A stretch of 63,074 nucleotides of DNA, counting the filler, from Reclinomonas americana ATCC 50394 (lineage: Eukaryota): NCBI GenBank assembly GCA_048213135.1. It is 15 parts of 9 records of this genome, joined end to end, with 100 filler letters (N's around TTAATTAATTAA, not from the genome) between each part and the next. Parts side by side here need not be neighbours in the genome. Positions count along the whole stretch, not along the records: positions 28,696 to 37,103 come from PS015790.1; 14 more parts are not named here. The stretch is one strand, 5' to 3'. Positions 1-63,074 of this stretch are shown piece by piece. Within the stretch, counting starts at the first letter, position 1. Each line of letters begins with the position of its first letter. Both the position numbers and the translations under genes were made by a program. The notes under the pieces are model-generated. The model ran no database searches and was not told the DNA's origin. It saw only the letters and a list, made by a program, of their open reading frames with translations.

Positions 1-2060
1 CAGCGAGTCTTGGTATGGCGGCCGGCTTGCTCCGCGGGCGGCTGTCGCATCAAGTCAGAAACTGCGGCGCGACACATATGGGGAGGAACAACGATTGACA
101 AGAATAAACCTATGGCGACGGCTACCGAGGAGAGTGCTCTCATGCCAACATCGCGCTCCAGTCCCGCATCCCGAGACGGACGCAGGCACACCACGTTGAA
201 TTTGCCCTCTGTCGCCTTGCCGAGCGACACATTGACACCGCGCAGAGAGACTTGGATGACCCAGTGAGCGGCCGCGCCGGGCGGTGACTCGGCAAGTGCC
301 AGCGCCTGCCGCCGCAGACAATCGACCAAGGCGAACACGTCCTTTGGTGATTGCACCGACACTTTGACGCAAAGCGCATGAGACCACAGTGCGACACACA
401 AGCACGAGCAGGAGGAAAATGACACACCGCTGGTGGCGCCGCGCACCGAGGTTGTGCGAGTCGCCTGGTCGCGCACCACCTCGCAAACGGCCTTTGAAGG
501 TGAACACAAGTCGACCACAGCGTGATCTGCGAGGCAAGGGAGGGAGGGAGATAAGGGAAAGGGGGAGGGGGGAAAGGAGAGGGAATGAGGGAGAGGGAGA
601 CAGGGAGAGGGAGGAACAGGGAAAGGAGGGAATGAGGGAATGAGGGAATGAGGGAATGAGGGAGAAGGAGAGGGAGAGGGAGAGGGTGAGGGAAGAAGAG
701 AAGTAGGGAAGAGGGAAGAGAAAAAAGAATGGAAGAGGAAGGGTAAGGGCAGAGGAGTGAAAAAGAGAAGGAGAAACAGGAAATGGAGGCACAAGGCGAG
801 AGAGGGAGAGAGAAGAAGAGAGAGGTAAGGGGACTTGCTTAAAAGGAGAAAGTCAAAGAGGATTGGGGGAGATAGACGGCCAGGAAGAGGGAGAGACCAC
901 GAGTCCAAGGCTCGGAGGACGGCGCGACCACGGCACTCTGTTCCCAAATAAAACGGCCTCTTGCTTACTCACCCGACACTTGCAGCATGGAGACAAACGC
1001 GCGATGCTCCCAACCGCTCTCGCGATCCATGTCGCTGAGAATGAGAACGTACGCCAGCAGTCGACCAAGCAGGCCGCCACCGGCATCCGCACCGTCCCCA
1101 GACACACGACCGCCCAACAACGTGTGCATCTTACCGCTGCGTGCTGGCCCGAAGCTGACGAGATGGGATTGTCATGTGAGAAACAACTGTGAGACTCACA
1201 CACACACTCTTCCGTTGCGGTACGCAACAGGAAAAAGTTGTTGCAAAACTCCTCCTCGAACGCCGCTTGCACAAGCGGCGCCAGATCCTCAAAAATGTCA
1301 TCCACGCGCTCACGCGTAGTCTCAATGCCGTTGAATTCAAATGTTCGATGGGCTGCCGCCGGGTTCTAGTTGCATATGACGTGAGCGTCAGTACCCGCTG
1401 TTGTTCTCACACCACTACCACATCGACTACCAACCGCTACATCCGAAAACACCACTACGTTTTCGTTTTCCACCGGCAGTTCTATCCGCGTGCGTTGCGT
1501 CTCACCGTCTGCGGCAATGGAAACTCAGATGCACCCACACTGGCAAGCGGGAAAAACACAGGCTGCAACGAACCGAGCAACGGCCGCACACGACACATGG
1601 TGCAAATATTGCCGCGCGCTTCCTGCATACCGTAGCGAAGCTCACGAGCAAGTGCTCGATCGCCTTTTCGGCGAGTGGTGAGATGCTTGAGCGTGGCGGC
1701 TCGCGAGGCACACTCCCGTTCCAGTTCCGCCAGTCGCGGTTCGAGCTCCACAAATCGCTGGTTCGCCGTCTGTGCATTTGTGAGAAGTCACGCTCATCCT
1801 GCACCAGGAACAACAACACAATGCTTACCTCGGTAGACACGGTCGCAGTTCGCAGATCCCGTTCCAGTGACCGCCGCAATGCCTCCTTGTCGAAGTGGTC
1901 AATGTCGTACTGTAACCTGGAGCGCAGTGCCTCCACCTCCTTGTCACACGACTGTCACGCGGCGGAATCGGTGAGAGGAAGAAGAGAAGAGACACACATT
2001 CACGACAACAGCGTGAGGTCACCTCTTTCGTTTGCACTGCCTCTCGACGGACCACGGCAA
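1..2060 (-). CDS. Kinesin-14-like protein (coiled coil plus C-terminal motor-homology domain) with degenerate nucleotide motifs; partial at both ends
   Basis: Exons 2060-2023, 1951-1829, 1769-1574, 1508-1441 (or 1435), 1365-1229, 1154-973, 526-428, 361-110 and 61-1 join in frame via GT-AG. They give ELRYGMQEARGNICTMCRVRP (kinesin-14 neck GNIRVFCRVRP), RTFEFNG..DDIFEDLAPLVQAAF, FLFGPARSGKMHTL, FVSMLQV, VVDL and EGKFNVVCL in canonical motor order. Confidence 0.8.
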
Positions 2061-2160
2061 NNNNNNNNNNNNNNNNNNNNNNNNNNNNNNNNNNNNNNNN
2101 NNNNTTAATTAATTAANNNNNNNNNNNNNNNNNNNNNNNNNNNNNNNNNNNNNNNNNNNN
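2061..2160. other. Artificial gap linker N-TTAATTAATTAA-N; recurs at ~5005, 13456, 17042, 23345, 28640, 37148, 41504, 47506, 48685, 50969, 52221, 57452, 59210
   Basis: Identical six-frame-stop 12-mer centred in N blocks of ~100 nt. Confidence 0.98.
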
Positions 2161-4475
<2,315 letters not shown>

Positions 4476-4745
4476 GAGTGAGCGTGAGTGCGAGGAGAGA
4501 GAGAGCAAGAGCGTGCGCGTGTGTGACAGAGGACAGAGATGCTCGCGCGGCAACGGACAATCGCTGTGTGTTACACGAGGCAGAGGTCCGCCAGTGAGCG
4601 AATCGCGGGGAAGGTGAGCAGCGCGCGCAACACACAGAAGACGCACAGCAGACGAGTTTCCGCGCTGGGTGACAATGGACAATGCAATGGACAATCGCCA
4701 TCTGTCCTCACTCTCTCTCACACACACACTCGTCGCACAGAAGCC

Positions 4746-5149
4746 ATGGCCGCGAACAAGGAGCAGGAGGTAATGGGACGCGAGCGGGAAGCGCCCGACG
4801 ATGGACTTGCGGTGCTTGGCTGGATCATTGGTGGCATTGTGGGGCTCCTCGCGGTGCTCTTTGTGCTGTTCCCCATTCTGGGCAAGAGTGTGTGGCCTGA
4901 GTGGGACTACTGGGCGTACATCTTTGCGGTTTGTCTGTGTGTGTGTTGTGGGCAGGGGGANNNNNNNNNNNNNNNNNNNNNNNNNNNNNNNNNNNNNNNN
5001 NNNNTTAATTAATTAANNNNNNNNNNNNNNNNNNNNNNNNNNNNNNNNNNNNNNNNNNNNATCAGCTTGTCGGTCATTGGTGCTGCGTGGTGAGTGCATG
5101 TGTGTTGGTGAAAGTGTGTGTCTGTCAGGTGTATCAGTGTTGAGCAGGA

Positions 5150-5189
<40 letters not shown>

Positions 5190-6464
5190 AGAGAGGGAAA
5201 GAGAGAAGAGTGTGTGTGAGAGAGAGATGGAAAGAGAGAAGATTAAGAAGAAGAGAGAGAGAGAGAGCATGCATGTGCAAGCGCAATTTGGTGCGCGAGA
5301 CAGTGATTGCGCATTCTCACTTTGCATGCGTGCACTGCCAAGAGATGCATAGGAAGTACAGAGCTTAGGCAGAGTTGGCACAGAATTGTCTGTGTGGTTT
5401 TTATTGACTGCGAGTGTGAGTTATGTTTATCTGATGCATCTCTCTTGTTCAACAGGGGTATTTTCATTTGCGGATCGTCATTGATGGGCGCTGCTGTGCG
5501 TACGCCGCGCATTCGCTCGAAGAACTTGATTAGGTGTGCAGCTGCGTGTGTGTGTCTTTGTGGTGATGCAGGTCGTCGCTGATGTTGTTCTTCCCCCCTC
5601 CAAAATTCAAGTGTCATCTTTTGCGAGGCCGTCGCCATCTACGGCATCATTATCGCCATTGTGTTGCAGGGCAAGGTCGGCAGCCACGGCTTGCCGGATG
5701 ATATTCAGGCGGCTGGCTACGCGGCGTTTGCCACTGGATTCACCGTGTCTTTGTGCAATTTGAGCTGCGGGTGAGTTGGGGATGGCAGGGAAAGGGAAGG
5801 GAGAGGGAAGCGAGGGAGCGTGCACGAGAGAGGAGTATGGGGAGTGCGAGCGAGGGACACATGAGAGGGAGTGCAAGTGATGCACGAGGCACGCTCAGCG
5901 GGTTGAGACGGACAAACAGAGAGATGAGAAAGTGCAAGTGACGCACGAAGCACGTGCAACGCGTTGCAGAGTGGGGGATGCCGCGAGGGAGCGAAATGAA
6001 GCACCAGACACGCACAGCGGGTCGAGATAGAGGGACCAAGTCGTGAGAAGTCTTTTAATAATTAACCAGGCGCATGCAACGCGTCGCAGAGAGTGGGATG
6101 GCGCGAGAAAGTGCAAGTGATGCACCAGCGGGTTGAAATTAGGGGGACCAGAGTCGTGCGAAGCAAATGATAAACCAGACACACGCCACGCGTCGCAGAG
6201 AGTGGGATAGCGAGAGAATGTACAAAAAATACCAAAGCACGCGCAGCGGGTTGAGATTTGGGGACCGAGTCGTGAGAAAGTGCGGACGATAAGCCAGACA
6301 CATGCAACGCGTCGCAGAGAGTGGGATAGCGAGAGAAAGTGCAAGTGATGCACGGGATACCGCAGCGGGTTGAGTTAGGGGAGCAGAGCACATGTCGCTT
6401 GTGAAGTGACCTGAAAGTGCTGCGTGACCCACGAAGGGGCAAGTGATGAGAGAGAGAGAGAGAG

Positions 6465-6495
<31 letters not shown>

Positions 6496-7016
6496 TAGAG
6501 AGAGAGAGAGAGAGTGAGATACGTACGGCAGACAGTGATGCATCGTTGAGGCGCAGTGTGCAGCAGAACTTCACAAGCACACTGAGTGGTGACCTGAGCA
6601 TGTTTAGCGAGCGAGAGATGGTGCAATTCGTGAGCACTCACCCATACTCTCGCAGTATCTCGGTCGGCATTGTCGGCTCGTCTGGTATGATGTGCTTGTT
6701 GACTCTCTCAGCGCTTCAGCCACTCACTCACGCATTTGTTCGATCGCCTTGCAGCTGCTCTGGCCGACGCTCAGAACGCCACGCTGTTCGTGAAGATCCT
6801 CATTATCGAGATTTTCGCCTCCGCCCTCGGCATCTTCGGTGCGTTCACTTGCTGCGCGCAAGACGCCCACCATATCTTGCTCACCGCCTTGCTACACAGG
6901 TGTCATTGTCGGCATTATTCAGAGGTCTTGTCGCCTCGTGCGTGCATCTTGCTCCGCGCCACTCGTCACTCACCCCATTCTGTTTGATGTACAGTCAAAA
7001 GGCCGTGTTCACGTAA
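4746..7016 (+). CDS. VMA16: V-type ATPase V0 proteolipid subunit c'' (Vma16/ATP6V0B)
   Basis: N-terminal TM exon from 4746. After the gap: [47 protein letters not shown]...[61 protein letters not shown] at 7014-7016. Confidence 0.95.
5860..6380 (+). repeat. Degenerate intronic tandem repeat, about 4-5 units of ~110-120 nt
   Basis: Recurring blocks GCAACGCGTCGCAGAGAGTGGGAT, GAGAAAGTGCAAGTGATGCAC and GCAGCGGGTTGA inside the VMA16 intron 5771-6655. Confidence 0.8.
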
Positions 7017-7559
7017 CCAGCTCTGTCGGTCAAGTTTGGGTGGAGACTCGGCAGAGTTTTGTCTTTACGTGTTGTTGTTTTTTGGATGTTATGCGAGTGA
7101 ATGCGGAGGAGCACTTGCTGCAATGTGGTCAAGGGTCGGTGAGAGAGTGTGTGTGTATGTGTGTGAGTTGTGCGGAAAAACGGAGCCATGACTGCACGAT
7201 TGTTCGTACACTCGTTTTCTTCTTGTTTGGTGATTCTCCACAGAGAGAATGGTGGACTCAGTGTGTCATCCTTCTCACGCTGTGAAGAGAGCAGCGTGGT
7301 AGAGAGCCACGATGTTTGTGTTGCATCGTTACAGGGAAAGGAGAATCGCTTCTGCTTCTCCCTGGCTATGTTCACAACTCGTACATCACTGACATCTCAG
7401 AGAGCTTGTACTTCAGTGACACCTCAGTGCTTCTGCTTCAGCGCTCTTTTGTCTCTATCTCTTCCAAAGTCGGTTCTACAATCAAGGGACCGCACGAGAC
7501 GACGAATTCTTTGCAAGACACATTAACATTTTGTCATTTATACAGCGGATCAGCGGGGA

Positions 7560-9419
7560 TTACACAAGCAGGACGGCGTTGATGCAGCCGTCGAGTTCGG
7601 GATTGTTGGTGACCTGGGCGTACTTGCCCCACACAATCTACCACGACAAAAATAAGAGTGAGACACGTGCTCGTTCCCCCAGACGTTTAAAAAAACAGAC
7701 CTTGCCACCGGGTGTTACGAGACCGAGATCTGACACGTTGACCTCGAGGATTGTGCCCTTGGTGATGACGCCTAGTGTGGTGAACATGTGCGATTGCGGG
7801 TTCTTCTTCACGCCGATAATGTCCAGGCAGAAGGTTGCCTGTGCGTCAAACACACAAACTTCAGCAATGGGGCGAGAGGGAAAAGAACAAGGGAAAGCAG
7901 AGAGGGAGAGGGGGAGAAAGAGAAAGGATAAGCAATGTCCTGCACGGTTTACGAGTCCTGTACGCATGGAGATGCGAGCGCACAGCACAGACACCATGTA
8001 CAGAGGATATTCTGGGTCGCAACCGAGCGAGTCAACAGGATTAACCAGGTAGATTGCACACGCCGAAGCGCAGTGTCTACCGAGTACTGTTTGACACGAC
8101 AAAAACGCGACCCGTGACAGAGAAAAGGAGAGAGACAAAGAAAGAAAAGAAGCATTNNNNNNNNNNNNNNNNNNNNNNNNNNNNNNNNNNNNNNNNNNNN
8201 NNNNNNNNNNNNNNNNNNNNNNNNNNNNNNNNNNNNNNNNNNNNNNNNNNNNNNNNNNNNNNNNNNNNNNNNNNNNNNNNNNNNNNNNNNNNNNNNNNNN
8301 NNNNNNNNNNNNNNNNNNNNNNNNNNNNNNNNNNNNNNNNNNNNNNNNNNNNNNNNNNNNNNNNNNNNNNNNNNNNNNNNNNNNNNNNNNNNNNNNNNNN
8401 NNNNNNNNNNNNNNNNNNNNNNNNNNNNNNNNNNNNNNNNNNNNNNNNNNNNNNNNNNNNNNNNNNNNNNNNNNNNNNNNNNNNNNNNNNNNNNNNNNNN
8501 NNNNNNNNNNNNNNNNNNNNNNNNNNNNNNNNNNNNNNNNNNNNNNNNNNNNNNNNNNNNNNNNNNNNNNNNNNNNNNNNNNNNNNNNNNNNNNNNNNNN
8601 NNNNNNNNNNNNNNNNNNNNNNNNNNNNNNNNNNNNNNNNNNNNNNNNNNNNNNNNNNNNNNNNNNNNNNNNNNNNNNNNNNNNNNNNNNNNNNNNNNNN
8701 NNNNNNNNNNNNNNNNNNNNNNNNNNNNNNNNNNNNNNNNNNNNNNNNNNNNNNNNNNNNNNNNNNNNNNNNNNNNNNNNNNNNNNNNNNNNNNNNNNNN
8801 NNNNNNNNNNNNNNNNNNNNNNNNNNNNNNNNNNNNNNNNNNNNNNNNNNNNNNNNNNNNNNNNNNNNNNNNNNNNNNNNNNNNNNNNNNNNNNNNNNNN
8901 NNNNNNNNNNNNNNNNNNNNNNNNNNNNNNNNNNNNNNNNNNNNNNNNNNNNNNNGGTGAGTGAACACCCATGATGATGTCGCGTCTCACAAGTAGCTAT
9001 GCTATCTTCTCTTCTCTCTCTCTTGCTTTGCTCCTCCTTGCCACGCAACGATTTCTTCATCTCAATCTTCTCCTGATGCCGCTTCTTGGCAAACAGCTTG
9101 GCGCGCAGACCATGCACGCGCTGTGCGAACTCGGCGCGCTTGTGCACCTCACGAGCGGCCTTCTTGCGCCTGAAGCAGAAGGAAAAAACAAAGTGAGTGA
9201 GACATGTGCACATTCACATCACCTCCACAAACACACAAACACAAAACACCACCACTTCTTGCTCTCCCTTTCGCACACACATGTGCGCGAAAGAATACAC
9301 AGACGTACAGATGAATAGAGTGCGTGAGAGGAAGTGAGGAGACGAAACTGTCGCTCAAAGTGGTCGAGACGCCGACCATGTCGGCTGATCCACCGCTCAA
9401 TGTACTCGTTCTGCGGCAT
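7560..9419 (-). CDS. NSA2: Ribosome biogenesis protein NSA2; middle lies in a gap
   Basis: MPQNEYIE...[40 protein letters not shown]-terminus [67 protein letters not shown]. Confidence 0.97.
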
Positions 9420-9841
9420 GCTTTACACACACACGGGAAAAACACGCAAAACACTGAAGAGTCGCCTCTCTCTCAAGACGAGTCCAAAAAAAGTGTGCGA
9501 ATCAGTCGATCGGCGGTCCAAATAAAATTGTGTTTGCAAGTTGCGTATTCAAGCGCCAGCACCGTCGACAGTAAAGCAATGTGCCATGCTGCGGAGCGCG
9601 GTATATGTAACGCAGCGCATCCAGCATGCATTTTCTCAATTCAATGCAGGCACTTCAATGAGAAATGAGGAAATAAAGCTGTCTCGTTTGCAGCTGTGCG
9701 TGGCACACCAGTAAACAAACGACGTCGATGGAGACTGCAGAGCTGTATGAAAGATCGCTGTCGGCATCGTCGTTTCTTTCTTTGCTTTTTCTGTCGACCG
9801 GTTATCCACTGCCATTCACTTCAATTGTGGCGCTACGCGTG
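9420..9841. promoter_or_regulatory. Divergent intergenic region between NSA2 and NDUFA11-like gene
   Basis: Start codons at 9419 (-) and 9842 (+) face away from each other. Confidence 0.5.
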
Positions 9842-10449
9842 ATGAGCGGCGAGAAGGACGGTGTGATTGCGGCGACTGGCAAGGCGACTGCGGCGGGTGC
9901 GTTGGTGGGCGGTGTGTTTGGCGCAGTGAATGCGGCGTGGACAGATGTGCCGGCGGTGAAGCGCGGCGACGTGGCGCCCGCTGTGCGTGCCTCGTTCAAG
10001 GTGAACAGCGGGGGAGAGGAAGAGGGGAAGGAGAGAGAGAGAGAGAAAGAGAAAGAGAGAGAATGTGCGTGCGAGTTTGCGACTCTCTTACGCGTTTGCT
10101 GCTCTTCTATGCACACACACTCTCACATTGCGTTTGTTGCGCATGTCATTCAGTGCATCTCGCAGTCTCTGCTGCCCATCTCCTCTTCGGTGCACGCGCA
10201 CTTTCACACACTCACACTCGCGCACTCTCTGCCTTCTGTGCACATCATTCAATGCACCTCACAATCTGCTGCTCGTCTCCTCTTCGTTGCACACACACTG
10301 TCACACACACACACACACACACACACACTCGCACTCTGCCTTAGTTGCGCACGTTATTCTGAGACGCATCCGCGTCTGCTCCTCTCGTCGTTGCACACTC
10401 TCGCTCACACTGCCTTTGTTGCGCATGTCGTTCAGTGCACCTCGCAATC

Positions 10450-10501
<52 letters not shown>

Positions 10502-10897
10502 CTACTACTACTACGTACTACGTTACGACGACGACGTACGACGTACGTAACTATACGTACTACTACGTACTACGTAACGAACGTAACGAACGAACGAACG
10601 AACGNNNNNNNNNNNNNNNNNNNNNNNNNNNNNNNNNNNNNNNNNNNNNNNNNNNNNNNNNNNNNNNNNNNNNNNNNNNNNNNNNNNNNNNNNNNNNNNN
10701 NNNNNNNNNNNNNNNNNNNNNNNNNNNNNNNNNNNNNNNNNNNNNNNNNNNNNNNNNNNNNNNNNNNNNNNNNNNNNNNNNNNNNNNNNNNNNNNNNNNN
10801 NNNNNNNNNNNNNNNNNNNNNNNNNNNNNNNNNNNNNNNNNNNNNNNNNNNNNNNNNNNNNNNNNNNNNNNNNNNNNNNNNNNNNNNNNNNNNNNNN

Positions 10898-10942
<45 letters not shown>

Positions 10943-12513
10943 CATACCTTGTTGCCTGTCATCCGAGTCGCTTTCTTTGTTTTCCGCCGCCTGTTCCTCT
11001 CTTCGCTCCTACCGTAGCACGCTGCATTCCCCCGTCGTATTCCTGCGTGTCACGCGAAGTCGGTTCTTTGTTTTCCGCCGCCTGTTCCTTTCCTCGCTTC
11101 ATCGCTTGGCGTCCTTCTACCGCAGCATTCTTCACCTTGCTGCTTGCAACTATTATGCACGTTGTTTTCCGCCGTCTGTTCCTCTCCTTGCTTCGTTGCC
11201 TGGCGTCCTTTTACGCCAGCGTGCACCTGCTCTCCTTGCCGTATCGCTCCACAATTCTTCTACGTACTTTGTGTGTGGTGACCGCCGATTCTGTCGCCTT
11301 CGCTCCTTCTCCTATTTTTTCTTGCCAATCCGCTCTCCTCGTGCCGTTCGTCGTCTTTTGCTCGTCACATCGCCGGTCACCTTTCTCCTCTTGTCGCCTC
11401 GCTACTTCGTCTTGTTGTCTTCCTCCCTCCTGCGTGTCGTCTTCATTGTGTGCACCCGTTCTTGCTTCCCTCACTCCCTTCTCCGTACCGGTCTGCCGCT
11501 GCTCGCGCTCTCCGCCTGTCTGGTTCCCCCCTCTTCCGTCTCCTCCTCCTGTTCCTGCATGTGCACCCGTTCTCCCCTCTCACTCTCTTCTCCCGTACAT
11601 CCGTCGCCACGCACGCTCTCCCCGCCTCTCTGTTCCCTCACTCTGTGTCCTGCTTGTCAACTTCAATTCGTGCTCATCCCTCGCCCCCTTCTCCTTGCCG
11701 ATTCCCTCACTCCTCCGCTCTACTCCTCCTCCTCGCGCCTCCTCTCCGCTCCAACTGCCACTCTTCATTTCCCCCCTCTCTCTCTCACATACGCTTCTCT
11801 CCATCACCCTGCTTGCCTCTTTCCTCGCTGTCCCCTCTTCTACCTATTTTCTCAACCAATGTCACCCCCACCGCCGTCGGGTATTCTCTCGCATTCCTTA
11901 TGCGATCCCCGAATAATCTGTTGCTGTCGTCATGATGCATGTTGGTTTTTTCGCTCGCCGACCTGTCTATCTCCATCTCCGATGTGCGGATGTGCGTGTG
12001 TGTGTGTCGGCGGGGCGGGCAGCGATAGGAGAATCATACACGCATGCACGTGCAAACTGTCGGTGCGCAGAATCTCACTGCGAAGAGAATTGGTCCATGT
12101 TGTTGTTGGCTGCTGCCGCGCTGCAGGTTATTGGTAGCCATTCGCTGTTGTTTGCGGCGACAAGCGCCGTGTTCGTCGGCACCGACGCCACCCTCAGCAC
12201 CATTCGCGGCAAGAGCGACGTGTACAATGGCATGGTGGCCGGATGCGCCGCTGGCGGCGTGGTGGGCATGCGAAGTTTCGCCAGTGTTTTTGCTGCTTGT
12301 CGGCTGTACACTCATTGAGTGACTGATTGCTTGCTGTTTCTTCTCTTGCTTCCCCCTTCACACACAGTGCAACGGATTCCAGTGGGCGTCGGTGCGTGCG
12401 CGGCCTTTGCGGCCATGGCGGCGGCCGTCGACTACAGCAAGTCATTTGAGAAGTCGCGCAGCGAGCGATTGGAGCGGCAATTGCAGAACGTGCCTGCGCC
12501 GGCCAAGGAATGA
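9842..12513 (+). CDS. NDUFA11: Tim17/22/23-family protein, most like complex I subunit B14.7/NDUFA11
   Basis: Exons 9842-10000, 12128-12274, 12368-12513: GALVGGVFGAVNAAWTDVPAVKR..RASFK|VIGSHSLLFAATSAVFVGTDATLSTIRGKSDVYNGMVAGCAAG. The WxDVPxV motif is recalled from plant B14.7/OEP16-3. Confidence 0.7.
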
Positions 12514-13087
12514 TTCTTCCTCCTACTCCCCTCCTCCTCGACCTCTGCCTCCATCTGGTCGTCTGTCTCTCCTTTTAGTGTCTTGTGTGAGTTTTTGAGC
12601 GTGTGGTTGCCTGTCGGAGATACATACAGCGAATAGACAGTCGTCCAGCCTCGTTTGGCGAGTTTGATTTCCATTTTTCGTGCCTGTCTGCCGCGCCCGC
12701 GTCGCACCTTGTTGAATCTCGTCTGTTAATCATTGTCGAGCAGTTTCCGGGGAGCGGAGGTTGTCTGCCGTGAGTCGACCGCGCGAGGCGAAGGATCGAA
12801 AGACCGGAAAGGCCGCAACACCCACTTGTTTGCGCGGGGGAATCGAACCGCCTGTTTTCACTGGACGGATTTCACCAGCAACAAAAAACAGAGAGAAAGA
12901 GGAGAGGAGACACAGCAGACAAGAGATCGTCGCGCGTCTCTCGTGTTGCAGCTGGCAACAGACACACGCACACACGCAAAGGTTTGCCCTCTTTCGCTTT
13001 GTTTGTATGAGTGTGTGGGTGCACATATTCTCGCGAATGTCGAGATCACTGTTCTCACCCACTCATCGTCCTCCACACACGCGACAG

Positions 13088-16000
13088 ATGGACATGCACA
13101 GTCGCTCTCGAGACCATGTGGTGCGCCTCGTCTGAACATGTCTCTCTGCTGCTCTGACACGAGTGTGCTCATCATCCTCGTCACTCCTCGTTGGCAGCGT
13201 TCGAGAAGGCGATCACATCGCACGCGCTCCACATCGCTTTCTCCTCCCACTTTGCCGCCTTCCACTGGCCACACGTCGTCCTCATCAACGTCACCTCCAC
13301 CCGCCTTTGCAAGCACACCGCCTTTGACAAGGAGCACTGGCAGCAAGAGCGAGTCGAACAAGCACTCTGACGCGTTTATTGGCAGCTCTGATGATGATGA
13401 TGATGATGATGNNNNNNNNNNNNNNNNNNNNNNNNNNNNNNNNNNNNNNNNNNNNTTAATTAATTAANNNNNNNNNNNNNNNNNNNNNNNNNNNNNNNNN
13501 NNNNNNNNNNNCTCTTCTCCAGAGTACGAAGCGCCTCTTGCAGCGCTCGCTGGAGCAAAAAGTAAGCACCACGTATCACCCACTGCGAAGAACACGTCAC
13601 ATTTTCACTCTCTCCCTCTTTTCGCCACACGCAGTCAATCTTTATCAGCCGCGTGAGCCACGAGTTCCGTGGCCCCATCATGGCGCTGTCGCAGCTCATC
13701 GAGGAACTCAGTGAGCACCCGTCGGTCACCACCAATCAAAAGGCCATGGATTTAGTTACTGGTGAGTCGGCGCACTGCCTTGTTCTGCGCTATTGTCGTT
13801 GTTGTGCTCACCACGGCACGCAGATGCACATGGAGCTTGCATCGTGCTGGCCAATCTGGCTGACCAGGCGCTGGAGTACATGAAGCTGGTGCGCCTCTTT
13901 GGTACAGCAACCCTTCTCAATTGTCTTTCTGATCCCTGCGGTGTAACAGGATGAGGACTCGGTTGCCGCAGGTGTTTCGCCAACCGCGCAGGCTGCCAGT
14001 GCCGTGCAGCCACTCGTGCAATCGTGCGCAAACGCCTTTGTATCACTAGCAACACAAACTGGCAAGACATTGAGGGTACTGCTACACTCCGCTCCGTCAC
14101 ACTGCCATGGTTTTTTTTTTGACTAGATCGCCCTCTGCTTGCAGTTGGCTCCACTGACGCCTGAGCTGGACCGCTACGTGTTCCGGGATCAGTCAGCCTT
14201 TATTCGTGTCATGTCCAATCTGTTGTCCAACGCGGGTGCGTGTGCTGTGCTCATTCGCCTGCAGTGTTCCCTGTCTTCCTTGCATGTTCTCATCCGTTCC
14301 CGACAGTCAAGTACACGGAGCGCGGAAACATTGTGGTCGAGGTGATACTGCTGGCCGGTATTCCGCGACCGCACCACATACAAGTGTCTGTCACTGACAC
14401 TGGTGTTGGCATTCGCCCGGAGGATCAGGTACTGTTGTTGCTCATCTCTCTCTCTCTCTCTTCTCTCTTCTCCTTCACTCAATTCATCCCTTGTTGTGCA
14501 CACAGGGCAAGATCTTTGAGCCGTTCGAGCAGGCCGGTTCACCAAACACTGGTCGATATTATGGCGTCGGTCTCGGTGCGTCTCAAGCTCCTTTATCGCA
14601 CGTCATCTGATCACTATCTGAATGTGTTCCTCCTTCTACAAGGTCTGAGTATCTGCCGCGAGACCCTGGCCATGCTTGGCGAATCTGTGTGGGTAGAGTC
14701 GCCGCTGGATGTCGTTGCGGGCACGGGTTCACGCTTCTCCTTCACGTTCCCGGTGCACTTTTCGCCCTCGGATCACGAGAGAGAATACGAAGGTGAGTAT
14801 GTCGGGCATGTCGCGAATTAGCTGGCGATAATGGATCGCTGATATTTCTTTTCTGTGATCTCCGCAGCCTCGTCATTAACACGCTCTCGCGGTGTTTCCA
14901 TGTCGGCGGCTACGGGTACCGCACCGACGCCATCATCATTACCTCCTCGGCTGCTGGCCTCCTTGTCGCAGACGCTGTCGTCGTCCTCGTTTTCGTCAGT
15001 GGCGGCAGCAGCGGCGACGGCAGCGATAGCAGCCGGCGCAGCAACCGCCACGGCGACGTATGCGGTGTCGGATGTGCAGACTGCCGAGCACCAAGTAATC
15101 CATCATCCCGTGCACCAGCGACCCATGTCCAGCCGGTCGGCACTGCCGCCGCGCTACGGGCACACCAGAGACCACCGCTTTCTCCATGCAACGCACCCGC
15201 ACCCGCCGCCGCCGCCACCGCCGCCGCCGCCAGGAGTTGCTGGCGATGGCGGTGGTGCATCGGCGATTCCACCAATGGCCGTGGGTGGTCATCGATCCGT
15301 CGCTGTACCGTCGCCCCTAGCTGACAGCGGTTTCAGTCGGAAGCTGCGAAATCGGCGCGGTCACGTCTCGGGCAGCTCGGTCGAGTCGCGTTCGTCGTCG
15401 CGTACCAGTGGCAGCGTACACACGGGTGGCAGCCAGGAGAGCATCACCTATACGCCTGGATCCACGGGAGTGGTGATGCCCCTGGGTTCGCCGCCGCACA
15501 TGGTGGAGTCGTATCGCGCCTCGGGTCCGCGTGGTCGATCAGTGCCGACCTCGCCAGATCTGAGTCCCGGCCGCACGTCACCCGATGCCAGTGGCAGCTA
15601 CGGCGGCGGTGAGGATTCGCGTGTGGGACGCGGCACACTGCTGGAACCTCCTCGCCTCTACGGCAATCACCATTCGCTGTCGGGACCTGCTGCAGAAGCC
15701 GCGGCAACAGCAGCAGCAGCAGCGGTGGCGACGGCGGCAGCAAGAGGTGCGCGACCGAGGACCGCCACAGCCACACGGTGCAGCAGTGACTCGGCGTCAC
15801 TGACGGCCGCCACCGCCGGCGACGAGTCCTCGCGGGCAAGTTCCGCCGAGCTCGCCGCATCAGAGTCGACCACCGGAGCCACACAGAGCGGCATTTCCAC
15901 CAACAGCACGGTGGCGACTGCAGCTGTGGAGGCAGAATCGCGAACATTCCACGTGTTTGTCTGCGACGACAATCGCATGGTGCTGCGACTTGTCGACAGG

Positions 16001-16704
16001 ATGGTCAACAAGCTGTTTACAGAGGTGCGTGCTGAAATCCATCCATTCGCGTCTGTGCGCGTCTGCCGTTGCTCATTGCACGAGCCGCACAGGTCACCAA
16101 GCACTACAAGGTACCGTGGAAACTGCAGACGCACGCATTCGCCAGCGGCGAAGAGCTCCTTGCATTCGCGGCTCGGTTCGTGGAGGACCCACGCGTCAGG
16201 TCGCAATCTGTTCGCGACCTGGTAGTCACCGGTACGCATGTTGTTGTGTTTTTTTGTGTGTGATCTTCACATGTCTCTCACTTTGCTTTCGTGTCGTTTC
16301 TCTCTCGTTTTTCGCGCATGTCCATGCAGACTTTCAAGTTGCGTCTCCCGCTTGTGCTGCTGTACTTCTCACTCTTTCTCTATCCTAAACCTAATCTCGC
16401 GCCTCGCCAGATGCCCGGCCTGAATGGCGAGGAGACGGCACAGCAGTTGAAGCGACTGTTTCGCAATGCCCAGTTGCCCGTTCCGACTGTGGTGTGCCTC
16501 ACCGGCGAGGACGTATTCTACGAGCAGCGCCGTCGCGAATTCACGCGACCTGCTGGAGAGATCGAATCGCCGAGTGGCCTCGATGGCGTAATCCTGAAAT
16601 CAAAGGAGCGCGAAGAGCTCACGGGCATCCTCGAGCGTCTCGTACATCGGGCGCGCGGGGCATGCCACGCCGTAGGTGCATCCTCGGCACAAGTTCGTTC
16701 ATGA
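13088..16704 (+). CDS. Hybrid sensor histidine kinase (HisKA-HATPase-REC); 5' exons before the 13412 gap are tentative
   Basis: H-box FISRVSHEFRGP, N-box VMSNLLSNA|VKYT, G1 VTDTGVGI, F-box IFEPFEQ, G2 GVGL|GLSICR, long S/A/P-rich linker, receiver VFVCDDN..DLVVT|DFQ|MPGLNG..VCLTG..ILKS; TGA 16702-16704. Confidence 0.92.
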
Positions 16705-17097
16705 CGAACAAGTTAGTGCCCCCGAAAAAATACCTATCAATCTCAATGTAGGAATCGCGCAATCACGAATGTGGCACCAAGGGTACGATATACATACCAA
16801 CAAACGTGAGGTCAAACACACACTAAAACGGGAAAAATAAGGAGAAAGCGGACACCACAGCGGTGAAGAGAGAAAAGAGGAGACGAGAGGAGAGGAGAAA
16901 AACAGAACATTCTAGGCAACAGCGAGACCGACAGCAGCACACGCGCAGTACCCATGAAACCAGGCACATGCACACACACACAGCACCGTCCGTCACANNN
17001 NNNNNNNNNNNNNNNNNNNNNNNNNNNNNNNNNNNNNNNNNTTAATTAATTAANNNNNNNNNNNNNNNNNNNNNNNNNNNNNNNNNNNNNNNNNNNN

Positions 17098-19518
17098 AAG
17101 GCGATGCCTCCTCACCACCCGCTGCACCGGCTGACGGCGATGCGGCCGCAGGAGCTGCAGCCTCACCACCCGCCGCCGCAGCAGCAGCCGGAGCGGCGCC
17201 AGAAGGCGAAGTCGCAGCAGCCGCAGCCGGCGACGCGACCAGCTTCTCCTCAATCTTCTTGTCCACCTCGTGCACATCAATGCCGCGCTCCGCCAGCACC
17301 TGCTCACGCGGCTTGGCCGCGCCGAAAATGCTCGACGGTCGTTGATCCGCAAGCTAACACAAGAAACAAGTGTGAGGGAAAGGGAACGACTCGTAAATAC
17401 AGAGTGAAAAAGCGCGCAACAGTGTTCAGGGGCGCATCGGTGCTGCGCGGGGCCAGGTGGAGCACCGGGCGCGGCTTGGCCGGCTCGGCGCCACTGCTGT
17501 GTGGCCTGTCAAACGCTGCAGCGGTAGAGAGGAAGGAGGCAAAGTCAGCAGTTGCAGCAGGCAAAAAAGAAACACACGGCGGCAATATAATAAAAACGAA
17601 ACAGCGCTGTGGTCGGAGCTCACGGCGCGGTCTCTCGGCGTTGAAGACGTTGACGAACAGCTTGTTGGCACGGAGAGGCTGGCGAAGCGAGAGGGGTGGG
17701 AGGTGAGTGTGCGGGCGACGCATGTGGGGTGAATGAGAGACAGAATATGCGCTTGCTCACGATTCCATCCTTGGCCACGGCCGCCTTCAGTGCGTCGAGG
17801 CTGTTGAACTGCACGTATGCATAGGGGCGGTCGGTTTGGAACAAACGAATGTCCTCGACGCTCTCCTGCAAGCACACCAGTGGGTGAGTCGAGGCGCTCC
17901 ACACACACACACGGGCGACCGGCGGGCGAGCGAAACTCCAATGTCCTGGAAAAAGTGGAAAATGTCGTCTTCCGTGGTCTTGTCGTCGATGCGGTCGACG
18001 TACACGGCAAATGGCGGTCCCTCCGGCAACACCACCGGCGGTCGGGTCGACGACGGTGGCGCAGCACCACCTTCGCGATCGCGACCGAACGAGTACTCGC
18101 GACGCTGTGCCATGGAAAGAGAGTCAACAACACGAAGACGCTACTTCCTTGCCAGATGATGACGACGACGAAACTGGGCGGTCCTGGCGAGACTCTGGCG
18201 GCGGGCCCGACGGCACCTCGCCCCTGCGCACATCACCCCAGTCCAAGTCGTCGCGGGGAGGCGGGCTGTTGGACAATGATCAACGATGACAAACGTGAGT
18301 CTCGTGGTGGCGGTCACACGCTAATAAATCGGCGCACACATGCCACACGCACCGCTCGCCACGGCCGCCCTCACGCGGTCCACCAAAGCGATCACCGCCA
18401 CGATCACCACCACGATCGCCACCACCGTAGCGATCGCCGCCACCACGGTCGCCACCACCATAGCGATCTCCGCCGCCACGGTCGCCACCTCCGTAGCGAT
18501 CGCCGCCACCGCGGTCGCCACCGCCACCAAAGCGATCGCCACCGCCGCGGTCGCCACCGTACGAACGGCGTTCGCCGCCACCTCCGTACCGGTCGCCGCC
18601 ACCGCGATCGCCGCCACCGCGATCGCCACCACCATAACGATCACCGCCACCAAAGCGATCGCCACCACCACCACCACCCCTCGGAGGAGGCGGACCCTCG
18701 CCGCCCGAGCGCCAATTGCTGCTGGTCTCGGAGCGAGTCGGGCCGGCATCGGCCTCGTCCTCACCACCAGCATCGCTGCGCTCACGACGCCGATCACCAC
18801 CGCGTTCACGATCGCCGCCCGCCCATGCACCACCTCGCGGAGGCTGATACGCATTGGGGTTGGGCGCCGAACCGCCGCCCGAGCCAAGATTCGGCAGATT
18901 CGACGACAGGCCAAGAATGTCTGCATTACGCACAGCATGATCAGCTGCTGCCCAATACACACACACACACACACGATGCCAGCAAGCAAGCATGCACGCA
19001 CCATCGTCACCGGCATCGGCCCAGCTGCGCTCTGTGTGTGTGCACACGAATGCAGGAGTGGTGTGAGTGAACATTCCTCCTCTCTCTCATTGTGCTCTCC
19101 GTGTGGAATATCGCAAGAGCACGCGACGCAACTGGGATCCACCATGCCTGACAGCACCACTGTCTTGCTGCCCTTCTTATCCTTCTTCTTGTCCTTCTTG
19201 CCCTTGCCGCCGGCCTCGTCGCCGCCGCCACCCGCAGCGCCACCAGAGGCCCACTCTGCGCAAACCAAAAAAGGACAGTCATCAGCATCTCACACACAAG
19301 AGAAAGTTGCATGTGTATGTGAGGGGCTAAATCGAGGAGAGTGCGTGTGTGTGTGTGCTGGCGTGCTGCTGCCGATGTGCATGCCGACGCACATTTCGCA
19401 CACAAAACACACGATTTTATCCCCCGCGCTGCCTCTCTCCGCCCCCTCTCCGCCACCAACACACAACGCGCACACGCATGCGACACAGACACGCACCGTC
19501 AAGATCCCGATCGCCCAT
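17098..19518 (-). CDS. EIF4B: Translation initiation factor eIF4B-like (basic N-terminus, DRYG/RGG repeats, RRM, eIF4B/H C-terminal motifs)
   Basis: ATG 19518. KKDKKKDKKGSKTVVL, KRSWADAGDD, GGDRYGGGDRG repeats, RRM LPEGPPFAVYVDRI..YAYVQF, RPVLHLAPRS, SIFGAAKPREQVLAERG. Confidence 0.85.
18380..18680 (-). repeat. Coding tandem repeat GG(G)DR(Y/F/G)
   Basis: Repeated GGCGATCGC/GGCGACCGC units encoding GGDR. Confidence 0.9.
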
Positions 19519-20103
19519 TGTTGCAAATGAAAAGTTCCGAGGGACAGTCACCGCGCGAGCGGAACTGTCCGCTGTATCCACTCACTCACACACTCAGGAG
19601 GCGAGACACACGCGGTCACGCACAGAGAGAGAGAGGGCGTCTCACAGAGCGTGTCTCTCGCGTTGTGCTGGTCGATTTGCGCGCAATGATGCAGCAAGGT
19701 GTGAAAGTGTGCCAGTTTGACCGAGATCCTCTCTCTCTCGTGTGTGTACTCTTCTGTGCGTGTGTGCGGGTGTGCGAGAGAGTGAGAGAGAGTGTGTGCG
19801 CGCGCGTGCGTTTGTTCATCGCACGCAGAGTCCACGGTGACTGCGTCCACAAATGCACACGCGCGCGCGAAAAACGACACAGAAACAGAGCGGAAAAGAG
19901 CGACTTCTCACGCGCGCGCACAGACATGACGCGTTGTGTGTGTGAGAGAGTGCGTGTGTGCGAGCGAGCGAGAGCAGTACTTGTCTCTATCACGCGCACG
20001 TGCACTTGTTCGCGAATAGGTCATTATTGACCAGCAGTGATTGATTGCCTCATCACTCAATCACACTCATTTCGCACACACTCATTTTCTCTCATTCTCT
20101 CAG

Positions 20104-23100
20104 CTGCGCGATCGATTGACGAGGCGCTGGCGATGTTGCCGCGTGGGCAGGCGTGGGATGTGGAGTCGGTGACCAACGAGGTGGGCGATGAGAGCTCACA
20201 AAATCACGCGCACTCTCTTTCTCAATCTTGTGTGCGTGTGCGCGCGCGTCAGCTCNNNNNNNNNNNNNNNNNNNNNNNNNNNNNNNNNNNNNNNNNNNNN
20301 NNNNNNNNNNNNNNNNNNNNNNNNNNNNNNNNNNNNNNNNNNNNNNNNNNNNNNNNNNNNNNNNNNNNNNNNNNNNNNNNNNNNNNNNNNNNNNNNNNNN
20401 NNNNNNNNNNNNNNNNNNNNNNNNNNNNNNNNNNNNNNNNNNNNNNNNNNNNNNNNNNNNNNNNNNNNNNNNNNNNNNNNNNNNNNNNNNNNNNNNNNNN
20501 NNNNNNNNNNNNNNNNNNNNNNNNNNNNNNNNNNNNNNNNNNNNNNNNNNNNNNNNNNNNNNNNNNNNNNNNNNNNNNNNNNNNNNNNNNNNNNNNNNNN
20601 NNNNNNNNNNNNNNNNNNNNNNNNNNNNNNNNNNNNNNNNNNNNNNNNNNNNNNNNNNNNNNNNNNNNNNNNNNNNNNNNNNNNNNNNNNNNNNNNNNNN
20701 NNNNNNNNNNNNNNNNNNNNNNNNNNNNNNNNNNNNNNNNNNNNNNNNNNNNNNNNNNNNNNNNNNNNNNNNNNNNNNNNNNNNNNNNNNNNNNNNNNNN
20801 NNNNNNNNNNNNNNNNNNNNNNNNNNNNNNNNNNNNNNNNNNNNNNNNNNNNNNNNNNNNNNNNNNNNNNNNNNNNNNNNNNNNNNNNNNNNNNNNNNNN
20901 NNNNNNNNNNNNNNNNNNNNNNNNNNNNNNNNNNNNNATGCAACTGTTGCCGAACCGTCACTGGGAGGATGTGCGTGCGGAGTTGGGCGCGCTTGTCAAC
21001 GATGTGCAGGTGAGTGAGGGGAGAGATGAGAGGAGGAGCGATTTTCGCCGAGAAACAAAGATTCTTTGTGTTCTTTCCGGCACAGCTTGGGCCCCTTCTT
21101 CTTCTTCTCCTTCTACTTCTCCCTCCTCCTCTTCGCTTCCCTCTCCTGCTCCACTCACTCTTTTGTGTGTGCGCGCTCCCTGGCTTACCTCTCCACGCGT
21201 CCGCGCATGGCCTCTGCTTTTCATAATTTTTGTGATGGTGTTGGTTTTTAGCAAGCTTCCTTTCCATCGTCGTCTGTTTCTCGTGAACTGCATGTCTGTC
21301 TTCGCGACCCTTCTCATCATCGCTGCTTGCTGGTGGTGCTGGTGGCCGCTGTACGGAGTGCGATCCGAATGCGAACAAATGATTGCTCGATTTCTCTTTT
21401 TTCCCTTTCCCCTTAAGGCCGGCGAGCAGTTCGAGTCTTGCGCTTCTGTCTTTCTTGTGCTAGCGTCGTTCAACGTATCGTCCGCTGTGCCTGCTGGGTG
21501 TCGTGTGCTGTCCCCGTTTTATGAATGCTGGCGCTTGTCGGCCGAACAAACCATGGGTCGCTGTGCTCACGACTCCCGTCTGCACAGCACATTGAATTCG
21601 ACAAGACGCGCGACATTGAGATGGTATCGATGAACCAAGTTGCGTGGATTCACCTGACGTTTTGCATTGCCGTGGCCACGAAAATAACTAACCCACTTGT
21701 CCACAGTCGTACCTTCGTCGCCTGATGGAGCCTGTGGCGGCGCTGCAGGAGGTAACATGCGCGTGGTTGTCTGTTACTCTGCGCTCTCTGTGAGGTACTT
21801 ACCGTTACTGTGTGTGTGCGTGCGTGCGTGCGCATGTGCAGACCATGATGGGTCCGGGCGACGTGCCATCCATGATGCCACTGGTTGGTGTCCGCCGTCA
21901 CTCTCTTTCACTGCATCTTGTTTTTGCCACTCACCTTTTCTTGCACTGAACAGCAGCAGAACCGTGGAGGTCCGGGCGGCCTGGCTAACGGCGGCATGGC
22001 GCAAAACATACCGTCGATGATGTCGACAGGCGGCGGCGATGCTTCGGCGGCGGCCGGCGGTTTCGCACCTCCATCGCAAATGCGGCAGCAGCAGCAGCAG
22101 CAGGTGACGCATCACTGTCGCCGAATGGAGCTTGCGTGTGTCTTGCCGTTTGCTTTCTGCTCACTGTTTGTTTGTTTTATTAGGCCAACGGTCCATCGTC
22201 GCTGCCGGGCTCACGCAAGAGGGAGCCGGCGGCGCCTCTCAATGAGTCCATGGGTGCACCGGTCAGCAAGCGTCGCAACTCGACAGAGCAGCCGGCGGCC
22301 GTGCAGCCGCAACTCGCACCAGGAGCGATGGCCATGTCGCCGTCGATGGACAATACGGCTGCTGGTGTGGCTTCCGCTGTTGCCGGTGGCATGCAGTCGC
22401 CGTTTCCAAATGCTGGGCTGGCATCACACCTGGCCGGCTTGCATGCCATGTACGGTTCGCTACCTGGCGGCTCACATGTTGCCAGTCAATTGTCTCGCAT
22501 GGCATCTGCCGTGCAGCTGACAGCGGCGACGCCTACAGGTGGTGGAACGTCGCCGCTGTCGCAGTCGCCCTCGTCGGCTTCATCGGGAACGGCTGCTGCC
22601 GCCGCCGCCGCTGCCGTTGCTGCTGCGGCGGCGGCTGCAGGGGTCCCGCAGCCGGTGGGTATGCCCTCGCTGCAGCAGCTTGAGACCGGCATGTCTGCCG
22701 GTACCTTCAGCGGGTTGCCAATGCTGCCGGGAGCTCAGATGCAGTCTTTTCATCCGTCACCACCGCCTGGCATGATGTTCCCGCCCTCACATCAGCAGCA
22801 GCAGCAACAACAACAACAACAACAACTGCACCAGCAGCAGCAACAGCAACAGTTTCAGCTCGGTCGGTCACCGGCCATCTCCAACGGTGGCGTCGGCTCC
22901 AGCAGTTCACCTTCTTCATCGCCCGGAACCTCGCCGACTGGGATCATGTCGGCCAATACACCGGGGACGACGGCAATGACGGCGGCCGCCAATGGTGCTG
23001 CCGCTGCTGGTGCGCTGTCCAGCATTGCCGACATGCTCGGTGCCGGCAACCAGAACAGCGTCAGTGCCACCGTGGTCACGGGCAGCTTCCTCTCGCCTCA

Positions 23101-24303
23101 AGGCGTCACCAATCCCACTTCGGTTGCTGCAGCTGCTGCGGCTGCGGCGGCTGCGGCCGCTTCATTTGGCAGCGCTGGTGCAGGTGGTGGCGGCGTCACT
23201 GCTGCTGGCGGCGGCAGCGGAGGTGGTAGTGGCGGTGGTCGACCAGGAAGTATCACACCACTGCCACCCACATCGGCTTCGGTTACCGAGGCCATGCTCC
23301 NNNNNNNNNNNNNNNNNNNNNNNNNNNNNNNNNNNNNNNNNNNNTTAATTAATTAANNNNNNNNNNNNNNNNNNNNNNNNNNNNNNNNNNNNNNNNNNNN
23401 GCAGCAGCAGCAGCAGCAGCAGCAGTTTTCGCAAATGTCCATGCCGGGCATGAATGCGGCAGCCACGGTGCCGGCGGGTATGATGCGAATGACGCCCACG
23501 CAGGTTGGGACCATGCCAGTGCAGTTTGGCGCCGGTTCGCAGTTTTCTTCGGGCACCGGACCCGGTGACATGCCGATGATGCCAGGCGGGGCTTCGATGC
23601 CTGGAGGCATGCAGTTATTCACGATGCCGACGTCGAACATGTCCAACTTTTCCATGCCGCAGCTGCCGGGGGCCACCGGGCAGTTCATGGCCCCGGTGCC
23701 TGCTCCGCCCGGTCATATGCAGCAGCAGTTTAACAGGTTGCACACGCCTCAGCCGCCGCAAGTACCGTCGATGCCGCAGATGCCGCTTCAGCAAGTCACC
23801 GCACCCCAGGCAGCTGCAGCGTACTTTTCGTCGATGATGGGCACGCCGCCGGGAGCACCGTACGGACCTCAGCCGCCAAGCACGCTGCGTTTCGCCGCCG
23901 GCATGCCCACTGGACCCACACCGGCCGGCTCCACTGCAACCACCACGAACACCACTGCCACCGCCATGCCGAGCGTGAATGGCGGCGCCACCATGATGAT
24001 GCCCGGCGGTCATTCACTCATGCAACCGCAGCAGCAGCAGCAGCAACAGCAACAGCAGCAGCAGCCGCAGCAGCAACACATGATGATGTCGTTGCCGCCG
24101 GGGATGATGAACCAGTTCATGATGACGACGGCGGGTTCACCGGGCATGCCTGGTGCACCACCGTCGATGATGCCGCAGCTGGCGCCGCACGGGAATCTCC
24201 CTGGCATGATGCCTACCGGTGCCATGGGTCCACTAAGCATACCGCAGCCATCGCCACAGTTTGCCGGAGCACCCACATTCATGGGCACTAGTACGCCTCC
24301 ACC

Positions 24304-24335
<32 letters not shown>

Positions 24336-24783
24336 GACAGTCACCTTCATCGTTGTCGGGCACGTCGTCGCAACCACAACAGCAGTCGTCGCAACAACAA
24401 CAGCCAACTTCGCGACAATCGATGCATAATGGTGGTGGCGGTGGCGCCGTGGCTGCCAGTTCTCCGCGTGGCGGTCTTGCTGGCAGCGGCTCCGCGTTGA
24501 CGGCGCTGGCCTCGAGTCCCGCTCCTGCCACGGCTCCGGCGCCTCCTGTGCACGATCCGCCCAACAGCACAACCAATGGTATGCCTACGTCGGTGAGCAG
24601 TGCGCAAGTCAACGGTAACGACACGTCTGCGCCAAGTGGGGTCATTTCCAACGAGGCGCTCGGCTACGGCCTGTTTGAGGAGCTGCGAGACCAGGATGTT
24701 TTTAATACGGTACGTTATTGGATGCCGTCGCCTCGTGTTAGGCGACCGACTGACTGACTCGTTGTACTTCACAGACCATGTAA
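20104..24783 (+). CDS. Large Q/P/M/A-rich low-complexity protein with a short globular N-terminus; spans two gaps, start uncertain
   Basis: In-frame spliceable exons ..SIDEALAMLPRGQAWDVESVTNE|..LLPNRHWEDVRAELGALVNDVQ|HIEFDKTRDIEM|SYLRRLMEPVAALQE|.. then long polyQ exons, ending DQDVFNT|TM* at 24783. Confidence 0.55.
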
Positions 24784-24949
24784 TGTTGAGGATGTATGCA
24801 GCCGTCAGGCGTAGGAAAATATTTGTAAACAGTGAAGCAATCCCCCCCCGTGTGTATGGATGGAGTCAAACACATTAACTTGATTTTTCACATGGGGAGT
24901 TGCTAAAGAAGAAAAGTGTGAAAGCGTGTGTATGTGCACCTTTCGAGAC

Positions 24950-27468
24950 CTATCGGTTCTGCGGCCGACCACGACCACCGGCTGGTGGGCCGGAGGAGGA
25001 GGCGGCTGGTGCGGCGGCCGAAGGCGCCTGCTGTGTCTTCTGATAGGCGCTGAGCCAGTTGCGCTGCTTCTCCTCTGTCTGCCGAATGGTGAACGCGGTG
25101 TGCTCGTTCATGGCCACGCGGATGTCGACCACTTCCTTCAACATGCCTACTCACACGCACTGCTAAGCGACCGGACTCTCCCACAAACAGAACAGCAGCA
25201 CTGACCGCAAAACACTGCCCACACGCCACCGCGCTGTCCGGCCTCGTTGGCCAACACCTGCGCGTCCTTCTGAATCTCGTGAAGCAACGACGTGCCGAGC
25301 TGCGCTCGATCAAAAGAAAGCAAGAAACAGTCAGTGACAATGGTCAGGCGCAGGAGTAAAAAAACAGACACATACTCGAACCTCCAGCAGTTGCAGGGGC
25401 GACAGGTGACGGTTCCGCGGATTGAGGTACTTGATGTCGGCCTCGGTGGTGCGCTGCCAGATGGAGAGCACGCGCGAGAACACCTCCTGTGCCTCCGGCG
25501 ACGAGAGCAAGATCTCGTCATCTGACAACACAATGTGCTCAAACTCGTCGGCAATGTCGGCCGTCTCGTCCAGTGCCTCCGCCGTCTCCGGCACATCAAT
25601 GGCCGACACGTCGCGCAATTGCTGTGCCCGGAGTCAGTTTGGTGAGTGGAGCCCGTCACATCTCTGTCTTGTATCATGTGAGAGACGCAACCTCCTCCAC
25701 GGCGCCGCGCTGCTTCATGGACCACAGAATCTTCTTTGCACGGGCCAACTCTGCTTCCCTCTCGTCCAGCTCCAAGTTCAAGTTCTGTGACAGAGTTGGC
25801 ACACATCGATCAAACACACCGGCTCGGCACCTCCCTCACCTCCACGTCCTCGGCAAACGTGTCAAACTGCGCCAGCTGTTCTCGCAGCATGGCCACTTCA
25901 CGCTCCAACTGTCGGTGCGACGACACATGAGACAACGAAGCGCAACCTCTCCTACCTCTCGCTGTTCACGGCCACTCACCCGCTCGTTGGCCTTTTGCAG
26001 CTCCTCGTTCTCGGTACGCACCGTGACACTCTCCTCGGCCACCATCTGCAGCGTCTTGGAGCCCTGCTCAATCTCGGTCTCGATCCGCGTCACCTCCGCC
26101 TCCAGCTCGCGACTCTCGTGATCGGTGCCCTTCAGCCGCTCAATCTCCGCTCGATACGCATCCACCTCACGCAGCAGCTCCTCCGCACGGTCCTGCAACC
26201 GCTTGTGCGCCTTGTTGTTGTGCTGCGCATATATCAGCATGGTCAGCGGAGGCGATCATCACCTCGTGTCGCGAAATGAACGCGCTGTTTCACCTCAATC
26301 GCCTGCAACTGCGACGTCAACTGCGCATTCTGCTCCTCCAACAGCTCGCGTCGCTGCTGGCACATGAACTCCGACTCTTGCACCGAATGCAGCTGATCGC
26401 GCAACTCCCGGTTCTCTCTCCGCTGCTCATCGAGCTTCTCCGTGAGCACCACCTGTAGATGGGAGTGAGTGGTGCACACAAGCGCAACAGTGTTCACGAA
26501 AAGGAACGCGAATCACCGTGTCGGTGTCGGCCATGGAGGCAACAGCAGTCACCAGGAACAACCCGGCCTCTGACGAATGACGACAAGTTGTGAGTCAGAA
26601 ACGAAGATGATGATGATGACGATGAATGACGAAAGGTCAACTCGCACGCACCAAGTGCCGCACGCAGCGACGCCGACAGCTCACCAGACGCTGCGCGTAC
26701 GAGGACAACACACATAGAGAGAGCGCGCGAGATGTGTGACGACATGTCCGTGTGCGCACGCAAGAGACAACACCTTGCCCCACTCTCGCACTCACCCTCA
26801 TGGTGCTTGCCAAACACATCCTGATGCAGTCGCGCCAACCGCTTGATCTCCGCCTGCGCCTGTGCCACACTCGTCACTTGCGTTGTCGTCGAAGTTGTCT
26901 GCTGCTGCTGTTGCTGTTGTTGTTGCCGCTCAGCCGCCGCCGAGTGACGTGCCATGGCCTCGGCCAGACGTCCCTTACGCTGCGGCGTGCCCAGTGCATC
27001 CAACACGGGCGGGATCACTCCATCATCATCATCATCATCATCTCCCACAAGATCATCATCATCATCATCCTCTGCTGCTGCTGGCGGTGGTGGCGGCGGC
27101 TGTGGCAACGACAGTGTGTTTGGAGGCGAGGCCACAGCCACGGCCACGGCGACCTTTGGCGCCGCAGCCACTGCCACACGCGATGACGATGATGCAGTCA
27201 CTGGCGGCAACATAAAGTCGCCACTGCCCGCATGATGAGGATCGTCGTTGATGACTGTGCCGGCGTAGCGCATGGCCGAGCGGCGATTGGAGGGAATGCC
27301 ACTGCCGGTGGCGTCGTCGGTGAGCTCTATTCTGCGTCCGCTGTCGTCGTCGCCGGTGCGCGACGAGAAGGCCGGTGAGGACGGCAGTGGCGAGTCCAGT
27401 GGACCGACAGACGCGGCTGCGGCGGCTGCGGCTGCGGCGGCTGTACCACGTGGTGCGCGCTCCGTCAT
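24950..27468 (-). CDS. Uncharacterised coiled-coil protein with a low-complexity N-terminus
   Basis: GT-AG exons with heptads (LTEKLDEQRRENRELRDQL; LEAEVTRIETEIEQG); stop at 24950. Confidence 0.7.
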
Positions 27469-27543
27469 GTGCTTGGGAGAGAAGAGATTCATAGGACGCT
27501 CGGAAGGACAACTTTCGTTGCGGGAGCAAAGGAGCGCGCCACG

Positions 27544-28595
27544 ATGACGCACAACTTTGAGCGTGATGTGTGGTGGAAGGAGGGCCTGTTGACGGCTGGA
27601 GTCGGTGTGCTGTTTGGCGTGACCAACGCCGTGGTCGGATCTCCTTTTGATGTGATCAAGGTTCGACTTCGTGCTCTCTTTCCCTTGCTCTCTCGCTGCT
27701 GTCTGCTGACACTGTGTGTGTGTGCGTGTGCGTGTTGGCGTGCAGAGTAAGGTTCGCTTCCCGTGGCACACTCACTGACACACATACACGCGCGCGAAAT
27801 CACTGTCTCAATGTGCGCACATTCCCAGATGCAAGCGCAGGCCGAGTTCATGCGCAGCAATCTCGGCATGACAAGTGTGGCCCGACTCATCTGGAAGGGC
27901 GAGGTGCGCGTGTGTGGTCTCTCTTGCATGCGTGGAGCCTTGACTTGTACTGATGATCACCTCCGACACAGGGCGTTCGCGGCTTTTTCCGCGGGTGCGT
28001 GTTTTTTTTTTTTCCTTTTTGTGTCCCCTGTGTTCTGCATGTTGCTGAGTGAGTCGTGCGGGCGCAGGGTCGTACCACCGATGATGGGCAGCGGCATCTA
28101 TCGATCGCTGCAGTTTGCGGCCTTTGAGGCCTTGTACACCAAGTGGAATCATGGGCTGTGGTTATCGACCATCCCGTTTTCCGGTGGTCTGGAGGTGCGT
28201 GATGGAGTGTGTCGGCGCGTACACTCACCTTCCTGCTGGAGTGCCTGAGTCCGTGCTTGTCTTCTGACCAGTTGCGTGTGCTGGCGGGCGGCATCGCGTC
28301 GGCCACGTCGCGTGTCATTGTGGAGAGCCCTGTGGAGTACATCAAGGGTCTGCCGCTGCGAGTCTCGCATGCCGTGTGAGGCGAGCGAATGACGCTCACC
28401 ACGTGACTCGTCGCAGTGAAACGGCAGACAGGTCAGACGTGGCACTTACGCGAGGTGTATCAAGGTGGGGGAAGGAGAACGAGGAAGGGTGAAAACATCA
28501 GTGTGTTCACTCACTCTCTTCTCATGCCACAGGCTTCACCATGCAGTGGGGCCGCACATGCGGCCTCATGACCACCTACTTTGTGTTATTTGACT
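27544..28595 (+). CDS. Mitochondrial carrier (SLC25) family protein, 3' partial
   Basis: Signatures PFDVIK|SK|MQ and PVEYIK|VKRQ; GE|GVRGFFRG|VVPPMMG; YQ|GF. Confidence 0.93.
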
Positions 28596-28701
28596 NNNNN
28601 NNNNNNNNNNNNNNNNNNNNNNNNNNNNNNNNNNNNNNNTTAATTAATTAANNNNNNNNNNNNNNNNNNNNNNNNNNNNNNNNNNNNNNNNNNNNCGCTG
28701 G

Positions 28702-29983
28702 CTCACTCGGCGGGCGGTAGTAGCGGTATCTCCTCTCCCGCTGGTGCTGCTGAGGCGGAGGACTCACCAGCGCCCCTCGCGATCTCCAATTCGCGCGTCA
28801 ACTTGGCCACTTGCCTGGCCAGCTCCAGTTCCCGCGTCAGTGTCGCGACTTGATTCGTCAGCTCCTCGTTTCGCCTCTGCAGCGCCGTAATCTGATCGCG
28901 CTGCAGCGCGATCGTGTTGACAAGATCGCGGTGGAACTTGGTCGGCTGCGCACAGAATCAGTGCAAGCCTTCATGCACGCACGAGATACACACACACGCA
29001 CCTGGATGGAGACCATGTGCTGCTGCTGTTGCTGCTGTTGCGTCAGCTGTTGCTGCGGTTGACCGGCAGGTGGCGGCTCAAACGTCGCCCGGCTAATGAG
29101 CCCATCCATGGAGCCAAAGTCATCGAGGCTGCCGACACGCATCAGCGCCATGTAGTTGCCGTGTCCACCATTCGCGCCTTGTCCAGCAGCACCGCCACCC
29201 GCGGCCCACGCATCATCCGCACTCCGATGATGATGCGGCATACCAAACGACGGGACCTTGCATACAAGAAAAGGAATCGGCAAAGGGAACACGAGGCCGA
29301 CAGCAGCGAGGCCAGGAGCATACCTTTTGCAAGGCCACCGAGGAAGGCACCGGCAAGTATGCGCTCGATCCTGTCAGAGAGTGAGGCGGACGTGGCACAA
29401 CAACAGCAGCAGCTGAGAGACGCACCGAGCAAGCTGCCACCCATCAAGTACTGCGAGGTGTTACGAGGTGGCGGAGGCACCACATTCTTCAGATCACGCG
29501 CACGCACCACATGCTGCCTCCTGTTACGCACACACGCACACACACACACAGCAGACGAAGCTCAACACAAAATGATCAATAACCGGAAGAATGTCGCAAG
29601 TAAACCTCTTGCGCAAGTGATTCTGTCGCTCCTGCTCCTTGGTGAGCAGGCGCCGCTCCTCGGCGTCCTCCAGTGCCTTGGCATCGGTCCATGTCTTCGG
29701 CTGCAAACGCGTGAGACAGAGACAGAGACAGAGAGCGCGCGCGCAAAGTGACTCAAGGATCACTCACGGGCACATAGGGCTTCTTGCGATGCCGATTGCG
29801 ATACCGCTGACGATGCTTGCCTGTGAGAGAGCGTGTCACACTCATCAACAAGAGAGAGAGAAAGATGCACATGAACCCACCGCCTCCGTGCTCAGCCGCG
29901 CGCTTCTCACTGACCACCTGTGCACTGCGCACAAGCTCGCCTCCTACTACTGGTGGTGTGCCTGGAGCTGCATCTGCCTCCAT
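28702..29983 (-). CDS. HEXIM-like protein (basic RNA-binding region, PxNT motif, C-terminal coiled coil)
   Basis: Exons 29983-29881, 29820-29768, 29700-29606, 29520-29426, 29370-29324, ~29256-29002 and ~28945-28702 give GKHRQRYRNRHRKKPYVPPKTWTDAKALEDAEERR..PPPPRNTSQYLM..DDFGSMDGLI..LQRDQITALQRRNEELTNQVATLTRELEL. Confidence 0.7.
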
Positions 29984-30063
29984 GTTCTTTCTCGCACAAT
30001 GAGTGACAATCTCGCGCACAGCAGTCTTTGTCCATTGTTTGTTTGTGTTTTGTGTGTGTTGCA
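29984..30063. promoter_or_regulatory. 80-bp bidirectional promoter/5'UTR region between HEXIM-like gene and SPT5
   Basis: ATG 29983 (-) and ATG 30064 (+) with no gap between them. Confidence 0.65.
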
Positions 30064-33000
30064 ATGAGCAGTGACGAGGAGAACGACGAGGCGTGGCAGG
30101 ATGATGACGACGACGATGATGATGTCGATGATGAGGAGGAGGATGAGCGAGGTGCGTGAGATGGCCTCCACAAACAAACAAACACGCACACTCGCGCACG
30201 CACGCAGGGAGAGCGGCGTGTGAGCAATGCACACTGTGTGCGTGTGTGTGTATGTGTGCATGTGGCTGTGAGCGAGAAGAAGAGCGCGTGAGTTTTGTGT
30301 GTGTGTGCGCGCGCAATGTTGAGTTGTCTTTGTGCGTGTGCGTGTGTGCAGCGCGCCCTGTGAAACGTGCCAAGACAAGTGCGACCAAGAAGAGCAAGAG
30401 TGCACGTGGTGGCAAAGGTCGCGGCGGTGGTGGTGCTGGTGGTGCTGGAGGAAGTGCGGCAGGTGGTCTTGGTGGCATGTTTGTGAATGTGGAGGCGGAG
30501 GCGAGTGAGGACGACGAGGACGATGAGGATGAGGAGGATATGGATGATGAGATTGAGGCGGATGAGATTGTCAAGGTGGAAATCGACCTCTGTGTGAAGG
30601 CGACACAGAGACAGAGAGAGAGAGAGACTGATTGTTGTGTTTGACAGGATTTCATTGTGCCCAATGATCGGCGACCGCGGCGGCAGAAGAAGAAGCATGG
30701 AGGGCGTGGGGATGAGGAGGATGAGGATGAGCCGTCGTTGTTGGAGCTGCTGCGGCAGCGGCGAGAGGATGATGATGCGGTGGGCGGACCGGGCATTCGT
30801 GGTATCGATTCGGTCATTCAGCGCCTTCAGAGTCGTGGCGACGACGACGAGGACGAGGATGATGTCATGGCGATGGATGGTGCGTGGGGGACACCGAGGG
30901 AGTGAGAGGAGGGATGCAGGGCCGGCTTGCTGATCTGTGTGCGTGCGTGTGCAGAGATTGACGAGGAGGAAGAGGCGGAGCTGGATAGGCGAGATCAGGT
31001 CGACTATCCGACCCCACACGACCCGAAACTGTTTATTATCAAGTGCAAGGTGTGTTTTTGTGTGTTGGTGGTGCCACTCGTGTCCTCCACCATGCTCACA
31101 CACACGCGTGCGCGCGCGTAGCCCGGCATTGAGCGCGAGGTGACGATGCGATTGATGGCCAAGGCGTCGCGCATGATTGCGGCGAATGGCGGCGAGTTGC
31201 CACCCCGTTGCATCACCTCTGTGGTGGCTCTCGACGCCATGACGGGTCGCATCTACGTCGAAGGACCCAACGACGAAGTCGTCAAGGAGGTGTGTGTGTT
31301 GTGATTTAGTCTTCGTCGCCGTGTGTGTGTGGCCGGCCTCCTCACGTGCGCCGTCGATGCACACAGTTCCTGCGTGGTGTGCGCGACTTGTCGACGTGGA
31401 ACATGCAACTGGTGCCGGTGGACGAGCGTGTGGCCGGCGTCAGTGTCGGCTCCAAGAAAGTTGTAACGGCGTTGAAGGACGGCCAGTGGGTGCGCTTCAA
31501 CCGCGGTGTCAACAAGGGCGATCTGCTGCTGGTGATGCAATACGACGCGGTCCGCCAAATGGCCACGGTGAGGTTCGTACCGCGTGTGGACCCGCTCGAG
31601 GATCAGAAGCGGCAGGCTGCGGCGGCGGCTGCGGCTGCGGCGGGTCGCAGCACGAAGAAGCGAGGGCGCGCCGTTCGTCCACCACCGAGAATGGCAATTC
31701 GTTCCGACTTTGACGCATCGACGTATGCGGTGGAGCCGAAGCCTGATGGGGGGTTTTCGTGGCATCACCACTCGTTCGACAAGGATGGCTACGAGATCAA
31801 GACTGTATCGATCAAGGTGCGGCTGGTGGGGAAAGGGAGGGATGGGAGGGGGAGAGAGAAAAGGAGGGACAGAGAATGATTGACAATATCATCAGTCGGT
31901 ACTCTGGTCTGTGTGGCTTTCTTTTGCTCTCTCTGTATGTGTGGGTAGGAACGAGTTGAGGGGGAGAGGGAGTGGGTGAGAGTTAAGAGGGGAAGCGAGC
32001 GCCTGAGAGAGGGATAGAGATTGTGGCAGTGGTACAGCATCTGTTCTTGGTGCTTCGTTGTGGTCTTTCTCTCTGCGCATGTTTAAGGAAGAAAGAGTTG
32101 AGAGGACGAGGGAAAGGACGTGTGTGCGAGAAAGAGAGAGTGCGGCACATCGTCGTTGCTTGGTGCCTTTGTCTGCGCGCTCTCCATACGTGTGCGTTTG
32201 TATGAAAATGAGAGGGATGGTGATCGTAGTATTAGTTCAGTCAATCGGTGCCCTGGTTTCTCTCTCTCTCTCTCTTCATGTGCAAGTGTGTGTGTTCATG
32301 TCTGTGCGTGACAGAGAGAAAGTGGTGCAGGGTCAGTCAATCTGTTCCTTTGTCTGTCTGTCCTGTCTCTCTCTCTCTCTCACTTTCTCTCTCTCTCTCT
32401 CTTTCCCTCTCTCCACTTTCCCCCGCTCCCCCTCTCCCTCCTTCTCATTTGTGTGCACCCCTCTCACACCGTCCATCACACAGACACTGGAGACGAGGAA
32501 TGTGGAGCCGGCACTCGATGAAATGAAGAGATTCCACGAGGGTGCGGTGGCCAGCGCGGCTGCGGACAAGGGCTCGGGACAGAGCACGCGTGACATGCTG
32601 GCGCGCTCGGCGGTGAAGCGTCAGATTGTCTTTAGCACCGGCGACTCGGTCATTGTGACGTCGGGTCAGTACAAGAACCTGTCGGGCGTGGTGCAGGCCG
32701 TCGACAAGGACACTGTGTCTATCATTCCCGCCGCTGGCTCACAGTTGCCTGTTGCGTATCTTGCTTGCTATTCTGATTCCCCTGTGCGCGTCGTGCTTAC
32801 AAAATGCTGGCGGTTGCAGGGCTCGATTGTGGTGGAGAAATCCTTGATCGACAAGTACTTCCAGAAGGGCGACTCGGTCAAGGTGCTGGCTGGCCGCTAC
32901 GCGGGCGAAACCGGTATGGTCATCAAGGTGGAAACCACACGTGGTGTCACAGTGGTCACCGTGCAGAGCGACTTGTCGACCGAGAAGACGGTGCGTTTGT

Positions 33001-35925
33001 TTCTCTTGTGCTCAGCGACGTACGGCACCTGATGATGATTGCGATGCAGATGGAAGTGTTTGCCGCCGACTTGAAGTTGTCGCGCGATACCTCTACCGGT
33101 GTCGAATCGGCCGGCAAGTTTGCGTTGCATGATTTGGTGCAGTTGGAGTTGCGTATTGTCTGCGAACCCCCCATGGTGTTGGTCATCGACTGATGGTGAC
33201 GGCGCAGTCCCGAGATGTGGGGCATCGTGGTTCGCTTCCAGACGGGAGTCATTGGCGTGATGAATGTGCACGGCGAGGTCATTGAGAAGACGCCGGCTGA
33301 GCTGGAGTTGAGACGCGGCAAGGACTATGCGATTGACCATACCAAGAACCAGTTCCGCCAGAATGACATTGTGCGTGTCGTCGAAGGGCCGAACAAGGTT
33401 TCGTTCCCGCCCGACTGCATCGCATGGTGAGTATTGTTGTAACCCGCGCTGCTGTGCAGGGTCGTCAAGGCACCGTGAAGCACATTTACAGGGCCTGGGT
33501 GTTTGTGCACTCGCGGGAGGTGCCAGACAATGGCGGTGTGTTTGTCGTGCGCTCGCACAATGTGCAAGTGCAGGGCGGAAGAGCAGACAGCAGTGCAAGT
33601 CGCGGAGCCGGTAGTTCAATGGGACCGCCGTCGGCGATGGGTGGTGGTCGCGGCGCAGGTCGTGGTCGTGGTGCTTTCGGTAGGAGCGCGACCGCCCTCT
33701 TTTGTTGTCCCACGTGTTCGTTTGCTCACAGTGTGTGTCATTTGTTGCAGGCGGGCGCTTCGGCAGGGACGAGTTCTTGTACAAGAAAGTGCGCATCAAG
33801 GGACCCCATCAGTTCAAGGTATGTCGGCAGTGCGGCGCGATCGCGGTTGTGTTCACTCGCACATTCTCACACTCCGGTGGCGGTGCGGTAGGGCTACGCC
33901 GGCATGGTCAAGGCCGTCAACGACGACATGTGCACGGTGGAACTTGAATCTGTTTTCCGATCTGTCAATGTGCCGCGTGACAAGCTGCTCTTGGTCAATG
34001 CGTTGCGTACGATGAGTGATGCCACAGCAAGGGTTGACGCCGCTCACAGCTATGTGTGCATGCGTGTTGCAGAGAGCGCACGTCATTTGGTGGTCGCCGC
34101 CCTGGCGAAGACTTTGGTGGCAGTTTCGGCAGCTCAAATATGGACCACGGTGGCTCGATGGGATCGTGGATGCCTCCGCGCACACCGTTGCACGATGGTT
34201 CCGGTGCGTACAATAGTAACCCTCGTGTTGTTGCCGGCAGCTGTGTGTCCCTGTTTGCTTACCATATTCTCTATCCTCTCGCGCACAGCTACGCCCATGC
34301 GCGAAGATGGATCGTCGACTCCATGGGACCCGCGTGCTCCCAACACTCCGGCACGGTGTGTCATGTGCAATATGTCGCGCATCTGTTCAAGGACGAGAAA
34401 CTCACGCACCTCCTCCGCATATCGCAGCGACTCAGACGGCGGAGGCGCCATGTGGGACGCCCGCGTGCCGAACACACCGCGTCACCAGTTGCGTATGATG
34501 AGGGAGGGATGGGAAGGGAACTGAAGTGAATGTGCATGTGTGACTCACACTGTGCGTGCGCGTGCCTCGCAGCTCCGATCGCTTCGACTCGCCGTTCGAG
34601 ATGGGAGTTGCGTGGCTGGAGTTGCCCTTGCACTCCCCCTCTTGACGCGTTCGTCTCACAAGTCTTGCCCGCAGACACCGTACTCGTCGTCGACTCCGAG
34701 CATGCGCGGCAACTCGTCGAGCACACCTGTTGGCTCCTTCTCGGCGCCGTCACCGGCGATGAATGCCTACAGCGACTCGTATGACACGGCCTCGACGCCG
34801 ATGAGTGCGGCCACTCCGTCCATGGTGTCGGGCGTCACACCATCGTCGCGACCAATGGCGCACACGCCGGGCATGCCGGGCATGGGTGCACCGACGCCGG
34901 GTCACACGCTGGGTTTCACCGCCACCACACCGAGCTTCTCGGCACACACACCGATGATGGCTCACACGCCGACCATGACGGCACACACCCCGGGCATGGG
35001 TGCACCGACTCCGGGCATGGGTGCGCCGACGCCCACCATGTCGGCACACACCCCCCTGTCGGCGCAGACACCGGGCATTGGCCTGCACTCACATACACCG
35101 GCCATGGGTGGCATTGGTGCTCCGACACCCGCCGTCAGCTTCGGGTACACGCCCAGCGACACGCCGGGTGTTAATGTTCACGGCTACGCGGCGGCCACTC
35201 CCGGCTACCACTTGCCGAGCGCCGCTGCGGCTCCCACACCGGCCTTTGGTGGTTCTGGTCATTACTCCGCCACACCCGCTGTCGGCTACAGCTCTGCGCA
35301 CACACCTGCCGTCGGCTTCAGTTCGTCGCATACGCCCGCCGTCGGCGGCAGCGGCGGATACTCGTCGTACTCACCAGCTCCGGGCGGTTTCCATCCGGCA
35401 GGCTCACCAGAGAGCTACGGAGGGTGAGTGGCTGTGCGGGAGAGTGATGGGGTTTCTGGGTGTGACTTTGCTGCTGACATTCCCTGTGGGTAGTGTGTCG
35501 ACGCCGGGCAGTTCGACCGTGTCGGAGGGTTGGTTGCAGCCGGGCATGGTTGTGGAGTACAATGGGCAGCGTGGAGTTGTCTTGGAGGTCAAGGACGAGT
35601 CGCGATCTTTCAGTGCCAAGGAGTGGATAGCCACCATTCGCACGGTTCGTGCTGGGTGGTGCGATATGTGTGTGTGGTTTCTTAGGTGCTGTGTTTTTCA
35701 TTCTTTCGGTGTGCACAGAGCGACGGCAGGGAGATACTGGCGCCCATTCACGATGTGCGACCGGTGCCGCCAAACAAGATTGGCGACACGGTGGCGGTAC
35801 TGAGTGGTGCACTGGCGGGACGAGTCGGCAAGGTGTTCCGCCTGTCGGCAGCCGACTGCACACTCGACATTAGCGGTCAACATCACACGGTGCACGTGCG
35901 CGATTTGGTGGTTATGGGGCGATAG
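30064..35925 (+). CDS. SPT5: Transcription elongation factor SPT5 (DSIF large subunit)
   Basis: Acidic N-terminus (FVNVEAEASED), NGN (PTPHDPKLFIIKCK|PGIERE..GRIYVEG), multiple KOW motifs (FSTGDSVIVTSG; KYFQKGDSVKVLAGRYAGETG; VRIKGPHQFK|GYAG), TP-rich CTR, C-terminal KOW; TAG 35923-35925. Confidence 0.97.
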
Positions 35926-36332
35926 TTGTGTGAGGGGAGAGATGAGAGGGAGGAGGGAAAGAGGGGAGCGAATGAGAAAATGGACCTATACACACAATAC
36001 GGTAGTTTTGGTGGGATGAAATGCACAGTCTGTTTCTACTCTAACGCCCCCAGCGATTGCCTCCCTTCCGACATGGCTGCGATTCTCAGGATATGTGCCC
36101 CATGTTGTGGAGGTATGCTTTTATTCACTCTAATTACGTGCATGGCGGACTCATGTTGGCCTGTTTCAGGATCTTCGTCGCCTCTACGATTGTACACTCC
36201 ATCTGAACCGGCACCCAGTCAAATTAAGAGGCACTCACATGCCCGACGATCAGCTGCCACCGTTACTGGCTAATAATCGCGTTGGTCCGTGAATTTTCGG
36301 CTGGTTGGCGCAGAGATTTACAGTAGACAAGC

Positions 36333-37426
36333 ATGAGCGGAGGAGGTTCGTGCGACACTGACCCTGCGTCTCCGGCATCTGGCCACGACGACTTCATCGA
36401 AGAAACGCCGCCACGCAGTGCGGCCGCCGGGACAGAAGGTGTTGGCGGCCGCGTTCACTCTCGCGCCATGACCAGTGCTGCACCGATCTGCATGAGCTTC
36501 TCCGAGCACATCGAGCACCATCAACTTCGTTGCGATATCCGGCGAGCGGCGGACGACCGCAACGACGCGCAGCAGCGGCAGCAGCAGCAGCAGCAGCTGA
36601 TCCAACATCAGCGGGGCCCGGGTCTCGTGCAGGCCGAGGCCGTGGCGTCTGAGAACGGTGACCGCGACCGAGTGATGCTGCCCGTGGAGAGCAGCACCGC
36701 CGAGGACCAGATTGTGGCCATCGGCCATCTCAACTTGAAAATGACTCGCTTGAGCGGCGAAATAGACACCCTGAAAGCCGCTTTCAAGCGGCTTGAAACA
36801 GATGTCTCTCGTCTGCACCCGCAAGTTCAACAGCTTCTGGCGGAGCATCAGGGAGGCGCGATGGACAAGCTGCGGGCGATCGCCTTCGGTGCCAGTTCGA
36901 CATTTGTCAGTTTTGCCCGGCGACAGCTGCCTCGGCTGCGCATGGCGTCCGTCGAGGAAGTGATGCGGTCGCTGAAGACGATGAAGACGGTACATGTATC
37001 AAGTGTTGCGCTCGATCCCGCTGCTGTTGGCCTCGTCTTGGACGTTCTCGAGAAGGCCAATGTGCCCTGCGACTCGGCGTTCGACCGCCTCACGCACTTC
37101 AACNNNNNNNNNNNNNNNNNNNNNNNNNNNNNNNNNNNNNNNNNNNNTTAATTAATTAANNNNNNNNNNNNNNNNNNNNNNNNNNNNNNNNNNNNNNNNN
37201 NNNGAACCAGGAGCGCGTGTTGACACACCGACTTGTTGGTGAGTTCCCTCTCTCTCGCTCACTCGCACACAATGTCGCTGACTTCAAGTGCCGTACAGGC
37301 TCGGCACCCACCTACCTGTCGAAGGACCAGGAGGAATCACTGACGCGCCTGGCGGCGGTGGAGGCACGATTGGACACGAGCATTCTCCGTGTGGATAGGG
37401 CGCTCGTAATCTTTGAACAATTGTAG
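36333..37426 (+). CDS. Hypothetical protein with short coiled coils, spans a gap
   Basis: 250-codon open frame to the gap, then exons ending SILRVDRALVIFEQL*. Confidence 0.5.
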
Positions 37427-37487
37427 CACCGCATGTCGCCGCCGTCGCTGCTGTTTTTCACGCATATTTATTCTCTTTGTTACCAAA

Positions 37488-39166
37488 CTATACCCATATT
37501 CGCTGACAGAAGCGGGAGCCCTCCGACAAGCACGAGCATTGCGTACGATAGCGCTTGATGTAGTCGCCCGAATAGCCATAATTGATCGTCAGTTCCTCGC
37601 CGGGATGGATGGTCCGGCGAGACCGATAGGCCAAGTGCGGCAGCGCCATGCCGCGCTCCGTGTGCACCGCAATGCACGACAGTGACGGGTCGCACGAGTG
37701 GTTGAGCCAGCGAGACACGTTGCCACGGAACATGGCGTCGATCGAGTACTTGCAACCGCCTTCGGCGTACTCTAAGTCGTGCACATACGAGATGCCGTCG
37801 CGATCCGAAATCATGCATCGCCGCTCAGCCTCCAGTGGTGGCAGCAGTTCGCCAGCGTACTCGCAGATGAGCGTGTTCGGAGGAATTGGACTCGACTCGG
37901 CCAGCACCACACCCCATCCTTTGCCGACTTTGTGCTCGATGCGGACTTGCACTTGCAGGCCACCAATCACGCGCCGATTGCGTCGAAATCCACGCTGCAG
38001 CAGCAGACGGCGGTCGGCAAAAACGACCACGGCAATGAGGAAAGTACAAAATCGCGTACCTGCTTCGCGACTTCCAACGACGACAGCGGGCAGCGTGGAT
38101 CCGTGCACTCGAAAGCCCTGTCTGTCACACGATTGTGGAATCGCGGCAGTGCACTCGCCGTGTACGCCGCACGATCCTCGCCAACTGCACCGAGACACAC
38201 ATGCAAGGAGTGATGAGACTGATGCTGCGAAACACACATATGTGGGCACTGCAACAACAATGATGGCGCAACAATTATTGAGTTGGCATACACAGATGGT
38301 GGTACTGACGGTCATTGTCTGCAGGTGCGACACGAGCAACTCGATGGGAAACGAGAAGCCGACAGTGGCCAGCGGGACATACTGGAGGCGGGGATGCCAC
38401 AAGTCAACATCTCTCATCTCTGCTGGCGTGCGACGAATGACACGGAGACGCACATCAATGTACGGAAAAACGACTTGAGCTCCATTGCTGGACGCCGGCA
38501 GGGGAATCGACTCACGACCGAGGGAGATGTCGTCGATGTAAAACTCGATGCGCTCAGTATTCGACGATGGAATTTCCCCCACCTGCAAAAAGGGAGAATA
38601 GTGGGTGCGTGGGAGCGCGCGACATAGGTGACATGACGAGCTGCTCACCGGCGCCAGAATGGCCGTATTAATCGCCTCAAACACCTTGTTCACGTCTTGC
38701 TCGAGCGTGTGAATCGCTCGTACCAGCGACGGCAACGACGGCAACAACTGCCACGACAGACACTCAGCAAGTGGACTTGTCTCTGTGCATCCGCCCTCCC
38801 CATGAGTCGACGGGTGACAAGATGAGACGCGAGTGACATTGTTACATCGCCGCAACTCGTCTCTGCTGCCCGCTGGTCCTCAAAGTTGTCAATCGTGCAC
38901 CACGCAGAGTAGTCCAGTGGTGTAAGCGAGGCCGGGTACACAAACACTCTGCGACAGCGAATCACTTGCACAGTTAGTCACATGGAAGTGGAAGGAAAAG
39001 GTGAGGTGCCACTGACCTCCTGCACACAAACTCGTGCTGTTGACACACTGCCGGTGCCTGGTCGACGTGATGGACGCGGCAGTGACCGCACACGAGGCCC
39101 ACTGGCAGATCGAAGCAGTGATTGGTTGCAAACACCTGTTTGCGACGGCAAGGTGTGTTAACAACC

Positions 39167-39198
<32 letters not shown>

Positions 39199-41442
39199 CA
39201 CAATAGCGGACCTCATTATCTCTACACAAAGACCAGTCGACGCCAGCGGTGAGGAGCTCTTGCCGTCCAAGAAACAGGCGGCAACGCACACTGGTCACCC
39301 GGCGATTGCGATCCTTCCAAATGTAGACGATGCGCGAAATGTGCTGCCAGTTGGCGTGCACCGGACCACCGAGACGATGGTAGATAAAGTCACCGGCTGC
39401 CGCAAAAGAGGTAAACATAAAGAATCAAGCAAGGAGAGAGAGAGAGGGAGGTTGTACGCAACAGCGATACGTGACAAAGTCGGTGCGTGTCTCGAACAGA
39501 TGCATCTTGGAAAAGTGAATGTGATTGCCCACGAGACGGAACGGGCACAGCAGCAGGGCGTCCTTGAACGACTGCTCCGCATAACAGTGACGCGGGTGTG
39601 ACGGCACAAACCGACCCGGCTGTGCACAGTGTCGGCATCCCACCACCAAGAAGCAACCACAGACGGGCACACACACACACAACACACACGCACCTCACAG
39701 AGTGACGACGGCTGCGCGGGTACATCAAACTCGCGACATTGCTCGGCGGCTTTCATGAATTGGGAGCACATTGCTTGCTGATACCAGCTGTGCAAGGAGT
39801 GAGCGCCTGTGGATTGACTTGGTTTGAAATTCTCTGCATGCGAGACGCAACTCGGAAAACGCGCCTGCTCCACATTCGGGTGCCGGTGGCGGTGGAGGAC
39901 TGGGGAGGCTTGCGTCCGACTCGCAGCTGTCGCTGTCGTGAGCCGTTGTGACGGTGAACGCGTCCGGTAGAAATTCGCTTTCGTACGCTCCCATTGAGCG
40001 GCGTGCCTTGTCCTGTTCTCGTAGAGCATCGACAGTTCGCCACATTGCCTGCATGTGCTCCACGTGGTGCTCGTCGGCCATTTCTGCACAAGAGGAGGTG
40101 AGGGAGACGGTTTCACGGGCGAGGAATACAGAAACTGCAATCCTACGCACCAATGAACTGACGCACATCACAGGCGTCCATGGCCGTCAGAATGCCCGCC
40201 GCCTCCTGCTCCTCCACAATGAGTCGATGGCACGCTGCCTCCAGTTCCATCAGCGTTCCCCACGTCAGCGCCGCGTCGGCATCCTGCTCACAGAGAGGAA
40301 TGTTAGGCACGGGAGCAACACGATGGGAAGCTTTTAACTCACTTGACCAGGTACGCGCATCGGCAGCGAGAACCGATGCCGGAAGCTGACAGGCACCACA
40401 AACATTCACGGTGAGGTCGCGGTGCACAACTCAAAAAGGATAGCCATATCACCTTCCACTCTCACTGGGTGGTCGGTCGGCCCATTGCTCCATGCATGCC
40501 GACAGAAACCATTCCGTCGCACCCTGCGTTGTGCATTGTGCGCGCATCAGCAGGCAAGCACACTGAGCGAGACCAGGACTGTACGCACCTCGAATGTGAG
40601 ACGGCAGAGGGTAAGCAGCTGCAACACTGGCCGGTTGAGGGTGACAGAGAGAGCCACCAAGGTTGCAATATTGAAGCCGTGGTCATGCATGTATTTTTCC
40701 ACCATGGTCTTCTCCAACTGGCACAGATGTGGTGGTTTTCCGTGAATGCTCCTGCGGTGCGGCTTGATGATGAGCTTGCAGACACNNNNNNNNNNNNNNN
40801 NNNNNCCTCCATGAGGCTGCGAGCGAGCGTCTGGAACGACAACACACCGCTCATCAAGCGATGCAGAGTGATCGGAAACCCCTCCCATCTGCACAGCAGC
40901 GTCAGCACGAGTACGCACACGGAAGGGAGGGAGGAGGGAGGGAGAGGGAGAGGAGTACACAACGTTTCCAGTGCGCCGCTCTTGGTCAGCGCCTGCAACC
41001 ACGACGTGACCACGTGAAGCACACTCCGCCTGCTCGCGACCGTGCTGAGCTTCTGCAGCGGCGACAGGTCCTGCATTCGTGTCCACGGCAGTGTGCCCAT
41101 CTGTGCGCGATTCTTAGCGACGAGGGAACTCCAGTGTGCTCACTCACTCACTCACTCACTCGCAGACTCACCCCATCATCGTCGATGGATGCGCTGGCCC
41201 CTGCGTCGCCGCCGCTCGCTGACGATGCCCGTGGTAATGACATGGTCGCCCACAACGAGTGGCGCGAACGCCAGCGATGAGAAAGGGAGGGGTTTCTCCT
41301 CACACACAAGCACACGACGAGGGAGGGAGGACAAGTTCTTTCGTTTTAATAACACCGATGCATCGTCGGAAAAGGGATCACACCCGTCGTCGCTTCCGTG
41401 CAGCTGGGGCAACTGGTGGCTCATCGTCAGCCTCAGCAGCAT
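37488..41442 (-). CDS. SET-domain histone lysine methyltransferase (SUV39/G9a-like) with an upstream BAH-like domain; 5' end uncertain
   Basis: SET: KGWGV..ICEYAGEL..SIDAMFRGNVSRWLNHSCDP..IHPGEELTINYG, post-SET CSC..C. BAH-like: VTYR|SGDFIY..HISRIVYIWKD..VRCRLFLGRQEL..|VFATNHCFDLPVGLVCGHCRV..FVCRR. Confidence 0.8.
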
Positions 41443-41559
41443 CCTGTTCGCCGTCGCCANNNNNNNNNNNNNNNNNNNNNNNNNNNNNNNNNNNNNNNNN
41501 NNNTTAATTAATTAANNNNNNNNNNNNNNNNNNNNNNNNNNNNNNNNNNNNNNNNNNNN

Positions 41560-44500
41560 GTCATCGGTAACATCGTCGGCCTCTTCGGCCTTGGACGACG
41601 CGGCACGGGCGCCGGATCTGTGGCGGTCGACACCAAGTGAGGGAACGGAAAAAGACAAGGATGAAAAGACACGACGATGTGCGCGCAACTTGCCAGTCTT
41701 GCCAGCCTTGCCAGCCTTGCCGGTCTTGCCCGCTCGAGTCGCCTGTTTCTTGGTGGGTGGTGTTGGCGGCGGCGCCTCGTCGTCGGTGACATCACCGTCA
41801 ACCGACTCGGCCTTGTCTTCACCTGCGTCGTCGTCGTCGTCGTCGCCATCCGACTCGCGGGCACGCTTCTTTGACCGAGCGGCGGCAGCCGACGGTGACT
41901 TGCCGGGGGTCATCACTGCACCACGCACGATGTCAGCAATCAGCAAAGGCAGGAACGCCTGCGAGCATACTCACCAGTGGGGCGAACGCCAGATGCCTTC
42001 TCCAGCGAGGCGAGGAAGGAGTCGATCACCTGCAGACGATAGGCAGCCATGCCGACCTTGAGCGGCACAATGGCTGAACGGAATCGCTCCAACCTGCTCC
42101 GCTCAGACAAGTGAGGGCGCATGTCGCAACAGGAGCGAAAAAGCAAAGGCGACGCAACAGCAGCTTGGCATGCTCACGATGGGTGCGCTGCGCGTACGGT
42201 ACCAACCCGGCCAGGAACTCCACATTCTCACCGCGCTTGGCGAGGGCGAATTCCAGACCAGAGCTGCACGCGTGACCATGAGCGCGATGGTTCAAGGCAG
42301 GAAAACATCAAAACACACACACGTACCGCACAATCTCCGAGACATTGGTGCGCAGCTTGTCCTTGGAAAACTGGTGCGACTTGCTGAGGTTGACGGCGAG
42401 GCCAACAAAGTCGGCATAGAACTCTGCCACACCACATCCCGTCAGCAAATACCTGTGGGGGGGTGGCAACATGTAGGCACTACGCCGACTCACCCATTAT
42501 GGAGTCCTCGTCGACAGCACCGTCGGCCGCCTCCACATTCTCCAGCGTCTCGCGACACCGCACAAACTCGCGCTTCATGGCCTCCACCTCGGCAATGCCC
42601 TCCTCACTCGGCTCCTCCCTCTTGAGGGTTTGGAAAAAGTGCTTGAGGCCTCTGTGTGCACATGCGAGTGGGTTCAGGATGCACCAAGTGGATGATAGGG
42701 GACGAATGCAGGCAAAAACGCAACAGGAACACACGCGTCGACGCCTCGGGACCCTTGCGGTGCATGAGTTGCTGGCGGTGGTAGTGTGACAAGACGGCCG
42801 ATGCGTGCGCCACACTTATGTGCTGTCGGAGTACGGCCTGGGGCGGGCGGAGACGAACACAAGTCAGCGAGCGCAGCACCTACGGTAGCAGTAGCGCACG
42901 CATGCGCGCACACACACCGCGCCGAGACCACGAATCAGATCCATCTTCTTGTCCCACCGCTCGAAACCAGTGTACAGATCTCCGTCCTCGATCTCGGCCT
43001 CGGTGAATCCGTTCTCATCTATTCAGCGTGACATGTTGGTCTCAGACCAGACGTAAAGAAATAGATGATACACGGTCGCCTACCCTTCTCCAGGAACTCG
43101 CCAAAGAACACAATGATTTTGCGTTCGAGTGGAGCCGCCGGTTCGAAGCGCAGTGAGGCCGGCTGCTCGGCACCACCAAACAGCAAAATCAAGTTCAACA
43201 GCACGCATGTTGCCTGCGACACTGGCGCGTGAGCAAAGCGACAAAGAAAAGAAAAACACGCAGTCGACTCACCAAGTGTTGTACCGGTTCGCGCACATCA
43301 TCAATCAGAGCCTCCATCAAGGTCACCACAGACTGGCGTCGCTCCACAAACGCGGACACCCTGGCACCTCACGTCAGGATAACGACAGAGAAAGAAACCA
43401 ACGGCGAAAGAACGGAACTTGGCGTCACGAGCACTGCCACCCTCGCCCTCCTCCAGCAACTGCACCATGTCAACAGTCTCCCACGACAGAATCTGCAGCG
43501 CAGACTGCATGGCCAGCACCAGAATCTACACAACAGCAGTCACACACACACACATGTGACAAACTGCGGATTTCGAAAGACAATTTACCTCGCTGACAAG
43601 GCCACTCGGCGTCGACTCCTCCATCTCCTTCTTTCGGTGGTACTCCAGCAGCTTGAGCACCGGCTCCAACAGTGCACCCTCGCTGAACGAGTCGACCAGA
43701 TTCACGTGGCGCAGCACGGCCAGCAAGCGTTGCAGATTGCAAAAGAGCGCCATGCGATCACGCTTGTGCGCACTGGCACCACGACTCTACACCACGCACT
43801 CGTGAGAAGGCACAACGAAGGTGCATAGGCAGGTACTCCGACAGCAGAACCGACCGTCACGGAGTTGACGGAGGAGGGCAGCTTGGAGCGGAAGGGTGCC
43901 ACCAGGGCCTCGTACTGTTCCGACGCCGTCTCCTTGAAGGCGTGCTCCTCCCCAAACAACGCATGACGGAAACAGGCCGCTGCTGCAGCGTGCACATCGG
44001 CACGGGTGGAGCGCCACATGGCACTGGCGGCAAACGCCAGCACATCCGACAGTTCCTGCAGCAAGCAACGGATTGAGTCGTCGGCACCAAACTACACACG
44101 CACACACACACACAACTTGCCGTCGGCGATCGCACCTTTTGCTGCTTGAACTTGGCGAACGACGATATCGGCAGGCACGGGAACAGCGACAACAGATGCG
44201 CCACGGGGTCGCCATCGCCACGCACACACTCCAGCATTTGCGACATGGAGCCGGTCATGAGACGAATGCACTCGTCGGGCGTCTCCGGCTCATCGGCCGC
44301 CACACTCTCTCCTTTCTTGTCCCACAGCGGAGCTGGCCACATGGGAACGCCGAGGAAGCGCTTCACGGCGGCCACACCGAGACGCACCAGCATGAACTCG
44401 GGTTTCTGGGAGAGCATGGTCGACAGGTAAGAGATGGCAGTGGAAGACCACAAAGCAAGTGTGTGGGGAGAGATGCACCAGTGCGTCGCCGACAGCATCG

Positions 44501-47461
44501 ACCATTTCCGGAGCTTCGCTCGAGTTCTCCGCACCGACTCTCTCGGTGACCGTCGTCAGCACTTCCACCACTTTGCTGACGTTCTGTAGTACGAAGACAA
44601 GAAGAATCAGAAAATGGGGAAAAGGAAGACGAAGAAAGTGTGCGATTACCTGCAACGCCTCGGAAACGCCGCTCATGGCGTCGACAACGTAGCACGCGGC
44701 AAGATCGTTGCCCGGCCAGGCAGCCAACTGTCGTCGCGCATCGTCGTCATCATCACCACCACCTTCGCCACCGGCAATGGGAGCGTGGTAGGACAGCGCA
44801 AACTCGGCCAGCGCCTCGAATTCGACACGCTCCACATCCACCGATTGCTTCACACTGCGTGCGCTCTGCTTGCGTCCTCGCTTGCCGCCTTCCCCACTTG
44901 CACTGGCCGCAGCAGCAGCAGCGACAGCTTCGTCTTGCTGCTCCGCCACCATGGCCTCGACACGCGGCTTCATGGCATACCGGTACACAAACGGTGCGAC
45001 GGCTCGACGGACGCTCGCGTCGTCGTCGAAAGTGAGTCGAACGACGGCATCCAGGCGCTGTTTTCAGAGTGGAGGAGGAGGAGGGAAGTTAAGAGAAGGA
45101 GGAGGAAGAGAGGAAGTGGGAGGAGGGAGAAGATGGAGGAGAGGGAGAAGAAGAAGAGAAACAAGGGGGCGTACCGTGCGCATGTCGGCGAGGGGATCGG
45201 CCTTGGCATTCACTGGTTTGAGCGCTCGGCCCGACGATGAGGCACGGTCGGGGAGGAGGCCAAGTCTGCATTTTTTGTTCATCACGATCGTCAACAACGA
45301 AGACCTCGCGTCAGCCAGCACGCTACCCCGCACACCACGCAACTCCACGAGACGAGTGAGCAGGCCCATGGCCAGCTTGGCCACTTGCAGATCAACGTCG
45401 GCCACCATCTCCACCAGACGCGGACCGAAACGCTGCAGGAAGCGGGCAAGCTTCGGAATGTTGGCCTCGTTCCTGTAGAGCAACTCAAAGACGCCCAGGG
45501 AGGCCAGACGAACGCTTGCATCCTGCGCGATAGAAGACTCAGCACACATCAACAAGAGAGAGAGAGAGAGAAACGCGCAAGACCACGCACCGCATCGTTC
45601 AGAGTCCAAGCGGCGTACTTGAGCATCTCGTCCTTGAGGAAGACGGCCGGGTGATTGGCAATCCACTTGCCGCTGTTGGTGATGGTGTCCTCGCGAATGG
45701 TCGCCGCACTGTCGCGGTACCGCCGATCCACCACGCTTTCGCACAGCGTCTTCATGAGTTCGTCCAGGCGTGTGAGATCGGCCTCGGCCGCGGCGCTGTG
45801 TAAACGGAGGTAAGTGTGGAGTCATGGGTGTGGACTGCAGTGGCGACGACGACGCACTTTGATTTCTTCGCCGCCGCCTTGTCGACCTGCTTGCGCAACT
45901 CCTGCGCCACCTCCACGCACTCGGCCACGATCGCAAACAGGGCGACACAGGCCGTGTGGCGGTAGGCACGGACAGGGGATCTACGAGGGGTAAGGGTGGA
46001 AGGGTGGGAAGGGGGAGAAGGGAGAGAGTGAGAAAAGGACGTGCGTGCACGGCTGACAGCTGCACGTGGTACGTGGCAGTGGACGCACCCACTGAGAATG
46101 ATTAGCCACGCCAGCACGGTCTCGGAGAATGTCTCGTCGAACAGAGTCTCACGCGCCGACTTGCTGATGAGCTTGGACCAGAACTCGACAAACTGGCGAC
46201 GGAAGTTGCGACCGGCGGTGCCCTTGGCCACCAGTGGATACGCGGTGGTCGCGGGTGGCTGTGCATCTCACCGATGAGTTTTGTCTGCAGTCAACACACG
46301 AGCGCCATCGGCACACACACGCACCTCCTCCAGGTCGGCAATCGCTCCGTCCATGTCGATCTCCTCGTCCAGCACTTGCTCGACAGAGAGCGAGCCCTTG
46401 CCGCCAGCCGCCTGCCAACAACGTTCACGAGGTGAGTCGCACGCACCACCATCATAACAGAGAAAGAAAGAAAGGCACGGCGCAACTTGAATCACAAAGT
46501 TGACGAGCTCCGTCATGGCCTTGTCCTTGGCCTGCCCGTACCGGTGCAGCCAGTCGGTGATGACGGCGACGGTGGCCGGTGCGCGGCCGGATTCGAAGAG
46601 CATGCCTGGGGAGGGGAAGGAGAAGGGAAGAAAAGAGTGAGAGAAGAAAGACGACAGAGGAGAGGAGAGATGACGAATGCATACGCAAGCCAGGGAGATG
46701 TCTCGAGACAAGAGAGGATGTGGGAAACGCAGCAACGAGAACAAGACGGTGCAGCAGGAGATGAAAGCGAGGAAGAGAAGAGAGAAAGAGAAACAGTGAA
46801 CATGCACAGCGGGACAGCGAGATGAGGTAGAAGAAGAAACGAGCAGAAAGATATTGAAGAATCAGAGGCACGAACGAGAGACAAGTGATCCACTCCCTCA
46901 CCATGCAGCGACTTGTTGGCGGCACTCTTTCGTCCTTTCGGAGAACCTCCCGCCGCTGATGCATCCTCCGCCGCTGCCGCCGCACCCTTCTTGCCGCGCT
47001 TCGCCACCGGCTTTGGAGGCGGCATTAGCGCATCGTCCGTCAACGCCGGTGTCTTCTTGCCGCGCTTGCCAGCCGCCGCCTGCGCCTTCTTGCCACGAGG
47101 CTTTCTCTTGGGTCGCTCCTCCTCCTCGTCCTCGTCTTCATCCTCTTCCTCTTCCTCATCGTCGTCCTCATCATCAGCATCGTCATCACTCTGCTCCTCT
47201 GCATCGTCTTCGTCGTCCGCGTCCTCGGGCGGTGAGCTCGGTCCACTCATCACCTGACTGGACGATGAAGATGCCAAGGAGGCTGACGCGCAGACAATGA
47301 TGATAAGGAGAAGGAAGAGGGGGAATGCGAGAGGCAATTCGTTCAGCATTACCTCGCTGACGAGCGGATCGACGCGGTCCAGGTGAATCCACTTGCATCT
47401 CCTCCACGGGTTGTGCCTCCTCTTGTTCTTGTTCTTCCTCCTCCTCCTCCTCCACCACTCG
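41560..47461 (-). CDS. SCC3: Cohesin subunit SA/STAG (Scc3); both ends in gaps
   Basis: DWLHRY..AMTELVNFVIQ|AAG, YPL, WLIILSG|SPVRAYRHTA, RRYRDSAATIR..GKWIANHPAVFLKDEMLKYAAWTLND|..VRL, FLQRFGPRLVEMVADVD. Confidence 0.92.
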
Positions 47462-47581
47462 NNNNNNNNNNNNNNNNNNNNNNNNNNNNNNNNNNNNNNN
47501 NNNNNTTAATTAATTAANNNNNNNNNNNNNNNNNNNNNNNNNNNNNNNNNNNNNNNNNNNNTGCGTGCGTGCAACAGAGGT

Positions 47582-50500
47582 GAGATTTCCCACTTCAACA
47601 CAATCTGTTTTTCTCGCGCGCGCGCAACTTGTCGAGGGCGCGGAGCTTGGCGACCTTGGTCTGCTTGGCGACCGTCGATGTGGTCTGTCGCCGCACCGAC
47701 AGACGCTGCGTAAACCACAAAAGAATGAGCGATCTTCAACAGTCAACCTCCCTCCTCTGTCATGCGCGCCCACCTTTTTCTGTGCACTCCCGCTCGTGCC
47801 AAGTGCGGCGGCCACACTCGTCGGTGCTGCCGCGGCATCATTCGCCGATCGCTGTGCTCGCCCGAGTGCGCGATGCAGATCCGCCACACACTCCATCAGC
47901 TCGACGGCTTCTGGGCTCTGCGATTCGTGCGATCAGTTCATGCCCTCTCACACTCCTTTTGCCACATAGACGCACCACAGAGCGGGCTGATGCCGCACTG
48001 CTGGCCGAACGGCGCAGAGCCGGACCAGGTGACACGGTCGAGGGGCCGACAGAGCTGGCGAGTCGACGGGCAGACTCGCTGCGCATCGGCGACGAGCGAT
48101 TGAAGCGCACGCGTGGAGGGACATTGTCAGTGCGCGTCTCGACTCCACTGCCACCTCCAGCAGCGCGCAAGCGCCCCGGTGGCGACAAGGATGCGGCGCG
48201 AGGTGACAGCGGTCCGTGAATGGGAGAAGGCCGTCTGCGCAACACCACCATGACAGTGAGGCACACTACGCCACAGAAGAAAGCATCGAAAAAAGACTAC
48301 GCACTCGTCCTCCAGGCGGCGACCGCGCGGCATGTCGAGCATGGAGGTGGGAATGGAGTGCGCTCTCGCCACCTCCTCCTGCACCATGCGTTGCCTATCG
48401 CGTTCCTGCTCCATTTCCCGCATCAATCGATCGCGCAACTCCCTCGCCTCACTCTCGCGCGCCGACACCACCGTCGCCGATGCCACATGCTCTGCGTCGA
48501 CTTCGGCCACTGCGGCTGCCTCCTGTGCCAGCTTGTGTCGTCGATCTCCTTCACGTCGCTCGTCTTCGAGTCGTCGCTGAATCTCGCGCCGTTCACGGTA
48601 CTCTCGCTCCTCACGTGCCTGCTGCGCCTCCCCACTCTCCNNNNNNNNNNNNNNNNNNNNNNNNNNNNNNNNNNNNNNNNNNNNTTAATTAATTAANNNN
48701 NNNNNNNNNNNNNNNNNNNNNNNNNNNNNNNNNNNNNNNNGCGCAAGGAGTGAGTCTTCACATCAGAAGAGGGTGCAGCCAAAAGAAATGAACCTGCGGG
48801 TGCGCGAAGATGATGGGCGAGGTTCCGTGGCAGAGCTGCGCTGACGATGTCTGCGCTCGTTCTGTGAATCGAGCTGGAGTGAGTATGCAGGGAGGGAGAG
48901 AGCGGTGGCGCCGAGTCGCTCACCTCCGCGTCGACCATGTGTTCGCGAATCTCGGCCAACTTTCTCCAATGATCAGCGTCGGCACGGGCCTCCTGCAGCG
49001 ACTCGTGCAGCTACCACATGCAGGCGGGTAAGGCAAGCAGTCTCTCTGCCGCGCTCCAAATCCCTATTCGCAGCAAACCTTTTTCTGAATCTTCACCACT
49101 GTCTTGAGCTCCCTCGCCACGTCGGAGACATGAGCATTCAGTCTATGCGTGTCAATGGTGAGTTCCACTCGCTCGCCAGTGATCTCAATGCTCCTCCGCT
49201 GACCTTCCGCACTCGTCACGCATCGGCTTGGTCATTACATCCACCAGTTCGCGGCTGCGTTCCGACGCTCGCTCCGCCGTGTTGTTGATATCCGACACAC
49301 GCATCTGCAGCAGCACACATCAGCAAGAGCACAGCCCATTGTTTGTTCACTTCCCTGCCGCAACTCGCAATGTCTCCTCTGCCTTGGCACGGTCCTCCTG
49401 TTCGCGACTCAGGAGCTGATTGGTGCGATACAGTTCCTGCTCGAGAGCGTTGATGCGCTCGCGCAACTCGCGCTGCGATGCGTGCTTGTTTTGAGCACAA
49501 CAAGCCACACATACAACGCCCCGTGTTGTCCACACGCGCACACACCTCGTGGCGAGACTCGCGGTCAGCCATGCTCTTGACGTACGCCGCCAGACGACTC
49601 TCCGTGTCGCTGACGACAGCCAGTGTGTTTTCCTTGCCCACTTCGGCCATGTTGGCCACGGCCTCTTGCTGGTGGAACAGCCTGCGCCATCATCCAGGGG
49701 TGAGCAAAAATGGCAAACGAATTCCTGTGCGCTTGGTTGCCTGCCGCAACTGTTCCACACGGCGGTTCATCTGCTCCGTCAACTCGTCGCACCGAGCCAC
49801 TCGGAGCAACGCTTCATCGGCCTCCACGCGCACGTCACGCAGCGCATGACCCATGTCGGTAATGCGCACCTCGGTGGTGCGCTGCACGGCCTCTGCGTTC
49901 ACATGCAGACCGTCCAAGCGACTACCACCAGCACAGACACGAATGAGAAACCACAATCCCCCCGTCCACGCATGTGCGCAGTTCCTCACCGCGCAGTCTC
50001 GTCGGCATTGCGTTTCACCGACTCGAGCATGTCAGCCATCTGCGAGTGCGACTCCATGCACACCCGCAGCTCCGTCCACGTCTGCTTGTTGGCCTCCTCG
50101 AGGTTCCGCATGTGATCCCGAGCCACGCTCTTGGCCTCGGCGCGAGCTGTCTCCTCCACCGCGCCCTGTCGATCGCACACGCCATCCAAACGCACGCGAT
50201 CCTCGCCCATGCGTCGCTCCAGTGCCGCCAGCCGTCGTTCCGTCTCCTGCGTTCAACGCGTTGGCGATCTTACCATGTTGTCTCTCTTTGCGACGGATCT
50301 CACCTGTTCGCGATCATCGCCCAACGTGCGCAGCAAGTTGCACAGCTTGGTGGCATTGTTGAGCTTCTCCTCCTGCGTCAGCATCTGATGCGCCAGCTGC
50401 TCGATGCGATCGGAGAACCCCTGCACAGTCATGCATGCCGACGATACCTGGGATCGATCAAAACAGCGAGTGAGCAAGAAAAGGAGACACCACCTGGAGC

Positions 50501-50887
50501 GGAGAGGTGCGCACCTGCTCGAGTTGTGTCTCCAGAAAGGCGACATAGGCGTTGCGATCGACGGTGAGACGCTGCGTTGGGTCGCCGAGTGCCGCAGCCT
50601 CCTGTTTTTCCAGGATCGTGTGAGAAAAGGTGAGTCGACACAAGAGAGAGTGACGAGAGAGAAAGAGAGAGAGAGAGAGAAGGCCAGCTACGTTCTCTCT
50701 TGTGTGAAGAGAGTGCACGGAAGACGAAGAGAAGGAAGCCGTTGTTCCGCACGATACATAATCGATCACTGCTGACTCTGCTCTCACTCAAGTTTCCCCT
50801 TTCAGTCCGCCTCTCTCCCCCTCCTCCTCCTGCTCGCCGCACCCTTCGTTTCTTGAGGTACTCGTGATAGTACGAGTTGCCCGACAT
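47582..50887 (-). CDS. Uncharacterised long coiled-coil protein, spans a gap, 3' partial
   Basis: RLTVDRNAYVAFLETQLEQ|VSSACMTVQGFSDRIEQL followed by many heptad exons joined by GT-AG. Confidence 0.65.
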
Positions 50888-51222
50888 TGTGAACAAAAAC
50901 TGGCAAGCTTCCGGACCGTTGCTCNNNNNNNNNNNNNNNNNNNNNNNNNNNNNNNNNNNNNNNNNNNNTTAATTAATTAANNNNNNNNNNNNNNNNNNNN
51001 NNNNNNNNNNNNNNNNNNNNNNNNGGAGGAGAGAGAGAAGAGAGAGAAGAGAGAGAAGAGAGAGAAGAGAGAAAGATGAACAATACATCTTCTGTGACAT
51101 TCCGACAAGGAACAATGAGGAGCGAGAAAGCGGTCTTTGAGAGAAAACGAGTGCGCACACGAGGACAACAAATCACCAACGCATCCTTTTGAGCCCCCCT
51201 TTCCTTTCCCCCCCTTCCCCCT

Positions 51223-52454
51223 TCACTCACCACTCCGCTGCCTCTCCAGCGCACTCGCCGTAATGGGCGTGCTGCCATCAGTCACCGCTGGCGTCACTTC
51301 GTGGAATCTACCGTCGGCTGCTCCACCGACGCCGCCACCACCACCACCACCGCCGCCGCCGCTGCTCAGCGAGTGACCGCCCGACGTCAGCGTCCGTGAA
51401 AACGTGTTGGACAGCGACCGCTCGGTGGTCTGCGCGTCAGTCGGATACGAGTCGGCAAACAGTTGCGCTTCTTGTACGCGAGCCGTCAGCCAGCCCGGTG
51501 TGCCGCTGCCGAGCGACTCTGCTCCCAGCACCAGGTGCTCCACTCGCGACTGCTCGGCCAGTGCGGCGGCTGCTGCCGCTGCCGCACTGCCCGGCGCACC
51601 ACGACTCGACAGACTGCCGTTAGGCGCCTCCGAGTCTCCACCGCCACTCCCATTGCTGCTACTACCGCCACCACCATTACCGCCACCACCACCACCAAGC
51701 GCGTCGCCTGCACCGTCATCCAACGCTGATGGCATGAGAATAATGGTGGCCGAGCTCTGGCTGGCCTGTGGAGGCGAGCCGAAACTCAGCGGCGTGCCCA
51801 CCGACGCGACAGTTACTGGAGACGCGATATCGTCGCTCTCCGCTTGTAATGAGTGCACCGAGTACGGCGACAGAATATCGCTGTCGTCCATGGCCGCTGA
51901 TGCCGCAGACGGTGTCGGTGTTGACGACGACTGTTTCGCCGACTTGAACCACCAGCCGTCGCCGTTCTCGCGCGGTCTGAACAGCGTCGACGGCAGATTC
52001 GGAAACGCATGACTGCCACCACCCTCCGCACCCTCTTCCGCCTGCGGCTCCACCAGATCTGGTCGGTGATCGGACCGATATCTGCGCAGCTCGTCTCGCA
52101 CCGGACGCGGCTGGAGTGCATCCAAATCAACTTGCTTGGCAAACGCATTGCGCGCGCCTCCGTGTCTGTCCAGCAGNNNNNNNNNNNNNNNNNNNNNNNN
52201 NNNNNNNNNNNNNNNNNNNNTTAATTAATTAANNNNNNNNNNNNNNNNNNNNNNNNNNNNNNNNNNNNNNNNNNNNCCGCCAGCACACTGGCGGTGCTCG
52301 GTGGACTGCTCCGCTGTGGCACATGATTGGGTCGCGCCGGCACATAGGAACCACTTGCACCGCGCGATGGTGGTCTCTGCACACGTGCTGCGGGTATAGC
52401 CGCACTGGCAGCAGCAGCTGCTGCTGCGCCACCGTCGCGTCCGGCGCCGCTCAT
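51223..52454 (-). CDS. Hypothetical S/G/A-rich protein, fragmentary
   Basis: ATG 52454 and a 300-codon GC3-rich frame across a gap; no recognisable domain. Confidence 0.4.
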
Positions 52455-52885
52455 CTCCCTCGGCCGCGAAGCGAGCGAGAGCGCGCACACACAATTTGCT
52501 CTCTGTGTGCATAAACACAATGTCGGATTCGTATGCTCAAACCACAAGTGCACAAACACACACACACGCGATGACATCACGGCAGCAGGCGATGAGAGGT
52601 GAGAGAGGCAGGGAAGACAACGCATGCAGCGCGAGAGTACGCGCAAAAGAGTGAAAAGCTGGGCGCGCCATGACGACCAAAGTGGCGAGCGATTGCACAC
52701 AAACGCACACACACACGCACGCACACTCGCACACAGACGCACACACGAAGACGCACTCACAGGCAACCCCACCGCACTCACCTCACAGAAAGACGCGGCC
52801 AGCAAACAATGTGCGCCTATGGATTCCACTCCTCCAACCAGCGGACGAAGTGATATCAAAGGATAGAGTCGCGCAAGTGAGAGCG

Positions 52886-55800
52886 ATGAGTGCGACTGCA
52901 TCCTCGGCGACCGCCGCCGGCAACAGCAAGAGCGCACAGGCAGGCTCCTCGCCCAGCAACACACGCAGTGGAGCTGCAGGTGCTGCTNNNNNNNNNNNNN
53001 NNNNNNNNNNNNNNNNNNNNNNNNNNNNNNNNNNNNNNNNNNNNNNNNNNNNNNNNNNNNNNNNNNNNNNNNNNNNNNNNNNNNNNNNNNNNNNNNNNNN
53101 NNNNNNNNNNNNNNNNNNNNNNNNNNNNNNNNNNNNNNNNNNNNNNNNNNNNNNNNNNNNNNNNNNNNNNNNNNNNNNNNNNNNNNNNNNNNNNNNNNNN
53201 NNNNNNNNNNNNNNNNNNNNNNNNNNNNNNNNNNNNNNNNNNNNNNNNNNNNNNNNNNNNNNNNNNNNNNNNNNNNNNNNNNNNNNNNNNNNNNNNNNNN
53301 NNNNNNNNNNNNNNNNNNNNNNNNNNNNNNNNNNNNNNNNNNNNNNNNNNNNNNNNNNNNNNNNNNNNNNNNNNNNNNNNNNNNNNNNNNNNNNNNNNNN
53401 NNNNNNNNNNNNNNNNNNNNNNNNNNNNNNNNNNNNNNNNNNNNNNNNNNNNNNNNNNNNNNNNNNNNNNNNNNNNNNNNNNNNNNNNNNNNNNNNNNNN
53501 NNNNNNNNNNNNNNNNNNNNNNNNNNNNNNNNNNNNNNNNNNNNNNNNNNNNNNNNNNNNNNNNNNNNNNNNNNNNNNNNNNNNNNNNNNNNNNNNNNNN
53601 NNNNNNNNNNNNNNNNNNNNNNNNNNNNNNNNNNNNNNNNNNNNNNNNNNNNNNNNNNNNNNNNNNNNNNNNNNNNNNNNNNNNNNNNNNNNNNNNNNNN
53701 NNNNNNNNNNNNNNNNNNNNNNNNNNNNNNNNNNNNNNNNNNNNNNNNNNNNNNNNGAGAGAGAGAGAGAGGAAAAAGATGTTCCTGCTTGAAACTAGAG
53801 CAAGAGAGAGTGAGAGAGAAAAAAGTTGTTTCCTGCTTGTCACTCAGGTGCGTCCCACGAATCACAGAGAGAAAGTGAACGAGGAAGAGAGAGAGCGAGA
53901 GAGTTGTTTCTTGCTTGTCACTCATATGCTTCCCTCGAAATCACAGAGCCGGCCCAAGGTGTGTTTGAGAAGCTGGCGGTGAGGGACATTCAGGCGCGTG
54001 AGGCTCGTCACCAGCAGCGCGCACATGTGATGGTGCCAGAGTTCGCATTCGCTCCACGCACCAACGATCTGAGCAAGACCACCGTGTCACACGTGATGCG
54101 CCCGCCGCCACAAGGCATTCGCATGCAGTCGCCACCGCCGTCAGCAACTGCTGCCGCACCACCTGCTGCTGCTTCTGCCGCAGCTGCCGCCAATGGTTCC
54201 CCCTCGGCGCCAGCCACTGCTGGCTCGCCTCAGGCCGCCGCCGCCGCCGCCCCCACCGAGTCGCCGGGTGATGTGCCCGACATTTTCTCGCGCCTCCACC
54301 GCCTGCACAAGCAGAAGCTGGAGAAGGTGAAGACGGTGCAGGAGGTGGAGGAGGAAGAGCGCAACAAGCACGAGTCGGAGGAGGCCAAGCATTACTTCCA
54401 GCCCGAGATCTCGCCCTCGAGTCGCAAACTCAAGCGTGAGGGTTCCGAGTTGTGGCAGCGAGTCACCGATGCGGATGGCAAGCGCAAGGCCGAGCATTTG
54501 GCGCAGATGCAGGAGAAGGTGGGTGGGAAGGGGGAAGGAAGGGACAAAGGGATAGAGAACAGCGGCAGCAAGATTTGCAGAGACGCACACAGTAGTTTGT
54601 GCTTTGTGCTCTTACTAGATTGCTCAACAAATCGTGTGTGCGATTGCAGAAAGCCGAGGCGGACCGCCAGGTCGTGTACCCGTTCTCGCCGACGATTTGC
54701 GACGCCACCAAGAGGCTGCTGCTGCAACGACAGGAGGCTGAACGAGCGCGCATTCTGCAAGAGAAGGAGACGCTGGAGTCGCTGATCAAGGAGCACGAGG
54801 AGGCTCTGGCCGACGCCGAGCGCATTGAGGCGCAGCAGTCGCAGCGCACGGGCATGACAACAAAGGAGCGGTTGCGATCGCCGCATCTCACTCTCGAGTT
54901 TCGTACTCGTTGACTCGCGATGTGGTGGAGGACTTGTGTCTCACTGAGCAATTACAGCAACATCAAGAAAAAGCTGCAGGAGGAGCACAGCAAGATTGAG
55001 CAGTCGCTCAACAGCCTGCCGGACCTGTCGCAGCAGTGGGCCGCCAATCGCTACTTGTACTCGGACAACTCGCGCCACGAGTATCTGTTGCGTGGAATTC
55101 GCAGAGCACAGCTCTTGCTGCAGGTGTCTTCCTCCGAAAAAACTCACCCGTATTCTCTTGTGTTTTCCAATTGTCAGGTATCTGCTGTCGGGCTTGAGAA
55201 AGGCCGAGCGCGAGCGCCGCCTGGCCCAGGAGAAGGAACGATACCCGCATCAGCCGCAGACAGGCCGCGGACCGCGACCCACCATGTATCAGCGTGCCAA
55301 GGCACAGGCGGCCGGCGCGGGAGCCGGTGGCGGCGCGGGACCGCGCTCTGCGTCGCGCTCGCCCGACGGATTCTCTGGCGGTGCGTTCTCCATGGACAAC
55401 CTGTCGGAGGATGTGGCGTCGCCCGGCTTTGGACCGATGGGTTACACGGCCAACGAGGGTATTGAGTTGCTCGACGGATCGCATCTCAACTATCGCACGG
55501 CGGGGGAGGTGCTGCCGTCCATGGCCGAGCGGTTGTACTCGGAGTTTGGTTTTGTGGCGGCGCAGGTGAGCGGAGAAAGAGGGGATAGGAGGGGAGGGTG
55601 AGAGGGTGAGAGGGGAAGGGGAAGGCAGGGGAAGGGAGGGGAAGAGAGAGAGGTGGTGGGGCAAGGAGTTGAGAGGGGTTTAGATGGGAAGAGATGGAGA
55701 GAGTGGCAGTGGGAAGGGGCAACGGAAGGAAGTGAGGGTGGAGGGAGAAGGAGTTGAGGGAAGGAGAGGGCAGTGGGAGGAAGTGAGAGAGGTGGATGTG

Positions 55801-57215
55801 GAAACTCGTTGGGATGGCAGGATGTGTGTCACGGTCTGTGTGTGAATGTTAGAGAGAATCCTTGTGGAGAGAGCGGATACACAACGACTTCTGTTTGTGA
55901 CGCACGGCAACTGGCAAACCAACGAGAGAGAGAGAGAGAGAGATAATGATTCGCACAGGGGGTTCCGCAGATTGCAGGTGACCAGGAAGAGAAGAGAAAG
56001 ATGTGAAGACTGTGCGAGTTGCCTTACAAGGGACATTGAGTGTGAAGGCAGAGAGAAACACGGAGGAGCATTGACCTCACTGCTTTGCCCTCCCACCTCC
56101 CCTTTCAGCAAACGGCCGGTGTGCAACACGACCCGGTGCTGGTGCGTCGGCGCCGCGAGCAGGAGGAACGCGATGCACTGAACCGCAAGATGGACGAGTG
56201 CGATTTGGAGAAGCCGGCAGAGGAGGAGACCAAGAAGTCGGCCATTGATCCGGCCTCACTGCGTGCCGCCCTCAAGTACTTTGGCCGGTTCGACGTGGCG
56301 TATGCGACGGCAGAGGAGATTGAGGCGGTGGCGCGTGTGTTCCAGCGCAACATGCTGCGCGAGGGTCGTGCGGCGTCGGAGTTTGACGACGACTCGTCGT
56401 CGTTTGGCTCCGATGGTGATTTTGAGACGGCGTCGATTGGCAGCCGTGGATCGCGTCGCTCGCAACGCTCGCAGCGTTCACAGCGCTCGCAAATGTCGCG
56501 TCGCTCGCGCGGTTCGGCTCGCGGACCCCGCACTGGTGGGCGGTCTGAGTCGCCGCGTACTGCATCGCTTGCCGCCGCGGTGGCCAACTCGGGAACGTTG
56601 CGTGGGGGTGCTGGGTAGGGTGGGAGGGAAGCGAAGAACAGAGAGAAGGAGTGTTGATTTAAATATGAAACAAAATATCTGTTGCTCTTTGTCTCACATT
56701 CATCCCTTTCCTCTACCCGCAGTCTGTCACCACGGCAAATGCTGCAAGACCAATCGCGCGAAGTGGACGACGAGGCAGAGGCGGGTGCCGACGGCTCTCT
56801 GGCACGCTCGGCCATCCCACGCCTCTCCAACAAGCGGGCGACACGCACGTCGCTGTCGCAGCTGCGCCGCACGCAGCGCACGCAGTCGCGCATGGAGGTG
56901 TTGAAGGCGGTCACTAGCGAAACCGATGCTCCCATCCAGTCGGTGTGGCAGCTGGAGGGCGAAGGCGGCCCGATGGCGGATGCGTTGAGCATGAGCTCGC
57001 GGGCGTCGCGTGCCTCGGCATTTGCCGAGTTGGAGCAGGCGCACGACCGTGTGGCTGCCTCGATGCGTGCCTCGTCGGTGCCGGCTCACGTGCTGCACCA
57101 GCGACCGCACTCGAATCCGCACTCGCGCTCAGGCTCTGGTTCGGCTACAGCCTCGCCACCGTTGTCGCCGGCGTCTGCCGATCATGTGCGAAGTGCCGTG
57201 GCGCCACCGGCTTGA
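52886..57215 (+). CDS. Uncharacterised charged protein with repeated (F/Y)xF/HxPx(I/T) and F.RL motifs
   Basis: VFEKLA..FAFAPRTN, IFSRLH..YFQPEI, LWQRV..YPFSPTI, YPHQPQT, MAERLY; exons joined by GT-AG; TGA 57213-57215. Confidence 0.6.
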
Positions 57216-58807
57216 GAATGTGAGGGGGAAGGGGGAAGGGGGGAAAGGGGGGAAGGGGAGAAGGGGGAAGGGATTTCTTTCTTTTTTAAGACATCTATTG
57301 TGGAATGTACGATGTGGTGATTTGGCAACAACAGCGAACGTGCAGAAGAGCAGCTGTCTTGCAACCACAATTCATTCACCAACAAACAAGCAACAGCTGT
57401 CTTGATGNNNNNNNNNNNNNNNNNNNNNNNNNNNNNNNNNNNNNNNNNNNNTTAATTAATTAANNNNNNNNNNNNNNNNNNNNNNNNNNNNNNNNNNNNN
57501 NNNNNNNACCAATTTCAATCGTTTCCAACACATCAACACAGACACCAATCTTGAGGCAGCAGCAGGTTCCTTGTGTGTGTGTTCGCTCTCGGAGCTCCGA
57601 ACAAGTCGAGAACTGCGATATTCAAGGAATTGGATTTGACGCACTTGCATAGACGCATAGCGTATTCTGCGATCGTACACGGCACATCGAATTCGGGAAA
57701 AGGCCATAAGCCCGGCAAACAAAGCAAAGCCGGGTCCGGATCGTGAAGCAGGCAAAGCAAAAGCAGTGGTGGCGATGTACAGTAGTTGAACAAAGAGAGC
57801 TTGCACAGTGTTGGTGGGGCTCATATCGGTGGTGGCTTGAGCAGGTGGTAGTCCGGATCCGTGAAACAAGCAAGGCAATGAAGTCGTCGTTAGTTCTCGG
57901 TCATGGGAAGCAAGAGCGAAAGATGAGCCGTGGTTTCTCTTGCACAAAAGCCAGCATTAGCCATCTCGACTTTTTCTCGATTTTCTCGTGATGTCTGGGT
58001 TTCTGGTGCTCACTCAAGATGGTGATCATCATGCAGCTGTGCGACTGTTTGGATTGTTAAAGTTGTTGTTGTTGTTGTTGTCGAAAGCTTCTCAATCGAT
58101 CTGTTCGATATCACTCGAATATCGAGCGCTCGAGCCGGTTTGCCGAATCCGGATTCGATCAGAAGCCACGGGCCTTTCTAGCCACAGATAACCGGAGACG
58201 GCTCAAACTTGCGTCCTTGTATTCTCTAAATTTTTGCAAACGAACTGGTGACGCAGAGAGCTGGTTTTTATTGGTTGGAATTCGAATTCGAACAGACAAA
58301 AAATGTGCCTCCGTCGTTGCTGTCGTTCTCGCCAGATCGAAACTCCCCCTCTTCAGAACTGCCAATCCTCCACTTCTGCACGCCGCAAACACACGCAACA
58401 CGCTCGAAAGCCACAAGCGGCAGTTTCGCCAATCCAATTCGCGAATTTTTGTCCCGATTTTGGCCGATTATCAGTGTGTGTNNNNNNNNNNNNNNNNNNN
58501 NNNNNNNNNNNNNNNNNNNNNNNNNNNNNNNNNNNNNNNNNNNNNNNNNNNNNNNNNNNNNNNNNNNNNNNNNNNNNNNNNNNNNNNNNNNNNNNNNNNN
58601 NNNNNNNNNNNNNNNNNNNNNNNNNNNNNNNNNNNNNNNNNNNNNNNNNNNNNNNNNNNNNNNNNNNNNNNNNNNNNNNNNNNNNNNNNNNNNNNNNNNN
58701 NNNNNNNNNNNNNNNNNNNNNNNNNNNNNNNNNNNNNNNNNNNNNNNNNNNNNNNNNNNNNNNNNNNNNNNNNNNNNNNNNNNNNNNNNNNNNNNNNNNN
58801 NNNNNNN

Positions 58808-59104
58808 TGTGAACTCCATCACCACAGAGGCCTCGTCGTCTTCTGACATGGCCAGCGACGACGAAGGCACATGGTGATGATGATGATGTTGGTGATGTTG
58901 GTGACTGTGTGGGTATGTCTCTACCACAAGAGGCGCTGCGGCGGCGGCTGCTGCTTGTGTTGGAGGTGGTGGTGGTGGTGGTGGAGGGTGAGAGGGCGGT
59001 CCCGTGTGATGGAGCAAGTGGTGATGATGGTGAGGTGTGGGACCTGCGCCCCAACCCGGTGCGGTGGGGAAGCCACTGGCGACTGCCGGGCGTGCGGCAG
59101 CCAT
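58808..59104 (-). CDS. His/Pro-rich N-terminal fragment of an unknown gene
   Basis: ATG 59104, open to the gap. Confidence 0.35.
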
Positions 59105-59268
59105 GATAGTGGGGGGGTGGGGTAGGCGAGGTGGAGAGAAGGAGTGGGGCGCGCCGCCTCTGCTCNNNNNNNNNNNNNNNNNNNNNNNNNNNNNNNNNNN
59201 NNNNNNNNNTTAATTAATTAANNNNNNNNNNNNNNNNNNNNNNNNNNNNNNNNNNNNNNNNNNNNGAG

Positions 59269-59316
<48 letters not shown>

Positions 59317-59379
59317 GAGAGAGAGAAAAAGAGATAGAGAGACAGTGCAGGTTTCTCGTTGATTGTCTCGCTTGTGCAG

Positions 59380-61950
59380 AGGTGCCTCCTGAGAAGCCCG
59401 AGGCTATTGTCATTGTGAGTCCACACTGGCAGACAAGGTAATGGACTTGCTGAATGTACACTCTCTGTCTTCACTCACTCACTCGTGACTCGTCACAGAT
59501 CTTCATTGTATGTTTCATCGCCGGCCAAGTGGAATACGTTCTACGACTTTGGATTCCCGCTGCCGCACTTGTATCAGCTCAAGTATGAGCCGCCGGGAGG
59601 ATCGCCCGAGTTGGTGCAGGAGATTGGTGAGGGAGCATTCTCGATATCTCTGCGCGCTTGTCTCGGTCCCCGCAAGTCAGCGGAAGTTGTCTGCTCCTCT
59701 TCTGATGCATTGTTCGTCAACACTGCCTCTGTGGTCCTTTGTGACTCTCCCTGTCTCGGCAATCTTGCCTCTCTCCTCTCAGGTTGTCTTCTCCTCTGTC
59801 GCTCAACACGCTCCAAGCGCTGCTGCTACCCTCAGGTTTTGTTTGCTCTATTTCTCTGCGCTTTCGCCTCTCTCCTCTCAAGACCGCCGAAGCTGCACTG
59901 TTGTTCTCGGTTCTGGTGACTGCTCACTCTATCGCTTGCCTTGTTCTTATCCCGTTCCCCCTCAGCACTGCCTCAGTGGTCCTTTGTGATTCTCGATGAC
60001 TCTGCGTCACTCCTCTCGAGTTGTCTGCTCCTCTTCTGATGCATTGCCGTCCTCTGCTGCTTGCCGTGTTCTTATCGATCTCCCTCTGGTCAACACGCTC
60101 CAGTCGCATCTTCCGTTGTTCTTTGTAATTCTGCTCTTTGTTGCGTGCTCCTCTTCTGATCCGCACTCTGTCGCCTGTCTTCTTGTCGTCCCTTCTCAGG
60201 CCAACAGTGCTTCTGTGGTCTTCCCTCAAGCCTCACCGCTGAAGTTTTCTGTTCCTTCTGTGATCCATTGCTGTTCTCGCACGCTCTCATGTCGGTTCTT
60301 CGTCTGCCATCCTTCCTCAGTTGCCTCGTCATTCACGGCCTCTCCAGCCCATTGCTTTGTTTAATCGCGCTCTGTTGTGTGCCTTCTTCATTGGCGCACT
60401 CTCTCTTTTCCCGCTGTCTTCAGTGCTTTGCACTTTCCCTCGTCGCTGATCCATTTGTTTGTCGTTTCTCACATCCCCTCCCTCTCCTTCTTCGCCTCAT
60501 TCTTCGCACGCTTCGCTCTTCCTTTCTTGTCTTCTCACACCCTATCCTTCTCCTCGTCGCAGTGTCCCTCCTCTCCGCCGATTTTGGCAAAGAGCTGCGC
60601 GTGGAGGCCAAGAACCGCAAGGAGGGCCTCGATCACGGAGCCTGGGGACCCCTCTATGCCGCCTTCCCTGGCGCCACGGTCCCCGTGATTCAGGTGCGCA
60701 TGCTGTGCTGCACCCTCGCGAACCACGCCCTTCTCATCTTGGTGCAGATTTCGATGGACGCCAGCGACGACCCTCGCACGCAGCTGCAAGTCGGACGCTC
60801 ACTGGCACAGCTTCGCAAGAAGCACCCAGAACTGCTGCTGATCGGCAGCGGTGCTGTTACGCACAACTTGCGGTTTGTCGATCACTCAAGCGCAGTGTTT
60901 CCTCTCTTCTGTCTCATCTTTCCGCCTTCTGTTCTCTATATCTGTCTGTCTCTCTGTCTATGTGTTCTCTCGCGATGTCGTGCTTTCCCATTCTCTTCCC
61001 CTTCCTCCTCTCCTCGCTCTTTCTCTTTCGACGTCAGTCCTTCTCCCTCCCCCTCCTATTTCACTCTCTCTCTCTCTCTCCAAGTCTCTTTCGTTTCATT
61101 CATCTTCACCTTTCCGTTTCCGTCACTTCTTTCTCGCGCGCCCCACCTCACTTCTCCTCTCTCGTTCTCTCTTGTCTTGCTCTTTCATCTTCAGTCCTTC
61201 TCCCTCCTCAGTTTTCTTTTCCTCTCCCCCTCCCCTTGTGTCTCTCAGTCTCTTTTCTTTTTTCATGCTCACTCCCTCCCTCACTTCTCTCTCGCGTTAT
61301 CGCATTCTCTTCTCTTCCCCCTCCCATTCCTTCTCTCCTCGCTCTTTTTCTTCCCCCTCCTCGTTCACTCACTCTCTCTCTCTCGGCTCTCTCATTTCTT
61401 TTCATCTTCGCCTCACTTCTCCCTTCCCTTCTCCCTCCCCCTCCCCTCACTTCTCCCTCCCCCTTCCCCTCTCCACCCCTTCCCCTCCCCAGCGAGGGCT
61501 TCACGGGCATGGACATGGACGTCATGTACGAGGCCGGTGCGAGCACCACCCTCCCCGTCTCCTTCTTCCCGGTGCTGGAGCCGGCGGACTGGGCGCTCGA
61601 GTTCATCGACACGGTGGTGAACAGTCTGCGCAAGGTCGCCGACCCATCGCAGGATGCCGACAAGACTCTGCAACAGAAGCAAGAGGCCGCCATCACCACC
61701 ATCTTCTCCGACCGCATGCTGCTCCGTCGTGCGCACCCGACCGTAGAACACCTGAATCCGCTGTTCTTTGCGCTCGGAGCGGCCTCGGACGAGGATGCGT
61801 CGCCGGTGAGTAAGTTTTGGCGGTGCACGTCCACACGCCGCACCCGATTGCTCACCGTTCTCCATCACACAGCACTCGGTGGCATTCCACGAGATCAGTC
61901 GGTCAATTCTCGGGTCCAACCTGGGCATGGATATCTACGCCTTTGGATAA
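59380..61950 (+). CDS. LigB-family extradiol ring-cleavage dioxygenase (DODA/YgiD type), 5' partial
   Basis: KPEAIVIVSPHW, YDFGFP..LYQLKY, GLDHGAWGPL..FP..VPVIQ|IS, LLIGSGAVTHNL, RAHPTVEHLNPLFFALGA; TAA 61948-61950. Confidence 0.93.
59680..60230 (+). repeat. Degenerate internal duplications in a dioxygenase intron
   Basis: GTTGTCTGCTCCTCTTCTGATGCATTG at ~59686 and ~60020; CACTGCCTC(T/A)GTGGTCCTTTGTGA at ~59721 and ~59966. Confidence 0.7.
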
Positions 61951-62044
61951 AAGAAAAGAGAAGACCGAGCAATGTACAGTTCTCAGTAGTTCGTGCTCGT
62001 TTTTATCGCGCCTCCTCCTCCTCCTCCTCCCGATCGCCGCCTAT

Positions 62045-63074
62045 TCACAACTGTGAAAAGTCCTCGGGTGTTTCGTCGGCGGCCGCTCGCCCCGCACCGC
62101 GCTCCTGTTGCGCGGCATCCAGCCGAATGATCTTGATGGCCTCGTCCTCCGTGATGCGATGTAGCGAGGAGACCTTGTTGCGGAAGGTGATGCCGTAGCA
62201 CGCGTCGGCATGCCTGACGAGCTCCTCACGGAAAGTGGTGGTGATGAACTGCGCGGGGTTCTCGGGATCCTCGGCCAGCTCACGAATGAGCTCGGCGACG
62301 GCGGTGCGGTACGCTGGATCGAGCGCCGCGTCGACCTCGTCAAAGAGGTAGAACGGCGCCGGATCACTTCGCTGAATGGCGAAAATCAGCGCCAAACTGA
62401 CCAGCGTCTTCTGGCCGCCGCTGAGGTGCGACAAGAACTGCGACTGCACCACGCCGGGGAACTTGACGCGGATCTGCACGCCACTGTAGCGCAACTGGCC
62501 ACCGGCACCCGCCGATGGCGCAGCGCTGGAAGATGCACCGTCCTGTGTTGGTGCATGCAGTGAGTCTTCTGACTCCCAGAGGAATTATGTTGCCTCAAAA
62601 CGCAACTTCATCCTCCTGCGACTGCCCGACGGCGCTGCGTATCATGACCATCTGCGCCGATCCACCCGGCACCAGCTTCTCAAAGATCTGCCGGAAGTGC
62701 CCGTCCACCTGCTTGAAAGTGCGGTTGATCTTTTCCTCCTTTTGTGCATCCAGCAAGTCGATCAGCTCGTCAATCGACTGCGACACGGAGAGAGAAACAC
62801 ATGAGTATCACCACCTTCATCCCCACTCCTCCTCCGTCCACCACCTTCACTCACCTTTTCGCCCGCATCGAGCTCCTCCATGCGCTCGTGCAGCTTGTCG
62901 CGCTGGTCGCGAATCTGCTCGAATTGCTCGAGTGCCTTCTTGTTGACGCCAGTGTGCTCGCCGAGCTCATTGCGCAGCTCGTTAAGGCGTTCGTTGAGTC
63001 GCGTCTTCGCCCCGCGACCCTTAAGCTCGTTGCGGTAGTGGTCGACGCGATCTTGCGGGGCGGAGCGCAGGTCG
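62045..63074 (-). CDS. SMC3: Cohesin SMC3, C-terminal part
   Basis: VNKKALEQF, INRTFKQV..F..IFEKLVPGG, YSGVQIRVKF, LSGGQKTLVSLALIFAIQRSDPAPFYLFDEVDAALD, QFITTTFREEL. Confidence 0.97.

Follow-up and report, generated by a model that had tools for sequence, protein, structure and literature searches.

A candidate divergent HEXIM-like gene head-to-head with SPT5 in Reclinomonas americana

Introduction

The amount of active P-TEFb in a cell is set by HEXIM and 7SK, and SPT5 is a substrate of P-TEFb. In animal HEXIM1 and HEXIM2 (PF15313), which are 7SK-dependent P-TEFb inhibitors, a basic region, a (K)PY..W element, a helical linker, the motif P-x-N-T-[TS]-Q-[FY]-L-M and a coiled coil follow one another in this order. 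Residues 202-PYNTTQFLM-210 of HEXIM1 form the conserved Cdk9-binding motif, the acidic region has a role in autoinhibition, and the C-terminus is a dimeric coiled coil (PMC12901311). A preprint by Chivu et al. (PMC11482795) reports that unicellular eukaryotes have HEXIM orthologues and HEXIM-like sequences, describes functionally important Thr, Phe and Tyr residues as missing from many of the non-animal HEXIM-like sequences, links the arrival of a key Tyr to stronger pausing, and ties the rise of HEXIM/7SK control to the way promoter-proximal pausing evolved close to the origin of animals. An earlier note on the locus described here had called HEXIM mainly characterised in animals; this holds for experiments but not for sequences, given the unicellular HEXIM-like sequences in that preprint.

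Here we analyse a seven-exon gene of Reclinomonas americana ATCC 50394 (GCA_048213135.1) within a stretch of 63,074 nucleotides, filler included, referred to below as the window; all coordinates count along it. The encoded protein is HEXIM-like in sequence and probably a divergent homologue, and its gene lies head-to-head with that of SPT5.

Gene model

The seven exons lie on the minus strand from 29983 to 28703 and, joined by their coordinates, give an 891-nt coding sequence for 296 aa that is free of in-frame stops.

28703..29983, minus strand: HEXIM-like gene, seven exons, 296 aa; the span includes the stop codon (TGA, 28705-28703)
29881..29983, minus strand: exon 1, non-conserved N-terminus, with the ATG at 29983-29981
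29820-29768, minus strand: exon 2, carrying the basic region
29774..29818, minus strand: basic region KHRQRYRNRHRKK, then PY, in exon 2; paired in alignments with the basic region and WKPY of the family
29606..29700, minus strand: exon 3, with W56 (29691-29689) and a charged, helix-like linker
29520-29426, minus strand: exon 4, carrying PRNTSQYLM
29442..29468, minus strand: PRNTSQYLM in exon 4, counterpart of HEXIM1 202-PYNTTQFLM-210, aligned by both HMMER and hhalign
29324..29370, minus strand: exon 5, 15 whole codons and part of a split codon at its 5' end
29002..29256, minus strand: exon 6, Gly/Ala/Gln-rich and non-acidic, with DDFGSMDGLI at 29124-29095
28945-28703, minus strand: exon 7, carrying the C-terminal coiled coil
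28775..28933, minus strand: C-terminal coiled coil in exon 7, residues 221-273, modelled as a parallel in-register homodimer

All six introns are of the GT..AG type, measure 55-85 nt and have compatible phases, so that a single 891-nt frame is restored; two of them use a GTGCGT donor, as does intron 1 of the adjacent SPT5 gene. GC content at codon positions 1, 2 and 3 is 0.70, 0.48 and 0.68, respectively, vs. 0.53 in the introns of this gene. The frame is preserved by the listed chain of splice sites only, with some latitude at the 5' end: a second possible donor for exon 1, at 29911, likewise preserves it and yields 286 aa, and the 60-nt intron 1 (29880-29821) is in frame without a stop codon, which makes its retention possible. 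Splice variants skipping exon 3 or exon 5 were rejected, as each meets a stop codon; exon 5 is required for exons 4 and 6 to be joined in frame. The gene is presumably expressed.

The strings on which the earlier note had built its HEXIM-like reading all lie on the minus strand where it had put them, with KHRQRYRNRHRKKPY in exon 2, KTW..K..E..E.R in exon 3 and PPPRNTSQYLM in exon 4; DDFGSMDGLI in exon 6 and the heptad coil in exon 7 were likewise recovered. A DNA contig from a sequencing run is collinear with the genome from 28819 to 29522; it contains no joints and is unspliced.

HEXIM-type landmarks

The order of landmarks that the earlier note had recognised agrees with both the human architecture (PMC12901311) and a surrogate HEXIM profile that we built from 44 non-redundant HEXIM ORFs. 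PRNTSQYLM is identical to human PYNTTQFLM (PMC12901311) at six of nine positions, the T/S and F/Y substitutions being conservative. In the six-frame translation of the window (126,144 residues), P.NT[TS]Q[FY]LM is found a single time, vs. an expectation of 2.9e-6. A motif pattern search of public metagenome DNA returned 106 loci, of which 82 lie in ORFs of at least 180 aa with at least 15 K/R in the 70 upstream residues (HEXIM-type) and 14 in short ORFs with at most two K/R upstream, the remaining ten being cut or divergent HEXIM-type ORFs. The 44 ORFs of the surrogate profile were taken from this collection. All 24 pattern matches put to a Pfam test matched PF15313, 21 of them above the 29-bit cut-off. 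In public metagenome DNA, the motif pattern is diagnostic for HEXIM. The Tyr of PYNT, named as functionally important (PMC11482795), is replaced by Arg in the R. americana protein. The earlier note had read PRNT as a variant of PYNT, and the same PRNT is carried by one of the metagenome loci (L099), a HEXIM confirmed by Pfam at 105 bits; Arg at the Tyr position is therefore tolerated by the family.

Upstream of the motif, KHRQRYRNRHRKK is a putative RNA-binding arginine/lysine-rich stretch. The 70 residues preceding the motif contain 21 K/R, a count within the range of the HEXIM class. The protein has two basic stretches, KHRQR and RNRHRKK, with a Tyr between them and without the Pro-Ser of the HEXIM family. 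KPY (residue 48) and W (residue 56) follow the basic region, and this W aligns to the conserved W of the family. A KPY followed by W within 3-6 residues arose in 228 of 200,000 shuffles of the 70 pre-motif residues (p about 1e-3); the KPY..W pattern is found in 20 of the 44 family members, and its spacing here is one residue longer than the family consensus. xPY and the motif lie 53 residues apart vs. 30-37 in the 44 HEXIM ORFs, and the linker is 17 residues longer than theirs.

Downstream of the motif, the acidic region of HEXIM is absent: between residues 101 and 220, any 20 residues contain 0-2 D/E. A block of the form F..KDF...Y.......L..MSK..LI, conserved in the 44-sequence profile, is absent or degenerate; by the domain boundaries in PMC12901311 it would stand at the start of the cyclin-T-binding coil. 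With low confidence, hhalign placed GSM-DGLI of exon 6 on HEXIM's own MSK..LI. When exon 6, which includes DDFGSMDGLI, was compared with 1.84 billion representatives, no relative reached E<=0.001; a word-based search of longer proteins gave 2489 candidates, none at E<=0.01, and comparison with the ESM Atlas a score of 0.76, which is noise. The name 'PRLI-interacting factor', which the earlier note had brought up for DDFGSMDGLI, occurs in 19 papers, the ten matches listed all being plant or plant-pathogen studies that mention it 1-3 times each. The proposal of the earlier note that the protein may bridge HEXIM and this plant family gained no support from these searches. Two apparent literature links between HEXIM and Arabidopsis proved to be 'cyclo-heximide' and an entry in a reference list.

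Modelling of the C-terminal coil of exon 7 gave a parallel homodimer, with a score of 0.62 vs. 0.00 for the best of three controls, agreement between runs in at least 97% of contacts and a partner pLDDT of at least 78. In calibration, the pass mark was reached by 21 of 30 solved one-chain pairs and none of 23 solved single chains, and for eukaryotes by 17 of 29 pairs and none of 30 single chains, but coiled coils resemble many solved dimers, so the pass here may reflect known structures that the model has already seen. In the second HMMER domain, L..RN..L of the coil aligns with L..EN..L of the family, the Asn matching. Against Pfam, exon 7 matched coiled-coil families only, and a PDB sequence search gave seven weak matches for it (E 0.12-0.86), mostly coiled-coil or helical and without HEXIM among them, and none for exon 4. 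A single heptad register over all 55 coil residues accommodates 10 of 16 positions, which is not significant (reached by 873 of 5000 shuffles).

Profile comparison with HEXIM

Searched with the 44-ORF profile, the spliced protein scored 13.1 bits in HMMER, with two domains in family order, and none of 2000 shuffles reached this score. A profile of the central region scored 22.0 bits against residues 1-125 (reached by none of 2000 global and two of 2000 local-window shuffles). Local alignment by hhalign paired profile columns 63-278 with residues 35-260 at a probability of 82% and a P of 1.1e-5; its score of 43.7 compares with a maximum of 30.4 in 100 local-window shuffles. The motif's share of each of these scores is circular, since the family set was collected with the motif itself. 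When the motif was masked or shuffled in place, the hhalign score fell to 23.0 (probability 2.6%), within the range of sequences shuffled in 12-residue windows (mean 19.9, sd 4.5), and the profile of basic region and linker alone gave 3.7 bits, which is not significant (reached by 69 of 2000 global and 295 of 2000 local-window shuffles). A significant HEXIM profile match reaching beyond the motif was not obtained.

Against the full protein the central-region profile scored 12.8 bits, lower than for three divergent fragments (17.0-22.3 bits) that themselves miss Pfam's cut-off. As fragments with 21-25 Pfam bits score 17-22 on the surrogate scale, the 12.8-13.1 bits obtained here probably correspond to a value below the 29-bit gathering score. 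Exons 2, 3, 4 and 6, submitted singly to Pfam, matched no family at E<=10, these pieces being only 20-85 aa long, and a word-based search with the 41-aa open frame that includes exon 4 gave four candidates, none at E<=10.

Membership of the HEXIM family is thus unproven, given the Arg in place of Tyr, the lack of an acidic region and of the F..KDF/MSK..LI block, and the shuffle-level similarity once the motif is masked. Common descent with HEXIM is nonetheless probable.

The SPT5 neighbour and the rest of the window

Upstream of the HEXIM-like gene, in divergent orientation, lies a gene for SPT5 with an acidic N-terminus, KOW domains and a Thr-Pro-rich C-terminal repeat region.

29984..30063, no strand assigned: 80-bp interval between the divergent start codons, read from the sequence
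30064..35424, plus strand: SPT5 gene, head-to-head neighbour; the start at 30064 is inferred, the Spt5_N match being weak (11.8 bits)
31310-31876, plus strand: SPT5 KOW1, domain match
32007-33029, plus strand: SPT5 KOW2 and KOW (KOW2/3), domain match
33367-33888, plus strand: SPT5 KOW4, domain match
33892-34521, plus strand: SPT5 KOW5, domain match

In the ESM Atlas, an SPT5 fragment found SPT5 clusters only. The 80-bp interval is presumably a bidirectional promoter shared by the two genes. The head-to-head placement of a HEXIM-like gene with SPT5 is new here; the portions of PMC11482795 available to us contain no mention of such an arrangement for HEXIM-like sequences. The earlier note had proposed a 7SK-like RNA and a pausing system, both hypothetical; an Rfam search over the window gave no 7SK and no match at gathering score, and relaxing the threshold to E<=1 added six weak matches of 20-30 bits (miRNA, isrG and SCARNA7 models). 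Kinase, cyclin, La and Bin3 domains were absent from the 245 window ORFs scanned, most of which are at least 90 or at least 100 aa long (two are shorter).

Discussion

By analogy with HEXIM1, the basic stretch would bind a structured RNA, PRNTSQYLM would dock on a CDK9-type kinase, and the C-terminal coiled coil would dimerise in parallel and contact a cyclin. Together, the three elements would hold in check the elongation kinase for which SPT5 and Pol II are substrates. Because the PYNT Tyr is replaced by Arg and the acidic region is lacking, such control would probably be weaker than in animals, or not gated by RNA in the animal fashion. We see an even chance that the locus is a real protein-coding gene whose product is HEXIM-like, though highly divergent, and restrains an elongation kinase by a HEXIM1-like mechanism.

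Other explanations have to be weighed against this reading. It is highly improbable that the gene is absent or its model wrong, the exons being open frames of GC-rich DNA that line up by chance, or parts of a different transcript. A 276-aa open frame exists on the antisense strand as well and intron 1 could equally be coding, but a run of six short, uniform GT-AG introns whose compatible phases yield one 891-nt frame speaks against this reading, as do a GC3 above intron GC, antisense ORFs without a Pfam match and the location of the functional-looking motifs inside exons. An unrelated nuclear coiled-coil protein, with the basic stretch acting as a nuclear localisation signal and a likeness to PYNT due to chance or convergence, would fit the observations that similarity outside the motif is at the level of locally shuffled sequence and that exon 6 is without relatives; basic patches and coiled coils are commonplace, and with many windows scanned at the first stage, rare chance matches would turn up somewhere. 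We consider it quite unlikely in view of the minute expectation of the motif in the window, the correctly placed KPY..W, an order of all elements as in the HEXIM family, and the finding that every match with K/R-rich upstream sequence among the 106 is HEXIM-type, the 14 others having at most two K/R.

Alternatively, the protein may be a true relative of HEXIM that has lost inhibition or never had it, e.g., an RNA-binding, dimeric nuclear adaptor in which the motif is kept for another partner or as a relic. The Arg for Tyr would suit this explanation, as important residues are missing in many non-animal HEXIM-like sequences according to PMC11482795, and so would the missing acidic region for autoinhibition and the missing F..KDF/MSK..LI block. 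However, the motif retains its Thr, Gln, Leu and Met and has Tyr in place of Phe, the Pfam-grade HEXIM L099 has PRNT too, and the adjacency to SPT5 fits, weakly, a role in elongation, so that we judge a non-inhibitory relative somewhat unlikely.

A broader and, in our view, doubtful extension is that the CDK9-inhibiting module of basic stretch, PxNT motif and coil predates the animal 7SK system or is more widespread than it, and operates here without the Tyr and acidic autoinhibition, from a promoter shared with SPT5 and with a gating RNA not recognisable as 7SK. Should this extension be true and the organism lie outside Holozoa, HEXIM-type pause control would be older than the published model of a 'holozoan origin' has it. 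In a protist, a working inhibitor of the HEXIM type would offer a simple system for the ancestral module as it was before the Tyr and the acidic region, and for any gating RNA; the importance would be greatest if the organism is outside the close relatives of the animal lineage. As it stands, the gene is a candidate, one more divergent HEXIM-like sequence in a class already reported and not a new system, to which it adds a clean gene model and the head-to-head link with SPT5.

Compared with animal HEXIM1 and HEXIM2, the protein shares the order of elements, two thirds of the motif residues, the aligned Asn of the coil and the modelled parallel dimer, and differs in the Tyr position, the missing Pro-Ser, the longer linker, the absent acidic region and the absent or degenerate F..KDF/MSK..LI block. 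The gene has seven exons, whereas 82 of the 106 pattern matches are single ORFs of at least 180 aa, although many of those contigs may be transcripts. With the HEXIM-like sequences of Chivu et al. (PMC11482795), it has in common a non-animal eukaryotic host and a HEXIM-like motif and, with many of them, the lack of a functionally important residue, here the Tyr. Similar ORFs occur in metagenomes and metatranscriptomes, where the second motif position is also occupied by residues other than Tyr: PHNT in L062, L094 and L106, PQNT in L103, PWNT in L067 and PRNT in L099. None of these six contains the exact PRNTSQYLM, and pairwise phmmer comparison of divergent ORFs with the R. americana protein gave at most 12.4 bits. 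The three PHNT loci fall below Pfam's cut-off (21-25 bits), and L062 has a proline run preceding the motif in common with the protein described here. The DNA of these three is AT-rich, with a GC content of 0.30-0.36 vs. roughly 0.58 around the HEXIM-like gene.

Gene structure

The HEXIM-like gene was modeled by joining its exons from coordinates.

HEXIM-like gene: exons from coordinate assembly, and intron 1
29983-29881, minus strand: exon 1
29821-29880, minus strand: intron 1, 60 nt, in frame, without stops
29820-29768, minus strand: exon 2
29700-29606, minus strand: exon 3
29520-29426, minus strand: exon 4
29370-29324, minus strand: exon 5
29256-29002, minus strand: exon 6
28945-28703, minus strand: exon 7

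Introns 1–6 measure 60, 67, 85, 55, 67, and 56 nt, with GT...AG in six of six, and the joined coding sequence (891 nt, 296 aa) is stop-free, with a GC3 of 0.68 vs. an intron GC content of 0.53. The exon chain is essentially forced, as a stop is encountered when exon 3 or exon 5 is skipped; we consider it highly improbable that the model is false. The one sequencing run containing this stretch is a DNA contig, colinear with the genome and free of joints. All strings quoted in the earlier note were recovered at this locus, each within a single exon. Being in frame and stop-free, intron 1 could be coding, and its retention would contribute 20 mostly hydrophobic residues; an alternative exon-1 donor at 29911 has the same phase. 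An assembly gap (28597-28696, two N runs around the TTAATTAATTAA linker) starts 7 nt past the stop codon, so that neither the 3′ UTR nor an additional 3′ exon, if there is one, can be seen. Opposite the gene lies a 276-aa open frame (28921-29748, plus strand) with no Pfam match, a shadow frame of the type common in GC-rich coding DNA.

Protein architecture and C-terminal coil

According to a recent account of human Hexim1 (Nat Commun 2026, PMC12901311), a poorly conserved N-terminus, a linker helix, the conserved Cdk9-binding 202-PYNTTQFLM-210, an acidic region serving autoinhibition, and a C-terminal coiled coil for dimerization and cyclin T1 binding are present in that protein. The window's protein carries KHRQR..RNRHRKK followed by PY (residues 36-50), W56 and then a charged linker, PRNTSQYLM (residues 102-110), and a coiled coil (about residues 221-273), i.e., basic stretch, PY, W, linker, motif, and coil in the same order as Hexim1. 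The ‘HEXIM-like’ reading proposed earlier is supported as far as motifs and architecture go. The window's protein differs from Hexim1 in the lack of Pro-Ser, in the replacement of the PYNT Tyr by Arg, and in the lack of an acidic region (zero to two D/E per 20 residues across residues 101-220).

Two copies of exon 7 were predicted to form a parallel, in-register dimer over exon residues 5-54, with a model score of 0.62 vs. 0.00 for the best of three controls, contact agreement between runs of at least 97%, and partner pLDDT of at least 78. In calibration, 21 of 30 proteins with structures determined as one-chain pairs attained the dimer mark, compared with 0 of 23 determined as single chains (17 of 29 and 0 of 30, respectively, for eukaryotes). 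Coiled coils may, however, be familiar to the model from its training, which could account for the pass. The modeled interface follows one heptad register (a/d positions L, I, Q, I, L, N, L, V, L, L, A, A); a cruder single-register heptad test on this coil was not significant.

HEXIM sequences in metagenomes

Word-based searches and a full HMMER search with exon 6 found no relatives, and Pfam searches with the short exons 2, 3, 4, and 6 individually returned no family; exon 7 matched coiled-coil families only. The results obtained here gave no support to the suggested link to a plant ‘PRLI-interacting factor’. Because single exons were too short for searches, metagenome contigs were screened for degenerate DNA sequences encoding P-x-N-T-[TS]-Q-[FY]-L-M, yielding 106 loci (numbered with the prefix L). 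At 82 of these, an ORF of at least 180 aa has at least 15 K/R among the 70 residues upstream of the motif and shows the typical ..WKPY..LSWEE..APYNTTQFLM context; 10 loci hold cut or divergent ORFs of HEXIM type, and 14 hold short ORFs with at most two K/R upstream, apparently chance matches. The Pfam HEXIM family (PF15313) was the best family in all 24 ORFs tested; 21 exceed the 29-bit cut-off, while L062, L094, and L106 fall below it at 21–25 bits.

The Tyr of PYNT is not universal even among clear HEXIM members, since L099, at 105 bits in Pfam, carries PRNT. Further variants are PWNT (L067), PQNT (L103), and PHNT (L046, L062, L094, and L106); the exact motif PRNTSQYLM is absent from all 106 loci. 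L062 apparently begins only ~21 residues before the motif, and its basic stretch is C-terminal. In a group of HEXIM ORFs without the conserved Trp, mostly on ~1–1.5 kb contigs, RPYYQLTE or RPYYQLSE replaces WKPY..LSWEE (L003, L008, L011, L013, L018, L021, L031, L040, L042, L044, L045, L053, L061, and L065).

Comparison with the family profile

A family profile was built from 44 metagenome ORFs remaining after near-duplicates (≥75% identity) were dropped. In HMMER, the spliced protein obtained 13.1 bits, the composition correction being large, and none of 2000 global shuffles equaled this value; of the two domains, which follow the family's order, one runs from the basic region through KPY to the motif (residues 35-110) and the other covers the coil (200-266). 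A central-region profile gave 22.0 bits against residues 1-125 (reached by 0 of 2000 global and 2 of 2000 12-residue-window shuffles) and 12.8 bits against the full protein, below L094 (22.3), L106 (19.2), and L062 (17.0), which outscore it yet themselves fall short of Pfam's cut-off. With hhalign, profile columns 63-278 aligned to residues 35-260 (probability 82%, P 1.1e-5, score 43.7), pairing KPY, W, the motif, and the coil's Asn-containing L..RN..L with the family.

As the family set was fished with the motif itself, motif-masking controls matter. With the motif X-ed out or shuffled in place, the hhalign score dropped to 23.0 (probability 2.6%), higher than any global shuffle (n = 100; mean 12.6, maximum 22.7) but inside the spread of the window shuffles (n = 100; mean 19.9, sd 4.5, maximum 30.4). 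A basic region and linker profile without the motif gave 3.7 bits, a score attained in 69 of 2000 global shuffles and in 295 of 2000 window shuffles. The KPY..W element arises in 228 of 200,000 shuffles and is shared by only 20 of the 44 family members due to the RPYYQLTE/RPYYQLSE group; 21 of the 70 residues upstream of the motif are K/R. The linker exceeds that of every one of the 44 members by 17 residues (53 vs. 30–37), and the family's conserved block F..KDF...Y...L..MSK..LI is unrecognizable in the window's protein, where hhalign pairs GSM-DGLI with MSK..LI at low confidence.

Relationship to HEXIM

Given the motif-masking controls, the case for kinship rests on the nine-residue motif, KPY..W, the K/R-rich context, and the order of the parts. 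Diffuse sequence similarity is lacking, which leaves common descent unproven; such a lack is usual for disordered, motif-based proteins. Chance or convergence appears improbable to us, and the protein is probably related to HEXIM. Chances seem about even that it is a relative still acting on a CDK9-type kinase; a relative that does not, conceivable given the Arg in PRNT, seems rather unlikely, and L099 carries the same PRNT. HEXIM family membership is not established, since of the defining features looked for in the protein, three are absent.

The sole report that we found on HEXIM in unicellular eukaryotes, a preprint by Chivu et al. (PMC11482795), describes a patchy occurrence of HEXIM-like sequences among a few other eukaryotes; many of these sequences miss the functionally important Thr, Phe, and Tyr. 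The gene is a divergent and possibly new member of this already reported class, and the fresh detail of the locus is its pairing with SPT5.

Genomic context

The earlier note's 7SK-like RNA and pause system in this organism is speculation. Among the 245 window ORFs scanned (most at least 90 or 100 aa), none was found to contain a domain of the kinase, cyclin, La, Bin3, or NELF type, and an Rfam scan of the window found no 7SK and no family at gathering score, with nothing but noise at E ≤ 1. Besides SPT5, several genes outside the 7SK/P-TEFb system were observed.

Genes in the window: Pfam matches (open frames except SPT5)
7641-8996, minus strand: ribosomal protein S8e
11917-12315, plus strand: Tim17 family
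14165-14818, plus strand: HATPase_c
30064-35424, plus strand: SPT5 (KOW matches), head-to-head with the HEXIM-like gene
37491-38879, minus strand: SET domain
45755-46267, minus strand: STAG (cohesin subunit)
60160-61617, plus strand: LigB-type dioxygenase
62048-62584, minus strand: SMC N-terminal domain

SPT5 is a P-TEFb substrate. Its start codon lies 80 bp from that of the HEXIM-like gene; the ATG at 30064 (plus strand) opens an acidic N-terminus, a start that we can only infer because the Spt5_N match is weak. KOW1, KOW2/3, KOW4, and KOW5 span 31310-34521, and the C-terminal region (34525-35424) consists of an extended series of Thr-Pro repeats (AHTP/APTP), which we take to resemble the CTR phosphorylated by CDK9-type kinases.

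Follow-up and report, generated by a model that had tools for sequence, protein, structure and literature searches.

A frequent second class of 5' splice sites, with a consensus displaced by one base, among predicted introns of Reclinomonas americana

A second class of 5' splice sites, beginning with GTT[G/T/C]CG, is present and frequent among the predicted introns of Reclinomonas americana ATCC 50394; it has an exon-side consensus of its own and otherwise resembles the other predicted introns. All gene models considered here were predicted in this analysis from a single 63-kb window, the whole stretch of DNA analysed, in which small contigs are concatenated.

Frequency and composition of the second donor class

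We applied a purpose-built gene finder in a donor-agnostic pass, in which introns need only begin with GT and end with AG and are scored by codon usage, the branch motif CTNAY, the acceptor YAG and length, positions +3 to +8 being ignored; the introns reported belong to gene models with a score of at least 15. (A GT..AG intron and a TT..AGN intron starting one base later leave the same frame, and sequence alone cannot separate them.) This pass predicted 141 introns in the window, of which 98 were left after quality filtering. GTT[G/T/C]CG starts account for 25 of the 141 (17.7%) and 20 of the 98 (20.4%), as against 121 of the 7336 GT sites in the window (1.65%), an enrichment of about 11-fold (binomial p = 1.5e-18 and 2.2e-16, respectively); these shares agree with the routine second donor class, in roughly one intron in five or six, that the first-pass annotation had estimated. 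Donors fitting no class number 44 of the 141, many of them probably wrong. No class members occurred among the 18 introns predicted in the reversed sequence, or among the 13 introns of discarded overlapping models. A donor-informed pass, in which the share of the class is circular, gave 34 of 118 introns (29%). The motif GTTGCG itself occurs 73 times on both strands, versus 55.5 +/- 6.8 in 100 shuffles, none of which reached 73, and among the 28 occurrences of GTTGCGT in the window 20 are in sense orientation to gene models (13 as donors) and 2 in antisense orientation.

All 24 sites listed by the first-pass annotation carry the motif, in place and on the right strand, and their last exon base is, as it had reported, A in 15, T in 5, C in 2 and G in 2. 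Fifteen of them were recovered by the agnostic pass, 21 by the donor-informed pass and 22 by either, the sites at 4405 and 47628 on the minus strand being missed by both; the agnostic pass added 10 class sites beyond that list (table 1). Class and ordinary introns have the same median length (70 vs 70 nt) and place the branch A some 19 nt before their 3' end, with the CTNAY motif in 20 of 25 class and 54 of 72 ordinary introns and C at acceptor position -3 in 23 of 25 and 60 of 72, respectively.

Over seven bases the class motif hardly varies, and it is sharper than that of the main class; its consensus is (C)A:GUUGCGU, where the colon marks the exon-intron boundary, with the minor forms GUUUCG and GUUCCG. 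At position -1 the 25 class donors have A in 13 cases, T in 7, G in 3 and C in 2, and at -2 C in 12, A in 6, G in 6 and T in 1; across the passes A-1 makes up 52-59% and C-2 38-48%. The 3 of 25 with G at -1 compare with 56 of 71 among G+5 donors (Fisher p = 4e-9), which bears out the suspected tie between the class and a non-G last exon base. Because G-1 is present in all five GTT donors that retain G+5 (agnostic pass), the loss of G-1 follows the register and not T at +3. Ordinary donors have A at -2 in 31-39%, less often than the class has it at -1 (chi-square p = 0.04-0.06). Position +5 of the class is always C: among the 33 agnostic GTT donors lacking G+5, 25 have CG at +5/+6 and a single one combines G at +6 with a base other than C at +5. 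Neither GTTGAG nor GTTGTG donors were chosen among the predicted introns; among ordinary donors, GTGAG is as common as GTGCG.

Splice junctions in individual genes

Table 1. Donors of the second class in the window, with the last exon bases, the start of the intron and the pass that chose them. New, outside the first-pass list; Alt., alternative donor taken by the agnostic pass.
Gene	Positions	Strand	Exon end	Intron start	Length (nt)	Pass	Remarks
	1137..1228	-	cct	GTTGCGTA	92	informed only	
	4340..4405	-	gct	GTTGCGTG	66	by eye only	after short ATG exon
NSA2	9043..9049	-	atc	GTTGCGTG			donor; exon ends at NSA2 residue 63
NSA2	9170..9348	-	aca	GTTTCGTC	179	informed only	
Tim17 family	12275..12367	+	gaa	GTTTCGCC	93	informed	Alt. 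GTGTTTTT 9 nt downstream, same frame
	13974..14144	+	ggt	GTTTCGCC	171	informed only	new; weak, low quality
	16338..16410	+	caa	GTTGCGTC	73	informed only	
eIF4B/4H-like	17354..17420	-	act	GTTGCGCG	67	agnostic	
eIF4B/4H-like	17516..17602	-	gct	GTTTCGTT	87	agnostic	new
eIF4B/4H-like	17866..17936	-	gga	GTTTCGCT	71	agnostic	RRM intron
eIF4B/4H-like	18105..18174	-	cca	GTTTCGTC	70	agnostic	new
eIF4B/4H-like	19032..19132	-	cca	GTTGCGTC	101	agnostic	
	21639..21706	+	caa	GTTGCGTG	68	agnostic	new
	25622..25691	-	gag	GTTGCGTC	70	agnostic	among the few with G at -1
SPT5	32751..32819	+	cct	GTTGCGTA	69	agnostic	CTTAC branch, GCAG acceptor
SPT5	33148..33207	+	gga	GTTGCGTA	60	agnostic	
SPT5	33398..33459	+	aag	GTTTCGTT	62	agnostic	internal decoy GTGAGT at 33427
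SPT5	34002..34072	+	tgc	GTTGCGTA	71	agnostic	GCTCAC branch
SPT5	34488..34572	+	cca	GTTGCGTA	85	agnostic	GACTCAC branch
SPT5	34607..34674	+	gga	GTTGCGTG	68	agnostic	TCTCAC branch
SET domain	38185..38272	-	att	GTTGCGCC	88	informed only	new
SET domain	38783..38856	-	cga	GTTGCGGC	74	agnostic	new
SET domain	39397..39462	-	gct	GTTGCGTA	66	agnostic	
SET domain	39788..39851	-	cga	GTTGCGTC	64	informed	Alt. GTGGAGCA at 39873, acceptor shared
Cohesin SA/STAG	41618..41689	-	caa	GTTGCGCG	72	agnostic	
STAG	42094..42158	-	gct	GTTGCGTC	65	agnostic + first crude pass	new
STAG	42652..42724	-	cct	GTTGCGTT	73	agnostic	new
STAG	43361..43418	-	caa	GTTCCGTT	58	agnostic	
STAG	45266..45343	-	gga	GTTGCGTG	78	informed only	Alt. 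GTAGCGTG at 45326
STAG	46412..46486	-	caa	GTTGCGCC	75	agnostic	
	47622..47628	-	caa	GTTGCGCG			donor-like site; contig end 66 nt later
	49305..49364	-	cga	GTTGCGGC	60	agnostic	new
	49682..49750	-	aca	GTTGCGGC	69	agnostic + first crude pass	new
	54898..54957	+	cga	GTTTCGTA	60	informed	new; Alt. gcg:GTTGCGAT at 54871, acceptor shared, only one usable
	55087..55177	+	tct	GTTGCGTG	91	agnostic	new
	56597..56722	+	aac	GTTGCGTG	126	informed only	new; Alt. GTAGGGTG at 56615, acceptor shared
SMC family	62543..62606	-	gaa	GTTGCGTT	64	informed	Alt. GTTTTGAG at 62601, different acceptor; junction in variable acidic segment

Four junctions, three in SPT5 and one in NSA2, are seamless against homologues. 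The SPT5 model runs from ATG to stop over 1262 amino acids with 19 introns, six of them of the class; these are the six that had been singled out beforehand, and the agnostic pass chose them all, that at 33398 included. We compared the spliced products with a profile of 53 homologues, together with alternatives within +/-45 nt that keep the reading frame open and, at 32751, with intron retention. The intron at 32751 is in frame and stop-free; the spliced protein follows the profile through the junction, with a one-residue insertion just ahead of it and no 23-residue insert, and all 19 alternatives, retention among them, lie at least 4.1 bits below. At 33148 the junction codon is the D of LVQLD, which aligns gaplessly to LVqLd of the profile, and the 13 open alternatives are each at least 5.9 bits below. 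At 33398 the match to Pfam KOW4_SPT5 is divided exactly by the junction, positions 1-23 finishing with the upstream exon and 24-55 opening the downstream one, and the 10 open alternatives are each at least 21.2 bits below. At the other three class introns the profile does not discriminate: that at 34002 lies in an unconserved region, its best alternative scoring 4.1 bits higher; only two alternatives keep the frame open at 34488 (+0.8 and -1.4 bits), and four at 34607. In unconserved parts of SPT5 the profile sometimes favours alternatives, for ordinary introns too (+16.5 bits at 30576, +17.0 at 30880).

The NSA2 junction at 9348 joins an exon equivalent to residues 1-23 to one equivalent to residues 25-63, the split codon corresponding to residue 24, in all four solved NSA2 sequences among the matches listed. 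For the next donor of this gene, 9049, the AG at 8997 is probably a wrong acceptor; it would leave a stub of three residues where NSA2 homologues continue, and the true one therefore appears to lie past the contig end, as the first-pass annotation had suspected. In the eIF4B/4H-like gene, Pfam RRM_1 24-59 begins at residue 2 of the exon downstream of the 17936 intron, and weak matches of the two flanking exons to the eIF4H chain 2dng_A join up to within one residue, 25-55 of the upstream exon pairing with 9-39 and 9-34 of the downstream exon with 50-77. With the 12275 donor the exon would end at residue 59, where the Pfam Tim17 match also stops. In the STAG gene, the exon upstream of 46486 aligns with cohesin SA-1 to its final residue (query 10-39 of 39, residues 97-126), and a homology search with the downstream exon gave no match. 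As for the two sites missed by both passes, the 4405 intron, with CACTCAC as branch motif and GCGCAG as acceptor, belongs to a low-scoring gene that neither pass modelled; at 47628 an ATCTCAC motif is found near the contig end, reading through the site meets a stop, and both passes call a gene end.

U1 pairing and alternative explanations

Taken as a continuous string, CAGUUGCGU corresponds to the main consensus (A/C)AG:GUGCGU slid by one base, with U replacing the first G of the intron, and the most likely mechanism is thus that U1 pairs one base upstream. The 5' end of U1 would then place intron G+1 opposite C9, in place of exon G-1, with A-1 facing U10, C-2 facing G11 and U+2 mismatched opposite C8; cleavage would still occur at GU, once U6 and U5 take over. 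Of the shifted register already proposed in the first-pass annotation, the exon side stands, as A-1 and C-2 fit a +1 shift onto C9/U10/G11. A shift on a standard U1 does not: with the standard 5' end, ACUUACCUG, the predicted duplexes of class donors do not surpass random GT sites (medians of -1.4 and -2.2 kcal/mol, respectively, vs -6.6 for ordinary donors), and the invariance of C+5 is left unexplained. Given this invariance, and the lack of GTTGAG and GTTGTG despite common GTGAG, a plain shift on standard U1 seems inadequate, and a putative variant U1, which the first-pass annotation had offered as an alternative, fits the class better.

Since C+5 never varies and the standard U1 performs no better than random, we infer that U1 here has G at position 5 (ACGUAC or ACGCAC, not ACUUAC); C+5 would then become a Watson-Crick pair, offsetting the C8 mismatch. 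In an energy scan of 1024 variants at U1 positions 4-8, which is weak evidence because GC-rich hypothetical U1 ends favour all GC-rich sites, the end AUACGUACCUG gives a class median of -5.3 vs -3.65 kcal/mol for random GT sites, mostly in the shifted register, and AUACGCACCUG gives -7.3 vs -4.85, ordinary donors reaching -9.0 kcal/mol. Pairing with U10 does not explain T at -1 (28%), nor the scarcity of G at -1, where wobble with U10 is possible. The 63-kb window contains no snRNA. Taken jointly, U2-type GT-AG introns with a second donor consensus in about one-fifth of cases, read by a one-base-shifted U1 with G5, have in our estimation an even chance of being the correct description.

That there is no real class, only misplaced splice sites, motifs picked by eye by chance or an assembly T added to GTGCGT, is very improbable. 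The assembly is fragmentary, nine of the 24 sites on the first-pass list were passed over by the agnostic pass, and at 12275, 39851, 45343, 56597 and 62606 the frame can also be kept with a different GT; yet such errors would hardly produce the agnostic enrichment alongside two controls at zero, or junctions seamless against homologues at single-residue resolution. An inserted T would moreover fall inside the intron and leave the -1 base unaffected, whereas this base differs, and the intron at 33398 contains, 29 nt inside it, a perfect GTGAGT, the use of which breaks the KOW4 domain.

The remaining readings concern U1. With the register normal, G+1 on C8, one U of +2/+3 could be bulged and GCGU pair like +3 to +6 of the main class, which would preserve every main-class pair at the price of one bulge. 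Whatever the register, U6 would probably need to take up the extra base in a bulge-like manner; with G5 U1 ends, 3-5 of 25-34 donors are predicted to put G+1 on C8, with downstream pairing offset by one; and registers bulged at +2/+3 have a predicted precedent in 68 human sites, according to Table 3 of the source (PMC4856993). We nevertheless regard the bulge as distinctly unlikely, since -1 would stay opposite C9 and G-1 should remain favoured, against its observed scarcity (3/25 vs 56/71), the enrichment of A-1 and C-2 matches U10/G11 only when shifted, and for a standard U1 end all registers, bulged ones too, fail to beat random GT sites. A second, dedicated U1 variant or other snRNA, fully complementary to CAGUUGCGU (e.g. 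ACGCAACUG), would give each donor class its own U1. The sharpness of the seven-base motif and its fixed C+5 would suit such a molecule, as would the best class binders of the scan, AUACGCAGCUG and AUACGCAACUG (both with a median of -11.3 kcal/mol), and humans reportedly possess variant U1 genes. This arrangement appears unlikely to us, as a single U1 with G5, or with G5 and C6, serves both classes in the same scan, and branch site, acceptor and length are common to both.

For the favoured reading, a shifted U1 with G5, some parallels exist. Rare mammalian A:GUUAAGU donors pair with U1 in a +1 shifted register, and to our knowledge the one-base-shifted reading of donors has been described so far just for rare sites in human genes; here, donors that look shifted in this way begin about one-fifth of the predicted introns. 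A GUGCGU consensus alone need not mean a changed U1, since Thecamonas and Mamiellales are reported in a preprint to keep a standard U1 despite C at +4 (10.1101/2022.06.08.495308). The same preprint describes a candidate U1 with ACGUAC from Mastigamoeba balamuthi, a species whose preferred donors are GUGCGC (10.1101/2022.06.08.495308); this is one of the two G5 ends that our analysis suggests for Reclinomonas.

Frequency and anatomy of the GTT[G/T/C]CG donors

To avoid choosing splice sites by eye, we annotated the window with our own Viterbi gene finder, which demands only GT..AG and scores self-trained codon usage, branch motif, YAG acceptor and intron length, while donor positions -3 to -1 and +3 to +8 are left unscored (hereafter the agnostic pass). 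Counting the introns in gene models scoring at least 15, 25 of 141 (17.7%) start with GTT[G/T/C]CG; filtering for quality leaves 98 introns, 20 of which (20.4%) have this start. The background is much lower, since only 121 (1.65%) of the window's 7336 GT sites have this form (binomial P = 1.5e-18 and 2.2e-16, respectively). The frequency of roughly one intron in five or six that the first-pass annotation had estimated by eye thus holds. The class is absent from both controls, namely the reversed sequence (18 introns predicted, 0 of the class) and the discarded overlapping models (13 introns, 0 of the class). A further 44 of the 141 agnostic donors belong neither to this class nor to the main class, which has G at +5; many are likely to be miscalls in which an in-frame neighbor was often taken instead of the true site, as exemplified by 34216, which the agnostic pass picked though GTGCGT sits at 34204.

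The first-pass annotation had listed 24 class sites, each of which does carry the motif ascribed to it at the position and on the strand indicated, with A as the last exon base in 15, T in 5, C in 2 and G in 2. The agnostic pass recovered 15 of these, among them all six claimed for SPT5, and added 10 class sites absent from the list. A second gene-finding pass, informed in that it also scores a two-class donor model and hence circular, gives an upper estimate only: of its 118 introns, 74 have a G+5 donor, 34 fall in the class and 10 fit neither, and 21 of the 24 listed sites are recovered (22 by either pass). The only listed sites missed by both passes are 4405-, where a good 66-nt intron can be seen by eye following a short first exon, and 47628-, from which 66 nt extend to the end of the contig. 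The class is present on 9 contig pieces in the agnostic set, and on 13 contig pieces and in 13 of the 18 intron-bearing gene models in the informed set. In several of the 10 unclassed informed donors (four are listed in the table of features), the CG is displaced downstream from its usual place by two to six bases; this could be due to chance or to miscalled sites, or such donors could have a similar but longer offset.

The window is eukaryotic DNA of about 57% G+C, in which 4642 positions are N, distributed between 14 artificial linkers and other gaps; as a concatenation, it has no meaningful gene order across linkers, and contig ends truncate several of its genes. GTTGCG occurs 73 times in it compared with 55.5 +/- 6.8 expected, a count reached in 0 of 100 shuffles. 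By the agnostic annotation, the 28 occurrences of GTTGCGT comprise 13 donors, 7 other sense-strand genic positions, 2 antisense positions and 6 positions outside genes.

Base composition of the class donors in the agnostic set
Position	Bases
-2	C 12, A 6, G 6, T 1
-1	A 13, T 7, G 3, C 2
+3	T
+4	G 80%, T 16%, C 4%
+5	C
+6	G
+7	T 68%, C 16%, G 12%, A 4%

Because C+5 and G+6 are fixed by the definition of the class, we carried out a definition-free check on all agnostic GTT donors. There are 39 of these, 6 having G+5; among the other 33, CG is found at +5/+6 in 25 and the remaining 8 are scattered, with just one showing G+6 without C+5. GTTGAG and GTTGTG were never chosen, the corresponding counts among G+5 donors being 18 for GTGAG, 18 for GTGCG and 11 for GTGTG. 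The association of the class with a base other than G at -1, also proposed in the first-pass annotation, is borne out: G-1 is present in 3 of 25 class donors versus 56 of 71 G+5 donors in the agnostic set (Fisher P = 4.2e-9), and in 1 of 34 versus 66 of 74 in the informed set, while GTT donors that retain G+5 have it in 5 of 5 cases. Position -1 of the class differs from position -1 of the main class (P = 5e-8) and shows no clear difference from main-class position -2 (P = 0.06). The exon-side consensus of the class is therefore moved by one base, A-1 and C-2 replacing G-1 and A-2.

Introns in the window are short, about 55-90 nt, and have a branch motif of the form CTCAC/CTGAY/CTTAC around 20 nt upstream of a CAG acceptor. 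In these properties, all of which enter the gene-finder scoring alike for both classes, class and ordinary introns are comparable: a CTNAY branch motif is present in 20/25 versus 54/72, the branch A lies about 19 versus 19.5 nt from the 3' end, C occupies acceptor position -3 in 23/25 versus 60/72, and the median length is 70 in both. Likewise, the way in which the models are built ensures that every class intron in them is GT..AG and keeps the frame. Class introns follow the second codon base more often than ordinary ones, in 11/25 versus 13/72 cases of the agnostic set (P = 0.034) and 16/34 versus 10/74 of the informed set, an excess that we infer to be probably due to A-1 combined with G/C-rich third codon positions.

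Junctions examined against homologous proteins

The gene for SPT5 provides the most extensive comparison, since its spliced model runs from ATG to stop over 1262 amino acids with 19 introns, 6 of which belong to the class. When aligned to a profile built from 53 full-length homologues, taken from a set no more than 40% identical to the query exon, the model scores 641.6 bits as a single domain, and the junctions at 32751, 33148 and 33398 are crossed without a gap; the sole gap nearby is a one-residue insertion three residues before 32751. We compared each junction with every ORF-keeping GT..AG pair within +/-45 nt, plus retention wherever this kept the frame. For these three junctions all alternatives fall below the chosen one (see the table). 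In the unconserved region of the protein the best alternatives score above the class junctions, and in its acidic N-terminal part alternatives outscore some ordinary introns too, by up to +17 bits, so that the profile test is informative only within conserved domains.

At 33398, the Pfam numbering of KOW4_SPT5, obtained exon by exon, is continuous across the junction (1-23, then 24-55); the intron with this GTTTCGT donor is therefore exact. A perfect main-class GTGAGT lies 29 nt inside the same intron and is apparently unused. The donor-weighted pass chose this decoy over the homology-supported 33398, thereby breaking the KOW4 domain.

Coordinates of the features discussed, as positions in the window
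Feature	Position (strand)	Sequence	Observation
Artificial linkers joining small contigs	2061-2160, 4961-5060, 13412-13511 and 11 more	N44-TTAATTAATTAA-N44
Exon sets matching ATP-synt_C (proteolipid subunit c)	5457-5774 and 6757-6837 (+)		two sets
Junction in the ATP-synt_C exons	5534-5611		seamless: profile 41, next 43
NSA2 class donor	9049 (-)		exon upstream stops at residue 63
NSA2 class donor	9348 (-)	GTTTCGT	179-nt intron; split codon is residue 24
HisKA and HATPase_c exons	13512-16591 (+)		profile coordinates running on: 20-53, a 23-residue exon, 77-109
eIF4B/4H-like class donor	17936 (-)		weak matches on both sides
Low-complexity protein	21586-24783 (+)		two contig pieces; very long, rich in Q, P, M and A; few introns
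Informed-pass donor outside both classes	21752	GTAACATGCG
Informed-pass donor outside both classes	22104	GTGACGCA
Informed-pass donor outside both classes	26516	GTGATTCGCG
Informed-pass donor outside both classes	30576	GTGGAAATCG
Long SPT5 intron	31817-32483 (+)		about 660 nt, rich in CT/GA and GT repeats
SPT5 class donor	32751 (+)		19 alternatives; best -4.1 bits
SPT5 class donor	33148 (+)		13 alternatives; best -5.9 bits
SPT5 exon	33209-33397 (+)		last residue is the end of KOW4_SPT5 1-23
SPT5 class donor	33398 (+)	GTTTCGT	10 alternatives; best -21.2 bits
Main-class decoy within the 33398 intron	33427-33432 (+)	GTGAGT
SPT5 exon	33460-33678 (+)		first residue is the start of KOW4_SPT5 24-55
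SPT5 class donor, unconserved region	34002 (+)		best alternative +4.1 bits
SPT5 class donor, unconserved region	34488 (+)		best alternative +0.8 bits
SPT5 class donor, unconserved region	34607 (+)		best alternative +0.9 bits
STAG predicted intron	46109-45981 (-)		108-129 nt; Pfam STAG profile skips 46 to 56
Cohesin SA/STAG class donor	46486 (-)		exon before it matches cohesin SA-1 up to its final residue

The lone long intron of SPT5, the others being 59-200 nt, has an uncertain donor; against the homologues, GTGCGG at 31817 beats GTGGGG at 31826 by 8.4 bits.

A second exact junction comes from NSA2, in which, for all four solved NSA2 sequences listed, exon 1 covers residues 1-23 and exon 2 covers residues 25-63, leaving the split codon as the one residue between them; the GTTTCGT donor at 9348 is thus placed exactly. 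The remaining comparisons carry less information. The exon downstream of 46486 in the cohesin SA/STAG gene gave no match in the solved-structure search. The exons around 17936 align with the RRM of eIF4H (2dng_A) at E values of 0.92 and 0.21, with numbering continuous within one residue, and the downstream exon matches Pfam RRM_1 24-59 beginning at its residue 2. Short exon pieces near junctions matched no Pfam family in five of five cases. At a further intron predicted in the STAG gene, where the Pfam profile skips residues, the exon ends are probably misplaced, or else the protein carries a short deletion.

Other genes in the window were characterized by their domains. To judge from its HisKA and HATPase_c exons, this eukaryotic DNA seems to include a hybrid histidine kinase gene, interrupted by a long insert of low complexity. 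The two sets of ATP-synt_C exons could be repeats within a single V-ATPase proteolipid gene or could belong to separate genes. The long low-complexity protein matched no Pfam family.

The searches that we conducted yielded no close relative in which orthologous introns could be compared. Among SPT5 homologues from named organisms, the closest are those of Mastigamoeba, Batrachochytrium, Planoprotostelium, Blastocladiella and Clastostelium, with 33-43% identity over one exon; they include Mastigamoeba together with other amoebozoans. A word-based protein search with an SPT5 piece examined 1925 candidates, none of which reached an E value of 0.001 or better, so that the collection searched seems to lack the proteins of this organism itself, and a metagenome scan with a conserved exon of the SMC-family gene returned at least 80 loci, the best being just 58-64% identical. 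Given this lack of close matches in protein and metagenome searches, the lineage seems to be poorly sampled.

Predicted pairing with U1 and alternative readings

Written out as one string, CAGUUGCGU corresponds to the main consensus (A/C)AG|GUGCGU with U in place of the first intron G and the cut made one base earlier. In such a shifted register G+1, A-1 and C-2 would pair with C9, U10 and G11 of U1, respectively, and the loss of G-1 together with the gain of A-1 and C-2 fits this pairing. On the basis of donor composition, then, class donors are most likely read in the shifted register. One alternative is a register with a bulged U at +2/+3. What it has in common with the class is that GU is separated by an additional nucleotide from the G opposite U1 C4, as in the bulged and asymmetric-loop registers summarized in PMC4856993 (Roca 2012; Tan 2016). 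Bulging would, however, keep G-1 opposite C9 and so leave the exon side unchanged, and sites of this kind do retain the exon-side consensus in the account given there (PMC4856993), whereas G-1 survives in only 3 of the 25 class donors.

Other explanations concern the introns themselves. An introner-like origin was rejected, as by eye the class introns share no sequence besides their signals, and an inserted-T assembly artefact was also considered and rejected. U12-type introns, which have the donor RTATCCTT and the branch site TCCTTAAC close to the 3' end, likewise represent an additional class of introns that coexists with the main one in a genome and is marked by a donor motif of its own; they were rejected too, because the donor here is GTT[G/T/C]CG and the CTCAC branch motif, its distance and the CAG acceptor are all as in the main class.

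The shifted register does not sit easily with a standard U1. Against the standard end AUACUUACCUG, class duplexes have a median of -1.4 kcal/mol, compared with -2.2 for 400 random GT sites and -6.6 to -7.15 for the main class; 6 of the 25 class donors fold with their downstream part at the +1 offset, with a median energy weaker than that of random GT. Moreover, C+5 would face a pseudouridine of the standard U1, which leaves the invariant C+5 without a reason. We scanned 1024 U1 variants, differing at positions 4-8, and ranked them by whichever of their two class medians was the weaker; the standard end came about 836th. The end AUACGCACCUG suits both classes (main -9.0, class -7.3, random sites -4.85), and AUACGUACCUG, with G at position 5, gives -7.3, -5.3 and -3.65, respectively, values that are to be read with the caveat that a hypothetical U1 end rich in G and C will gain affinity for all GC-rich sites. 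Given G at position 5, most class donors (19 of 25) fold at the +1 offset, at -5.3.

These energies suggest that what lets the shifted register work is likely to be either a U1 altered to carry G at position 5 or an additional U1. The pairing model leaves two features of the class unexplained, namely that 28% of its donors have T at -1 and that G-1 is avoided. A search of the window with Rfam gave no match of any kind at the gathering score, and none of the six chance-level matches with E values up to 1 is an snRNA. We tentatively put forward a fuller reading, as a possibility to which we give rather less than even weight: the spliceosome of this organism would have two fixed registers for reading its donors, with U1, or one variant out of two, being changed to G5 and possibly C6 or A8. 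About one-fifth of introns would then be one base out of step; these would be distinguished by the consensus CA|GUUGCGU, by an obligatory C+5:G5 pair compensating for a mismatch at C8, and by a bias towards the second codon base.

Few RNA-RNA contacts are as conserved across eukaryotes as the one through which U1 recognizes the 5' splice site. If one intron in five does use a distinct, offset consensus, the organism would offer a natural experiment on how U1 pairing is uncoupled from the later choice of the cut site by U6/U5, as well as tests of the co-evolution of U1 with donor sites and of the limits that exon sequence sets on intron position, given that the class follows A or T here. Should the two-register reading be true, this would be the first genome in which the shifted register is a constitutive, sequence-defined second donor class of the major spliceosome. 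Gene finders trained on GTRNGT would misplace about one-fifth of the donors in this organism.

Comparison with known systems

The closest precedent is found in human shifted-register sites, in which all U1 pairs move by one position and which are rare (Roca and Krainer 2009, as summarized in PMC4856993); any validated noncanonical register accounts for about 1.5% of human 5' splice sites according to the same summary (PMC4856993). The class resembles them in having GUU at +1 to +3, a poor match in the normal register that becomes consensus-like once slid by one base, and, under the register that we infer here, G+1 taking the place of G-1 while cleavage stays at GU. It departs from them in its frequency of around 18-20% of introns, in its near-invariant GUUGCGU, in its own exon-side consensus and in the poor pairing that it would have with the standard U1 end. 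Register shift is known as an exception and not as a fixed class containing a fifth of the introns of a genome; the full-text literature that we searched, whose coverage leaves out most subscription journals, yielded primers and unrelated subjects but no description of a GTTGCG/GUUGCG donor class in any organism.

Lineage-specific donor consensus sequences have precedents of a different kind. In the portions of a preprint on which we draw (10.1101/2022.06.08.495308), Entamoeba combines a U1 5' end AACAAAC with GUUUGU donors that have co-evolved with it, Mastigamoeba balamuthi has a U1 candidate ACGUAC and donors that prefer GUGCGC, and in Thecamonas and the Mamiellales U1 has stayed standard even though their donors have C at +4. 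The parallels to the present case are a donor consensus specific to the lineage, with C at +4, and a possible U1 G at position 5; Entamoeba and Mastigamoeba differ in having one consensus in the normal register, two coexisting registers not being described for them in those portions (10.1101/2022.06.08.495308). A co-evolved U1 in the organism studied here would have a 5' end that differs from ACUUACCUG and complements the donor consensus. The copepod Eurytemora affinis, in which GA and GG donors are reported for about 12% of introns (as outlined in PMC5714493), is comparable in that a nonstandard donor reaches double-digit frequency and upsets gene modeling. In the copepod, as far as that outline goes, it is the GT dinucleotide that is altered, whereas here GT is kept and the remaining motif is offset.
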